Positions 1 through 64,000 of a DNA stretch of 64,000 nucleotides are shown here, in pieces (position 1 is the first letter of the stretch; each line of letters starts with the position of its first letter). The notes under the pieces were generated by a model. The model searched no databases and was not told the DNA's origin. It saw only the letters and a program-made list of their open reading frames with translations. Position numbers and translations under genes: made by a program. The DNA lies in assembly GCA_051362555.1 (NCBI GenBank), contig CM120640.1:52802788-52866787 (forward strand). The letters are read 5' to 3'. This stretch comes from Lingula anatina (taxonomy: Eukaryota; Animalia; Brachiopoda).

Positions 1-1964
1 CAACACCCTGAGCAATTATGTACACCAGTTAACTAACAGCTGTTCACTTTTTTGTTTTGCTATTTCACACATACCTCTTGCACAAAATATGTTCATATTG
101 AGAAAAAAAAGTGAGGAAAAAACATACTTCCCTGTTAACATTGATAACAATCAGTTTTCTGATGTTTTCTCCCATTTTCTGGCATTTGTTCCATATATCT
201 TAGTTTTATGCCAGACACTTACTATTATACAGTATATACCACCCCTTCTGTGCTACCTGAGTACTCGCTGATGGTATTTTTATGGCAATTAAGTGTTAAG
301 ATGCATTTTAGTGTTAAACATAAATGTAAAATACCACTCTATAAATTGCACCATGTATCTCAAAAATTCCTGAACTACAGGTGTGAATTTAAACCAAAAA
401 CAAGACCCACTCCTGTTGGAACAAGACTAATTCCTATTAAAGGACCTCCAAAATTACTTTGTACTTTCCAACACCCCCTACCCCATGGTCCCTCCCCCCC
501 CCCCCCCCCCCCACTACCACTTTGCTAATATCTATCAAACTTGATTGCTCATACATGTATGACATGTACACAACTTAACAGAAAGTACACTATTGCAAGT
601 AAGCATCTTCTCTTTCTCACATCTTTTTAGTAGTTCACAAAGATAAATAATTATTATTATAATAATTTTATTGAGCACTAAAATGTTTCAGTACATTTTG
701 CAGGCCCTCTAAACTACTTGTATATATATATATACATTAAGTACAATCTAGACCTATTATCACAATAAAAATAAATAAGTAAATAATAACAATAATAATA
801 ATAATAATAATAATAATAAGATAAAAATACCTATATTACATAATAACAATTACATTGTTCTGTATTGCGGTAGACTTGCTCATTATTATTGACAGGCTAG
901 TCTTTTTTTAAATGTTTGTTGGATGAAGTGACACACGGTTTTTAGGGAGTGTTCACTTTGAGGATTGAGAAGCCAGGCAAGTTTTTCTAAATCAGATGAC
1001 ATTTGCGGCGGTATCATTTTTATCATTTTTTCTCTTTCATTCACATGCTCATTACATTTAAGTAGGAAATGCACTTCTGTTTCAACATCGTTGCAATGTG
1101 GACAGGGTCTCCAAACTCCCTTATTTCCTCAATATATACCTGAAGTCATTGCCATGATGCTGGAGATAATATGTACACCAAAACAAAAACTAAAAAAAAA
1201 AATTAAGGTCTCCAAACCCTACCCTTGCTTGCCTTAAGAGTTCATCTATTACATATTAACAGTCTGAACAGTACATGTACTATCATTAACTTATCTTTCA
1301 GTCAACACATGAGTTCAAAAGGCTACTATCAAAGTCAGACTTAAAGTGTGATGTGTGCAGCAATCTATTTATCTTGTAACCAACCAGACATACCAGTGGC
1401 ATACACTTAGACAGTAGTAAGAGTGTACATGTAGTTGTATACATTTATGTAGTTGTATGTATTAATGTAGTTTATGTACATGTAGTTGCAGTAGAAGTGT
1501 CTGTCACCACAGTAATGATCAGCTTGGCCTACTGATTAGGAAATAGGGGGCGAAACTGATGGATTTTTGGGGGGTCATTCTGCCATCAAATTATTTATTG
1601 TATTCATGTGGACAAGCTGTATGGGGGTCAGCTCTATGTTATGAAGGTTAGCAGCTAATACTAAGGTCTGCTAGTACAAAAAAGGCAAAAAATGTTCTTT
1701 TAGGACCTGTGAAATCTGGGGTTTGCTATGGTGAAGGTCTGTTATTCCAAAGGTTTGCTATTCTGAAAAGGTATATTGAAACAATAGCTATGCTTCACAA
1801 ATTGCATACGTTGCGTAATTGGTATATAATTGTACATAGCTTCTGCGCTTCTTTCGACATGCATTTCAGAAGAATACTGAACCTTCGGAAAAGTAAACCT
1901 GAATAAAGAAGTGCACCTGCTGCATGGTCTACAGCAAGTGGCAAAACAGTGGACTATTGCCAAT

Positions 1965-2236
1965 GGCCCCATTCAGAATGGATGATCCGAGTACTTACTG
2001 ATCAGCCAACTAAATATGGCCCACCACAATTCAAAAGCGATGCCGCCGATTCCCGATGGTCTCCCTGCCTCCACATGCGCCATCACTGCAGGGACACTGC
2101 AGAGATTTAATCCTTTTAAAAGAGCGGTGGAGTAGGGGAGACTGTCAGGAATCAGCGGCATTGCTTATGAACTATGGTCAGCAATATTTAGTGAGGGGAT
2201 CAGTAAGTACTCGGATCATCCATTCTGAATGGTCCC
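1965..2236. mobile_element. MITE family B, copy 1 (long TIRs, 3-bp TSD; PIF/Harbinger-like)
   Basis: Ends GGCCCCATTCAGAATGGATGATCCGAGTACTTACTGATC and GATCAGTAAGTACTCGGATCATCCATTCTGAATGGTCCC; AAT flanks both sides; related copy at 31626. Confidence 0.85.
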
Positions 2237-3482
2237 AATGAGACATCCTAGCTAAAGTGCTAACTAAGCTAAGGTTACAACAAAGTTGAATGTAAAAAAC
2301 TGGAACAGAAAGGGCCTCACCAAATATGACCAAAACCAAGCTGCACCTGCAGGAATTTCATGGTCAATTTTATGATGCTCAATCAGGATCAGGGAGACCG
2401 ACCACCCACCTTTCTCTTTGCTGTCAACTGACCCACACTGCTGTCACTAACAACAATCAGTGACCCAAGCCACAAGATCTAAAATCAAACTGACTCCAGA
2501 TTATATTACAAAGGCTGTAGTTATATACAGATTGAAGCACTGCCACAAAAAGAGGAGAAAGTTAAGCCCTGTGGGTACATTTTCCTGCTGACCCAAACAA
2601 GGCCACCTTCTTACAAAACCCTGACCCTAGGAAGAGTTAATCATTTCACAAGGTTATCATTTTAAGCAGGTGGGAGCTCATTCATGATTTACTGTGCACA
2701 GATAATAAACACAGACACAATAAAATATCATATCTGCTTTACACACAAGGCATACAAACACAAGCAAAACACAAACCATGCACAAACAGAAGAACACATA
2801 CTCATGATATGGAAATGTATTTATATACACAAACATATCTGCATTCACCCACTAATTTACATTTTCAAAACCTCCCTCATTCAATTGTCAGAAATCAAAC
2901 TGCCATCACTGTTTGAGGACATTCCTAAAACAAATGCTTATAACAGAAAAAATTGAATGTCTGCATCTTGCCATGGGAGCATGTATACCTCTAAAATCAC
3001 AAAATTTGTTTTTCCTTCATTAAAAATCAATCAAGAGAAACTATTCCAAATATTCAGTATTGATAGGGTCTTTCTCTGTAGGTGTGCTGATAAGACCAGG
3101 TAACCGGAGTCCAGCCTTGGGTACTTAAAAGTTTATGTTTTATGGTTGTCTGGTCACGTTTATCACTAATGATGGGAAAGGGGAGAAGACAATGGTCAGC
3201 GGTCATTCTATACTAGCCACCCTTAATTCATGGTCAGTTGACATGTAGCTGGCAGCAGCACAATGGTTAACATATTCTGGACAATGTCAAATCATTTCCA
3301 GTGCAAATTGTAACTAAAAAATGAACAATCATTGAAAATAGTGTACATATCATTTACAGGAAATAATTTGTATCATTACTGCATTTGTATAATGCCCGAG
3401 TTTTTGTGCATATATAAGAAAAAATAAGGTATAGGGAAAAATGAGGTTTAGGGAAATAATGAGAAACAGTATTGTCATTCAC

Positions 3483-3772
3483 CTGGCCAAGGTCCAGTGT
3501 AATGGTCACCCAATCATACTGCCATCCATTGGCTAAACTTGGACTCTGCCACCACCGATTTGACCCATCAATGGCATTCTGAATAGGATGACGCTGGTAT
3601 GGCAAATCACCATTAGCATCGCATATCCCACATTGGTAATTCTTCATCATAAGCTGCTTGACATGTTCCACCAGCTTGCAGTAGGTCTCTGGGCCCGTTT
3701 CTCCACATGTGGCATTACTGGTAATATCTGCTTCCGTAGCCAAGTTGAAAATCACAGGGAACTTTCCTTCAT
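3483..3772 (-). CDS. LAMA1/2: Laminin alpha chain, coding exon 2 (start of the laminin N-terminal LN domain); the gene continues left of the window
   Basis: EGKFPVIFNLATEADITSNATCGETGPETYCKLVEHV...CGICDA...HPIQNAIDGSNRWWQSPSLANGWQYDWVTITLDLGQ matches the laminin alpha-1/2 LN domain start. Acceptor tctttcag, donor CAG|GTGAAT. Confidence 0.95.
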
Positions 3773-4328
3773 CTGAAAGATATAAAAGAAAAAATATTAA
3801 ACCACAGGAAAAAAATGTCCTTACATAAAAAGAACGAGAATTAGTTTGAAATATGTATTGTAAAATACAGGTACACATATTTTCGTGGCAAAAAAATGAT
3901 GTAAGGGTATATAATTTGGAAACAATATATCTGAATACATTTGGAAAAACTCCCAAAATGTATGCAATAAAACTGCTTTGAAATGACTAACTGCAAAGAA
4001 AAAATGTAAATTGTGCAATTGTATTCAAATGACCATTCCTCTGTGCAGAAGCATCAGCTTCACATTTTAATGCTGAAAAGAAAGAACAATACCATTAGGC
4101 CTGGATATTTCATGGTTGTCAGATTACTGTTTTTCTGTGTGTTTTGACATGAACCACCCCAGTGCACAGCACAAAACACCCAAATAAACAGTTTTTGGTA
4201 TGCAAGGTAGTGTTACATGTTTAACAAGCCCTTGCTTTTCTAACCAAAAGAAGAAATGTAGACATATAATCTGGTTTCACATAAATGCAGTTTAAGTCAA
4301 TTTGTTTTTACTTCTTTTGCAACATTAA

Positions 4329-4574
4329 GGGGTCATTCCCACAGATATTTGGACCGATCTATCTCCCTGGGGAGTCTCACTAAATTGCTATTGACGTAAC
4401 CAGCTTAAATGTCTGTCACGCCTAGTGAAGCTGTTAGGGGGTAATTATCTTTACCCCAGCTGATTCGGTAGGCATGACAGACATTTAAGCCTCTTGAGCT
4501 GATAGCAATTTAGCGTGAACCCCCAGGGAGTTAGGTCAATCCAGATGGATCGATCTAAGTATGGGAACCCAGTC
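4329..4574 (+). mobile_element. MITE family A, diverged longer copy
   Basis: GGGGTCATTCCCACAGAT...ATGGGAACCCAGTC flanked by TAA/TAA; shares the internal blocks CCCTGGGGAGTCTCACTA and TTAGCGTGAACCCCCAGGGAGTTAGGTC with the 215-bp copies. Confidence 0.75.
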
Positions 4575-4662
4575 TAAGGCAAAATAGGTTCGCTATGACA
4601 AAGGTTCACTTTGCTCTAGGTCTTCTATGATTCACTCCCAAATGCATGTATAGGTACAGATA

Positions 4663-4877
4663 GGCTCTATTCCCATAGATTTTAGATTGATCTATCCCCG
4701 CGGGGAGTCTTACTAGATTACTTTCAGATAATCCGACTTAAATGTCCGTCCCGCCTACTACAAGCTGTAAGGGAGTAATTAACTTTCGTGTCCGCCCGGC
4801 TGACAGCTATTTAGCGTGAACCCCCAGGGAGTTAGGTCGATCTAAAGTAGGTCGATCTAATCTATGGAAATGGGGTG
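4663..4877 (+). mobile_element. MITE family A, 215 bp (Tourist/PIF-Harbinger-like)
   Basis: GGCTCTATTCCCATAGAT...ATCTATGGAAATGGGGTG with 3-bp TSD ATA/ATA; near-identical reverse complement of 5596-5810 and 29161-29374. Confidence 0.9.
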
Positions 4878-5595
4878 ATAGAGTGCAAAGATAGCAAATA
4901 AAGTATAGTCAACAAATTGTCAGTGGGAACTACTGTTGTGAAAGTGAAAGCATTCTTTATGAAATGCAACACAACATACAGTTGATATTCTCATTGCGCT
5001 TCAAGCATAATAATAATAATAAGCTTTATTAGGAGGTGAGTTACACATTATATTGCACTATACAGTTTAATTCTTAGTTGTTATTGTTAGGAATTATCCA
5101 TGTACCAAGTCTGCGCAGATCGCAAAAAAATGCAAATAGCATACAGTAGATTTGAATGAGAGAGAGAGAAAGAAGGAGAGAGGTGAACATAAAAAAAAGG
5201 AAAAAAAGCCCACAGTATCCAAACTACCAGGGCAGCACTATTTAAATACAGATTCTAAAAACAGAGTGACTGCTTCTGGAGCTGGTTACTGTTTCAGTTG
5301 AATGAAGGACGAAATGAAGTGGTATGTATTGGGACCCTCCTATGACAGTTATAAAGACTTGAGCAGCAAGTACCTGTCAGAACCAAGACTGGAATTGGTG
5401 CACAAAGAGGGCAAGCTTTGGAATGTGAATAAGTTACCTTCATTCCTCTTTCATATCATCTCTCAAAATAAATTAGCCTTAAGTAGACACCTTAATGGCA
5501 TATACATATCAATTTTAACTTGAGCAAACAAGACCCTCCCTCTCATGGTTTTTTTTTACATGTCACCATTCCTTTTACCTCCCTTTTATTTTTAA

Positions 5596-5810
5596 GACCC
5601 CATTTCCAGAGATTAGATCGATCTACTTTAGATCGACCTAACTCCCTGGGGGTTCATGCTAAATAGCTGTCAGCCGAGTGGACACGAAAGTTAATTACCC
5701 CCTTACAGCTTGTAGTAGGCGGGACGGACATTTAAGCTGGATTATCTGACAGTAATCTAGTGAGACTCCCCACGGGGATAGATCGATCTAAAAGCTCTGG
5801 GAATACAGCC
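5596..5810 (-). mobile_element. MITE family A, 215 bp
   Basis: Reverse-complement copy of 4663-4877; TSD TAA/TAA. Confidence 0.9.
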
Positions 5811-6099
5811 TAAATCTTTCTTGACTTCCTTCTTTTGTGCACACCTTTTTTTTATTTATACAATGTGCAAAGAAGTCCTAAATACCTTCCTTTAAATATT
5901 TCCACATGAAATTTTTACCAGTTTTCCTTTTTCTGTCTGTAGGTAATTTTTCGATTTTCACTTATTCATACTTCCCTTCCCTTTATCAGCACTATACCCC
6001 TCCCCTTCCAACTCTCCTCTAAATCATTCCCTTCATTTTTTCAAGAAATCTTTTAATCTACTGCACCACACCTTAGTATTTGTTATTTAATGATTTTAT

Positions 6100-6560
6100 T
6101 TCATTATGCCTCACGCCCCAAAACTACTAATGGTTGTTGCACTGAATGAAGATAGAGCTTTCCTCCACCACTATCACTCCCCTTTATCAACTTGATAAGA
6201 GGGGGTGCGAATTGAGGAAGAGCAATTTTCCTTGCACCTGTTCTATAACAATGAGGAAATACATACAAGTATATTAAATAGGTACATATTGAGATAAAGG
6301 TATTGTTCATCAAAAGGATGAGACCACTGTTCTGGGCTTATCCACCATACAAGACTATATACATTTAGTGAATAGTCTTGAAGTCGGGCAGAGCATTTAT
6401 CCAGCTTAATCTGATGTCATTTAGACTGGGTACAGTGATTTGCGCTCCTGTGTAAAATGTGTAAGAAGTTAAAGCACGATACATACTCATTAGCACAGAA
6501 AAATAAATTAAATTTTGAAAGTTGATCAACATTGCAAACATGTCCAACAAATAAAAATAC
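6100..6560 (-). mobile_element. Possible decayed CR1/L2 LINE 3' end
   Basis: Minus-strand translation TFYTGAQITVPSLNDIRLS...LPDFK loosely resembles the LINE ORF2 C-terminal FxYxGAxxWNxLPxxIR...FK segment, and is followed by an A-rich tail. Weak. Confidence 0.3.
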
Positions 6561-8820
6561 ATTCCGTAATAATAAGGTTTTACTCTATGTAAAATTTAAG
6601 CATACCCAATAAAGTAAAAAGTTGAATGCCATACAAGAGTGGCTTCAAAAAAGGGAGAAAGGCAAAGGAAGACATGATTTACATGTATAATGACATTCTC
6701 TACGTGATGTCGAAGTACATTCTCTCTAAACCATCTCCTTGCAAGAGGATTTATGTGTGTGGTATTCTTAGTAGGATAGAGGTGCTTAACAATACCACAC
6801 AGCCCTTCATTTTGGTTAGGGTGGAAATCTCATTCAAACTTCAAACTTCAAAGACTATATCCCACTGCTGGCAATAAGCTGCAAAGAGGCGAGAAAACAA
6901 AACAAACAAACCATTCACACAGCACTTCTGGAATATTGTGAAGTGTTTCTTTGATGTTGTTTCGTGTAGGGCCTGACCTGCAGTTCTCTTACCTCTAACA
7001 CCTGTGACCCCAGAGTTAATTTGATACCTTTATTTAAGCTGCAATAAAAAGGGGAAGGCAAACAATAAAACAAGTAAAACTTCGATAATGTTACCAGAGT
7101 AGTCAACGTGGAGTGCAGGTATTGTATCTAGAGTCATAATAAGTCAATCTATGGCCAGGTTAAAGAGGAACGCCTTTGTTGATGGTTTGACTCCTATTTT
7201 ATTGCATTACACCTTATGGTTAAAAATTAAAGGAAGATAGAATGGTGTCACCTTCAATTGACAGGACAAACCAATTACACACTCTAATGCTATCACCTAA
7301 AGGATAGGGTGTCATTGGCTTAAAAGGAGAGGGGGGTTGCTGGTACAAGGGTGGGAGGGAAGGTTAGTCTCCTTGGCTAACTGCCAAATGTTGAATTTTT
7401 AATGTCTAGCTTTGATTGCTGTCGACAAAGTTTGTGGCTGGATTGGGGAGATAATGGTCATTCTGAAATATGCCCATCTCTTCAGGTATCAAATGCCTAG
7501 GATTGCCATTGGTTTCATTTAACTAGCTATGACAATAAATGGACTTCACTGCACATTGTAATTCTTTAATCATTCTTTACTGTACCTAATTTATTTAACC
7601 TCAATTATAATATATATTGGAGAAAACACCCATAGTGACATAACAGATCTAAAGAAGTCTGCTTGTCACTGGTTGATGAAATTGGACAAGATGACAAGGT
7701 AAAACAGGTAGAAGGTACATCTATGTTGCCCAGGGTAACATAACAGCTGTATGTTGCTAACCCATGTGTTGAAATAATTCATAAATGAGAGAAGGGGATG
7801 TTTCTGCCCATCACATGATTTAACAAGTCATTGCTGCAGGTTCATTTGCTAGCACTAATGAATCCAATTACTAAAACAGCTGATACTTTATCAAAAAAAT
7901 GTAAAACAATACTAGACAATCAATTACGAACTGCACGGACCCAGTCTGAAATACAGTCTGGGAAATTTGGGATCAACTAAAGGTGGAACATTAAGTCATT
8001 TATAATATGGCCACCTAATGACAAAATTAGACTTATACTGAATACCTATAGTAATAAAACCTGGTAATAATGAGAATTATACCCCATCCATTGTGCTAGG
8101 GCTCTTTCATCAGCTTAACCCCACCCAGGTGCCAGACTTTCATTGAGACCATAACTCCATTGATCACAATGGTTAGAAACCCTCTGTACTTGAAGGTGGT
8201 ATATCATTATGACTAGTTCATCAAACCATGGTTATGCACTTGACTATGTGTACAAATCACATACACTGGACTCAAAGCATACCAAGGTAGTATGTAATTA
8301 GGAATAGATAAACTAGTAAGGTACCACACATGGGTTATGCAGTCAACTTGTTTAGTGCATGCAGTGCCCTTTGCTGAACTCAGTCAAAATTTATTGTTTA
8401 AATTCTGCAGAAGCAACCACCCCTCCCCTGTTGTGAATTAAGTAATACATATCTTGCAACACTTTAACAAAAAGGTTTTAGGGTTGTTCCAGGTTCGCAA
8501 AATGTGTAAATACTGCTCAAGTGGCCACTACTGGTATTTTCCAAAGGACAAAGCCAGGACAGTATACACAACCTTATTAAAACCCTGTACTGTTGTATCA
8601 AATTATATAATCTTGTTAGCACGCCTTTTTCAATCCTATCAGTTCATGTTGACTTCTTGTCTTATGGTGTTGACTGTTCTGACTTGCACCCACTAGATCT
8701 GGAAGTCAGGTAGGGGATAGGCATGTGGAGTGTAATATCATTATGGGTACTATACAACATAGGTAGAGGTGGAATTTGAGAACGGGAGTACCTCTGGCAA
8801 AACTGATGAACACTGTACCT

Positions 8821-8881
<61 letters not shown>
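8821..8881. repeat. 61-nt poly(G) tract
   Basis: Uninterrupted G run. Shorter C/G runs occur at 494-512, 26449-26466 and 28075-28092. Confidence 0.95.
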
Positions 8882-8882
<1 letters not shown>

Positions 8883-11800
8883 GTGGAAAAGGGGTCATGC
8901 TCCAAAAATAAGTAGATGGAATCTATTTTTTTCGCTCCCATTCACCTATACTTTTGATGTTAGAACAGGGGCTGCAGGGGCACCATCTTCACAGGGTGTC
9001 CTTGTGTAATTCTAACACTTCAAAATATCTTTACAAGCAATCTGCAATATTGTCAAACTTAATACCCCAAAAAATACCAGTTTTAATTATTCTGTGATAA
9101 TTTTTTTTAAAATAAAGTCTGTTCTCATGTTTCACAATTTGCAAATTCAAATCACATGTGAGACTAATCCATCTGAAGAGTTATCTGGTTCATTTCATTC
9201 TTCATTAGTGAAGGTGATGAAGCCTTTATATTGAAATTAACAGCCACCAAGATGCTTTTTATCAAAGTTAACTCCTCCTCTCCCCCCCCCTCCAACACAC
9301 ATCCTTACTAAAACATAAATCTATTATAAAAAGCAAAAAAAAAATTAATTATTATTTGAAATATCACATGAGCTTTATTATTAAACATGCAAATTAAAGA
9401 GTGAAAAGAATGTAAATGTCCTTTCAATAGTTGCAAAAGTGAAGAAAGCAAATCCTATTCAATAACTTTACTTTTCATTGATTTTACCATTCTGACCTGG
9501 TCATTCCCACCAAAATCCAGTAAAATCTTCATGGTATTCATTAGTTTTTATGCCCTGGACAACTGAAAGGCCACCAGCTGTGGTATTTTTTCATCTTTTT
9601 TTTAAACATATGTATGCTTGAGGTTAAAAAACTTTTTAACTTGTTTATCATGAAGTTTCCTGTAACATATAGCATGTGCTACTCTGTTTATGTATGACAC
9701 TTGAGTGACATAAAAAACTGAGTAAGAGGTGTAATATTACACAAAGGTGTTTTCCAGAACCAATCCCAGTTTCTTTTCCATTTAGTCAATTAAAACAATG
9801 TAATCACACTGTCAAACTCAAACATGACGAGTCTAAAGAGTCAATTCGCTTTACCAGCGCTGATAGCACACCCAAGTCATGTTTATATATATAATAAATA
9901 GTAGCCATCCTTTCCTGCTGAAACAAGTACAGGGCTGCCATGATTGAAGAAAGGAAATGTGAGAGATGTGTCGATGCTCATGTGCTACTGTGCAAACACG
10001 TATACCACATATACCTTCTAACACTTCAACTAGTAACAAGGCTGTCCGATATTATAGAAAATGGGATCCCTGTTAATCTACAGAAAACAGTAATGTCCTA
10101 CAAAACTCCCCCCCCCCAATCCCAATCAAGTCAGTGGTAAGTCATGTTCCAATAAAACCAATGGAAAATGCCCTGTCTTTCTAAAGCAAATGCTAACTGT
10201 CCTATTCTGCTCTATGAGTCATGTGCCTTCTTCATTTAAAAAAAAAATAATAATAATAATAGCTATTATAAAAAGATGGAACAAAAATATTTGAGTTTCA
10301 CGAACTAATGACCACTTGCTCCATTGAGAACTTGATCATTCAAGCAACCACCTCCTAACCCCACCCCCTTATCCCACCCCTCCCATCTTGTAGAATACCC
10401 ATAAGCTCCCTAAACCCTTTCATTGCAGCCAGCTTTCATGGAAGGATTAGATCCTAGGGTGACTTGTGGCAAAGGTGCCCTTCTAGGGTGACTGCACCTT
10501 GAAAGGTACATCATTAAAATTCAATGCTTTTATCCAACAATGTAAGGGAAAGAATGGGACGGGGTATTTGATACTAGTCTATATTGTACTGTCAAATATC
10601 ATGTAACAACCACTCTGTGCTAGAAGGCACAGGAAGACATTGGGAGTGGATAAAACTTCCTTTCAACAGTAATAAGATGGGAGCTGCCACAAATGTAACA
10701 GTTTCTATTCTGTCTGTTTTCATATGTTGACGCACAACTGTGTGGGTTTTGCATTTAAATTTGTGGTGCACTGTGTTTTTTTCAATGACTGTCTTTATGC
10801 ATTGCTTTTCATTCAGAACACCAGGTCTTAAAAAATGCACTAATGGCTTTTTACACTTCCTTCCCAAACACACAGTGATCAATGGCTAATGCACCCCTGA
10901 ACATACACGGAATTACATTAACATTTTCAGTTGTTGAGTTCTAGATTTTAGCTTGCACGATAGAAAAAAAACTTTTGTAAACTTCCAACAATATCTACAA
11001 CTAGATGAGATGGTTTTCTGCTCACTGAGCACCCCTACAATACAACAGCACAGAAATCATTGAACTCTATAGCGGGGCTATGGAATGATATCTTTTTATC
11101 AATGATACAAAAACCTCAAATGAAGCCCTCATGCTGTGAAGTCCAAACATAAAGACAGGAGAGTTGTAAGCTAGCTCTTTCAATATTTGCCGTCCCCTTT
11201 TCTTTTATATTGCCCTTTGAAGTACCCCGACTCATACATCAATATACCGTGTTCTGTATTGCCGCCTGATAAGTACGTCCTTCACTCTAGATTATACTAC
11301 TTCACCGACTGCATTATCTTTTTCTATAATAGAGCAATCCAATTTCAATTTAATATAGTTTTATTCTTTGGTTTTTCTTCTTAATGTTATTCAGGAATGT
11401 TGCATTTGATAAGATTTATACCAAGGTCTACAACACTGCAAATCAGCATTCAAATTCAATGTGCATCTTATTTTAAAATGTCTAGCTACTGGTACATTGT
11501 ACAAAAGTAGTTTGACTCAAAAATATTGACTACTTTCCAATTATCAACAATGTTTCCTCTAAGATAAAATATAATTTCATAAGCAGTTTGCTTTGCAATG
11601 ATGATAAATAAGCATTAGATCTTACTGACATAGGACAAAATCAATTTTACATAATTCAAAATTTTAATTAAATACCAAGAATAAGTTACAGAAATAAATG
11701 CATGTATTTAGCATAACCAAATACAATTGTTTTCATGATTTTTCTGCAAAACTACTGATCATTTTTCATGACAGCTCTTCAAGTTAAAACAGTTCAGCAG

Positions 11801-14530
11801 AAATTCTTATGAAAGTATATGTAGCACTAGCAAAAAATTCAGTTTGAGTCACTATTTTACATTTGAAGTAAAGTAGGTTAGCATTTTTAAATGTTAATCT
11901 CTCACAAATAAGCACAAATGATCCAGTTCTTATTCACCCCTTGAAATGATTTTCATCCCATCCCAGAACACCTATAATATGTCATAAAACCTTTTAACTA
12001 AAATTCTAAAATGCTGAGATCTTGTTTTGTGAGGGTTAATGACTGGTTTCCCAAGGGTTAATGTTGCCCTATCAGGGGTGAGTGTCAGTGCAGACGGAGA
12101 GCACTGTCACATACCTGAATATCACCACTGAGAAGGACATCAGAATCTACCTTCAACTTGTCATTTTATGTAGATAAAATGTAAAACTGTGGTGAATTAA
12201 TTTCACAGGCCATCTTAGCGGCGTGTGAATTAATGATATGACTTGTTTTACATATGTAATTACTCATTTTACTGACCATAAGTAGCCAGGTAATTACTTC
12301 CTATAACACAGATTTATACAGGAACTGCCCTATGTCATCAGGCCTGTTTTGTGCTCCCATCCTGAGAAATGTTAATCATGGGGTTTTCCTTTTATCATTC
12401 TAAGTCATAGTTAATGGCCCAATAATTTGTTTCAAGCATATTCACATTTTCATATCATACCTAGAAGTAAGTTGAGATGCAGTATTTTATGAAAAATATA
12501 AGCACTAATAATTTTCATCTCAACTTAAATGTTTTGTGATTTAATGCTTTTTATCTGTGTGCACATCTTTCTACACACTACTATAGTAGTCTAGCACTCT
12601 CCACATCCTAAGCAAAAGAAACAACATAGAATACATTTAAACCATCTTTAACCATGACAGGCAATATTGCAAACATGTGCCTTGCAGGACTTTCTGATGT
12701 CCAACACCCTGTTCATAGCAATGACATAACAGGTTTGGGTGTACACTTGTGACACACTTAAATGGAAATAAATGTGATCATAGACCTGTATTGCTCTGGA
12801 ATCAAAGCCATGGTATCATTCCCGGGCAAATCAATATGCTGTAATCATTCCATAGTAAAAGCCCTTAACCATTTGATAACCTTTCCTTATGTATGCTTTG
12901 CTTAGCTAATCTAATTCAACTCTATGGATAACCCACCATTCATATACTGTAATTACTTAAGCTCCCCTGTTAAAGAAAACTCTTTGATCCCCCCTACGAA
13001 CTCGGGCGTATTTGGAGATGCTTTTCCCACTGCCTACCTGCCTATCACTGGTGTTTATTTTTCTTTACGCCTGGCTAGTCAAACTGAAACTGTTAATTTT
13101 CTACTGTGGCTTTGTTGGCCCAAGAAGGTGAGAGAGGTTGAATGGGACCTGCCAATTATGTTGGCTGTATGTAGCCATTAATCTTGCCTTTAGGAGGTTT
13201 ACTATGGTTATGTATTAATAACTATCACGAGCATCCGGCAACTCCCTTACTATCTAATAACAGACCCAACATTCAAATCTGATATGGGGAAACTGGTTGC
13301 ATAGATTTAAAATAGCACAATCAAAGAGATCATATCCTGCATATTATATCTAGCAAGGAAAATTCTCTTATGATTTTATACAGGGAGTCCATGCAATTAG
13401 AAATCTACAAAAATTTCTGCATAAAATGTACAAAATGTCTCACACTTGACTTTTTTTATACAAAACTTAATTACCAATAACTAATCACAAAAACTCCCTT
13501 GAAATACTTTATACAAGGCCTCAGACATGCTATTCATATTCCTCTTGAACTTAAACAGTAACATTAACCCAAGGGATCTGATAGGGTATGAAAATAGCAT
13601 GCCCTGTATACAAAGAGCTGAGAATCTGATGGTTCCATAATGATCACATTACAAATGATACAATACACCATCCTCCTTTGTCAATGAACAGCAGGTGTGA
13701 CATTACTTCACCAAAGCTAAACGGAACTGATTCTGATCTCAGAAATGAATCTGATCTTAGAAGAAGTGAATTTGATCTTACAAGAATTCCTGTCAGCTTG
13801 TTAGGCTATGCAAGCTATGCCTTGGTGGTATTAATAGTATTGTGATACCCCCACACTGCAGATAATGCAAGAATGCCATAATGCATTCACAATAGGCAAA
13901 TACTAACACCTCGGAACCCCATCAATTTTTCCTTATATAGGTGTAGAAACACATTATAACCGGAGCCTTTTAATGAGCTTCATGACAAAGGAGAGGCTGT
14001 TAGATCTGATTAAAAACTGCACTAAACTTGCCACACAAGTAACTCATCACATCGTAGAGCTAATAGATGGAGTGAACTGCTGTCAAAGCAAACTCATGCT
14101 GTGTTGTCTATTTCACTCGTCTATGATGACTTAGACCCCTGTGAAACTGATGCATTTGATACAGAAGATCCATTAAAATGAATGAAGAAGACCAAGCCCC
14201 TTACATTTACAGTTATACTAGACTTAATCGCTGCATTATTTATTGGGCACAAATATGATTTTTTTTCTACTTATAATCTTAAAATTTACAAATCTATTTA
14301 AAATTTAGGAGTTGTTTAAAACTCTTAATTTGTTCCAAACAATAAATAAAAAAAAAAACCCATAGCCACACTTTTTTCAGCAATTATCCCACAAATCACT
14401 TTTAAAGCACTAAAGATTAAAAGGAGAAAAGTCAAAAGAAAAATTTGACTCCAAGCGATAACCATGTGCATTAAGTATAATAAGCACATCCTCCTGTGCG
14501 AGAGATAACTTTTAACATCAAATTACTTAC

Positions 14531-14612
14531 GTTTATGTTCAAATAACTGCCCGCAGGTATATCCTGAAACTCCTAGTAATATAAGCAGCCAGTAATACGC
14601 TTGCTGCACCAT
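14531..14612 (-). CDS. LAMA1/2: Laminin alpha chain (alpha-1/2 type), coding exon 1 (signal peptide)
   Basis: ATG at 14612 gives MVQQAYYWLLILLGVSGYTCGQLFEHK, a hydrophobic signal peptide, followed by a GTAAGT donor at 14530. The exon is 82 nt (phase 1), which matches the phase of the LN exon acceptor at 3773 (C+AT = His). Confidence 0.8.
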
Positions 14613-14689
14613 TTTCCTGTTCGTTCCCTTCCCCTCTTCCAAGCCCTGCCCTACGTTTTTACCAGCAGCACCCTCATGCAGTCGTCCTA

Positions 14690-14800
14690 TGCGAATAAAT
14701 TTCCCGGTGGCGATTAACAAACTTTGTTTAGGTCTCGATAGAGGACGCCACGTGCGCCAGCCCCATTGATTGGTCTGCTAGGGCGGCAGAGGTGGCGTGT
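14690..14800 (-). promoter_or_regulatory. Probable laminin alpha proximal promoter
   Basis: CpG-rich patch just upstream of the ATG, with an E-box (CACGTG ~14748), a CCAAT box (ATTGG ~14769) and a GC box (GGGCGG ~14781). CpG density rises sharply here relative to intron 1. Confidence 0.45.
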
Positions 14801-17591
14801 TAAGCGCTGCTATTAATTTTCTTCTGATTAAATGAATCGCTTGGTAATTTATCTTTATCCTTATACCTCTTCACTTTTTCCTATAAGTTTCTTTTGAAGG
14901 ACCTTTCAGCTCCACACGACCAACAAGCTATTCTGATATAATCTTGACATTACTGGCATTAGATATAGGCCTACTAGTATATGGGCCCTATATGTCCTCA
15001 GAATTTATTGCACAAACAGAAGACAAACAGTCATTCTGATATCATATTTAGAGAAACAAGTGCAAACTCTAAAGGACAGCATAAAATCCCTTCCATGAGA
15101 AAATATTTTATCGTTTTGTGAATGCACAATTTTCTGTATGTTTTGCGATAGTTTCTCATGGCCAACCAAGCCTGACGGGTGGTGCGTGACCAACATTAAT
15201 CACGATACTGTCCCCTTCTGCTTTCTTATGTTCTCTACCACAACTGAACTTCTCGACTGCAATATATTCCTTCTTATGCTTCTTCATTTTCCGGCCGCAC
15301 TTTGTATAATTGATCTTTCGATGGGAAGGTACAGGTACAAAAAGATAAAAGACACTCGGCTGAAAATTGCCGGAGACCTGCATCTTTACTTCTATGTTTG
15401 TATGTTCTTTATATGTAGCAGTCATATTATTGGCAAAATGTAATGTCACCGTCAGTTTGTTCGACACCCAGGATTAAGTGTCGGGATCTGGACATTGCCC
15501 ATACCGATAATACAGAACATGAGTGTACTTGGTAGAGAGCATTGCGACAGATGTCCTTTGTTCCGTAAATGTGTTGAGCTGATGTCGAGATCATCTATCG
15601 CATTCTCATCTTTATATTCCCTTTAAATGTGCTAACCTCGCTAATTTTGGTGGTTTCTTAAGAAGCCAAATATCAGTATCAGTTGGCAGGGGGTGTTGAA
15701 TAATACTATTAATTGATGTGTCTGTTTTCTTTTTCTTTTTTGGACAAATAAACAGTCACACTTCGGTCAAACGTAAAGAGTGACTGGCTGTAAGGCGTGG
15801 TTTTCAAAAAAAAAAAAAATGAAATTTTTGAATTTGAATACTGTTTTGCAGTTAGTCATAACCCTTGCTATAAATCATATGAAATACAACATCCCAATAT
15901 ACATTAAAGAGAAAAATATATATAAATAAAACAATACGAAGGTTCCAACAAAAACCACTAGACAAGCCCTGCAAAACGGAACCCATGAGGTATTGGAAAC
16001 AGAAAGGATACCTGGAGAAGAGAGTTAAGTTGGGGGGATGAAATCAACTGACTAGAAATGAACTGGGATGGATTGGGGATCTTGCAGGTGGCATAAGCTC
16101 CAAAAGAGGCAATAGGCAGGTAAGTTAGTAACAAAAATTGGAAGGTGCATTTGATATTATTTCCGGGAGTATTTCGCATCGATAATATTGCTCCTTATGT
16201 GGCTTGTTGAGCGACAAAAACAAGACATCGCAGGACCTTTTACACCTGATCCAGATACCCCCTAATTCTATCCGGTATATTTGACGCCAGCAGTCTCAAC
16301 AGCAAATGCACCAATTTGACTTCATTTCGATGAAATGGTTCTCATAAACCCAATAATCTGGCCCGAGTTACAATGTGATAACAGTTATGGCAAAATGAAT
16401 ATTGAATTGGATTTGGTTTATCGAATCATAGTCTGAAATCGGCGTTATGTTACTGCCACTCATCTATCGGTTACGCAAATATTTTCCGCTTGAAGGAAAA
16501 TGAAGCGACCAGACTCTTTCTGCTTGGCTGATCTGTTTGCACCTTTGCGCTCATTAAACAGTGTCAACAGCTTGCAGGTACAACATTACAAAGATAACTT
16601 TTATGATTAACCAAGCCATACATTAACCGCCTCGAGTACTCCAAATAAAATGCCCTGTGGCGATCCGAGGGGTGAGTTAGGAAGAACAGAGTCGAAGGAT
16701 TTCTTGACGTGTTTTATTCTTTGTAAAGTCAAAAATACGGGAAGAATAGCCACGCCACTAACCATTCGACATGAACACTTTAAAAAGTCCCTTTTTCTTT
16801 AAACGCATTACCCCCATTTTCTTGTTAGTTTCTAGAATTTGTACACTATCATCATCCCTTTCATTATTTTCTCGATGCACCCCAACCAAATGTACTCGAA
16901 AAGGTGTTCGATTAATTTATTCCTGAAGAAAAGCGACATTTTGAGAATGATTATCTAACTTAAATTATAATTTCTTTGACACTTTAGCACACAATTAATT
17001 ATTGTATCAATACAGTAGACATCATCCACAAGTTACTTTGAATTAAACACGTCCATGCCTCTCCTGAAATTGTTATTATGCAAGTCCAAATACGGTGCCA
17101 ATATTTTGATATGGGATATGGTGACAATCAATAACATATTTTTCTTATATATAATAACCCTTATCCAAAATGTAGATACACTTGTTCCCACATTTAAATA
17201 ATATGCATGGGAGGGTTCTATCGCTTGATTACGGCAAGCATGACCAAACGCTTTGGAGATTTTGATCAAAAGGTTAAGGGAAACACGCACGACTAGAATG
17301 TTAAATAAAAGAGAAAAGGCTCTGCACTTGAACGAAAAGAAAACCTGGGATAGTGGACGGCGGGTCAGATAGTGCGCATTATCAGAAAGTCGGGCAATGT
17401 CAACACGAGTCTTATTAAAAGGGGTGTGTACATGGACTGCCCTTGTGGTTGCTTTTATATTTCTTCGATTGATTCTGCAAAACAAATAAAAACACCATGG
17501 TAAATCACCTTCTTTCGTCAGTGTAATCGCACTACGTTGTCGTATAGCTGACAAGTCAAGGACTCTGGTAGAGTCTCTCTAAGGTGACACA

Positions 17592-19817
17592 ATGGAAAAC
17601 GAAAGCATCAGTCAAGGAAGAAATGATACCGTTGTGGAGTTTGGCAAATTGGATTATATTAGGGGGCGCAGCAGTACTTTCAGTGGCTTCACCCATAGAC
17701 ATATCCGACGTAGAATACATAGGGCAAGGAAACGGAAGCTCAGTGAGAATAATGAGCGAATAAGTGCCTCAGAATTAAACGATCAGACTCAAATTAACTC
17801 AAGCGCTTCAGCGGTGCTTCAAATCACGCAACTTAGTGACAGTAGTTCAAAAATGAATGATCAGAATCAATATAAAAGGGATGTGGCAACGCATCCGAGT
17901 TCTTATGCAGACGAAAACGGCGACAGCGAAAAAATTGCCTTTCAATGTAACGCAGGGGCTAATGCGCTTCAGAGCCTAGAGCTACACAACGACAACAACG
18001 ACAACGATTGCACAGACAGTCTTCAGACCGCCCCAGGAACAAAGGGTGCTTGGAAAAACAAACAAGGAATAAACCCTGTAAGTATTTGCCAAAAACATGA
18101 CCCCGTTAATCCCGAGAAGGGTTGTGAAACGGGCGATCAGAGAGAGAACAGTTGCAACAATACCCCGTGTCAGGAAGGCGTGTTGACATTCCCGCTTATG
18201 AAAGGCTATGCAGCAGCTGAGACTAGCGACCCACCACCCGTTCCTGCTAGAACTTACCAAAAAATAATTACTCCAGTTACACCTCAGACAACATCGGTTC
18301 TCCCCCCGGGGCTTCCGACTAAGCAACTTACCAGGGGTTTTCACAACACGGGCTTGAAAGACGGGCAAGAAATTGAGGAAATAGCACCTACGGGTATAGA
18401 CCTAAATGGGTGCTTTATCCCCCCTGATGAAAATAGAAGACATTCCCTGTGCATGTCCTCTTGCTATGACGTGCTAAACCAGGTAAACAGTGATTTAATC
18501 GAGGCTGATTACTGCAGTGAGGCTTGGCCCGACCCGCTGAATAAAGCAGGGACTCAAACCTCATGTCCTGATCAAAACAACTCTGGATGTGGACCAAGTG
18601 GCTGGAAAAAAGTTGAAAAATTGAAGGTAGAAGACGCCGAAGAAAAATGGGGAGTGAGTCCACCTGTGCCACAACGTACTTATAAGCACCGCTCAGGTGA
18701 ACACCTCCTGAGTGACGCACCTCGCAGTTTCACGCCGTTGACTTCAACACGACAGAGGAGCGCGTCCGTCGGTAACTTATCAAAAATAAACAGGTTTTCA
18801 GAACAAGGGAGAAAGAGGGCGTCGTCCCCCAGAGACAAACCGCTACCCCCAGCGCCCCTAGTTGAACGCACGTATAAACGTTTGGTAGGATTCAGTGGGG
18901 AGGGAGTACCCGGCTCGAACAGCTGTGTGAGTGCATTCCTTGGTGCTGCGTTAAATACTTGCCGTAAATATCCGTCTGATAGCCATATATATCATTCAGG
19001 AGTGAAGGCAGCAATCGAACCAACACCAAATGTTACATGTGTAGAAGAATTTTTGGAGCATACTCATGCGAAAACTTCGTCACAAGAGCACCAGACGCCT
19101 GCATTCTCTATTCCTTCCATTTTAATCGAGCCTGCAGACGGTGGTGATATTGCTTACGTGGGTGTTGAAAGAATTGATTTAATCGAAGACGATAAACATC
19201 CGCCTTTTGATAAAATTGAAACAAAAAAGGAATCCAAAGCGATAAAGAGTATTTTTAACGTACCACGCGTCCCAGAAAGAACATATAAGCAAGTTTTATC
19301 TTTACCAGGTTCTCGCGCTCGTAGTTCGTCGTTCGGTTCCTTCGGAATGCATCACAGAAAAGGCGCAAGGGACCAAGACCTTCACGTCCATTTTAGTCTG
19401 GATACAAGAGACTTGGACTCGAAAGAAACCATAGAGAAAAACGACAATGTTGCTTTCCGCCGTCACTCTTTTACTGCCCCAACAATGTCGCAACTTGTGA
19501 GTAAAAATGCACCACTCCAAAGAACATCATCATCTCCTACAGAAAAAGTCAGTAACGACGAACCACTATCCCCAAGACAACGGAGCAGTTCATTCAGCGA
19601 CTACGTAAAGCGTCTCATCTCCCCCGGGCCCGACGCCGTCAGGATGAAAGAACGACTGCAGGCCACCATGGCGGGAGTAGAGGAGCTGCACATTTTGAGA
19701 GAAAAACAGCGTTTAGCGGTCGAAGAAGCAAAAATGATTGGAAAAGCTGGCCGCCAGAGAAGTAATACATTTGACCCTTCTGAGCTCCATGCAAAGAGAC
19801 GACAGGTTAAAGAACAG
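17592..19817 (+). CDS. Dact/Dapper-like large disordered protein, exon 1 (742 codons)
   Basis: Open frame from ATG 17592 to a CAG|GTAAGA donor at 19817/18 (phase 0). Contains RMKERLQATMAGVEELHILREKQRLAVEEA, which resembles the Dact N-terminal motif [25 protein letters not shown]. Also four PxVPxRTY-type repeats and many RxRxxS/T sites. Confidence 0.8.
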
Positions 19818-21555
19818 GTAAGAAGACGCTATCTTTGGTTTTGTGTGTTAAATAAATCGAGTATTTATTAACGTGATTTTCAACCAGACAAACAACTTTT
19901 ATCAACTTCATTTGCTAAAGGAAGGAATTCCCTGACCCCTGGCTTTATCTTCCTGGCCAGAGCAAGCTAGGTTGGTACACTCCAACGAAAACGGTAAATT
20001 TGCATTGAACATTGCAATGTTGGGATTTGACAAACGCTTTGTGTACATGTACCTGTAAATCAGATGTTATTTAATTCACATCGTCACGCGTATGGGTCTC
20101 TTCACACAAAAAGTTATCGGCAAAGGTAACTTTCAAATTGACAAATACGATGTGTCAAGCAAACCGAAATTCAAACTTGAAATAGAGATTATAGCTCTTT
20201 TTTTGACAAGTATCAGTGATATATTTTGCCAGTAAGTTTTTCAAACTTCACCGCAAACTCAGTTACTGTCGACATTTTACTTTTCGTTGGTAAATAAGTT
20301 CAGCATTGTGTTAACTGCTAATATAAATTTGCATTAAGCATGTCGCGCAGAATAGAAAAAAATTACATACCAACTAGTCGTCCTGACATATATTAATGAT
20401 AGCGTCAGCAAGCAAGAGTCGGCTAGGCAACTGGTTTACTATCTGGAAATTATGTGCGCCCAATTTGTCATCCACAAGTCTGTGCCTAGGCATAGGAAAA
20501 TTCAGACCTGATTAGCCTCGGAAATGTTTGTTTTGTTGTGACATGAAAGTAAGTTTTGTAATTTGTCACACCTTGGATTTATGATAATGATTTGAAATAA
20601 AATATATACCTAAACTTATGAGAAATACAAACACCCGTTTGTACATGTGTAATGATAAAAACGATAGCTGTTTTCAAAACAGTTTTCATTTAACTCAACA
20701 AACAAAAATCCTTCTTTCTTACCTTTACATTTGTTTGATCAGACATTGTGGTTATGGGAAATTCACTGGTTAAGGGAACGGTATCTGAAAATACCTCGTA
20801 TTAAATATCAAATTAGCCACATCTTCTAATAGTTTTAGAACATCTCACGTATCCAGTATGAATTTACAAGACTATCAGATAGCTTTCGCCAAATAACGAA
20901 CAGCAATTCAAAATCTTTAATTCCTATTAGTGTAAATAGGTATGAGAGGGAGTCAATTCATTGGTCACAACTGAAACCAATGTTATTTGGGAGATGCTGT
21001 GATAGTGAAAACCGGTGTATATCAATTTTCATCTGAGGTGATATCATTTAAAGTCTTTCTGTTGACCTTATTCAAGCAGATCGGTAGAAATAAGTATATA
21101 ACAATGTTTCTATTGACGAAAGATGGATTGGGATGTCATTATCTCTCTTTGTCCCCGACGAAGGCTTTACAACCAAATCATGGCACTTAACCGAAGCCAG
21201 AATAAAGGACCCATAGGAAAAGAAATAAAAGCTACAGTAAATTCTCTTGGTAGCATGCTAACTATCTAAAAGGTTGTCAATCCGCACAATAAATCAAATA
21301 GTCATGTACACCCAGGGCCGTCATGTCCTGAATACGTAATTTGTTCTTGTGGATTTGATACAAATTAAGTAATCTGACTTTTTCTATATTCCTTTTTTTT
21401 TATTTCTGAAGAATCTTTTTCTAAACAGACCTGTCTTTTTTTGCTGCCTCCCTCCCCCCTCTGTTTTTAAGTTTTGTTCAAAAATTTAATCGAAATCACA
21501 ACAAATGAATAGATAGGTTATAGGTTATGGCCCGTAAGCCAACTTAATTTCGTTT

Positions 21556-21557
<2 letters not shown>

Positions 21558-21632
<75 letters not shown>
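21558..21632. repeat. Compound (CT)n(AT)n microsatellite
   Basis: Read directly from the sequence. Confidence 0.95.
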
Positions 21633-21635
<3 letters not shown>

Positions 21636-21800
21636 GGGCGGATCCAGAGATATTTTCTGACAGTCTTCCAAATTATCTTTGTTAATCCATCCTCCATTTT
21701 TGACCGTCTTCCGACAGAAAACCTTAGATACCCGTCAATGTAAACTTAAAAATCTGACCGTCTTCCGAAAGACCCAGAAGACGGCCTAAATCCGCCCCTG
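21633..21800. mobile_element. Short non-autonomous DNA transposon (TIR CAGGGGCGGAT) inserted in a (TA)n tract
   Basis: CAGGGGCGGATCCA ... AAATCCGCCCCTG, with internal repeats of TGACCGTCTTCC and TA repeats on both flanks. Confidence 0.75.
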
Positions 21801-22488
21801 ATATATATTCTTTCAGGCCACACTTGGTTCTCAGCCCAGGTTTATTGCCCTGGAGGGGATGTAGCCCTGCAGGCAAAATATTTGCCCTTACTTTCTGCCT
21901 GAGAAAGGGAATATTTTTCTTTATAATAATTCATCTTTTCATCATCTATTTTATTGTCTATGATATGCAGATTTGAGATACGTTGCCAATGCCAAGTTTT
22001 TATGTTTTTATGCGACCAACTTCTTTGTAAATTGATAATGGCTGCATGAGCCCAGAAAAAAATAAGTGAGACTGATTAAACGCGCAAACACCTGTATTGT
22101 CACCTTGGTAGTCAACTTATCTACAGCGTCACCTTTGAGGTGCAATAATGAAAAATATCAAGTGTATTCAATGTTTGTGTTTGTGTACCGGGTCACTTGG
22201 CTTAAATTCTATCAATATATCGTAATTTATAAATGGACAGCAAAGCACAATCGAAAGGTTATAGGGCTGGTTGAACTCCTTCGCCGCGGACCAGTTTGAT
22301 CAACGAAACTGTTTACGGCTTCCTTATCAGACTTGTAGTGCATAGCTCAGGGCCAAGGCTAGAACCTTGGGGTGGGGGTTATTTCCCTGGCACGTGGTCT
22401 CTTTGTTCTCTTAATATTATTCTCTTTCTGAAGGTAGACCAAGGTATAATTTCAGACATTTGAAACCCATTTTAACGTTTTTTTTTTT

Positions 22489-22526
<38 letters not shown>

Positions 22527-23989
22527 ATGTAATTAAGCGGAGACTAACATAGCGCCCTCAATAGAACTGGAGGACGAGATAAACACTCAAGAGCGCGCAG
22601 TATTTGGCTTAATATGGTGTGATATGTGGTGTGATATGAACGTACTTACAATGAAGTGTCAACTTATACAAAAGTCCATGTACTAGGTGACAAACCAAGG
22701 TGACAATCCCTATGCCAATAGGTCACTAGCTCCAGAGCTGATAGTTTACGTCCAAATGTCTATTTAACCTCCAGGCCCAAGAAATTCAAATTTATTAGCG
22801 ACATATAGGCCTACGTTAAAACAATTAAAGTTTATCCGTTTCTGTTCCAGTTATTTTGCCTTGAAGTAAAATGTGCCGGTGTTCACACACACAAGATAAA
22901 AATAAATGAAATTTAAAAAACGCTGATTCTAAAGGAAATGTTTGTTCTCTTCGGTGGAAAATGTTTAAAAAGTCAATTTTTATTCACACTACCCGACTGC
23001 AGTTTCAGTGCATACTGTTCTAGAAATCAGGCTGAGCAAAAACTTCACCATACAGCACTTTTGTTTCAGGTCCTGGCGTGTTGTGAAACAGGGATCATGA
23101 CGTCTTTGTCGAATTATCTATGATTATATCTCAAGTAACGTTTCCAGAGACTGGCATTTAGTTGACGCGTTTGGAAACTTGGTATCAACACTATGTTTTT
23201 AAGAACAAATAATGATTGTGTTTACCTAGTGTTAGTTTAAGGTCTGACGGTTTTTGGGTGTATTGAAAACCTGATATACCCTCGGTTGGGTACCATTGAT
23301 TTAATTAACCCGTCGATCGCATCTGTCAATCAAATGCCATGGATCATCAAATGAAAACACTTCACATAAAAAAAGGGACTTCCATAAGCCACAATTTGTA
23401 TTCCCAACCTTACACCGAACGTTCTTTGAGTGCTTAACAAACAGATAAATAAAAGCTTTTTATCGCAGCTTAACTAAAAGTTTTATATCTCTGTTTTGTT
23501 GTGTATCCCACTCTTTATCGTATCTATGAGCTTATCCCACATGAAGCATTGATATTAGTTAATTTTGCTCATGGTCGTAGCGTTTAAGTTATTGCTACAG
23601 AAATGTATTAGATTACAATGTTTTCCTTCTGTTTTTTTTTTTTCTCTTTAACAAAAGCATAACTTTTATGAGATTTGTAGATCCTAATTACATGTAGTTG
23701 TTTAGAGAGTAAAAATACTGATTTTCCTAACTCGAAACTGTCTTACAAATATACTTTTTTGGGACCGCTATTTCTTCCTGTGGCTACAGTTTGTTTCATG
23801 AATTCTTTGGATTGAATGCAATTTTTGTGTGTGTGTGTGAAAGGGGCTTAATTCCATCATGTCAATAGGATAAAACTGCCCACGAGGCATGAATACTTCT
23901 TTAATGATAAAATACATGGGACAAAACGACAGCTCCACTTAATCATACTAGGCATTTCTGTTTATTTACATATTGCTTTTCATTAAAAG

Positions 23990-25765
23990 CTAAATTTGGT
24001 ATATTTACAGCGAACTTCCGCGGCAGAAAGACAACCTACAAGTATGGCGCCTGAAAAGAGTGGCATGTATCTACACCCACAGGACGCACCTAAAAGCGCA
24101 TCCAACATAGTTGACTGGAATGATGACGGCACACCTAACACAATGGGGAGAGACAGAAGCTCAACCTGGTCCGGAGTTCCTCAGCCTCCAACTCCACCAA
24201 GAGTCAGGAGACTTAGTGGTCGTCGGAGACATGATTCTGGAGGCAAACACAAACACAGGAGGGATTCTAATGCCAATAAACAGACTCATTCTGAAGTAAA
24301 AGATCCGTCAGCACCTCACAGCTCTCAAACAAAAGATAATCTTACTACAATGAAAAATCCACAAGAAGTTGAAACAGCGCATTCCAAACTGGATAAACTA
24401 ATGCATGACTTTCCCGAGCCTTTCATGCGCCCACGTACATTTTCTGGGGGCGATTTCAAGTTTCCAAGCCCAATGCATGCTGTCCTTCTTCAATGTGAGA
24501 ACTCAGGGGAAGTCTCAAACCCGGCCATGCATTTCCAATTTTCTAGAAGCAATTCTGTCGGCAGGGTCGCAGACATACGGAAGGACCCAACTAGAGGCAC
24601 AAAGGAACGAAATGAACCTAGGATGCCTCCTGCTGGTGTATCACCTACAGCGCATTCATCATTGAACGTTAAAGACGGACTACGTGACGCCACAACCACC
24701 CTTGTAAAATCAAACGCCAGGGAAAACGGTTCCAATAAATCTGAGAACGACTCCTGTAGATTTCAAGCAAGCAGTGGAAATTCCACTTCCCCGAATTTTG
24801 CTTCCACTGATAAAGTGGTGAGAAACGTAATCTCGGTGGCACATACACGACGGATTCCTTTGAAATCTAGAGACTCTTCGGAAATAGTAACATATTCTGA
24901 TAAGCAAAATAGGAACAACGTTACCGGGAAATCACCCAAAGAAGTTACAAAAACCTCAGAATCCAAAGAACAATATCAGGCAGAAGTTTTATCAAATACG
25001 TCCCGCTTTGCTGGTGAAAGGGGAGATCAAGATAATGGGATAGCACGTTTGGCTTCCTCATCGCTAAATGCAGACATAACCCCCAAGAAAGACATCTCAC
25101 TGTTGCAATGCAGTGATAGCAGACCTCATATTTCAAAGAAAAATCACAAATCTACACCTGTTAGCAAAATCACGACAGAGAAAGCCATAGCGGAGCTTGA
25201 CAGAAATATCCAGGAGCTCGCTATCGCAGATTCAGAATCTTTAAAAGGGAAAGAATCACAAATTCAAACGTCTCCTCCTGTCCACGCTCTTCACGGAGAA
25301 ATTTGCTTTGCGTCAAATCAATATCCCCGATTACATGCCTCCTCTGCAAGATATCTAGGCGAACACAGGAAGCAGAAACCCTCTGCTCCTGTTATTCGTA
25401 TAGAAAATGGCAACCGTCCTGTGCATCTTAACATTAACATAAACGTTCAGAATACCGATGCTAGAAATCATCCAAGACATTCAAAATCCAATGACGTGTA
25501 CCCGGCGCATGTTTTGGGTAGTTTCGCAGAAGAAGAAGAAATAAATGACGATAATGAGTCCGCAAATCCGCCTGAACCTTCTCTACTCGTCACTAGTTCA
25601 CCGCGACGCTCACAAGATGGAATATTCAGTGTTAGCTTGGAAGAAGGATATTTTTCTGAGCCAGGAACACCACGCCATAGCCTTGCATCAAATTTTAGTG
25701 AAATCAGTCACTACACTACTAGTTCATGTCTCAGCAGTATGGGGTCAGACGGTGAGAAAGAATAA
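23990..25765 (+). CDS. Dact/Dapper-like protein, exon 2 (terminal, ~591 aa)
   Basis: Phase-0 acceptor ttttcattaaaag|CTA at 23989/90 (alternative in-frame acceptor tttacag| at 24010); stop TAA at 25763-25765. Contains AIAELDRNIQELAIA (compare Dact LQELDKQISDLRLD) and EEGYFSEPG...SSCLSS (compare Dact SSGFYELSDG...SECLSS). Confidence 0.78.
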   Translation, partial: LNLVYLQRTSAAERQPTSMAPEKSGMYLHPQDAPKSASNIVDWNDDGTPNTMGRDRSSTWSGVPQPPTPPRVRRLSGRRRHDSGGKHKHRRDSNANKQTHSEVKDPSAPHSSQTKDNLTTMKNPQEVETAHSKLDKLMHDFPEPFMRPRTFSGGDFKFPSPMHAVLLQCENSGEVSNPAMHFQFSRSNSVGRVADIRKDPTRGTKERNEPRMPPAGVSPTAHSSLNVKDGLRDATTTLVKSNARENGSNKSENDSCRFQASSGNSTSPNFASTDKVVRNVISVAHTRRIPLKSRDSSEIVTYSDKQNRNNVTGKSPKEVTKTSESKEQYQAEVLSNTSRFAGERGDQDNGIARLASSSLNADITPKKDISLLQCSDSRPHISKKNHKSTPVSKITTEKAIAELDRNIQELAIADSESLKGKESQIQTSPPVHALHGEICFASNQYPRLHASSARYLGEHRKQKPSAPVIRIENGNRPVHLNININVQNTDARNHPRHSKSNDVYPAHVLGSFAEEEEINDDNESANPPEPSLLVTSSPRRSQDGIFSVSLEEGYFSEPGTPRHSLASNFSEISHYTTSSCLSSMGSDGEKE

Positions 25766-26433
25766 GTTCAAGGCATTATTAGACGTGTTGGAGATAAAGT
25801 TTGATAAATAATTTACACAGGCGTGCTTTACACATACGGATATACACTTTTGATCTGGAGAGCGAAGCTTCCAAATGAAAATAACGTAAAGTACATTTTA
25901 CTCTTATTCAGAAGGTGAATTATATTTCCCTGTAGACAAGATTTTATTGAGAAGCATTTGTCAGGGTAGGAACATGTTTTCATCTTTCGCTCCAGCGTCT
26001 ATTTTAGACTCCAGAGGGAACAAGTAGTAAATTTGGTTGTGTCCCAATTATTGAGGAGACCGCTTAACAATGATTACATATGGGGCGGTGTAATGGAAAT
26101 CGCATCCCGATCAGTTGTAAACAATACTAAACTATTTGCAGTACTGGCTGATATGAACTGCCACTCGTTTCAAATGCAAGTAGGATATTCTCCATTTTTC
26201 TAAAGTTGAAGGAAAATAAACTGATTATTTCGAGGAGTGGTGACTTTTTAATTCATTACCTGTTAATTTCCTGTCTTTAAGATGGCTAAAAGGGACAAAG
26301 ATCGTAATTTTCATTCATTAAACATTTATTTAACGTTATTTCCAAAACCAGAGAAACCTTGTTTGGACATGCCACTGTCATGCTCATACACTCCAACTAC
26401 AATGGAGAATTCATAGGGTGGGGATGTGTGTGT

Positions 26434-26464
<31 letters not shown>

Positions 26465-28487
26465 GGACAGTAGAGGCTTGCAATTCCTCCAGCTTCTGTG
26501 GTATTAAACATCTTCACCCCTGGAAGGCCATTAAAGTATATTGAAGACAGTGAGACATTATCCTAATCTGACGATGTATAAGAGGCTGATGTTATTAGAC
26601 ATTTAAAAAATGAAATTTTTAACGTCTTTTTCTTTGCAAAACTTAAATAAGGTATGTTTTTAAAAATTTTAATATTTTACACACGCGCGCGTGAGCGTGT
26701 TTGCAAGCACGCACACACACACATTCATAATAAACAATGAAAAGGATGAAACAATACCACAATGTACAGAACTAAACATAAACTACAACAGAAACAGGTG
26801 CACTGAACCAACGAAGAAACATGACTACTTTCTTGATAAAGCAAATTAACACTAAATGACTACTTTATATATATTCCTTATCTAATGACGTTGCAAAACG
26901 AATTTGTCAGTGGGAATTAAATCAAACGCAAGTATTTTGGAAGACTTTTAATAGAAGATCGCAAAAAAATCAAAATTACAATTTCAATTTGAGAAAAATA
27001 TCAGAATTGGAATTCAAAGTTGTTCTGATAAGTTAAACTTTCCCTTTTTTAATCAATATTATGATTCACTATTTAAGACTACAAAACAAAAAGTATAATG
27101 TCGTCCTTAAGATTGAAAACTGGATCAGATTATATAGGCCCTCCTGCATTATAGTTTTGAAAGCTATAATCAAAAGGAAATCAAAGTAAACCTTTTAGAA
27201 ATGTTTGATTTTGATTATTTTCTTTTTATTCTTACAAGTAGCCTATCACAGGCAAATTCAGTTTAGTCAAACATGTACGAAGGCTATTTGCGCAGTCGCT
27301 ATCACCGATTTTCAATATATAGATAGGCCTACATTTGAAGAAAACAGAAAAATGAAGTGAAAGCTATATTCGCGAATTTTACGTTTTCTAAAACTTTGAT
27401 GACAGAATTCATGCCTTGCTAGTAGGCCCTATGTGCAGTTTTCGTATTCAGTCACGAAGGTTTGAGTTGCGAAAGTTTTAAAAATAACATCCCATTTGAC
27501 TAATATTTGCACGTTTTAATGCCTACAAAAATTAGACTGCGTTGAAGAGGCATCAAGACATGTGCGTTTATTTTACTGATACATTTTTTCCCTCAACTTC
27601 AAGTACATTTTTCACAATGCCTGGAAATGAAGGTTTTGCAAATTACTTTCTAAGAATATACAATTTTGCCGTGTTTCATGTAAAATATTTGACTGTTCCC
27701 TGTCACAATATCGTCTAGCTAATCACTGAATTGAAGATTTTATTAATGGATAAGATATGACAAAACATCAAACAACTAAAATAATGATATGCGGCAAAAA
27801 TGTCGAAAAGTAGGCCTTATTTTTCCGGTTGTTAAAGGCCGGGCGACACAGCGTAAATAACAATTTCAATTGCGCTATTTAAAATAAAAATTCTAGACAT
27901 TTTGAGATGCTAGACATCAGACTCGCTCCTTGAAAAGTTGGAAATATATATTTTTTTCAGCGATTAAAGATGCTAGACTGGTGTAAGTAAAGTTCCACCC
28001 GGATAAATGATTCTTTTGTTCACTTAATGATTTTAATCATCTGATTAATTAATTTTTAACAGTTAGCCCCCCCTCCCCCCCCCCCCCCCCCCACAAAACA
28101 CACACACACACAAACACGCGCACAAATTCAAACACACACACACATTTGCTTTTCATGCGCCTATGGTAAAGAGAATTTGCCTCTTCTAATACTCCACACA
28201 CCTGTAGTGTGTCGTGAGCTCAATGAGTTTGAAACCTACAACGTACGGCATGCCAGGTGAGGTTGGGGGCACAGGTCACTGACAGGTCACGCATGACGCA
28301 TTTCTTTAATGGTATATAGGTGGCGCGTTATGTTTTAAACCGCTCCCTTCTGTCATTTGCTGTGGGCTTCATTTTGCACGATTGTACTAATTTGAGTATC
28401 AGCCCCTAAAGTTGTTCTGACATTTATCAGTTAGGAACCACAATCCATCATAATTGAAGCAGGCTTTTCACTGTGACGAAAGTGAAG

Positions 28488-31400
28488 ATGACAGACCCTG
28501 CAGCTGAAGATGCTAAGCGTATTAAAACTATGAAATTATGTGAGTAAAGCTGTACTTAGTCTCAAAACTGAAGGGAACTCCCAAAGTTAAACTAAGACTG
28601 TGTTCAGATTAGAAGTTATCGCACTAGCATGACCGATCTATCTCAGCGGGGTTTATCGATATAATCAGCTTTCAAATATTGTCTGACACGCCTCCTTGCA
28701 AATCAACATAAACAACAACGTGCATGGCCCACAACGACCTTCCCAAAGTACTTTAAGTTGTGTGGTCGTACTTGCACTTGGATTCGGTGTTTTATTCCAT
28801 CTTTAATTTAATAGTTTTAAAAATCTTGATAGTCAAGCTGGTGGGGAACTCTGAGGCATGTCACGTAAGCCGCAAAAATGGCGGCCTTAAATTATCTCAG
28901 GCCAGGTGACTGCTGAGGTGTCATATCAGGTCATATGGTTTAATAGCTTGAAGTACTCTTTTCATTGTAACCTGTTAAATCTATATACGACTTATTTATA
29001 ACAGCACCTTTTATATAATATTTTAATTAATGTTATTTGGAAACTATAGTGTTTTGAGAAAATGTTAGGCATTTAAGAGATGCCTGACTGTTGCAACATG
29101 TACCATTTTAATGTAAAGTTCAGTAAACCTCAAGCTACCAGTATTTCCTAATTTTCCTTACACCCCATTTCCATAGATTAGATCGACCTACTTTAGATCG
29201 ACCCAACTCCCTGGGGGTTCACGCTAAATAGCTGTCAGCCGGGCGGACACGAAAGTTAATTACCCCTTACAGCTTGTAGTAGGCGGGACGGACATTTAAG
29301 TCGGATTATCTGAAAGTAATCTAGTGAGACTCCCCGCGGGGATAGATCGATCTAAAATCTATGGGAATAGAGCCTTAGTTGTAGACCTTAGCTGCTTAGG
29401 CCATTTTCACTTTGAGTGGTATCCCACCAGCTTGACTAACATGTTATTACACAACTGGGGGTTTATTCTATTTTACGAGCTCTAATGTATGGAGGCGTCT
29501 CGATAGTCCGAAGGTTCACTGGTCCGAAGGTTCATTGGCCCGAAAAGTTTAATCAAGGGTTCATTGGTCCGAAGGTTCTATAGTGAACATTCGAACCAAT
29601 GAACCTTCGGACTATTGAACCTTCGGACTATCGCTACGGCCCCTAATGTACTAGTACCAATCAAAATAATTCTAGTGATTTGACCATGTAGATTGTTTAT
29701 TTTTTAATACTACTTGTATGTTGTATTTTTTTTCCAGATTCACATGTTGACAGAGTTTATAATGAGCTTAAAGAGGCAAGTATGTTTAAACACTGGAAAA
29801 AAAAACGTGCTTGTGATTTCAATTACAGAATGACAGCTTACAAGTAAGACCTTGGTTGCCTTTGCTTTTTGACATGAGCAGAATAACAGCAAAGTTTTTT
29901 CTAACTACTCAGTGCAGTTAAACATTTGTGGGATCCAAGGTATCTAACATTTTGATATATGTTTACTGTATGGTTTTCTCTCTGGATCAATGTTAGACCT
30001 GCTATGGAACACCAAAACATATTACAACTTTTATAATTAAGGTCCTGTTAGTTTGTCATATATTTGCCATTATCTGTTTCTAACACATACACATTCATAT
30101 CAAATCAGTGTATACATGTAGATCTTAAAGAAATAAATAAGTCTCATAATGATGCATCTATGAAGATCTACTAAAAAATGTAATATCCTATTTTATTACA
30201 TCCTTTCGGTAGGTCTTCAAAGATGCATCATGATGATACTTTATTTAACACACATGCTAGCACATGAACAATAGATATGTTGATAATGATGTGCAGTTTG
30301 TTTATTTTAAAGTACTTCCCCTTAATTACTAACACCCAATGTTTTTCCTGTGTGCCTTTCATAGGTGTGTTGACATTTGGTTCATTAAGGAATCTACAGT
30401 AGTTTCTGAATGTATATGGCTCTTTGTCAAACTGCAAACACTTTGACATAAAAATTGGCTGCAACACTAAGGGTGTAAAACTAGTAAGTTACATTGTAAT
30501 AGATTTTTCTTATTATTTAAATACGTAAGATATAAATAATACTTTTGAAAGTTACCATCTATACCATGTTAACAATTTCATCAGAACACATGCTGCTGCT
30601 GCACTTCTGGTTCAACAGAAACATTGTGTATAATTTCAACCAATTTCTGATGTATAAATCTTGTGATTTTCTTATTTATTGGTACATAACAACAGATTCA
30701 AATTAGTCGGTAAGTTGAGATAAACTGTGCAAAAAAGACCTGATTATAAGCCCCCCTTTATGTGACTTACTTTTTACCCAAAAAATCACTCAACATTTTG
30801 ACTTTCTTTCTCTTTATTGGTGCATAAAGGCCATTTTCTCTGGATAAGTTTGTGTGGACTCATCTCTTTAATGTATCTTTTCAAAGCTAAAACAATCTGT
30901 TTTATGAAAGATTAAGAGACAAGGGGAAATAACTGGTAAAAAAGGCATGTTCCTGTGTATATGTCCAGGCATGTTTTAGCAGAGGGTCATATGCAGTAGT
31001 ATAACCGGTATCTGTGTTGTTGAAATGTTTTACTGTTGGTTATCAGAACATGGGATGATAGATTACTGTCATAATATTTGTGTCATGATTTATTGATTTT
31101 GATCTGATTAAAATTATTTAATCTAATTTTATGCTTACAATTTACAGTATATGAGAAGTTAGATTTTTGTCTTCTTGAAAACTTAAATGTGACTTTTTAT
31201 TAACTAATTAAGAAACATGTCTTACCTGTAATTGTGATTATTGATTTGTATAGAAGCATGCAGTAAAAGGCAGTAGTGCTCGGTGATCGAATGTTAATCT
31301 CATAATTTTAGCTTGGATATGGTTTAACAGACCAACTGAAAGTTGAAGACCTGAGTAGAGTAGATCAGTACCACTATTTTGGCACTCAGGCAGTACAGGA

Positions 31401-33628
31401 GGCTATAGATGACCTCAAGATAAAGTAAGTTGTGGAAGACTGCAGGTGGTGATATGCAAATTTTTTTGTGATTTTGTTTAATCTTCAAACCTGAAATCAC
31501 ATAAAAACTTCAATATTACCTGGCTATAATTGTGATACTGTGAAAAGAGTTGAATAGAAGGTATAAACTGGTTTTGTTAATTACATGTATTGGTTGATTC
31601 AAGAGAAAGTTGGCTTGTAGCTAGTGGGGCCATTCAGAATAGACGATCTAAGTACTAACTGATCTGCCGACTAAATATGGACAACCTCACTTCAAAAGCG
31701 ATGCTGCCAATTCTTTGATGGTCTCCCCCCTCTACACACACCGGTGCTGCAGGGGCCTAGCAATTAAACCTCAGAGCTGAGATGTAATCCATTTAATGGC
31801 CTGTGTGGAGGTGGGGAGACCATTGGGAATCTGCGGCATCGCTTTTGAAGTGGGGTTGGCCATATTTATTCGGCGGATCAGTTGGTACTCAGATCATCTA
31901 TTCTAAATGGTCCCTGTTCAGTTGGATTTTGAGCTAGTGTCTGTGAAATATGAACTTGTCAATTTTTAATGTCAGCAATTGTATCTTAACAGTTCTTATT
32001 TTTATATTTATATCTCTTGAGTACACTCTATAGTTTCAATATTTTTGTCATTTCTTCACCCACTAATGGCTTCCAATTTTTTTTATTCAAAGCTCTTCAT
32101 TCCGCATTTTGGACATAGGTTCTGGCATAGGAGGCCCAGCCAGGTATATTGCTCAGAAGACAGGATGCCACATCACAGCTGTAGAACTACAAGAAGATCT
32201 TAATACAGTGGCTACAGACTTGACCAAGAGGTGCAACCTGCAGGACAATATAACTCATGTCTGTGGAGATTTTCTACAAGCAGATTATGGTAAAATATCT
32301 GAAGTTTTGTCTTGCAAAATGAAAAGTAGTTAAATGATATTTCTTATAATTCCTGCATTTCTTGGCTGTAAAAAAGTGAAAATCTTCCTGAGGTGGGGTT
32401 TTAAAAGTTAAAACTTTTCAGCAATAAGAGTGAAACTCTGTGCACCATCAATGTGGTCCTGGAAAGATACATATAAGTTGCAATAGGAAACGACCCAAAA
32501 AATATCTGAGGATAAATTGTCTGTTTTTTTTTCAGTGGCTCAATGCAATCACTAGTCTGCCATTATTCTTGACCCCACTGTACTCCAAATTACTCAAAAT
32601 CTTGTTTGATTTTATGCAAAGTCATGAATTTATCACTGGGCTATCACTCATGATTCCTCTAAAGATACTACTTATGTCTTCTAATTTTTACAGGGTCCGA
32701 AAGCTTTGACCTGATTGTGAGCTGGCTAACTTACTTACACATTCCAGACAAAGAAAAATTATTTGAAAATTGCTGGTATCACCTGAAAAAAGGAGGGAAG
32801 ATGTAAGTCAAGTTTTAGTACAAGATAATTAATAAATACACCAAGTTCCCATTTGAACATACATGAAGATCAAGTGCAGACTGAACAGTTCATTTAGGTT
32901 TAAAACATTGCAGTATCAAAACACTCAGCATTGTTTTATTATTTTCATATTATTAATTTTGCACAGGTTTGCTGCCGACTTTTTTGAGTCCCAACCTTTT
33001 GATTCAGCAGAAATAGAAAAACTGTCTTCAGCTGTCTATGCTTCTGATATACCATCCAAGGAAAGATACATCAGTCTCTTGGAAAGTGCTGGATTCAAAC
33101 ACATAAAAGTAACAAATGAACCAAGTTTTTTGTATCATTTTAATGTGTATTTCAAAGACATTGCTTGCCCTTAAAGCAAACACTATGTACTTTATCATTA
33201 TGGTTAAGTTTGATGGACAGAGTAATTCCGAATTCAATATTTTTAAATAAAATAAATGATTAAAATAACTTATCAAAGAAAGTTATAATAACTTGTTCTA
33301 ATTTATATGGGAACATTTTTATTTCTTATTCATATTGAGCAGAACAAGAAAATTACCAAAGCACTCGCCAGTTTCACCACTGATGTATTCATTTATGTCC
33401 TCTCTTATATAAACCATTTCCTGCATATTTCAGTTTGTTGATGAGACAGAAAAATGGACAGATTTTGTGAAAAGTCGACATGAAGAGTATGTGGCAAACA
33501 AAACACGTCATGTGAGGGTCCATAATGAGGAGGTCTACGCTGAACAAGAGTATTTTTTCTGTGTTGTTCGCAAATTGTTTGGTGGAGGTCACTTGGGAGG
33601 ATGCAATGTTACTGCAGATAAAGTGTAG
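28488..33628 (+). CDS. Class I SAM-dependent methyltransferase, 281 aa, sarcosine/dimethylglycine N-methyltransferase or phosphoethanolamine MT-like. Exons 28488-28539, 29738-29775, 31312-31424, 32093-32289, 32694-32802, 32967-33108, 33434-33628
   Basis: All seven exons join in phase (846 nt including stop). Motif I is ILDIGSGIGGPARYIA; post-I is ITAVEL; motif II is SFDLIVSWLTYLHIPDK; motif III is LKKGGKM. N-terminus MTDPAAEDAKRIKTMKLYSHVDRVYNELKELGY...DQYHYFGTQAV. Substrate assignment is uncertain. Confidence 0.9.
29161..29374 (-). mobile_element. MITE family A, 214 bp (methyltransferase intron 1)
   Basis: CACCCCATTTCCATAGAT...ATGGGAATAGAGCC; TSD TTA/TTA. Confidence 0.9.
29493..29643. mobile_element. 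Foldback element with ~16-bp subterminal repeats (CCGAAGGTTCA[C/T]TGGT) in opposed orientation
   Basis: Four forward units (GATAGTCCGAAGGTTCA...) followed by inverted units (TGAACCTTCGGACTAT). Degenerate relatives at ~1720-1900 and ~4588-4630. Confidence 0.7.
31626..31914. mobile_element. MITE family B, copy 2 (methyltransferase intron 3)
   Basis: GGGGCCATTCAGAATAGACGATCTAAGTACTAACTGATC ... GATCAGTTGGTACTCAGATCATCTATTCTAAATGGTCCC, with internal palindromy (TTCAAAAGCGATGC / GCATCGCTTTTGAA); homologous to 1965-2236. Confidence 0.85.
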
Positions 33629-36600
33629 GGCAGTTTACTCTATTTTTTTTTTAAATTTTTTAATAATAGATTTATATATATATATATCTTATTGTACTTA
33701 TGCTAAAGAGGGGTAGGGAATTTTAAACTTTAAAGCTTAAATATTTCAAAATTTCTACTTATACATGAATGTTATTTCTAGCCTGTAGAAAAAATTGCAC
33801 CCTGTGAAACTTTTTTCAATATTACTTATAAAAAGGCAGCAATTGAAATATTTCATGTGAATTTGAATCATGTATATTGCAAATATTTTGAATGCCAGTT
33901 CTTTATATTTTTGAAACATAGATACAATAAATTTAGAGATTTTCCCTTTAAATGGAAAAATATGAAATATGAAAAGCATAACCATTGGCATGAATTTTGA
34001 TAGCATACTTTTCTTTTCATGCACAATGTCTAATTCACCTTATTCACTCACTAAAATACTGTACACAAATGCAGTTTCCAGATTAAAGGAAACATTTTGT
34101 CTACCTCACACTACCATACTTATAGCCCTGGTGTGTGAACTTTAATTTTATTATTGTTTAACTAATGGAGTTTTAAATGTGACATAATTAATGGTAATCA
34201 TTTCCAAAAGACCCCTTATGTTGATGCGGAATTAATCTGATACAGATACTCCACAAGGAAATCTTAGCAGTCATTTTATGTGCTATTTTTCTGTTCAGTT
34301 TGTTAAATGTTTTTATAGCATTTTGAAGGGCACCTACTTACCAAAACATTGTCCTAGTAACATCTTTGCTTTTTAAAAGAACTATGATATTCCAATATTT
34401 GTGATAAAGAACTTGCTCAAAATTGTCATTAGCACTTTTTGTTAATATAATTTGAAGACTCATTAGCACAAAGGTATTTACAAACAGGTTATTTTGTTTT
34501 AACAAAATTATTTTGTTAAAACCTTCAAAAATGGACAATACAAAGCCACTGCTTATAGCTGCAGTGTAATAATCAATTGATTATTAATTTCTACAGTATC
34601 AAAGAAATTAAGTAATGCGTAATACTCTTTTCTTATATGTGTGACAACCTTGTATGATTTTACATGAATTTGATCAATTACAATAATCTTTCCATCATTA
34701 GCAGAAGTCTGTCATCTGAAAATATGAGAATAAATCCAAAAAATATCAAATACTTGTGGAAATACCAGATTTGTTTCTGTAAATATGTATTCCTGTGACA
34801 CTGAGTTTTACAGTGTGCTCTGTTTTTCTGTTATTGCTAGTGTTACTATAACATATTATCAACTTTTGTAGTACTTCAAGTTACATTCTATATATTTTCT
34901 CTTAAAAAAAAAAAAAAAGGAACACACACCAGATGATCTACGTGTACACAAAAACAAATGGCACAAAAGATTTTTTTATGATTTGGGATGTCTTAAAACT
35001 GGTAGAAAAAATGGTTTAAAATGAAAATAAAATGATATCACAACTTGATTAAAATCTTTTCAAAGAGTATACCATACCAGGTTACTTCACATCACTTGCA
35101 GTAGTTCAGAAATTGTCTCTGTATTTTGAATATCATAGAAAATATCAACAAAGAATAGATAATTCAGCAAAAAAAAAGTTCAATCATAAAGCCAATCCAG
35201 CTTTTATTCATAGTTCACATAAATACAATAATCGCAATTGTAACACCAGAATTTTCTATAACAGAAACAACATTTATTTTTAAAGGGCCCTTGTGTATTA
35301 AACAATCCAACCCTTGCAGTAACTCTTATAAAGTTGCAGTGGTGAGTGGCTTTCTGGTATATCTCAGTTGAAGAATACCATGAACCTGCAGTATCTAGAA
35401 AACTGAATACTATAATATTAACTGTATATTACAATTTAGGGTACATCTACGTTGACCTGATTTAATTCCGTGAGCACAGATGTGATCCACCTCGAGGATC
35501 AGATACTTAACAACTTCTGTCAAATAGCATTTTTTAAATATGTACGTCACACACTATGGGTAAAATTCTATTGGCTTGTAATTGTTTCTTGATGCTCAGA
35601 GATGAATACCTTTTGTAGGCAGGGAAAATAAATACAGAACACATGGAGTTAAAAATGGCATACCTGTACCTTCAACAACTATTTCTATGCTGGTACAAAT
35701 CGAGTCAAAAACTTGGAATTGCAGGATGAACAAGTGCAAAGTGATCACCAACATCTCATTTTACTGCAGTCTTCCTTAAATTGCTATTTAGGCGTAATAT
35801 AAAGTTTTAGTACAAGTATACTGTTAGTGGTAGATATTGCACTGTCAGTGGTTTCTATAGAAAAGAATAACTATTGGCATATCAAGTACACAAAATAGTA
35901 ATTTGCGGCCAAAAGTATCAACAATACAAAAGGGAAGGGCATTCAAATTCCAAACAAAAAACAGTATAGTTGTAACAAAATTAAAAGTTATGAATGATAT
36001 AAGGATTAATCAAGGTTAAAATGGGATAAACAAAATTAAGATGATACTGTGTACAAGAATCATTGTGAATTTTTAACACAGAGACATGCTCTACTATTAC
36101 CACCTTGTGGGTGAATGTGATCACTATTACCATTTTTCACTTATAATGAAATATAAGCTGTTCTATTCAAGTTAACCTTTCTACCTTTCCTTTTCATTAA
36201 TTTGTGAATGGGGAATTTTCAAAATTCAAGTGTTCCTGCCTTTTATTACTTGATAATGGTCCCACTGAAAATTTACTGAGCCCTTGAGCAGAGATGAGAC
36301 AGCTCAAATAAATAAACTACAACCTTTGCTACAGAAGAACACCAATTATTTGGGCTCAGAAGCTGTTATGTTCAAGTTTCGACTCCTGTCAAAGATCATC
36401 AAAATCTACCAGTTGCAATCATGGCAATCCTTTTTTAGTTGCTATAAATCGTATCAAAACACTGTCAGCATCATAAATTTTATTTCTCTGTTTACAAGGC
36501 AACATTTGTGAAAGCTGACTCTTCTTTTACATGTTTTCTGTTAAAAGTGGAATTCTGCTGTCACTGAACTGATTATATTTTTCACAATTTCATGTTATAT

Positions 36601-36926
36601 AAATTGTATATTTAAAATAAAAAGCAATATTTTTTTTCTTTAATTTTCCATTAAAAAATTTACCATTGACCAAATAAGAAAACAGTCAAGACAGCAAGAG
36701 CATCAGGCAATAGTAATAAATATTATCTGCTAGAGTACAGAGTCAAGTGTATTTGGACTATACAGTACATATAATGCATCTTCAGTATTATACCAGGGTC
36801 CAGACTAGACCATTTTGTCACTTTAAGAGAATTTCTATCCACAGTATGTGCGCCAAATAGCACCTGTTTTGCCTTTTATGACACTTGGATCAAAACCTAT
36901 CACAGTAACATGGTCACTGGGCAATG

Positions 36927-39900
36927 TTATTCCACTGTCTTTTCCTCTAACATTAATGTTTCTTGTGGGAAAAGTTTGAGTTCCTCTAAGGACTTCTCTG
37001 GATCTTGTGTTGATATCTGAAGAAAATAAAGAAACGCATGTTCCAGATACACTTTTTTTAATAAAAAAGACCATCAGGTCCACTTCCTTGTACAATGGAA
37101 ATCCATATAAATAAACCACAGCCATACTACCTGACTTCAAAGACTTATGCTTCCTCTCTAAACACTCCCTATCTGTCACCTATGAACAGAAATGTCTTTC
37201 TTATTCCACTTTTATTTTTTAAAAATTAACTTGAAAAAATGTTAAGACTTCAAATAATTCAACCCACTCCTGTAAAAGAAAGAAAGAGTAAAGAAAACTT
37301 TCCTAGTTTAAATTACATTAACTGAACATGTTAAGAGGACAATTTTTAAATTACTTACATCTCTCCTTGGATACGTTGTTAGCACCTTGTATTCTTCCAT
37401 ATGGTAGCCCTTGGATGTAATAAAGTTCAATAGAATCTGTAAGGGGTGCTTGGCAAGAAATCTCCTTGTAATAAACTCCCCACCAGGTATTCTGATTCTT
37501 AGTATACTGATTGGTTCTTTGCTATCAGCTGGAGGTTCATCTGGTAGCTGGTCTGCTAAAGATTGTTGGATAGCCTAAAGAATCATAAAATACAGTTTTT
37601 GAGCAAACAACATGCATAATGCCTGCATACAACATGGGGATAATGCAATACATCTTTAAACAGAGGTTTTCAGGGGACAATGGGTGGACTACAGAATATA
37701 CGTCGACAGAGATAATACATGTATACATGTTGTAATGGAACGCCTTTGATCCATAGGATGTCTACTAAACTACAAAAAACACAATATGAAGACCCTGTTT
37801 TTTTTTTAATCAATCATTCAGATAAATGGTTCATTTTTAAAATATTTTGTAAAATGACTGTAATGGTTTCACTTAAAGCCAAACTGATACCTCTTTTTCA
37901 GCCTCTTCCTGCTCTCTTTGTAATCTTTCTTCCAACTTTTTCTTTTCCTTCTCTGTTTCTTCTTGAAATCTTTTTTCTTGCTCTAGCCTTTTAGATTCCT
38001 CCTAAAATTACAATGTATTTTCAAAAAAGGTACCCCATGTTAAAAATTGGTTGCTAGTGATAATCAAAATCTGTTTACAAAGATGTTATAAATATGTTAA
38101 CTTGTATTAAAACTAGCATTCCCCCAGCAAGAGTAACTTTTTCGTTTCTCAATTTTTTTTTCAGGTTATTTGACAAATAGTGAGAGATTCTCTACTCAAA
38201 ATGTTATTGATAAATAGAACACTGGCTACTGACACTTCTGAATGATATCAAAGCCCATGGCTGTATAAATTAAGTTTTCTGTAAGTACATTCCTTACTTT
38301 TGCTCTATCAGCAGCTAAAGATTCTTCATATGCCTTGTCCTGCTCAAATTTCACTCTTTCTCGGGCATCTCTTTCTTCCTGCAAACATGTTCACATGCAT
38401 TAAGATACCTACTGTTATTTTTTTGCGAGTTGTATTGTTTTTTAAAAAATTTATTAATATTAAAATATTATTATTATTTTTATGAGGACTAAAACAGAAT
38501 TTACATCTTTATAAAAACCAACTTACTGACCTCCTCTAAAACATCTGCCCTCTGTTGCTCTGTGAAGACATCTACAGCGTTTATGAGATTAGTCATTAGT
38601 TCATCTAGTGAAGCTATCCCTGAAACAGATTTACATCTTTCAAAAAGACACAAAATTCAATAAATTTCTAATCAATATTCAAAGGTTATGTAACATCAAA
38701 TATATTCCTCAATAAATTCTATATCAGTAACATGAAGAATGAAGGCTGCTGATAACAAAGGGATACCCAAATGCCATGATCTCCCCTCTGCCCACAGACA
38801 AATACTGAATATTGCTACCTTCAGAACAAGACTTACCTTGTATTACATTTACTACTTCATTTGTTGATCGTGTTCTTGTAATAAGTAATAAAAGTGGCAA
38901 ATTATCTGTCTTGAAATCCCGTACAGTCTGTGCAGCCATGCTGCCAAACTCCCTTGTGCACATGGTTAAACACCTACAATAATATGGAAAAAAATTACAG
39001 CCAGAGGTACCCAACTACATACTCGAAGTTGCAAGTTAAAAAGTCCATGGCAATAAGTAACTATTTTACACCCAAGTGGAATATTTGCAGTCTGCCATTT
39101 CCATTTTGTGCCATATACTTTTCACCTACCGACTATTCAGACCACCTTTTTCCTAAAATCTGCTGGTCTAAATCAGGATTTACTGTTTAAAAATCTCAAT
39201 AAGACTGGACATTCTCCCCTATTGAACTGATATTAGTAAAAATACAACTTTGATTTCTCAAACAATAACTTCATCTTATTTAGAATCATCAGGTAACAGC
39301 TAAATTTCAGAAAAAAAATTTAAATCAAATTGAAAGTTCTTTTGAAAACTTATACAGAAACATTTATGGCCATGTCAAAACACTAAATTCACACATTCTG
39401 AAAAATCTACTACTCTAAACAAAATTTTATCGGCTGTGGGTACAGGACCAGTGGCTTACATTACAGACTGCATTTCAATGAAAGGTATTTTTAATACCTG
39501 CAAAATTGAGACATGAATTTGATAACTTGATTTCTAGCTATATGGTACATCATGGATGATTAAGAATCACATATTTAAAGATAAAAACATTTACTTTGCT
39601 TTATTGGCCTCCGATGTTAAATCCCAAGCCCAGGTAATAAAGTTATTACTTAAAAAGCTGACCACACTCTCTGAACACAAAATCTGGGAGCAGAAAACAT
39701 TTGCCAGAATACTGCTGTCATGGTGAAGGTAAATAGCCAGAAGCTTTCTCTGAAAACATTAAGAACTGACAAATAATTCAATTTATAAAATTGTTCTTTA
39801 CATGCATCTCAGCATTGCAAGTACGGAATTGTGTTATAACATTATCCAAATTCAAACAAAAAAGCATTTTAAATATCAAAGAATTAATTTAAGAACTTTA

Positions 39901-42900
39901 AACAATTCTACTTCCTTTAATATAACAAAAGGATTAAATTATGATGAAAATGGCTTTTTGGCTTATCCCAAATATATTACAGCAACAACAGAGTTTAAGC
40001 TTCCTCTCACTATAGCAAACAGAAAGAATTATGGGGTTCCATTATTGAAAACAATTAGTCTTTTTAATTGTCAGTGCATTCAGATAATTTTTCATATCAT
40101 CGCAACATTTCATATTTATTTCACATTAATGCATGACTTACATCTTTTGCCTTACAAGCTAAAGCCTCCTTTATTGCATCTTCTAATTTCCCTATGAAAA
40201 ATACAGGATGTATATCTCCATATCTGAAACACAAAAAGATACATCATATCATCATGTCTTGTACTACATTTCTTAAATGAGTACCATGGTTAAACCAAAA
40301 CCTAGAAATTTGATTAATTTCTGGCATATTTAAATTTAGATAAAATTTTGATCTTGATACATAGGCGGATGAAAAATTGCACTTTAAAAACTCCCCCCCC
40401 CCCCCCTCCAGAAAAACTATGTCCTCTTCATATATAAAAACAATTACTATCTGAAGAATATCTAACAAGAACATAAGGTTACATAAGGTTACATTACCTT
40501 TCTGCAAATACTCTGCTAAAGTGTTCTAATGCTGCAACTTCATCACCTACATCATCTGGCACTGAAAGAAAAAGATATCACAATTAAATACAGGACAATG
40601 TCATATGTGCTGCTGTTTGCATAAAACCTCATCAATTATTAACTGGGTTTGGTTTAGATGGAGAAAGGGTTGTACGGTTTACATCTCTCTCTGTCACTCC
40701 AATGAGAGCGGTGCTTGATGCTTCATAACAAGCAAAAATGATTGAAATTGGATTTTTTTACCAGCATTTTATGAACATGTCTCTTTTGCAACAAACAAAC
40801 GCTTTTAAACACTTTAAGCCATAAAGAGAAAATATTAAAAATCCCAACAGGTGATACCTCGTTTCAATATGGCACTTACTTAAAGGCACCAGTTTCCTAG
40901 ACATTGGTACATCTTCATCATAAATGTCATCATCATCCATTGGTAGGGACTCGTGAGCATCTTCAAAATCATCTTCACTGCTACCGACATCCATTGCTAC
41001 ATCCTGACAAGGCGCAAAATAAATTTAAAGGAATCTATGTCACACCTGCTGAACAGTAGAGGCTGAAACTTATAAAAGGACAACAACCAAAACTTTAAAG
41101 AAGTAAAGTTGTGATAAATGTGGGGAGCCGTTTGAAAGTTTAGAATGATAAAATCAGTCATTTTTATTCCTGAAGAAGTGTATCTAATAGGTGAATTACA
41201 TTCACTTTTTATGAGACCATTTCATCATCTCATGCAGCAGTATGTTCTGTTAAGACTTACCATTGGCAGATGCCGCAATCTTGCAGGTTCTCTCTGGGTT
41301 CTAGACACTTCTAAATTATGACATGGGAAACCTACACCACAACCAGCTAATGTCATCTGTCAAGAAAAATGAAGATTAAATGGTATAATCTTTTTCAGGT
41401 AAACAGGAACCAATGCTTTATACAGAAGGCAGTATAAATATGTCAACTAACAAATGAAGGGTTATCCCAATTTGCATTGGGTAGTTATTCAAAATTTGCA
41501 TACTCTTGAAGCTTAAACTCTGTACATATATTAGTAATAAGTTGATTTACAGATTGATATTTTACTTACAGTTTCATCACTGGCAGAGTCTGGCCATCCT
41601 GTCCACTTCTGAAGTCTTACTGGGACATCTATTACATCACCTACATCATTCTTAACCTGAAATAGCAAATAACAAGTTTTAAAGGTGTCATACAAAACAT
41701 GCTGATGCTTACTTAAGTAAGCTTTTTTCTTTCAAACATTTCACTAATTCAACTATTTATGTTAAAGGTTAAAAACAAAAGATCAATAATAGGCATTACA
41801 CATACCAAAACACAAGTCACCTATTAAATATTTATAAAGTATGTGTAAAAGACTATCACTGGTGAAACTGCCAGCTAAACAGCTAATTTACTAACCTCTT
41901 TCACTGTCCTACTGCCAGGGAAATTAAGCTTATAAGTGGTATCCTTGTCTCTGAATCTTATGTTTAATGTGAAATTTTGTGATAACCTTTCCAAAATATT
42001 TGAGCTGAAAAATAAATAATTAAAGGTGCTTTTGAATGGCATTAAACAAAATTAAACTGACTTTTACTTCTAAGCAACATGACAGTATATATTTAAATGT
42101 ATGTAGGGAAAAGTTTTTATTTCTTTTAAGGTGTCCTGAACATGAGAGTTAAATGGTTCACATAGAACAAGATGCACCAAACTGGTGTTGTCATTTTCCT
42201 GTGCTATGCACTTTGCAAAGACAGCAATGATCACTTACCTCTCAGCTGACTGAGAGTTGTTTGTGTCTCCCATATGAGAATACAATCCTGGTGTCAACAA
42301 GTACAGGGTGGTCTCTTGTGGCAGGTTAAGGAGCCTCAGCATGGTCTAACAAAAGGTAAATAACTTGGTTCTTACGTTTTATTATTAAGCATTGGCAGGC
42401 AGTTTCAAGTACAAAGCTACAATAACAGGATAACTATTAACATAAGCTGATTACACCCTGAAAAAGCCCAAACTGTCATGAAATGTCGAACATAGACAAA
42501 TTTCAAAAACTCACATAATCTTCAGCATGTTTGTTAGGAAATCCTCTAAGAACCATCTTCTCTATGGGGATATTCCCTATCTGACCATGAAGTACCTGTT
42601 TGATTGTCTCTGAAACACAAAAAAGTGAATGAACATCAGACTTCCTTCACTAAAACAAAACCCCATTTCAGTAATGTCTAAGAAAGGACACATAGCTTAT
42701 CATGTGACAACTGTATGTGTGAATGAAACATATTTCATCTATACCGTAATACATGACTGTCCTTTACAGACAGCAAGTAAAAACAAACAAGTAGTCAGTT
42801 TGGCCAAAAGAAACAGTGCATGACTTATTTCCCCTTCAACATAATCTCTATAACAACCAAACGAACACACTTACCAACTTTTTCTGTATCCGGAAGCACC

Positions 42901-44369
42901 ACTGGAATATTCCTATCCCTGTATTCCACATTAAAAGTTAACATTCTGGTTGGCGGCGTGCTGTCACGATCAGAGGTCATAGCATGGGGATTAAATACAC
43001 AAGAGCCTGGCTCCTCTTGTGGTTGGGGCTGGAACACTTGATAATCAGGTGGAGGGCTGTCTACAGGTGATCCTAGACCCTGACCCTGGACTTCTAATGG
43101 TGGATAGCTAGCCTCTGATGGCAGTTCCTGGGATCCAAGGTGGGCCATGACACTGTTGATGGCACCCTAATTATATGGAAAAATATTTTTAAAATACCAT
43201 TAGCTGTGCTGAAAAGTTGGGAATAACTGGGAATATCTACAATGATATTCTAAAAGTCAGATTAAATGAGATTTTAATGCAACATGCTTCGAACTCCTTC
43301 AAATTTAAACCAACTTCACAGCCAAGGTCGAGAAAACCTATGCTGGAATACAGTGTCTGATCATCACTTCCCATCAAATTGTCAAAAGAAAGTGCACATG
43401 GACAACGAAGGCAGGTGCAAGTGATGTCCACATACAGTAACATGTCATACAAAAAAGCTAAGGAATATTGTACAGAATTAGTTGAACATAAACAGAATAA
43501 TGTCCAGTTCATAAACCATCATTAAATTTCTTCTAAAAAGCAGGCATTTCAAGTATGCAGTTACCCACTCAACTTAAATATCCAAATCCTTCAACTCACC
43601 AGCAGATTCCATTCATTTTGTTCCAGTACTGCAATGCACTCACCTATGTCTTCAATGTTTGTACATGCCTTAAAAATAAAAAGATCAAAACTGTATTCTC
43701 TGGGTGTGTTATATAAAAACATAACAGGATAACTTAATGTGTCCTTCTTAATATTGGTTTTATGTATTCACTAATCAATGTATAATAACTGAATTCTCAA
43801 AGTTCTTCATTAGTTATTTAATTTGACTGAATAACTGAGCACTCAATTTTATAGACACTAAGACAGCTAGGAAACAAGCAGTGAAATATCTATCATAGAA
43901 ATTTGTGTATTTCACATTTAGAAAATGAAACAATGCTTCTTTTTAAATCAAATAGATCTCATTTTGTCAGAAGCACACTTTTCAGTGACAGAGAGAAAGT
44001 GTTCTTTTGTCTTTACTGAAATTAAATATTCATTTCAGAATGATCAGATAAAGTACCAGAATGTGGAGTAGAAGGGATGAGAACTTCACACACGGTTTAC
44101 TATTTACGTCCAAACTTTATGCACAGACATTTTATAGAGTCTTTTACTCTCGAATGACTATGTGAGAGACTGAGTCATTCAAAATGTTCCATTTCGTAAA
44201 GTCATTATTATCATCTTATATGCTAGAGAGTCCCATATATCCAAAGATCATTTTTCGGTAGATGAATAAAAACCGACGACAGCATGATTCAATGGATAAT
44301 CGTAGAGTTCCATCAGTTTCTTACCTGAAAATCAGCTAAAATACGATTTCTGTCTGAGTCTTCTGCCAT
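36927..44369 (-). CDS. FAF1: FAS-associated factor 1 (UBA, UBL, UBL, UAS, coiled coil, UBX), about 18 exons. Main exons: 44325-44369, 43600-43668, 42875-43166, 42515-42609, 42239-42345, further exons at 41.9-37.9 kb, ~37359-37575, last exon 36927-37016
   Basis: UBA start MAEDSDRNRILADFQ|ACTNIEDIGECIAVLEQNEWNLL; UBL RMLTFNVEYRDRNIPVVLPDTEKV; UAS YGDIHPVFFIGKLEDA and KLLAIYLHHDSSILANVFCSQILC...FITWAWDLT; UBX KVLTTYPRRD|ISTQDPEKSLEELKLFPQETLMLEEK. Internal exon edges are approximate. Confidence 0.97.
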
Positions 44370-45025
44370 TGTTGTGTACTTTCCCTGCGCATGCTCGAAA
44401 CGTTCACTGGCAAGTCGTAATTGTTTATCCTGCAGATAGAAATGCCCGTCTCATTCATAAACGGATAATTTGAGAGTATTGGTGCCTATCTATCTTGGAT
44501 ACTGTGGTTTTATTTAATAATCTGTCCTTAACTTTAAAGATTTTTCACGACATCTACCTGATGCATTTGTTTACACCTTGGAGTGACGTCACTATTCACC
44601 TGCCTGAACAGCCCAAACGTTTGTTTACATTGGACCATGCACAATTACTCACCACAACAAGGCACAATCAATATTTCCCCCTATTATTCGTGAAAGCTTA
44701 CGATCTAATGAGGTTTTTCATAAGTCACTAAATAAACTGTTTGGGTTGCTATTGTTTTTAACAAGACATCTATTTTGCATAATCCACCGTTTTTGAATGT
44801 TGCGCGTCGGTTTCGTACAGAACTTGAACCTCTGCCAAGATCCACTATTATCATCAGTGTTTCACCTCAGAGACTGGCCAATAACGGTTGAGCAGCCCAA
44901 ACAAGTCTAGGCGAACTTAGATCAACTTAGTCATGGGACGTTGAAAATATTTTAAGCCAAGTGCGTCTAGATGCATCTGTATTATATTATGTTCACGATG
45001 GTCGACGGAGTTTTAGACCATAAAG
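44370..45025. promoter_or_regulatory. Putative bidirectional promoter for FAF1 and INK4-SOCS, including an upstream exon of the INK4-SOCS gene ending at 45025
   Basis: CpG-rich. NRF1-like TGCGCATGCT ~44386, palindromic CRE AGTGACGTCACT 44582-44593, forkhead sites TTGTTTAC at 44567 and 44621. A strong AAG|GTGAGT donor at 45025/26 pairs with the acceptor tgttctag| at 45638. Confidence 0.55.
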
Positions 45026-45640
45026 GTGAGTACAATTTATCCTTTTTAAACAGTTCGTCACCTTGATACAATACTAATTGACTGATCCGAATAGACATTG
45101 GATTTCCTCACTCTCGGCAATCAGTCCTAGGGTTTTTTTTAAAAAAAGAAGTAGGCCTTAGGCCTATTTAGAATCCCGTTAAAACACATAGGGTAAAATT
45201 TACTCAGGTTCACCTGTGCAGATTAATATTGGGATTCAGCCAGACCGGTAGAGGAGACAGCTGTTTTCCAGACGCCGGTCTAGTCTTAGCTGATACGCGT
45301 ACGTGGTTTAAATCACCTACCTTTAGATACCTTTGGGGAAAGCAGGGCTCCTTAATACTAGCATCTGTTTTGGAAATTGACCCCCATCCTGCAACGCACC
45401 ATTCAAAGGGAAAGCGTAGAAAAGACCAATTATAAACTTTGACGATGTGGTTTTTTAGTTCCTGGACAAAGCTAAATCAGTTATATCTGTATAAGATCTG
45501 ACTATGAACGATCCTTACGTCTAGGACTTCTTGATGGGTTTATAAAGTACCATGTGTGATTGAATGCACGCCTATCTGTATATAACGTTTATTTATAGTT
45601 TTTTGTTGTCGACTGCTAAAAACATGCCTTTGTTCTAGAA

Positions 45641-48600
45641 ATGACCGAAGAACATGATGCGTCGTTAGAAGAGTTTTTCAATGCCGCCGTCAACGGAAAC
45701 GCTCACAGATTACAGCAACTATTGGATGAGCACCGCATAAATATCAATGCCACGAACGATTGGGGGCGAACAGCAATACAGGTACTATCCTTTTTGTTTA
45801 TTTTTCAAGGTTTTATTTTAACATTTTAATTAAAATTTCAATATACTATTTATTATGCACCAGGAAAATAGCTACCGTCTGCTGAAAGTCCATACAAAAA
45901 AAGTTGGCACTATTTTTCTGGTCTTGCTCCCGTTACGTCTCCAGTATGAAATAAAGACATGTACGAAAAAGCCTGAATGTAGATAATCAAATTATGAGGC
46001 GAAATGACGTGCATGAATTAAAACTCAGTATTCGAAAGGAGGGGTAGCAGGGGTTGGTGTGTCGATTAGGGCAGGAGATGAGGCTCAGAATAAGTTTTTG
46101 TTTGAAGAAAGAGGACAGATGTGTCTTTATATAATAAAGATGTGTCTTTATATAAAATGTCCCCCTTCTTTGTCCACGTGGCTCTTACTATGTATGTCTG
46201 TGTAAGACGGATAATATTGTTTAATCGATGTGTGGGTATCTTAGAATTTTAAAATTTCAATGCATTTTTCAAACAAATATGAAGTGTTTATTGTGAAATG
46301 TTACTAATAATACGGCGCTTGTTTCGTTTTGTATCCTGTGAAAAATACAATTAACCCCTTTCTTCCATTCACAAACATCAAATTTTCATAGGCAAATAAT
46401 AAGTCATATATCATGTCACTTAAAGATGATAGACAATATTTGCTAAATGAGCTCAGAAGTACAATGTTCATATGTTAATTCATTCATTGATAAATAACCT
46501 AGCTTGAAGTGCAGATTAGATATTACGGTTTTTCAGTCAAGAATAGATGCGAGTCACCACACTATGTACAATTTAGTGCTATCACTTAGAACGATAAAAG
46601 AAAACGCCCACTTGTTATCTTTTCTTAACGCCGACAAAACATATAAAGTAAATACTTGATTATGCAGAATAAGCCGTTGAATATTTTGACATATTTGCAA
46701 AGCGCACTGGCTGACCTGTTACTGATAAACGAAATGCTACGCTTTACGCTTCATTTTTATTGTTTGCATAGCACAGGCATAGTACAGGTTTATGAATCAG
46801 TGAGGCGTGCTATCAAGTTTCTTTTTTTCCAAGGGTCTTTTCTATCAAGTGACGATTATCATTTCCTCTTTAAACATCCTTCTTGCACGGTATAAACAAA
46901 TACCCTTCATTAGTTATACAAATTATACTGTATCTTATTTTTCTAGCTTCTAAGTAGCTTCTTCATAGTGGAAGGATTAATTCAATTCAATTCAATTCAA
47001 TTCAATTTATTTCTGTACTGGGACATAGATTGTCATGACCTTGTACAATATGATATACAAATGACGATACAATACAGTTAGTGCATTACCATCTTTATAT
47101 AATGAAGATAAGTACTAGTAAAATTACTCATAAAATATTCTATCTAGGCAATGAGATAAACCTTGATGTGATTATAAATTTACCATAAACATACTATAAA
47201 CATGTTACACAAAAAGAATGTTTTTTAAAAAACTTAAAACCACCGTTACATAGCTGTTTACATGGCTGTTCAAAGCCAGTTTGATGACATTGATAATTAC
47301 GATTAATGACAATTACATAAGACAGATAAGTAAATAAGTTACACAGATATAAATATTGTGCCATGTTAATATATAGTCAAATATGGCCGGCTATTAAAAT
47401 ATAGTTACACACATTTAAATGACTAATATAGATCCTTTCCTTCACTACATAAGCAAACATCCTACATTAAAGATCTTGTGTCTTACTTTTACCAGCTTCT
47501 TTAATTAGTTCGATATGTAAGACTAACATAAAACATTTATTTTTTATTCGTTACACAAAATTAAGCTACTACCGTATACATGTTCATAACCTATGCATTT
47601 ACTGCAGTGGGCCTTTGTGGAAAAAGAAAGTAATTTTTTGTCCATGGAACTATCAGTGGTCTAACTAGAATGGACAGCGATTATGTGTCAACCATGAGAA
47701 ATTTAGTGAACTATATTTAAGTTGGTCTTGTGACATGGGTTTATTTTCCTGTCTCACACTAACTCCACTGAAATGGACCAAAAAATACAATTGCTTTCAT
47801 GTGATATATTTTCACACTGAACAATGAAAAGCGTATCAGTTTTTATAGGAAGTTCAGCTAACAAAGAAAAAAGCAACTTCATTTCCAACCGTAATCAAAA
47901 TAGTTGCATTATTGGGATAACATCGCAGCAAATTATGGTGACAGAATAAATATTCAACTGGATGTAAGGTTTGTGACAGTGTGACAATGGGGTGCGAAAT
48001 CGGGCTTGATATAATGTATATTTACAATGGCATAGGCACGGTGGGTACATTACTCAGTACAATAAGCTCCCATGAAACCGTTACTCCTTTGTTGGCTAAT
48101 ACATATCCCGCTCTACATGGATAAAATACATACTCATGATAAATTCAACTTTGATAAATTTGTTACTTTTGATATTTTTTCTTTTCATAATCAAAGTTGA
48201 TGTAGCAAATCCATTTATGCAATAGTAAAGTTACATGTAGGATGATCATGTATTTTTCATAAAACTTCCTTTTCAAGTTCTTTAAAATCAGTGGTGAACT
48301 TTTCAGGTATTCAAGTGTAGTAGACCAGACATTGCGGAGATCCTCCTAAAGCACGGGGCAGATCCCAACATCCAAGACAAACATTTTCAAGACCTGCATT
48401 TAAGTTCATATCGAACTCCAGCCCACGATATTGCGGAGCAAGGGTTTTTAGACACAATGAAAGTTCTTTTAAAACATGGAGCAGACGTCACTTTACGGAG
48501 CAAAATGGGTTATTCTCCCGCTCACATTGCGGCAGAAAAAGGACGGTTAGATACTCTAGAATATCTATCAGGAGCGATAGACTTAATGAACTGTCGAGCA

Positions 48601-49688
48601 GACGACGGGTCTACACCCTTTGATTTAATTCCAAAATCTATTACATTGACAGACAGACAGAGGACGTGGGTAGAAGCTGAGAAAAATGGTAAGTGCAGCC
48701 GGCAACATATTTTCTGTGCTTGAATAGACTGCCTGCACTCTTCGTGTTTTGGTCTTTTATACTTTTCCCTGAAGGCCAATATTAACTATGAAATACGCTA
48801 TCTCCGTAAGTACGGCATCGTTACTCATTTCGAAATTTTTAGTAGGCCTACAACAAATTAATTTAATGATTTAAGCAATGCGTAGGCCTTTTTGGGTCGT
48901 ATAAATCAAAACAAGTACGTTTTATTTTGGCATGCTTGTAACAAAAGCGCCATGTTTAGCCTGGGGAAGGATGGGGTCGTATGCCCTACCTAATCCCTAC
49001 CCTCTACCAGGGCGAGTGATAGATTTTTTACAGATATTCACAGATATGTCTCTAGATAGACAGATGGTCATTTAGGGCTCTATCTAACTGAGTTGAGCCC
49101 TAAATGACCATCTATCTAGCTGGAGACATATCTGTGAATATCTGTAAAAAATCTATCACTCGCCCTGGTAGAGGGTACCTAATCCCACTGTCTTTCGCAT
49201 ATTTCGTTGCATTCACAGCTCTTTACTTGTTGTTGGGAAAATATCCAATCCCACAGTTTTATTTGTTGTGAAACGAGGGTTCGGCTGTGGTGCGGTTTAG
49301 GCCAGTGTTCTATTGAATTCAGTCCTAAACCTGGAATGTTTGCATTTCCAAGAAAATTATTTTATGCGGTGTAGTATGATATCTACATTGTGCAGTTGTC
49401 TAGCTATTGTATTTTGCGTCAATACGAATAAAATGGATGACAGGGATTTTAAAGAGTATTCACAGACGAAAATTTTCATAATCATCACAAAGAATGAAAT
49501 GTACAATAAAAATTATCTGGCTCGCTCTGTTCAAGTTTTTATCTGTTCTTATTTCAGCGAAGCCAAAGAGTCTCAAATATTTAACAAGACTTCGTATTAG
49601 ACATTGTATGAGACATAACCTCAAACGTCTGCAAACGTTCCCTACTCTGCCACTATCAATCAAGAAATATCTGTTGCTACAAGACTGA
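45641..49688 (+). CDS. CDKN2-like: INK4/CDKN2-family CDK4/6-inhibitor-like ankyrin protein (p18-like, ~5 repeats) with a C-terminal SOCS box, 217 aa. Exons 45641-45781, 48307-48688, 49558-49688
   Basis: NAAVNGN...NINATNDWGRTAIQ|VFKCSRPDIAEILLKHGADPNIQD...TPAHDIAEQGFLDTMKVLLKHGADV...GYSPAHIAAEKGRLDTLEYL, with the INK4-typical RTAxQ|V intron position. A phase-1 G|GTAAGT donor at 48688 joins atttcag|CG at 49558 to give AKPKSLKYLTRLRIRHCMRHNLKRLQTFPTLPLSIKKYLLLQD*. Confidence 0.88.
46979..47011 (-). repeat. (TTCAA)n microsatellite adjoining TTTATT, a typical LINE tail configuration on the minus strand
   Basis: aattcaattcaattcaattcaattcaatttatt reads AATAAA(TTGAA)n on the minus strand. Confidence 0.6.
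48998..49177. mobile_element. 180-bp near-perfect hairpin MITE with a 9-bp TSD (Mutator-like by TSD length)
   Basis: 83-bp arms (TACCCTCTACCAGGGCGAGTGATAG... / ...CTATCACTCGCCCTGGTAGAGGGTA) around a 14-nt loop; CCTAATCCC at 48989-48997 and 49178-49186. Confidence 0.9.
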
Positions 49689-49956
49689 CGGCAGTATTAG
49701 AAAGTGATGAAGGTGAGGTTTTGAACGCGATTCCGTAAAGAAATACACGTCCCTGCGTTTCAAGGATCCTTTTTCTCCATCACAGTAGCTCTGCATGCCT
49801 GATGTTTCTATTACTAAAATTTTATCAGATGGTTGTGTTACTATGTACATTTCCTCCCTTTGATGCTGTCTACCATGTGCGAAATTGTCTAATTTTGAAC
49901 CTCAAAAGCGAAAAAAGAATAAAAGTAAATATATATTGAACTGGTGATATAAAAAT

Positions 49957-50000
<44 letters not shown>

Positions 50001-50264
50001 TGAGAAACCCGTATGATTGGGTTAACCTGTGTACAATCACGAGGATTGCTTTGTCCGCATAATGTTAGTCATTATACGTGGGAATTAAAACTTTGTACAG
50101 CTGTTTTGTACATTTCAATCAATCGATCTTTAAAATATCACACTCCTTATTTATCTATCTAACTGTGATATGTTTTATGGTTTAGCCAGTTTCTTCTTTA
50201 TTTTCTAGATATCTTTCCTGTTCCGTGCCGTTTACGCAGGTTGAAAAGAAAGACGAGGTGCCGA

Positions 50265-50429
50265 GAAGACCCAGTTGCTTGGGGTCAAATTTACACCATT
50301 AGCAGATGCTATCTAATATTACGTGTATATTTGACCCAGTGTTGATACGTGTGAAGACCCAGTTGCTTGAGGTCAAATTTACACCATCTGCTGATGCTCT
50401 CTAATATTACGTGTATATTTGACCCAGTG
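50265..50429. repeat. 88-bp tandem duplication (about two units), each unit with an internal inverted repeat
   Basis: GAAGACCCAGTTGCTTG.GGTCAAATTTACACCAT...TATATTTGACCCAGTG starts at 50265 and again at 50353; GGTCAAAT pairs with ATTTGACC within each unit. Confidence 0.9.
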
Positions 50430-52389
50430 ACGGAGTTGTAAAGGGAAAAAACGTGATATACCTAATTATTCTCAAATGATCTCATAGCAAGAGTTCAGTT
50501 GAAACGATATTCTAGTCCCTGTTGTGGATTTCCATGTGAAAGTGATCTCGTCAACCGTTTACAGTCCGAAGCTTTGATTAGTGCATTTAAAAAATAACGA
50601 CAAGCTGTACTCATACGCACTCTAAAATTTGGGACAACAGAAATCTTCACAGTTCTTGAAAGGAAAATTAGTTTAGCTTTTATTAATTTATTTATTTTGC
50701 GTGAGAAGACGCATCATGTATTTATTTACTAAGGAGGTCATTCACACCTATTGTTAAATTTAAAATATAGCTCTTATCGAGATTTTTAGTTTCGTTGTAA
50801 ACATTTTAATGAAGGGGGGTTTATAGACAGTATATTATGTGGCTTTATTTTTGTGTAATTAATGTATTTCTTCGTAAGGCTTTTGTTCTTTTGGATTATT
50901 TCGATATTCTATAGAAGAGTTTTATCTGTCAAAGCTTCTGTTTTTAATTGTTGAAACTTCACAATATTGTGTAACCTGTAGGCCTACAATCTATCTTAGA
51001 ATTAAAACATTAAAATAATCAATATTGATAAATCTTTAAAAATGCATTTTTTAGCCTTACAAAAACTTTTTTGTGCATGTGCTTATTATCCTTAAGTTTG
51101 CATTTTCCTGCCTGATAACACTATGTATATTGATCTAAAAGAGTTGACTCGTAAAACCTATTCACTTACAGATAGTGAGTCTCTTAGGAATTATTGTATC
51201 ATGCAACTACAACAAGGACAGTAAACATCATGTCCAAGTGAAGGGAGAATTAAAAGTGCTCTTCCCTGTCTTTGAATAGTCCGCATACATAAACAGACGA
51301 ATGTTTCAGAAAAATACAATGGTGTGCTAATTTTTATGCATTCGCCTTTCATTAAACGCACCAGGCTTTGACAAGGCGTGCGAACCAACTACTTTTATCT
51401 TTTTGCAAAATATTTTTGTGCCACGTATGCTTATTAGCTTACAATGAACTAAATATTCATTTGCATACAAATAAAAGCTGTGATATGAAAATGATTGATA
51501 CTAAATATATATATTTATGGATATATATATATATATGGATTATGAAATAATAATATTTCGACTCGCACTTCTATAGAATATCATCTATTCTAAGCAGATT
51601 ATTAGAATAACCAAGTACAAGTCGACACGTTATATTACATTTTCTTTTACATTTCACCAATATGAGCAATGAAATATTGAAAATATCATTGGCAAAGACT
51701 GCACATCCAAGCGTGATTCAGAAAGAAAATGTGAAAAGTTTGTCCATATTCAATGTGAAACACACAAAATTGAAAGGTAGCTGTAACACCTGTCGCCAAA
51801 ATCACCCGATGCTCTTCTCATTAGTCATGCAAGGACCGGAAATGGTCTATATAGAGGTTTATCTTTGATTCACTGGGTAACACAGCTTGTGGAATGCAAA
51901 TATATGAAAGGCATTTTTTTATGTGAATCTTTTACGTTTGATGACTGCTAGTTATGTTAAAAGGCCCTACAGTACCAGTATGCCTACCGGTACTTTGTCC
52001 CAAGTGTGGGGTTAGTAAACATGGGTATTTCCAATTTCATCAAGGACTACATTATTTAGCTTTTTATTGGGCCCAAAGCCATGTTTTTCTTCCACTAGGT
52101 CTATCTCCAACAAGGTGTTCAGCACAACCCCTCATAACTCCTTCCTTAAATATCCAGACTCGCCAACAAAAAACTGAATCAATGTTGAACATCTACATAC
52201 CGGTACGTGTGCTATTGTGCCAATAATCTATGGAGAAAATGTCCTAAAACTGTCTCACTGGATTGAGTTTAGATGTACCTATAGAGCTACATAACATTAA
52301 AGAGTGAAGAATTTTCTCACAATTCAGTTTACTTTAAATAATGAACTGACATCCTTGTCTGTCGCTAGTTACTAGCACAGAGAGGAAAG

Positions 52390-53085
52390 TAGTTTCACTA
52401 CCAATACTCCTGTGAACAAAAAGAATAGTAACCACTTACATAAAAGCCCAAAAAATTGACAGAAAATGTACTTACAATACCTGAATTGATAACAAATAAA
52501 TGAATGTACGTGTGTTTCTTACTTTTTCCCGTTTTTGGTAGGAGCATTCTTATTGGTTATGCAAAACACGTGTTTGGTGTATTGACAGTCATCAAGGGAC
52601 TGTGCCAATTAACAGAAATAATTCTGACCAAATCTGTTTACAGAGATCCTAAAAATTTTGATTCTCCCCCGTTTGTAGAGAAACAGCTCTGCCTTCTGTG
52701 CTAGTAAATAAAAGTGCAGAAGAAATGAATATTTTAGTATTTTTTACAACAAAAAAAAAAAAAAATGCCACTTCCCGGCGAGAGCTGGTAGTTCTTTAGT
52801 TAAAGTTTACCATTCACTTAAATTCAAGTAATAAACTATGTACATGTACGATCATGAACAATTTCTTAAATTTGGGACAGTCCCTTGATGAATGACAGTA
52901 CACTTATCACGTGTTTTGCATAACCAATAAGAAATCTCCTAACAAACACGACCTTCTGATCCCAGAATTTCTTTTTCATTAGTTATTATTTGAGGCATCG
53001 AAAGCGCATTTTCTGCTGTTTTTTCCTAGCTTTTTGCAAATGATTACTTTTCTTTTTTGTACAACGTTCTGCAGGTAATTAAACT
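52390..53085. repeat. Imperfect ~700-bp inverted repeat whose right arm is the region immediately upstream of the second INK4 ATG
   Basis: TAGGAGCATTCTTATTGGTTATGCAAAACACGTG...TCATCAAGGGACTGTGCCAA (52539-52610) is the reverse complement of TTGGGACAGTCCCTTGATGA...CACGTGTTTTGCATAACCAATAAGAAATCTCCTA (52872-52941). Weaker pairing extends outward (52410-52500 vs 52965-53065) and inward (CAGCTCTGCC vs GGCGAGAGCTG). Confidence 0.75.
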
Positions 53086-56000
53086 ATGGCAGAAAATGAA
53101 AGAATCGAAATACTAACCACTGCTGCAGCGAAAGGCGATGTCAACAAACTGCAAAATTTAATTGAAGCGAGGAATGTCGACATTAATGGAGAAAATCAGT
53201 TTAAAAGAACTGCCATTCAGGTAAGCATTTCGTTCTTTGTTTATTTCGAAAATATTCTTTAAATCATCTAAAAAGCGTTTTTTTTTCCTTTTCTAAAATT
53301 CACGACCAAACTACTTCAACATTTTAACGTTTTAATTCTACTTCAACATTTAAACATTTTAATTATATCTTTATATTTTTTTATTATTTCACTTTTAAAG
53401 TATGACGATATGCCTTTAGTATGAACTGTATTTAATATGAGTCCATCTCCTCAGTTGATATTTACCATCAAATCAAGAGTGTGAACAAAAGTTGGAGTCA
53501 AATAATATGAGTTTAAATCCGTACATTTCTAAAAATATTGATAATAAAGCCAATCATATTTTTTTGGGTTACATAATCATCATAATCATCATTATTACAA
53601 AAGAAAAGATGAAATAATCATTTGTAGAAATTATAAGTCATCAGCGGAGAATAAAACAAAAGTTTGTAAACAACATACATGTATATATCATTGGTATCAT
53701 TTCTGTAAAATTTCAAAAAAGTTCTATTCTCTGAATCATACCTATATAAAATATTAAATTCAAACTCCCTCTGGCAAATGTCTCCTTTATATTTAATTTT
53801 ATCAATACCTGTGGCAGATTTAGGGGGATGTCTGACTCCCCCTTCGATTTCTGACAAAAAAAAAAAAAAAAAAAACAAAAAAAAAAAAAAAAAAAAAAAC
53901 AGTGGTCCCCTCTTGAAATTAGAACTTTGACTAGCTGAATCATAGTTCTAAACCGTATCAAAAGGCTCCGTTCGCCCTCTTAAATACCAAAATATTTTCG
54001 GGCGAACCGAACCCCACGCTAAGGAGGGGGGAGGTGGGGCGAGGATCGGCTTCGTACCCGCGGCCTGTCAATCCTAAAAACGGACTCCCCCCTTCAAATA
54101 ATCCTGGATCCGCCACTGAGTACGGTGTATTTTTTCTACAAAGCTGTTTTGTCATGGTCTACATGTATACTTATAAGCAAGCACGCTGTAATTTGTTTCA
54201 TCTTTTTCAGTTTTATTTCCATAAACAAAGTGAATAGATTATTTCACAGGTCGTTGTGTCTCAGATCGATGTGTTGTGTTTTAAGACATGGCTAAACCAA
54301 TTCCTTACCTCTTATTTACAATTTCTGTCCATATTAAATGGAAATATTTTCTCTATGTTGCATTTAAGGTCAAGAAGGAGCAATGGTTATTAATAACAAA
54401 ACGGAGGGGAAATTTTATAAAAAATGTGGACAAAACTCATTCTAAGGGGGTTTGAGGGAAACATTTTCATTTCCATGTTGTAGGCCTATTTACAACAATT
54501 GCACATCTTTTTTGTTAGAAATCCAAGTAAAGCTTATAACAGGCCTTTATTATATAGTCATAGTCATCACCTATCTTTATACAATTATACATGCAATTAA
54601 AAAATTAAGCTAATTGAATATTAGAGTGACAACATATACCAATTGTATTTTGCCTGTCAAAAGTGTATACGTACCTTTGCAGCAGTACTAAGGTAACCTG
54701 GTATCCATATGTATGTTTACGAGGGATGTAAGTTCGATTCCTCTCAACTGTCAAATGTATTATTCCTTTCGTTTTCAGTCCTTTTTAATTAGTATCATAC
54801 TTACGACAAAGACTGGAAGGCCCATTGGTTTTTATATATTCAGTAAGTCCATTGAAAATCGTATGTTTACATCAATGTAACCGCCACATATCCTAACGGT
54901 CAAATGTTGCTTGGAAATTCATTCCTCCTCTTTGATCTACACGCTTCTCTCAAGTAAATCACAAACCGATATGCTACCATTAGGCTCTCTAAATTTAAAC
55001 TGATATCAATATAATTACAAGTTTCTGTTAATGTCATACTGCTGTCAGACTGGTGCTTGTTCATGTAGCAGTCTGTAGCAAAATTTTAAATAAATGCCGC
55101 CAGAGGGCATAAACATTAGTTTTGGTTGGGAAATCCCCTTTCCCAGGCTATAAATATGGTATTCCAACTACTATGTATCAAGAAAATATTTTATTCTGAT
55201 ATGCATTTTTTTATAAGTACAAAGGGTCTAAAATCATATTTCAGTTTATTCTAAGAACCAGTGCAAAGAAGCCAGTCCATTGGTACTTGTCACTTTAACA
55301 TACACCACATGCGAAGCCGTGTTATAACAGAAAAAGGAACGAAAAAGAAAGATTCAAATATGCATTCATGTCACTATTTTACAGTCTTGTCATATTACAA
55401 ATCATGTATCACGTATCATTTTAATATAAAGCTTCAACTTTTTGCGAATCAACCGCTACAAACAGTCGGCCATTTTACCTTATCAATATGCAAACGGAAG
55501 AACAGGGCCATCTCAGTCACCTGCCGGATGTCGTTGTTAACAAACGCATTGTAAACATATGTTTTAAAAGATAAAGGCATGTTTATTGATGGGCTTAGAT
55601 AAATCAATTCCAACACTTATAAAAGTGCCAGTAATATAGAGAAGTAAAATACAAGTTCTGTCCGATTTTTGTGACTGCATATTGAAAATAGAACAGCACT
55701 ATTGAGAGCGTCCCATTGCCCGTCACAGGTCTAGATGTCTCTTCAAATATCTGACTGTTGCAAGCAGTTAAAACCGCAACGACCTTGTAAAGAATGTCAC
55801 CATTCTTAACATTCTTACTGACAATGTTACTGATTACATGGCGTTTGTCCAATTACCGTTGGATTTTCTACATTTCTTTGTGGTTGGCAGTGTTGATCCG
55901 CTCAAGTTATCTACATTGAACACGATGTGCATGTGGCTTCAACGCTCTCACTGGTTACAAACCAAAACAAGCTGACTTAAATAAAGTGATTTGATCTCAC

Positions 56001-56319
56001 CATGAAAATATGCTGTTAAATTAAAATATGATCTTCATACAGCATTAAAACATGTATCTGCCTCCGGAACCAATGTTGCGCATGTGCTACATTTATAAAT
56101 CATGACTCATTCATGGGTTTTCTAAGTTTTAATATTTGCTCTATCAGTCATGGCCGTGCATGCTGATTGTATCGAATTAGTATAGGCCTAAAGTGATGCT
56201 TTAAGTAAAAACTCAATATATTATTATTGTTATACATTATCGATTCGGATGGAATTTGCATGTAAATGATGTACATGTTGGCCTGGAATTCAGTGCTCCT
56301 TATTTTATTTTATTTTATT

Positions 56320-56354
<35 letters not shown>

Positions 56355-57372
56355 TTATTATTATTATTATTTATTTATTTTATTATTATTATTTTTTTTT
56401 TGTAGGAGCTGAGCACAATGATTTCTTTTTCGTAAAACTTACACGTTTCTCGACAATATGGTAAACTTCCGGATTTATATCACTTATATACGTGGAGTTT
56501 TGTCTTTCGCATAAAGGATGTTAAATTAATATTTAAAAAAGAAACAGCAATGATATAAGAAAAAAAAACAATATACAATAGTTGGCCTCTTTGCAGCCCC
56601 ACAAATGAAAATATGTGCACCATTTGTTTGAATATTTATTATTAATGCTGCAACATTACGTAATTTTTATTACTCAACGTCATTTAATGCTATACAATAA
56701 CTTTACACCATTCCTGAACTAGAAGGACCTTTCAATAAAAGCGGCCACCGGGCACCGATCAAATTTCGAACACCATACTTGTGTTTGTCCTTTACCTATG
56801 CTCTCGTCTGGGTTAATGAGGAGATAAAATACATGTATTTCGTTGAGAGATTTCGGCCTGTAAATGCACCAAAAACGTTACCCCGAATAAGAATTCTGCC
56901 TGACATATCAAAGATATGATAGGGTCAATCGTTGATGCAAGGTCTATAAAATACTACCGTGATACTGGAGAACAATTGGGTTGCTGTCTTTTATGCTTAA
57001 GTAATGAAAAAGAACTGATCGTTGCAATGAATGCATCTAAGATTTTTCTAACTACTGCTACCATTATTACTACTACTATCATTATTATTTATAATTATTA
57101 TTTCTTTTATGAAGGTGTGCAACAAGAGCAACAATAAACTAGTGCAATATCTGTTAGAAAGAGGAGCAGATCCAAATAAGCCGGACCCAGCCACAGGGAC
57201 TACCCCCGCCCATGATGCTGCCAGAGACGGCTGGTTAGAGTCCTTCAAAATTCTTGTCCAATATGGCGCTGATCTCACCATCAAAGATAACTATGGAAAT
57301 ACTCCCGAAGATTACGCCATTAAATGCCAGCGTCTTGACATACTGAATTATTTGTCCGAACCAAATAATTGA
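53086..57372 (+). CDS. CDKN2A/B-like: Second INK4/CDKN2-family gene, p15/p16-like (4 ankyrin repeats, 130 aa). Exons 53086-53220 and 57115-57372
   Basis: MAENERIEILTTAAAKGDVNKLQNLIEARNVDINGENQFKRTAIQ|VCNKSNNKLVQYLLERGADPNKPDPATGTTPAHDAARDGWLESFKILVQYGADLTIKDNYGNTPEDYA. DPAT..P.HDAAR.G.L is characteristic of p15/p16. Donor CAG|GTAAGC, phase 0. Confidence 0.9.
53809..54118. mobile_element. Related CAGTGGCGGAT-type MITE in the intron of the second INK4 gene
   Basis: CTGTGGCAGATTTAGGGGG ... CCTGGATCCGCCACTG; GC-rich interior in an AT-rich intron; no clear TSD. Confidence 0.6.
56300..56401. repeat. (TTTTA/TTTA/TTA)n low-complexity tract
   Basis: Read directly from the sequence. Other simple repeats: (AAT)n ~790-818, poly(A) 22491-22522, (GT)n ~26425-26448 and ~57932-57971, poly(T) 49957-49999 and at the window end. 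Confidence 0.9.
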
Positions 57373-60300
57373 TTCTTTTTAAATTATCATTTGGGAATAT
57401 TGATTATATTTGAGCTATGTCTTTTGATCCTACTTACATAAAATCTAGTTTACTTAACTTTTAAGTTTAAAAATATTCACGTCATGGACTTTTTCTTATC
57501 AACATCGTTTTGTTTGAATCACTTTGACGCGAACACAAGCTTGGCTATCAGCCTATCATTCTAGAAAAACAACTGTATTGTATAATTTAAAATGGGCGAA
57601 TAAATAATTTCATTTTCATAATAAGAAAATAGTTTCTTGTCAGAAATTCTACTAGACATGGCCACATTTTATGTCTGTTTTCTTTGCCTGCTTTTTTTTC
57701 AATAATGCATTTGTACGAGTCAGCACCCCTTTTGTCAAGAGTCATGGTAAGTATGATGCCATGGATAAGGCATTTGCAAGTTATCCAATGAGATATAACA
57801 AATATCGTACGAGTCTTTATCTAAAACACAGCCAATGAATGCGGAATTCACAACAATAGCAATGTTTTTACATCACGATCTTGATGATAGCTCATTAATG
57901 TGAGGGCTGATATATGTTCATCAGCGCTGACGTGTGTGTGTGTTTGTGTGTGTGTGTGTGTATGTGCGTGTGAGAAGGAAGACGTGGGTTCGACCCGTCC
58001 AAGACATACCAGCCGTTCTTAAACGACATTTGATGTCTCCCCGCTTGGCATTCTGCACTTAAGGGCTGGCGCAGGTTAAAGTATCTGGTCTGTCAGTGAA
58101 AAATACAGTACCTACTATACCTTTTACTAAAACTAGATTATTAGATAAAGAAACCGCCATTTCTAACGTTTCTTTAAGCAAAAATGGTTCAAAGGTTTGT
58201 CTTTTAATTATAAATTCCATTACAACGAGTAATAAGGCCGTGTACCGGAATGACGAAGGACTACATAATTCTTCTAATCCCAACATAAATTGCGAGGCTA
58301 TTCGAGTCGAGCACGAAGGTATTGAACAAAGTAATGAGAACCACAACAAAGACAGAGATGATCACCACTGTTAACTGGAGTAAGCGATTATGTTAATATC
58401 TTAAGCTAATGGCGACCATAGGTGATTGGCGAATCTCGATATTAAAAAACGTGAACATTTTCACGGAAATCTCATTTACATGCACATTCAAGTATGCACT
58501 GAGAATAACTTTGCTCAATTCAAATTATGAATTCGTTCTTTATCATTTTACGACAAGTGGATATCAAATAGCGATTTTTTTTGGGGGGGGAGGGGCATTC
58601 ACATTTTACCTTTTCTTCTGGCTTGCTTGTAAAATCACATAGGCTCAATGACACATTTTACATTGCAGCATGCGGGATTTAAAAACTATAATAGTCTAAA
58701 TGTTATGCCGCTTGCCAAACGCAATATAACACATAGCAAGTAAGCACTGTTTCCTTTTCTACAAGTGTTTAGTGGCAAAATTATGTGTACGTACTCGCAG
58801 AAAAAAACTATAACAATTTGATAACTTTCATTCTGTTAAGGTGTTTCGGGTAAAATTCATAAAATGTAGAAATTATTCTCTGAGGTTCAGGGTATATGCA
58901 TATTACCATTAAGGCTTAGAATGAATAGCACTAAACTCCATTAGGTATCGTTCTTGGAATTATTTCACAATTAATTATCGATCATGGCTAGGTTTTCTGT
59001 GAAAGGGTCATTGGAAACATTGTACATGGCTTCAGCTATATGTGTAGTATTTCTGCAGAAAAATTGTTACTCTGTCACAGGGACTACCGTAGGACATACA
59101 GTTTAATTTGTATCACAACATTTTTTTTTCTTTTAAAGCCATTAGGAGTGCTGAGAAGAAATGCAGAAATTGATGTATGATTTTTATGTCGTTGTATTTC
59201 ATTTGAACTGTAAGATAGAACTGTAATCTATTAGGTATAATTCCAAATATAACAGAAGCTTAGCGTTGTTTCCAAGAAAAATAGGACACGTACGGCAGGT
59301 GTAATAGGTGGTATTATGTATTTTTATAGATGCCCTAAACAGATAAGAAATCAATACACGCATGCCTAAAGCTATATATATAAGCAGTCATTCTCGGAAA
59401 GTGCTGATGTTCGCTTAAGGCGAAGAATGCATTTAGAAATCCTGTCTTAAATGTTTAGCAAGGTTACCGCAACAATTCACATCTGATTAGTCGTCCTTTA
59501 TTCATTGGTTGTCATTGATAAGATTATGCCCAGGTATCAATTCAGTCATTCTTAACTAAATCAAAAACAGCGTACCAGTATGTAAAACAAGAAGAACATA
59601 CTTCAGAGGATCCCCTCGAGCGAATAGGCCAAGAAATCCTGAGCAATTAAGGCCAACCTTTGCACATGTACATCATTTACATGTTTTACCTTCATGCCCA
59701 ATGCGAAATACGAAGTATGGACAGGATGGCGGTTTACAACATTTTATTATGAAAGAGCTCTAGATAAATGTTTTTTTAAAACTAAGTTATAAAGATGTCT
59801 TTCGTACAACATGGTTAGAACCAAAAAGTAATTTGAGATAGTGAAATTGGAAGTGAATAAAGGAAAACTTCTAAGTGTGAACTAGTTTTGAAAATGACAC
59901 TAATCATACCTTATAAAATATAAAATATGCAGCTTAAAACATACATACATACAAAAACGCCCCCACTCTAATAAACTATATTCATGGGACCAAATGTCAC
60001 AGATTGTGCTTGAAATATAAATTTATATCACTGATTTCATTAAGGGAGATACAGCTATCGAATAACTTTAAAAGGTTTTGCTAACACCACACGGCTGTCG
60101 TTTCCTGTGACGAAAAGTGTAATTCATTTCGTATACGAGTTAAAGCCATTTGGCTCACACACAAAACAGAGACGTCATGTACAGTAATGATTTGAGAGGT
60201 ATCTTTATCCCTGATGCAAAATTTCGCCACTTTAAACAAGTATTGTGACTGGTATAAGATGGTCTATCGTTTGATGGGTTGTAAATCTCCGGTTTTCATT

Positions 60301-63300
60301 GATTGTGCCGAATCTGATACTTTTCTCCTACGCATCTGAATTGTCAAGATAAGTACTTGAAGGCACGGATCGTTTTGTTTCTCATGTTCTTTGACCAACA
60401 TTTGGCATGTTTTCTAGCTTTCACAAGTTGTCTTAGGATCGAATTGATTACTTTTGAGCATCATAATTAACATTTTGTCCCAAAAGCTAAGAAAAGCTCG
60501 CTGACGATGTAGTATTTTTTTAAAGAAAGAAGATAACAACTGTTGAGTTGAGTAATTTTACTCAGTTTAATGACGAGATAATTGAAGAAAATAACCAAAA
60601 GCGATACCAAAGTATCTAAGTAAACTCCATTTAAATGAATATGAGATGAAAATGAGCATGCCTGATTTCTTATCTAAAATCCTTAGTACAAGAAAATACT
60701 GAACAGAACTTCTTCAGAAAAAAATTAGCCGAAAGATAGCAGATGAAAAAAATGACCAGAAAAATTTTATATGTGTTCAAAAATAAGCAAAATGACCAAA
60801 GAAAACTGCTGAAAAAGTGACGTTGGAGACAGAGAGGGTTCGAAAACCAAAGATAAACGGAATAGGCTAAAGAATAGTTAAAAAGAAAAGGTAGAAATAA
60901 GGGATGATGGACGTGTGGGCACGAATCGTAATAATGCCGTTTATGCACTAGGTGACACAGAATAAGCGTAGGTTTAAAAGAAAGAAAAGAAAACTATAAA
61001 CGAACGCAATAAGAGCAAAATACATGTAAATGTAACTGCATCATGGGGGTATATAATTACTGGTGAAATCATACATGTTGAACTTATGCTTTAATGTCTT
61101 GAAATTGTTGTTTAATGCAACCATAACCTATGATCTGATATTTAATGTGCGTGTTTATAGTTAGTGAGAAGCAAAAAAGAGAAACCTGAGGATACTGTTT
61201 CGCAACAGGGCGGAAGAAAACGAGTGTGTACATGTATTCACAAAAAAGAACTTAAAAAACTAACAGTCTGCTAAATGGAAAGTAAAACAAAACGATGAAG
61301 GGCAGTTATTTCACAATAGTGCCAGTTTACGTATAGTGATCTCTGTGTCTGCATAGACTGCAATGTTGACTGTAATGTATGTGTACAAGTGCTGTTTCAT
61401 TCTGTCTCCTTCCTAACTGTCCTAATAATTTCACACATTCCAGAATTTTTAGGACCTAGCGAGCTCTCTACTTTTAATTTCTCTGTGCTTGTTGACCACA
61501 TTTAAACCGTTTTAAAACACGCGCTTCCTTAATGAGTAATGGTGTATCATTTAAGTCGGACCTGACTGAGGACTACGCCGCTCTAAATAAAAAGCAATAT
61601 ACGATCACAGCATATGACTGCTAAAAAGATAATTGACAGAGCAACTTGACGCATATGATCAACCAACTAGCTTCTTTTAGAAGCCCATAAGTTCACATCG
61701 CTTCCGTCTCCAAATTCAGATCAAATTTCAAATATTTAATCACAGTTAAGATCAATACGTCTCATCATGGAATATATTGAGCGTGAACCACTCCTTTGTA
61801 AATGTACACTGTGTGCGCCCCATCTGTCATCCATACTCCATTGCTGTTGCGGAGACACACCTCGTTGCACTTGTGAAGCAAAACATTCCGAGCGCTGGTA
61901 TTCCTGGCTTACGAACAGCACTTTTTTTACTAAACAAACCACCAAAAATGATTTCTTTTAAGAATTTACATGTTATACACTGATTAAGGGTTACAACATG
62001 GAATATACAATTTTAGGCATCAAAACTGTGACAAAGTTAATGCAGTAAAGGGCCAGACGACACCGCACGTTGAGCTGTGATTGATCGTCTGCAAACAAAT
62101 TGCGGAGGTGGACAGAAGGGCAGTTGACAATCGGTTTTATCACTCCCCTTTAAGTAAATGCAAGAGACTGGATTAAACGCTTGACCACAGGATTCTTTCT
62201 AAGTAATACTAGAAAGGAATTCTAGGCAATTTCCTGTCACAATCAAAGACTTTTGCGGTCAATTTAACACCGCTGTGTTCTCTCGTTATCGCCCTCTTGT
62301 TTTATCTAGCCTTGTTTTACAGCGAAAAGAGCTTTTTGTCTCAGCTATATGCTATCATAGTCTATATCAAGTAAATGCAGTGATACAAGGTCTGGTGTAC
62401 ATTTACAATGGGCAACGTGGTGCAGTCCCAATATGATCCAGGTTCGTAAAACTCAATATGATCTCAAACAGAAAACAAGTTGATTGCTTTGCCTCGTGCC
62501 ATGAGTAAGGAAGTAAGAAAGAGATATCCTAGGACTTTGATAAACAGTAATAGGTAAGAAGTAAACAATTCATAAATTTCTCTTCATTAAACTTCTTTTT
62601 GTAAACACATAATTAAATCAGTTCAGTAATTACCCTTTGTAGAATTCCACTTAATTGCAAGCTATTCATTCTAATACTGCACACCTGGAGCTTCAGTAGC
62701 GAAATATGCTTCGAACTAGTGTAAACATGTCCTTGGGGAACTCTGGCGCTAATTAGGAATTAATGCTAACTAAACATTAGGATCACGTGTAATAATCCCG
62801 GTGCGTCGAGAGTGCGGAGGAGTGAATGATTTTAGGAATTCCGAGGACTTTAAACGTCTCAGCTATTCCTCGAAAAAAAAAGCTCCCAGACAGCTAGAAA
62901 TATACTACTAGAATTATTTAACCAAAAAAGAAGATATTAACTTGATGACGTGTAGAAGGCGCAGAGTATAAATATTTCTTATATCTAACCCACAGTGCAA
63001 CTTTCAGAAGGTACATTGTAACAGTTCGTATTCACCGATTGATGGACTTCTTGTTTGTTCGGTCATTACAAACATCTTGGGGAAAGTGTTTAGAGGAGCG
63101 AAAAGGGATTGTCAGGTAAGAAACCTTTTGCAATGAATACGCAAGTAAAAGCTTTTGTATATCACTTACACTGTGTGAATGTCGCTATTACCGAAGAATG
63201 GATCTTCAAGGACCCCAGCTTGCACTCGGACCGAATTGTTTTGGTGGTTTTTACACACCTCACTACCGTGCGGAAAACATCGGTTAGAATTGTGTGCCCT

Positions 63301-63969
63301 GTTTTCAGCAAAAACAAAAATATTTTATGTACAATAGGTTTGACGTGGAAGGATGAGCGGCACGTGTAGGTTGGACAAAAATACATCTTTAGGTATTTAT
63401 TGCTCTTACGTTTCCACATCTGCATAACTATTGTTTTTCCTGGTTGCTGAAGTGGGAAGGTGCCTTGTTTTTGTGTTTTTGACACCCTCTGTGTAGAAGG
63501 CGCAATTTCGAATGTTTTTAAAGTACCAAGAAGAAACAGTTACTTTAAATTAAAGTGGTAAGCATTAGTAATCCCCATCATGGTATATATACACAAATAT
63601 AACGCACAACTTGACAGGATAAATTATACTCAACCTTGGGATTCGATAAAGAATTTCGTAACAGCTGATCGATTTGACTTAGGAACTGTATTAAGCAGAC
63701 TGGTCTCGGGTCCAAGACCTATACACAAAACAAGGTATGTTTTATGCAGTTCCAACTCCTGACAACACTTAGTGAAATGTAAGCTTATTTTGGTACGTGC
63801 TATCGCATATTAATCGTTTATATTGAAAAGTAAAATATAATGATAGATAAAGATTCAATTACACTTATCCCTCCCTGTTTTCTTTTCAAAATAGCCAAAT
63901 TATGTGGTCGAATGGTAATTAAAAATTGCGCACGATCAATGATTTTGATTCTAAAAAGAAAATTACTTT

Positions 63970-64000
<31 letters not shown>

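Follow-up and report, generated by a model that had tools for sequence, protein, structure and literature searches.

A Cdkn2 (INK4) gene of Lingula anatina with a spliced SOCS box, encoding a candidate receptor for CDK4/6 degradation

Does the INK4 gene of the brachiopod Lingula anatina encode a kinase inhibitor only, or an inhibitor that could also hand its kinase to a ubiquitin ligase? Textbooks present INK4 proteins purely as stoichiometric inhibitors. Within a window of 64,000 nucleotides, the original prediction described an INK4-like ankyrin protein carrying a SOCS box on a third exon, and its motifs RTAIQ|V, HDxAxxGFLDT, PKSLKYLTRLRIRHCM and LPLSIKKYLL were all found in place. The gene is Cdkn2 (RefSeq XP_013397037.1). 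Its spliced mRNA encodes a SOCS box behind five ankyrin repeats of the p18/p19 type, and we put at roughly 0.5 the probability that the product is a receptor bringing CDK4/6 to an Elongin BC-cullin ligase.

The three predicted exons (45641-45781, 48307-48688 and 49558-49688) are separated by GT-AG introns and together form one reading frame of 217 codons. The exon at 45639..45781 (plus strand) carries the ATG at 45641, ankyrin repeat 1 and the start of repeat 2, and ends in RTAIQ ahead of a phase-0 intron. The next, at 48307..48688 (plus strand), encodes ankyrin repeats 2-5, holds residue D107 of the protein P0001 and ends at a phase-1 intron. The SOCS-box exon at 49558..49688 (plus strand), assigned by Pfam PF07525 and an RNA join, contains the BC box SLKYLTRLRI, the cullin box FPTLPLSIKKYL and the stop codon TGA. 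The three-exon model stood as far as these exons and their joins are concerned; absent from it were an upstream exon whose last base is 45025, a 3' UTR intron at 49713-50208 and a second INK4 gene (53086-57372). Together with the upstream exon, the three exons yield the 236-aa RefSeq form. The coding part of that exon (44971..45025, plus strand; 5' end not mapped) has in-frame ATGs at 44971, 44989 and 44998 and matches the N-terminus of P0001 in sequence, where residues 1-20 have a pLDDT below 50 in the predicted structure. Beyond the stop codon, the SOCS-box exon continues as 3' UTR (49689..49712, plus strand) to an intron donor 24 nt past the stop, and the last 3' UTR exon spans 50209..51400 (plus strand), with an approximate end set by read depth.

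RNA evidence was taken from nine runs chosen by species label, using 6-30% of the reads in each. The join 45025>45639 was found in six reads of run X5 and three of X6, 45781>48307 in three reads each of X4 and X7, and 49712>50209 in three reads of X4, two of X5 and six of X6. The join of exon 2 to the SOCS-box exon, 48688>49558, was found in three reads of X4 and four of X9, that is, in two of eight runs; it was not listed for X1, X7, X5, X6, X8 or X3, where at least three reads were needed and 6-30% of each run was read. The in-phase splicing of the third exon was thereby borne out, with thin read support at this key junction (7 reads). In the stranded run X4, depth was 6.6 over exon 2 and fell to 0.6 in the bin that contains its boundary; the exon part alone can explain the remaining signal there, and a minor read-through transcript ending at the TGA at 48723 may exist. 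Deep intronic coverage consisted of repeat reads from other loci, mostly 90-95% alike and with loose ends.

The gene is an INK4 (Cdkn2), as had been proposed, because fold, Q|V intron and FAF1 synteny all place it there. The top five Foldseek rows were p18/p19 at 33-37% identity, with ASB8 at 23% and ASB9 at 19-21%. Superposition of the ankyrin part on p18 gave Z 19.5 and rmsd 1.7 over 153 aligned residues, and the VIA Z for p18 lies within about 1 of the values for designed ankyrin proteins. The p18/p19 proteins were both the best structural match and the best single-stretch natural sequence match of the ankyrin part, and the first row of an Atlas structure search was ranked with the evidence that puts this part closest to INK4. 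D107 of P0001 is the equivalent of p16 D84 and lies inside the HD..G motif, with H106/D107 invariant in all 11 orthologs, which were gathered by alignment search. At the position of p16 M53, a CDK-facing site (PMC5681435), Lingula has Lys, as does human p18. The exon at 48307..48688 also holds an 8-residue loop insertion that is common to other lophotrochozoans. An intron at Q50|V51 (p16 numbering) is the Cdkn2 criterion of Yuki et al. 2024 (PMC11555623), and the Lingula gene has it as CAG|GT at 45781, with the RNA join in X4 and X7. Table S1 of the same survey (PMC11555623) gives both Lingula D84 and Cdk4/6 R24 as conserved. In a search against 50%-identity representatives, 149 of 150 best matches were ankyrin arrays of at least 787 aa; exon 2 of each Lingula INK4 gene, searched against PDB sequences, returned mostly DARPins and ankyrins, and single-protein homolog searches recovered just the gene's existing record and a single unspliced exon of an ortholog.

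FAF1 lies head to head with Cdkn2 on the minus strand (37314..44369, partly mapped; ATG at 44369, UBL exon near 42828-43166, UBX exon near 37314-37574), so that the CDKN2C-like adjacency noted originally was confirmed. It was identified by PDB matches to human FAF1 (E 2.7e-5), a UBX score of 47.8 bits and opposite-strand reads with a loose end at 44324. On the other side, 3.4 kb downstream of Cdkn2, a second INK4 gene encodes a box-less protein of 130 aa. Its exon 1 (53086..53220, plus strand) ends in KRTAIQ at a phase-0 intron, and its exon 2 (57115..57372, plus strand) encodes DPATGTTPAHDAARDGW and stops after repeat 4 without a SOCS box. No reads were found in the four runs mapped across it. 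In our trees, whose rows included no vertebrate INK4s or ASBs, the second gene fell on a long branch outside the lophotrochozoan group (80/88 support); its placement as sister to the SOCS-bearing gene was not rejected (p-AU 0.12). Yuki et al. (PMC11555623) list one Cdkn2 per species and mark a '?' downstream in Lingula.

By homology, the last exon is a spliced SOCS box, in agreement with the original prediction. Pfam SOCS_box (PF07525, cut-off 23.5 bits) scored 30.5 bits (E 4.4e-7) on the last exon and 25.7 bits on the whole protein. A profile of ortholog tails built without Lingula ranked the SOCS exon first of 2150 ORFs in the window (E 7e-6; runner-up 0.43), and with leave-one-group-out profiles 10 of 11 tails beat all 500 shuffles. 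When an 8-tail profile was searched against the PDB, all 11 sequences at E <=10 were SOCS/BC-box proteins (ASB8, ASB7, SOCS2, PCMTD1, ASB9); the lone Lingula tail gave one PDB match, unrelated, at E 2.4. Helices predicted at tail residues 5-17, 21-24 and 32-38 correspond to the three-helix SOCS-box fold. Compared with 48,161 chains, the tail model matched ASB9 best (Z 4.3, rmsd 2.6, 40 aligned) and then SOCS1 (Z 3.5), both low Z values.

The two boxes of the tail were compared with their published motifs. The BC-box pattern is (S,T,P)LXXX(C,S,A)XXX-hydrophobic (PMC3355856); Lingula SLKYLTRLRI has the S, L and hydrophobic residue and departs from it in a Thr at the C/S/A site, a caveat that had been raised from the start. 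Cys is kept at this site in Saccoglossus, Glandiceps, both sea stars and abalone, and human ASB8, which has been solved with Elongin BC, has Ala there. The Cul5-box motif is LP-hydrophobic-P (PMC4812663). In the Lingula cullin box, FPTLP, the final Pro and the I-x-x-Y-L helix behind it are retained and an insertion is present; this is not a clean Cul5 motif, and PTLP fits the Cul2-box pattern as well. Glandiceps has LPLP and Patiria FPLP, and human ASB9 binds Cul5 through LVLP (PMC3779351).

A Pfam SOCS match above cut-off was obtained for five of the 12 full-length orthologs scanned: the brachiopod, two hemichordates (Saccoglossus 36.1 bits, Glandiceps 38.1) and two sea stars (Acanthaster 31.4, Patiria 40.2). 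Three of four abalones fell just under the cut-off of 23.5, at 18.7-19.9 bits, and four of the 12 had no match. Siboglinids, caenogastropods and sea urchins show clear erosion of the box, the siboglinid worms having a degenerate form of the same tail; the models of the crinoid Anneissia and of amphioxus have no tail. Judged from these sequences, the box is less constrained than the ankyrin repeats, since four of 12 orthologs lack a match and several lineages show erosion. Six unspliced exon-2 gene calls also gave no match (0/6), as expected without exon 3. No SOCS box was found in amphioxus or human INK4s, and on this sequence evidence the box is missing from chordate INK4s.

The original prediction had left the choice between an ancestral E3 adaptor and exon shuffling. 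Since deuterostome and lophotrochozoan orthologs carry the box in one and the same position, parsimony favours a bilaterian ancestor that probably already had an INK4-SOCS protein, and the ancestral box is the part of that choice that held. A shuffle specific to Lingula was considered and is unsupported. It is possible, at a little under even odds, that the INK4 family began as a Cullin-5 ligase receptor destroying CDK4/6, that most invertebrate holders keep this degrader, and that chordates became box-less through exon loss or by keeping a box-less tandem paralog of the kind seen in the second Lingula gene. FAF1 is a UBX-domain p97 cofactor. Under degrader ancestry, one could speculate that its head-to-head link with Cdkn2 reflects a shared degradation pathway.

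In the proposed mechanism, the ankyrin face would bind and inhibit CDK4/6 as vertebrate INK4s do, which is very probable, and the D84/R24 co-conservation points to CDK4/6 as a direct partner. The BC box would bind Elongin C; this is highly probable for the canonical orthologs and likely for the Thr-bearing Lingula box. Cul5-Rbx2 would be the cullin, because orthologs have LPLP or FPLP. The bound kinase would then be ubiquitinated and destroyed, which would make the inhibition both catalytic and lasting. INK4-CDK4 dimers can be degraded once they have been recruited to a cullin ligase (bioRxiv 2026.06.19.733443).

The box could instead bind Elongin BC and a cullin yet set the inhibitor's own level, by stabilisation or self-ubiquitination, with CDK4/6 merely inhibited. 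We regard this as unlikely but deserving real weight: INK4A and INK4C went down with CDK4 in the CRBN glue study (bioRxiv 2026.06.19.733443), the interaction with Cul5 is weak for some SOCS proteins, which function without their box (PMC3355856), and RefSeq has box-less isoforms in two sea urchins and one sea star. Against it stands the layout itself, ankyrin repeats with a C-terminal SOCS box, which in ASB proteins makes the ankyrin domain the substrate-recognition part (PMC3779351). A receptor for CDK4/6 is also preferred over one for another target, be it cyclin D or another partner of CDK4/6, or some unrelated protein. A p18-CDK6-K-cyclin ternary complex does exist (PDB 1g3n), and the lophotrochozoan loop adds at least eight residues beside the CDK-facing repeats; the co-conservation noted above speaks for the kinase, however, and the glue study did not find D-type cyclins alongside INK4-CDK4 dimers (bioRxiv 2026.06.19.733443), leaving this option a slim chance.

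Could the Lingula box be an ancestral but degenerate relic that assembles no ligase? Its Thr at the conserved Cys, the one-residue insertion before the cullin-box Pro and the erosion seen in other lineages fit such a reading, but the exon is intact, in frame, spliced and above the Pfam cut-off, both invariant Leu and the P-x-x-I-x-x-Y-L helix are kept, and pLDDT is 84-91 across it in the full predicted model. We consider a relic quite improbable. That the protein is an ordinary ASB-family member resembling INK4 is hardly credible. An ESM Atlas feature search did return ASB clusters first and the domain layout is ASB-like, yet the ankyrin domain is not closer to ASB (19-23% identity to ASB8/9 against 33-37% to p18/p19), and the INK4 intron, HD..G motif and FAF1 linkage agree with the p18/p19 matches. 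The text of Yuki et al. (PMC11555623) moreover describes all Cdkn2 candidates and human CDKN2s as one clade against 73 human ankyrin proteins including ASB9. INK4 may still have arisen from an ASB-like ancestor.

The claim of novelty survived in part. The gene has been published before, as Cdkn2, and database pipelines have auto-annotated the SOCS domain; our literature searches found no paper noting a SOCS box in INK4, and what is new here is recognition of the INK4-SOCS architecture and its age. If the ancestral form has a ligase-recruiting box, G1 control may remove CDK4/6 in echinoderms, hemichordates, molluscs, annelids and brachiopods, and the box-less vertebrate INK4 would be the derived form. 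The Elongin BC-Cul5 machinery is conserved in human cells. If the degrader reading is true, INK4-based CDK4/6 degraders would have a natural template in these proteins, and a preprint (bioRxiv 2026.06.19.733443) shows such a route to be workable.

Four known systems place the Lingula protein. It shares with p18INK4c (CDKN2C) and p19INK4d (CDKN2D) the five ankyrin repeats, the Q|V intron, the D84 equivalent, 33-37% identity and an rmsd below 2 A, and with CDKN2C the head-to-head FAF1; p18/p19 differ in ending after repeat 5 without a SOCS box. Vertebrate INK4s act as stoichiometric inhibitors. Within the invertebrate Cdkn2 family of Yuki et al. (2024, Genes Cells, PMC11555623), XP_013397037.1 counts as a bona fide invertebrate INK4 and is included in both Table S1 and Fig. 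S1; the main text has no matches for SOCS box, ubiquitin or degradation, and the 17 supplements mention SOCS only as the neighbour Socs5. ASB7, ASB8 and ASB9, receptors of Elongin BC-Cul5, have the same ankyrin plus C-terminal SOCS-box layout and gave the best sequence and fold matches to the tail, whereas the Lingula ankyrin part is INK4-type; a literature search found no ASB targeting CDK4/6. The CRBN molecular-glue degrader NE26394 (bioRxiv 2026.06.19.733443) differs in being a synthetic small molecule that uses CRL4-CRBN and human INK4s without a box, and it does what is proposed for the Lingula protein: it brings INK4-CDK4 dimers to a cullin ligase, and CDK4 is degraded.

The INK4-SOCS architecture of Lingula anatina Cdkn2 is real, expressed and conserved across phyla, and the mechanism proposed for it is directly testable. 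The three named exons (45641-45781, 48307-48688 and 49558-49688, forward strand) all have GT-AG ends, and their in-frame join gives 217 codons, which translate to an exact match of residues 20-236 in the RefSeq protein XP_013397037.1, named 'cyclin-dependent kinase 4 inhibitor D [Lingula anatina]' at NCBI. RNA evidence came from eight runs with the species label Lingula anatina (6-30% of each run read; joins listed only with at least 3 reads), two of which, X1 and X3, scarcely cover the gene. The 45781>48307 join had 3 reads each in runs X4 and X7, and the join to the SOCS exon, 48688>49558, had 3 in X4 and 4 in X9, bearing out the original prediction that an in-phase third exon splices to the INK4 exons; at this threshold and read fraction it was unlisted in the other six runs, including the near-uncovered X1 and X3. 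Because these joins are seen, the transcript that includes the last coding exon is real, on thin read support. A minor read-through form may exist alongside the SOCS-spliced one; repeats are the source of the intronic read depth at Cdkn2. The reads further revealed an extra upstream exon ending at 45025 (6 reads in X5, 3 in X6) and a 3' UTR intron with its donor 24 nt past the stop (X4, 3; X5, 2; X6, 6).

The intron ahead of the SOCS exon holds a 182-bp near-perfect palindrome (48997-49178; 164 of 182 positions self-complementary), a MITE-like repeat where many reads stem from other loci. Within the SOCS exon, allelic differences between runs were observed at 49562, 49601, 49638 and 49655, with at least two silent and at least two replacement changes by our reading of the codons; the BC-box Thr codon is unaffected among the differences listed.

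The ankyrin part is INK4, as had been predicted. For the AlphaFold model (mean pLDDT 86), the five leading Foldseek rows were p18 and p19 (33-37% identity); ASB8 (23%) and ASB9 (19-21%) ranked behind them, which disfavours an ASB-type ankyrin part. VIA against p18 gave Z 19.5 and rmsd 1.7 over 153 residues, with designed ankyrin proteins only about 1 unit lower. In ESM Atlas the leading structural match was CDKN2D and the feature search gave ASB clusters, a pairing expected of an INK4/ASB hybrid. As given in the bioRxiv text of Yuki et al. 2024, Cdkn2 genes are recognized by the Q|V intron, a D84 equivalent and a FAF1 neighbour; the Lingula gene has the intron, its H106/D107 correspond to p16 H83/D84 and are invariant in 11 of 11 sequences, and FAF1 adjoins it head-to-head. 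Table S1 of that survey counts the protein among the true Cdkn2s and marks Cdk4/6 R24 as conserved. Residue M53 of p16, described in a passage of PMC5681435 as facing the CDK active site, is Lys in Lingula, the same as in human p18.

FAF1 and Cdkn2 start approximately 600 bases apart on opposite strands (44369 to about 44970), a gap that is probably a bidirectional promoter; both genes are expressed in runs X5 and X6. Elsewhere in the window are methyltransferase exons beyond FAF1 (32067-33625, forward; Methyltransf_25, pemt in Table S7) and, by Pfam scan, a laminin N-terminal domain exon (3357-3986, reverse). Two forward ORFs, of 762 codons (17583-19868; a weak Dapper match of 21.6 bits, under cut-off) and 592 codons (23987-25762; no Pfam match), are perhaps one gene.

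The tail is a SOCS box, again in agreement with the original prediction. PF07525 scored 30.5 bits on the exon alone and 25.7 on the whole protein (cut-off 23.5). A ten-ortholog tail profile built without Lingula put the exon at the top of the 2150 ORFs in the window, with E 7e-6 against 0.43 for the runner-up, and all 11 matches of an eight-tail profile in the PDB at E up to 10 were SOCS/BC-box proteins, namely ASB8, ASB7, SOCS2, PCMTD1 and ASB9. By itself the tail is predicted to form three helices; its sole Foldseek row was ASB7 (E 0.9), and against 48,161 chains the best matches, at low scores, were ASB9 (Z 4.3, rmsd 2.6, 40 aligned) and SOCS1 (Z 3.5).

Judged from the sequence, two departures from the canonical box matter. 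The BC-box pattern is given in part of PMC3355856 as (S,T,P)LXXX(C,S,A)XXX-hydrophobic; where this calls for C, S or A, Lingula carries Thr, a caveat raised at the outset. Human ASB8, whose structure was solved with Elongin BC, has Ala in that position. The Cul5 motif, LP-hydrophobic-P in a passage of PMC4812663, with LVLP the version ASB9 uses according to a passage of PMC3779351, reads FPTLP in Lingula, keeping the final Pro and also compatible with a Cul2-box pattern.

Five of 12 full-length orthologs exceeded the Pfam cut-off for the box (Lingula; Saccoglossus, 36.1; Glandiceps, 38.1; Acanthaster, 31.4; Patiria, 40.2), and three abalones scored 18.7-19.9 bits (E up to 0.002). The remaining four, Haliotis rubra and three siboglinid-type proteins, had no Pfam SOCS match. 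With leave-one-group-out profiles, 10 of 11 tails beat all 500 shuffles and the eleventh beat 499, the siboglinid margins being small. In Fig. S1b of Yuki et al., read by eye, the rows of 32 out of 60 species carry the tail; among them are 13 gastropods, Dimorphilus and six species each of sea urchin and sea star. The tail is eroded in several species, and most remaining rows are truncated or end where the SOCS exon would start. The tail is absent from three amphioxus models, from the four human INK4s and from the model of the crinoid Anneissia, which also lacks D84. In Strongylocentrotus purpuratus, Lytechinus variegatus and Asterias rubens, the RefSeq X2 isoforms stop ahead of the box, and splicing may therefore toggle box-bearing and box-less forms. 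Where the proteins of unspliced models end suggests that other phyla share the phase-1 intron ahead of this exon. Since the box lies at the same place in deuterostomes and lophotrochozoans, a single ancestral origin is the simplest reading.

Lingula Cdkn2 and its family are already published. Database pipelines carry a precomputed PF07525 for the Lingula protein as well as for four orthologs, and the Patiria entry in UniRef is titled 'SOCS box domain-containing protein'. The journal text of Yuki et al. (Genes Cells, PMC11555623) makes no mention of SOCS, ubiquitin or degradation, and its 17 supplements (Fig. S1 tree page excepted) have SOCS solely as the gene Socs5. Among the open-access titles listed in literature searches, none was on an INK4 with a SOCS box.

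A second, tandem INK4 gene (53086-53220 and 57115-57372, forward) encodes an intact, p15-like protein of 130 aa with four repeats, the Q|V intron and no box. Among the proteins compared, its best matches are Cdkn2s (39-45%); it is without the lophotrochozoan loop insertion and has HDAARDGW in common with amphioxus. A putative splice acceptor lies just 5' of its ATG (about 53074). It had zero reads across four adult-type RNA runs and no database copy among the ortholog search matches; the Table S7 entry at its position is '?', and it is apparently unannotated and missing from the published survey. Trees without vertebrate or ASB rows, and lacking 6 of the 13 outgroup rows planned, placed it outside the lophotrochozoan group (support 80/88), with a sister position to the SOCS-bearing gene not rejected (p-AU 0.12). 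Chordates would thus either have lost the box or have retained a paralog without it. For Haliotis, Patella, Gibbula and Strongylocentrotus, Table S7 also shows ankyrin genes one or two positions downstream of Cdkn2 (labelled Psmd10, Ankrd1, Ankrd65, Ankrd52 or Ank1), which may be unrecognised box-less INK4 paralogs.

Most likely, the ankyrin repeats would bind CDK4/6 as in vertebrates, the C-terminal box, like that of ASB proteins, would recruit Elongin BC and Cul5-Rbx2, and the ligase would ubiquitinate CDK4/6; we infer all binding and catalytic steps. As rivals, the box could govern the inhibitor's own turnover, direct ubiquitination to a target other than CDK4/6, or, in Lingula, be a relic. 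For a synthetic CRBN glue, a recent preprint (bioRxiv 2026.06.19.733443) demonstrates that INK4-CDK4 dimers are degradable once recruited to a cullin ligase.
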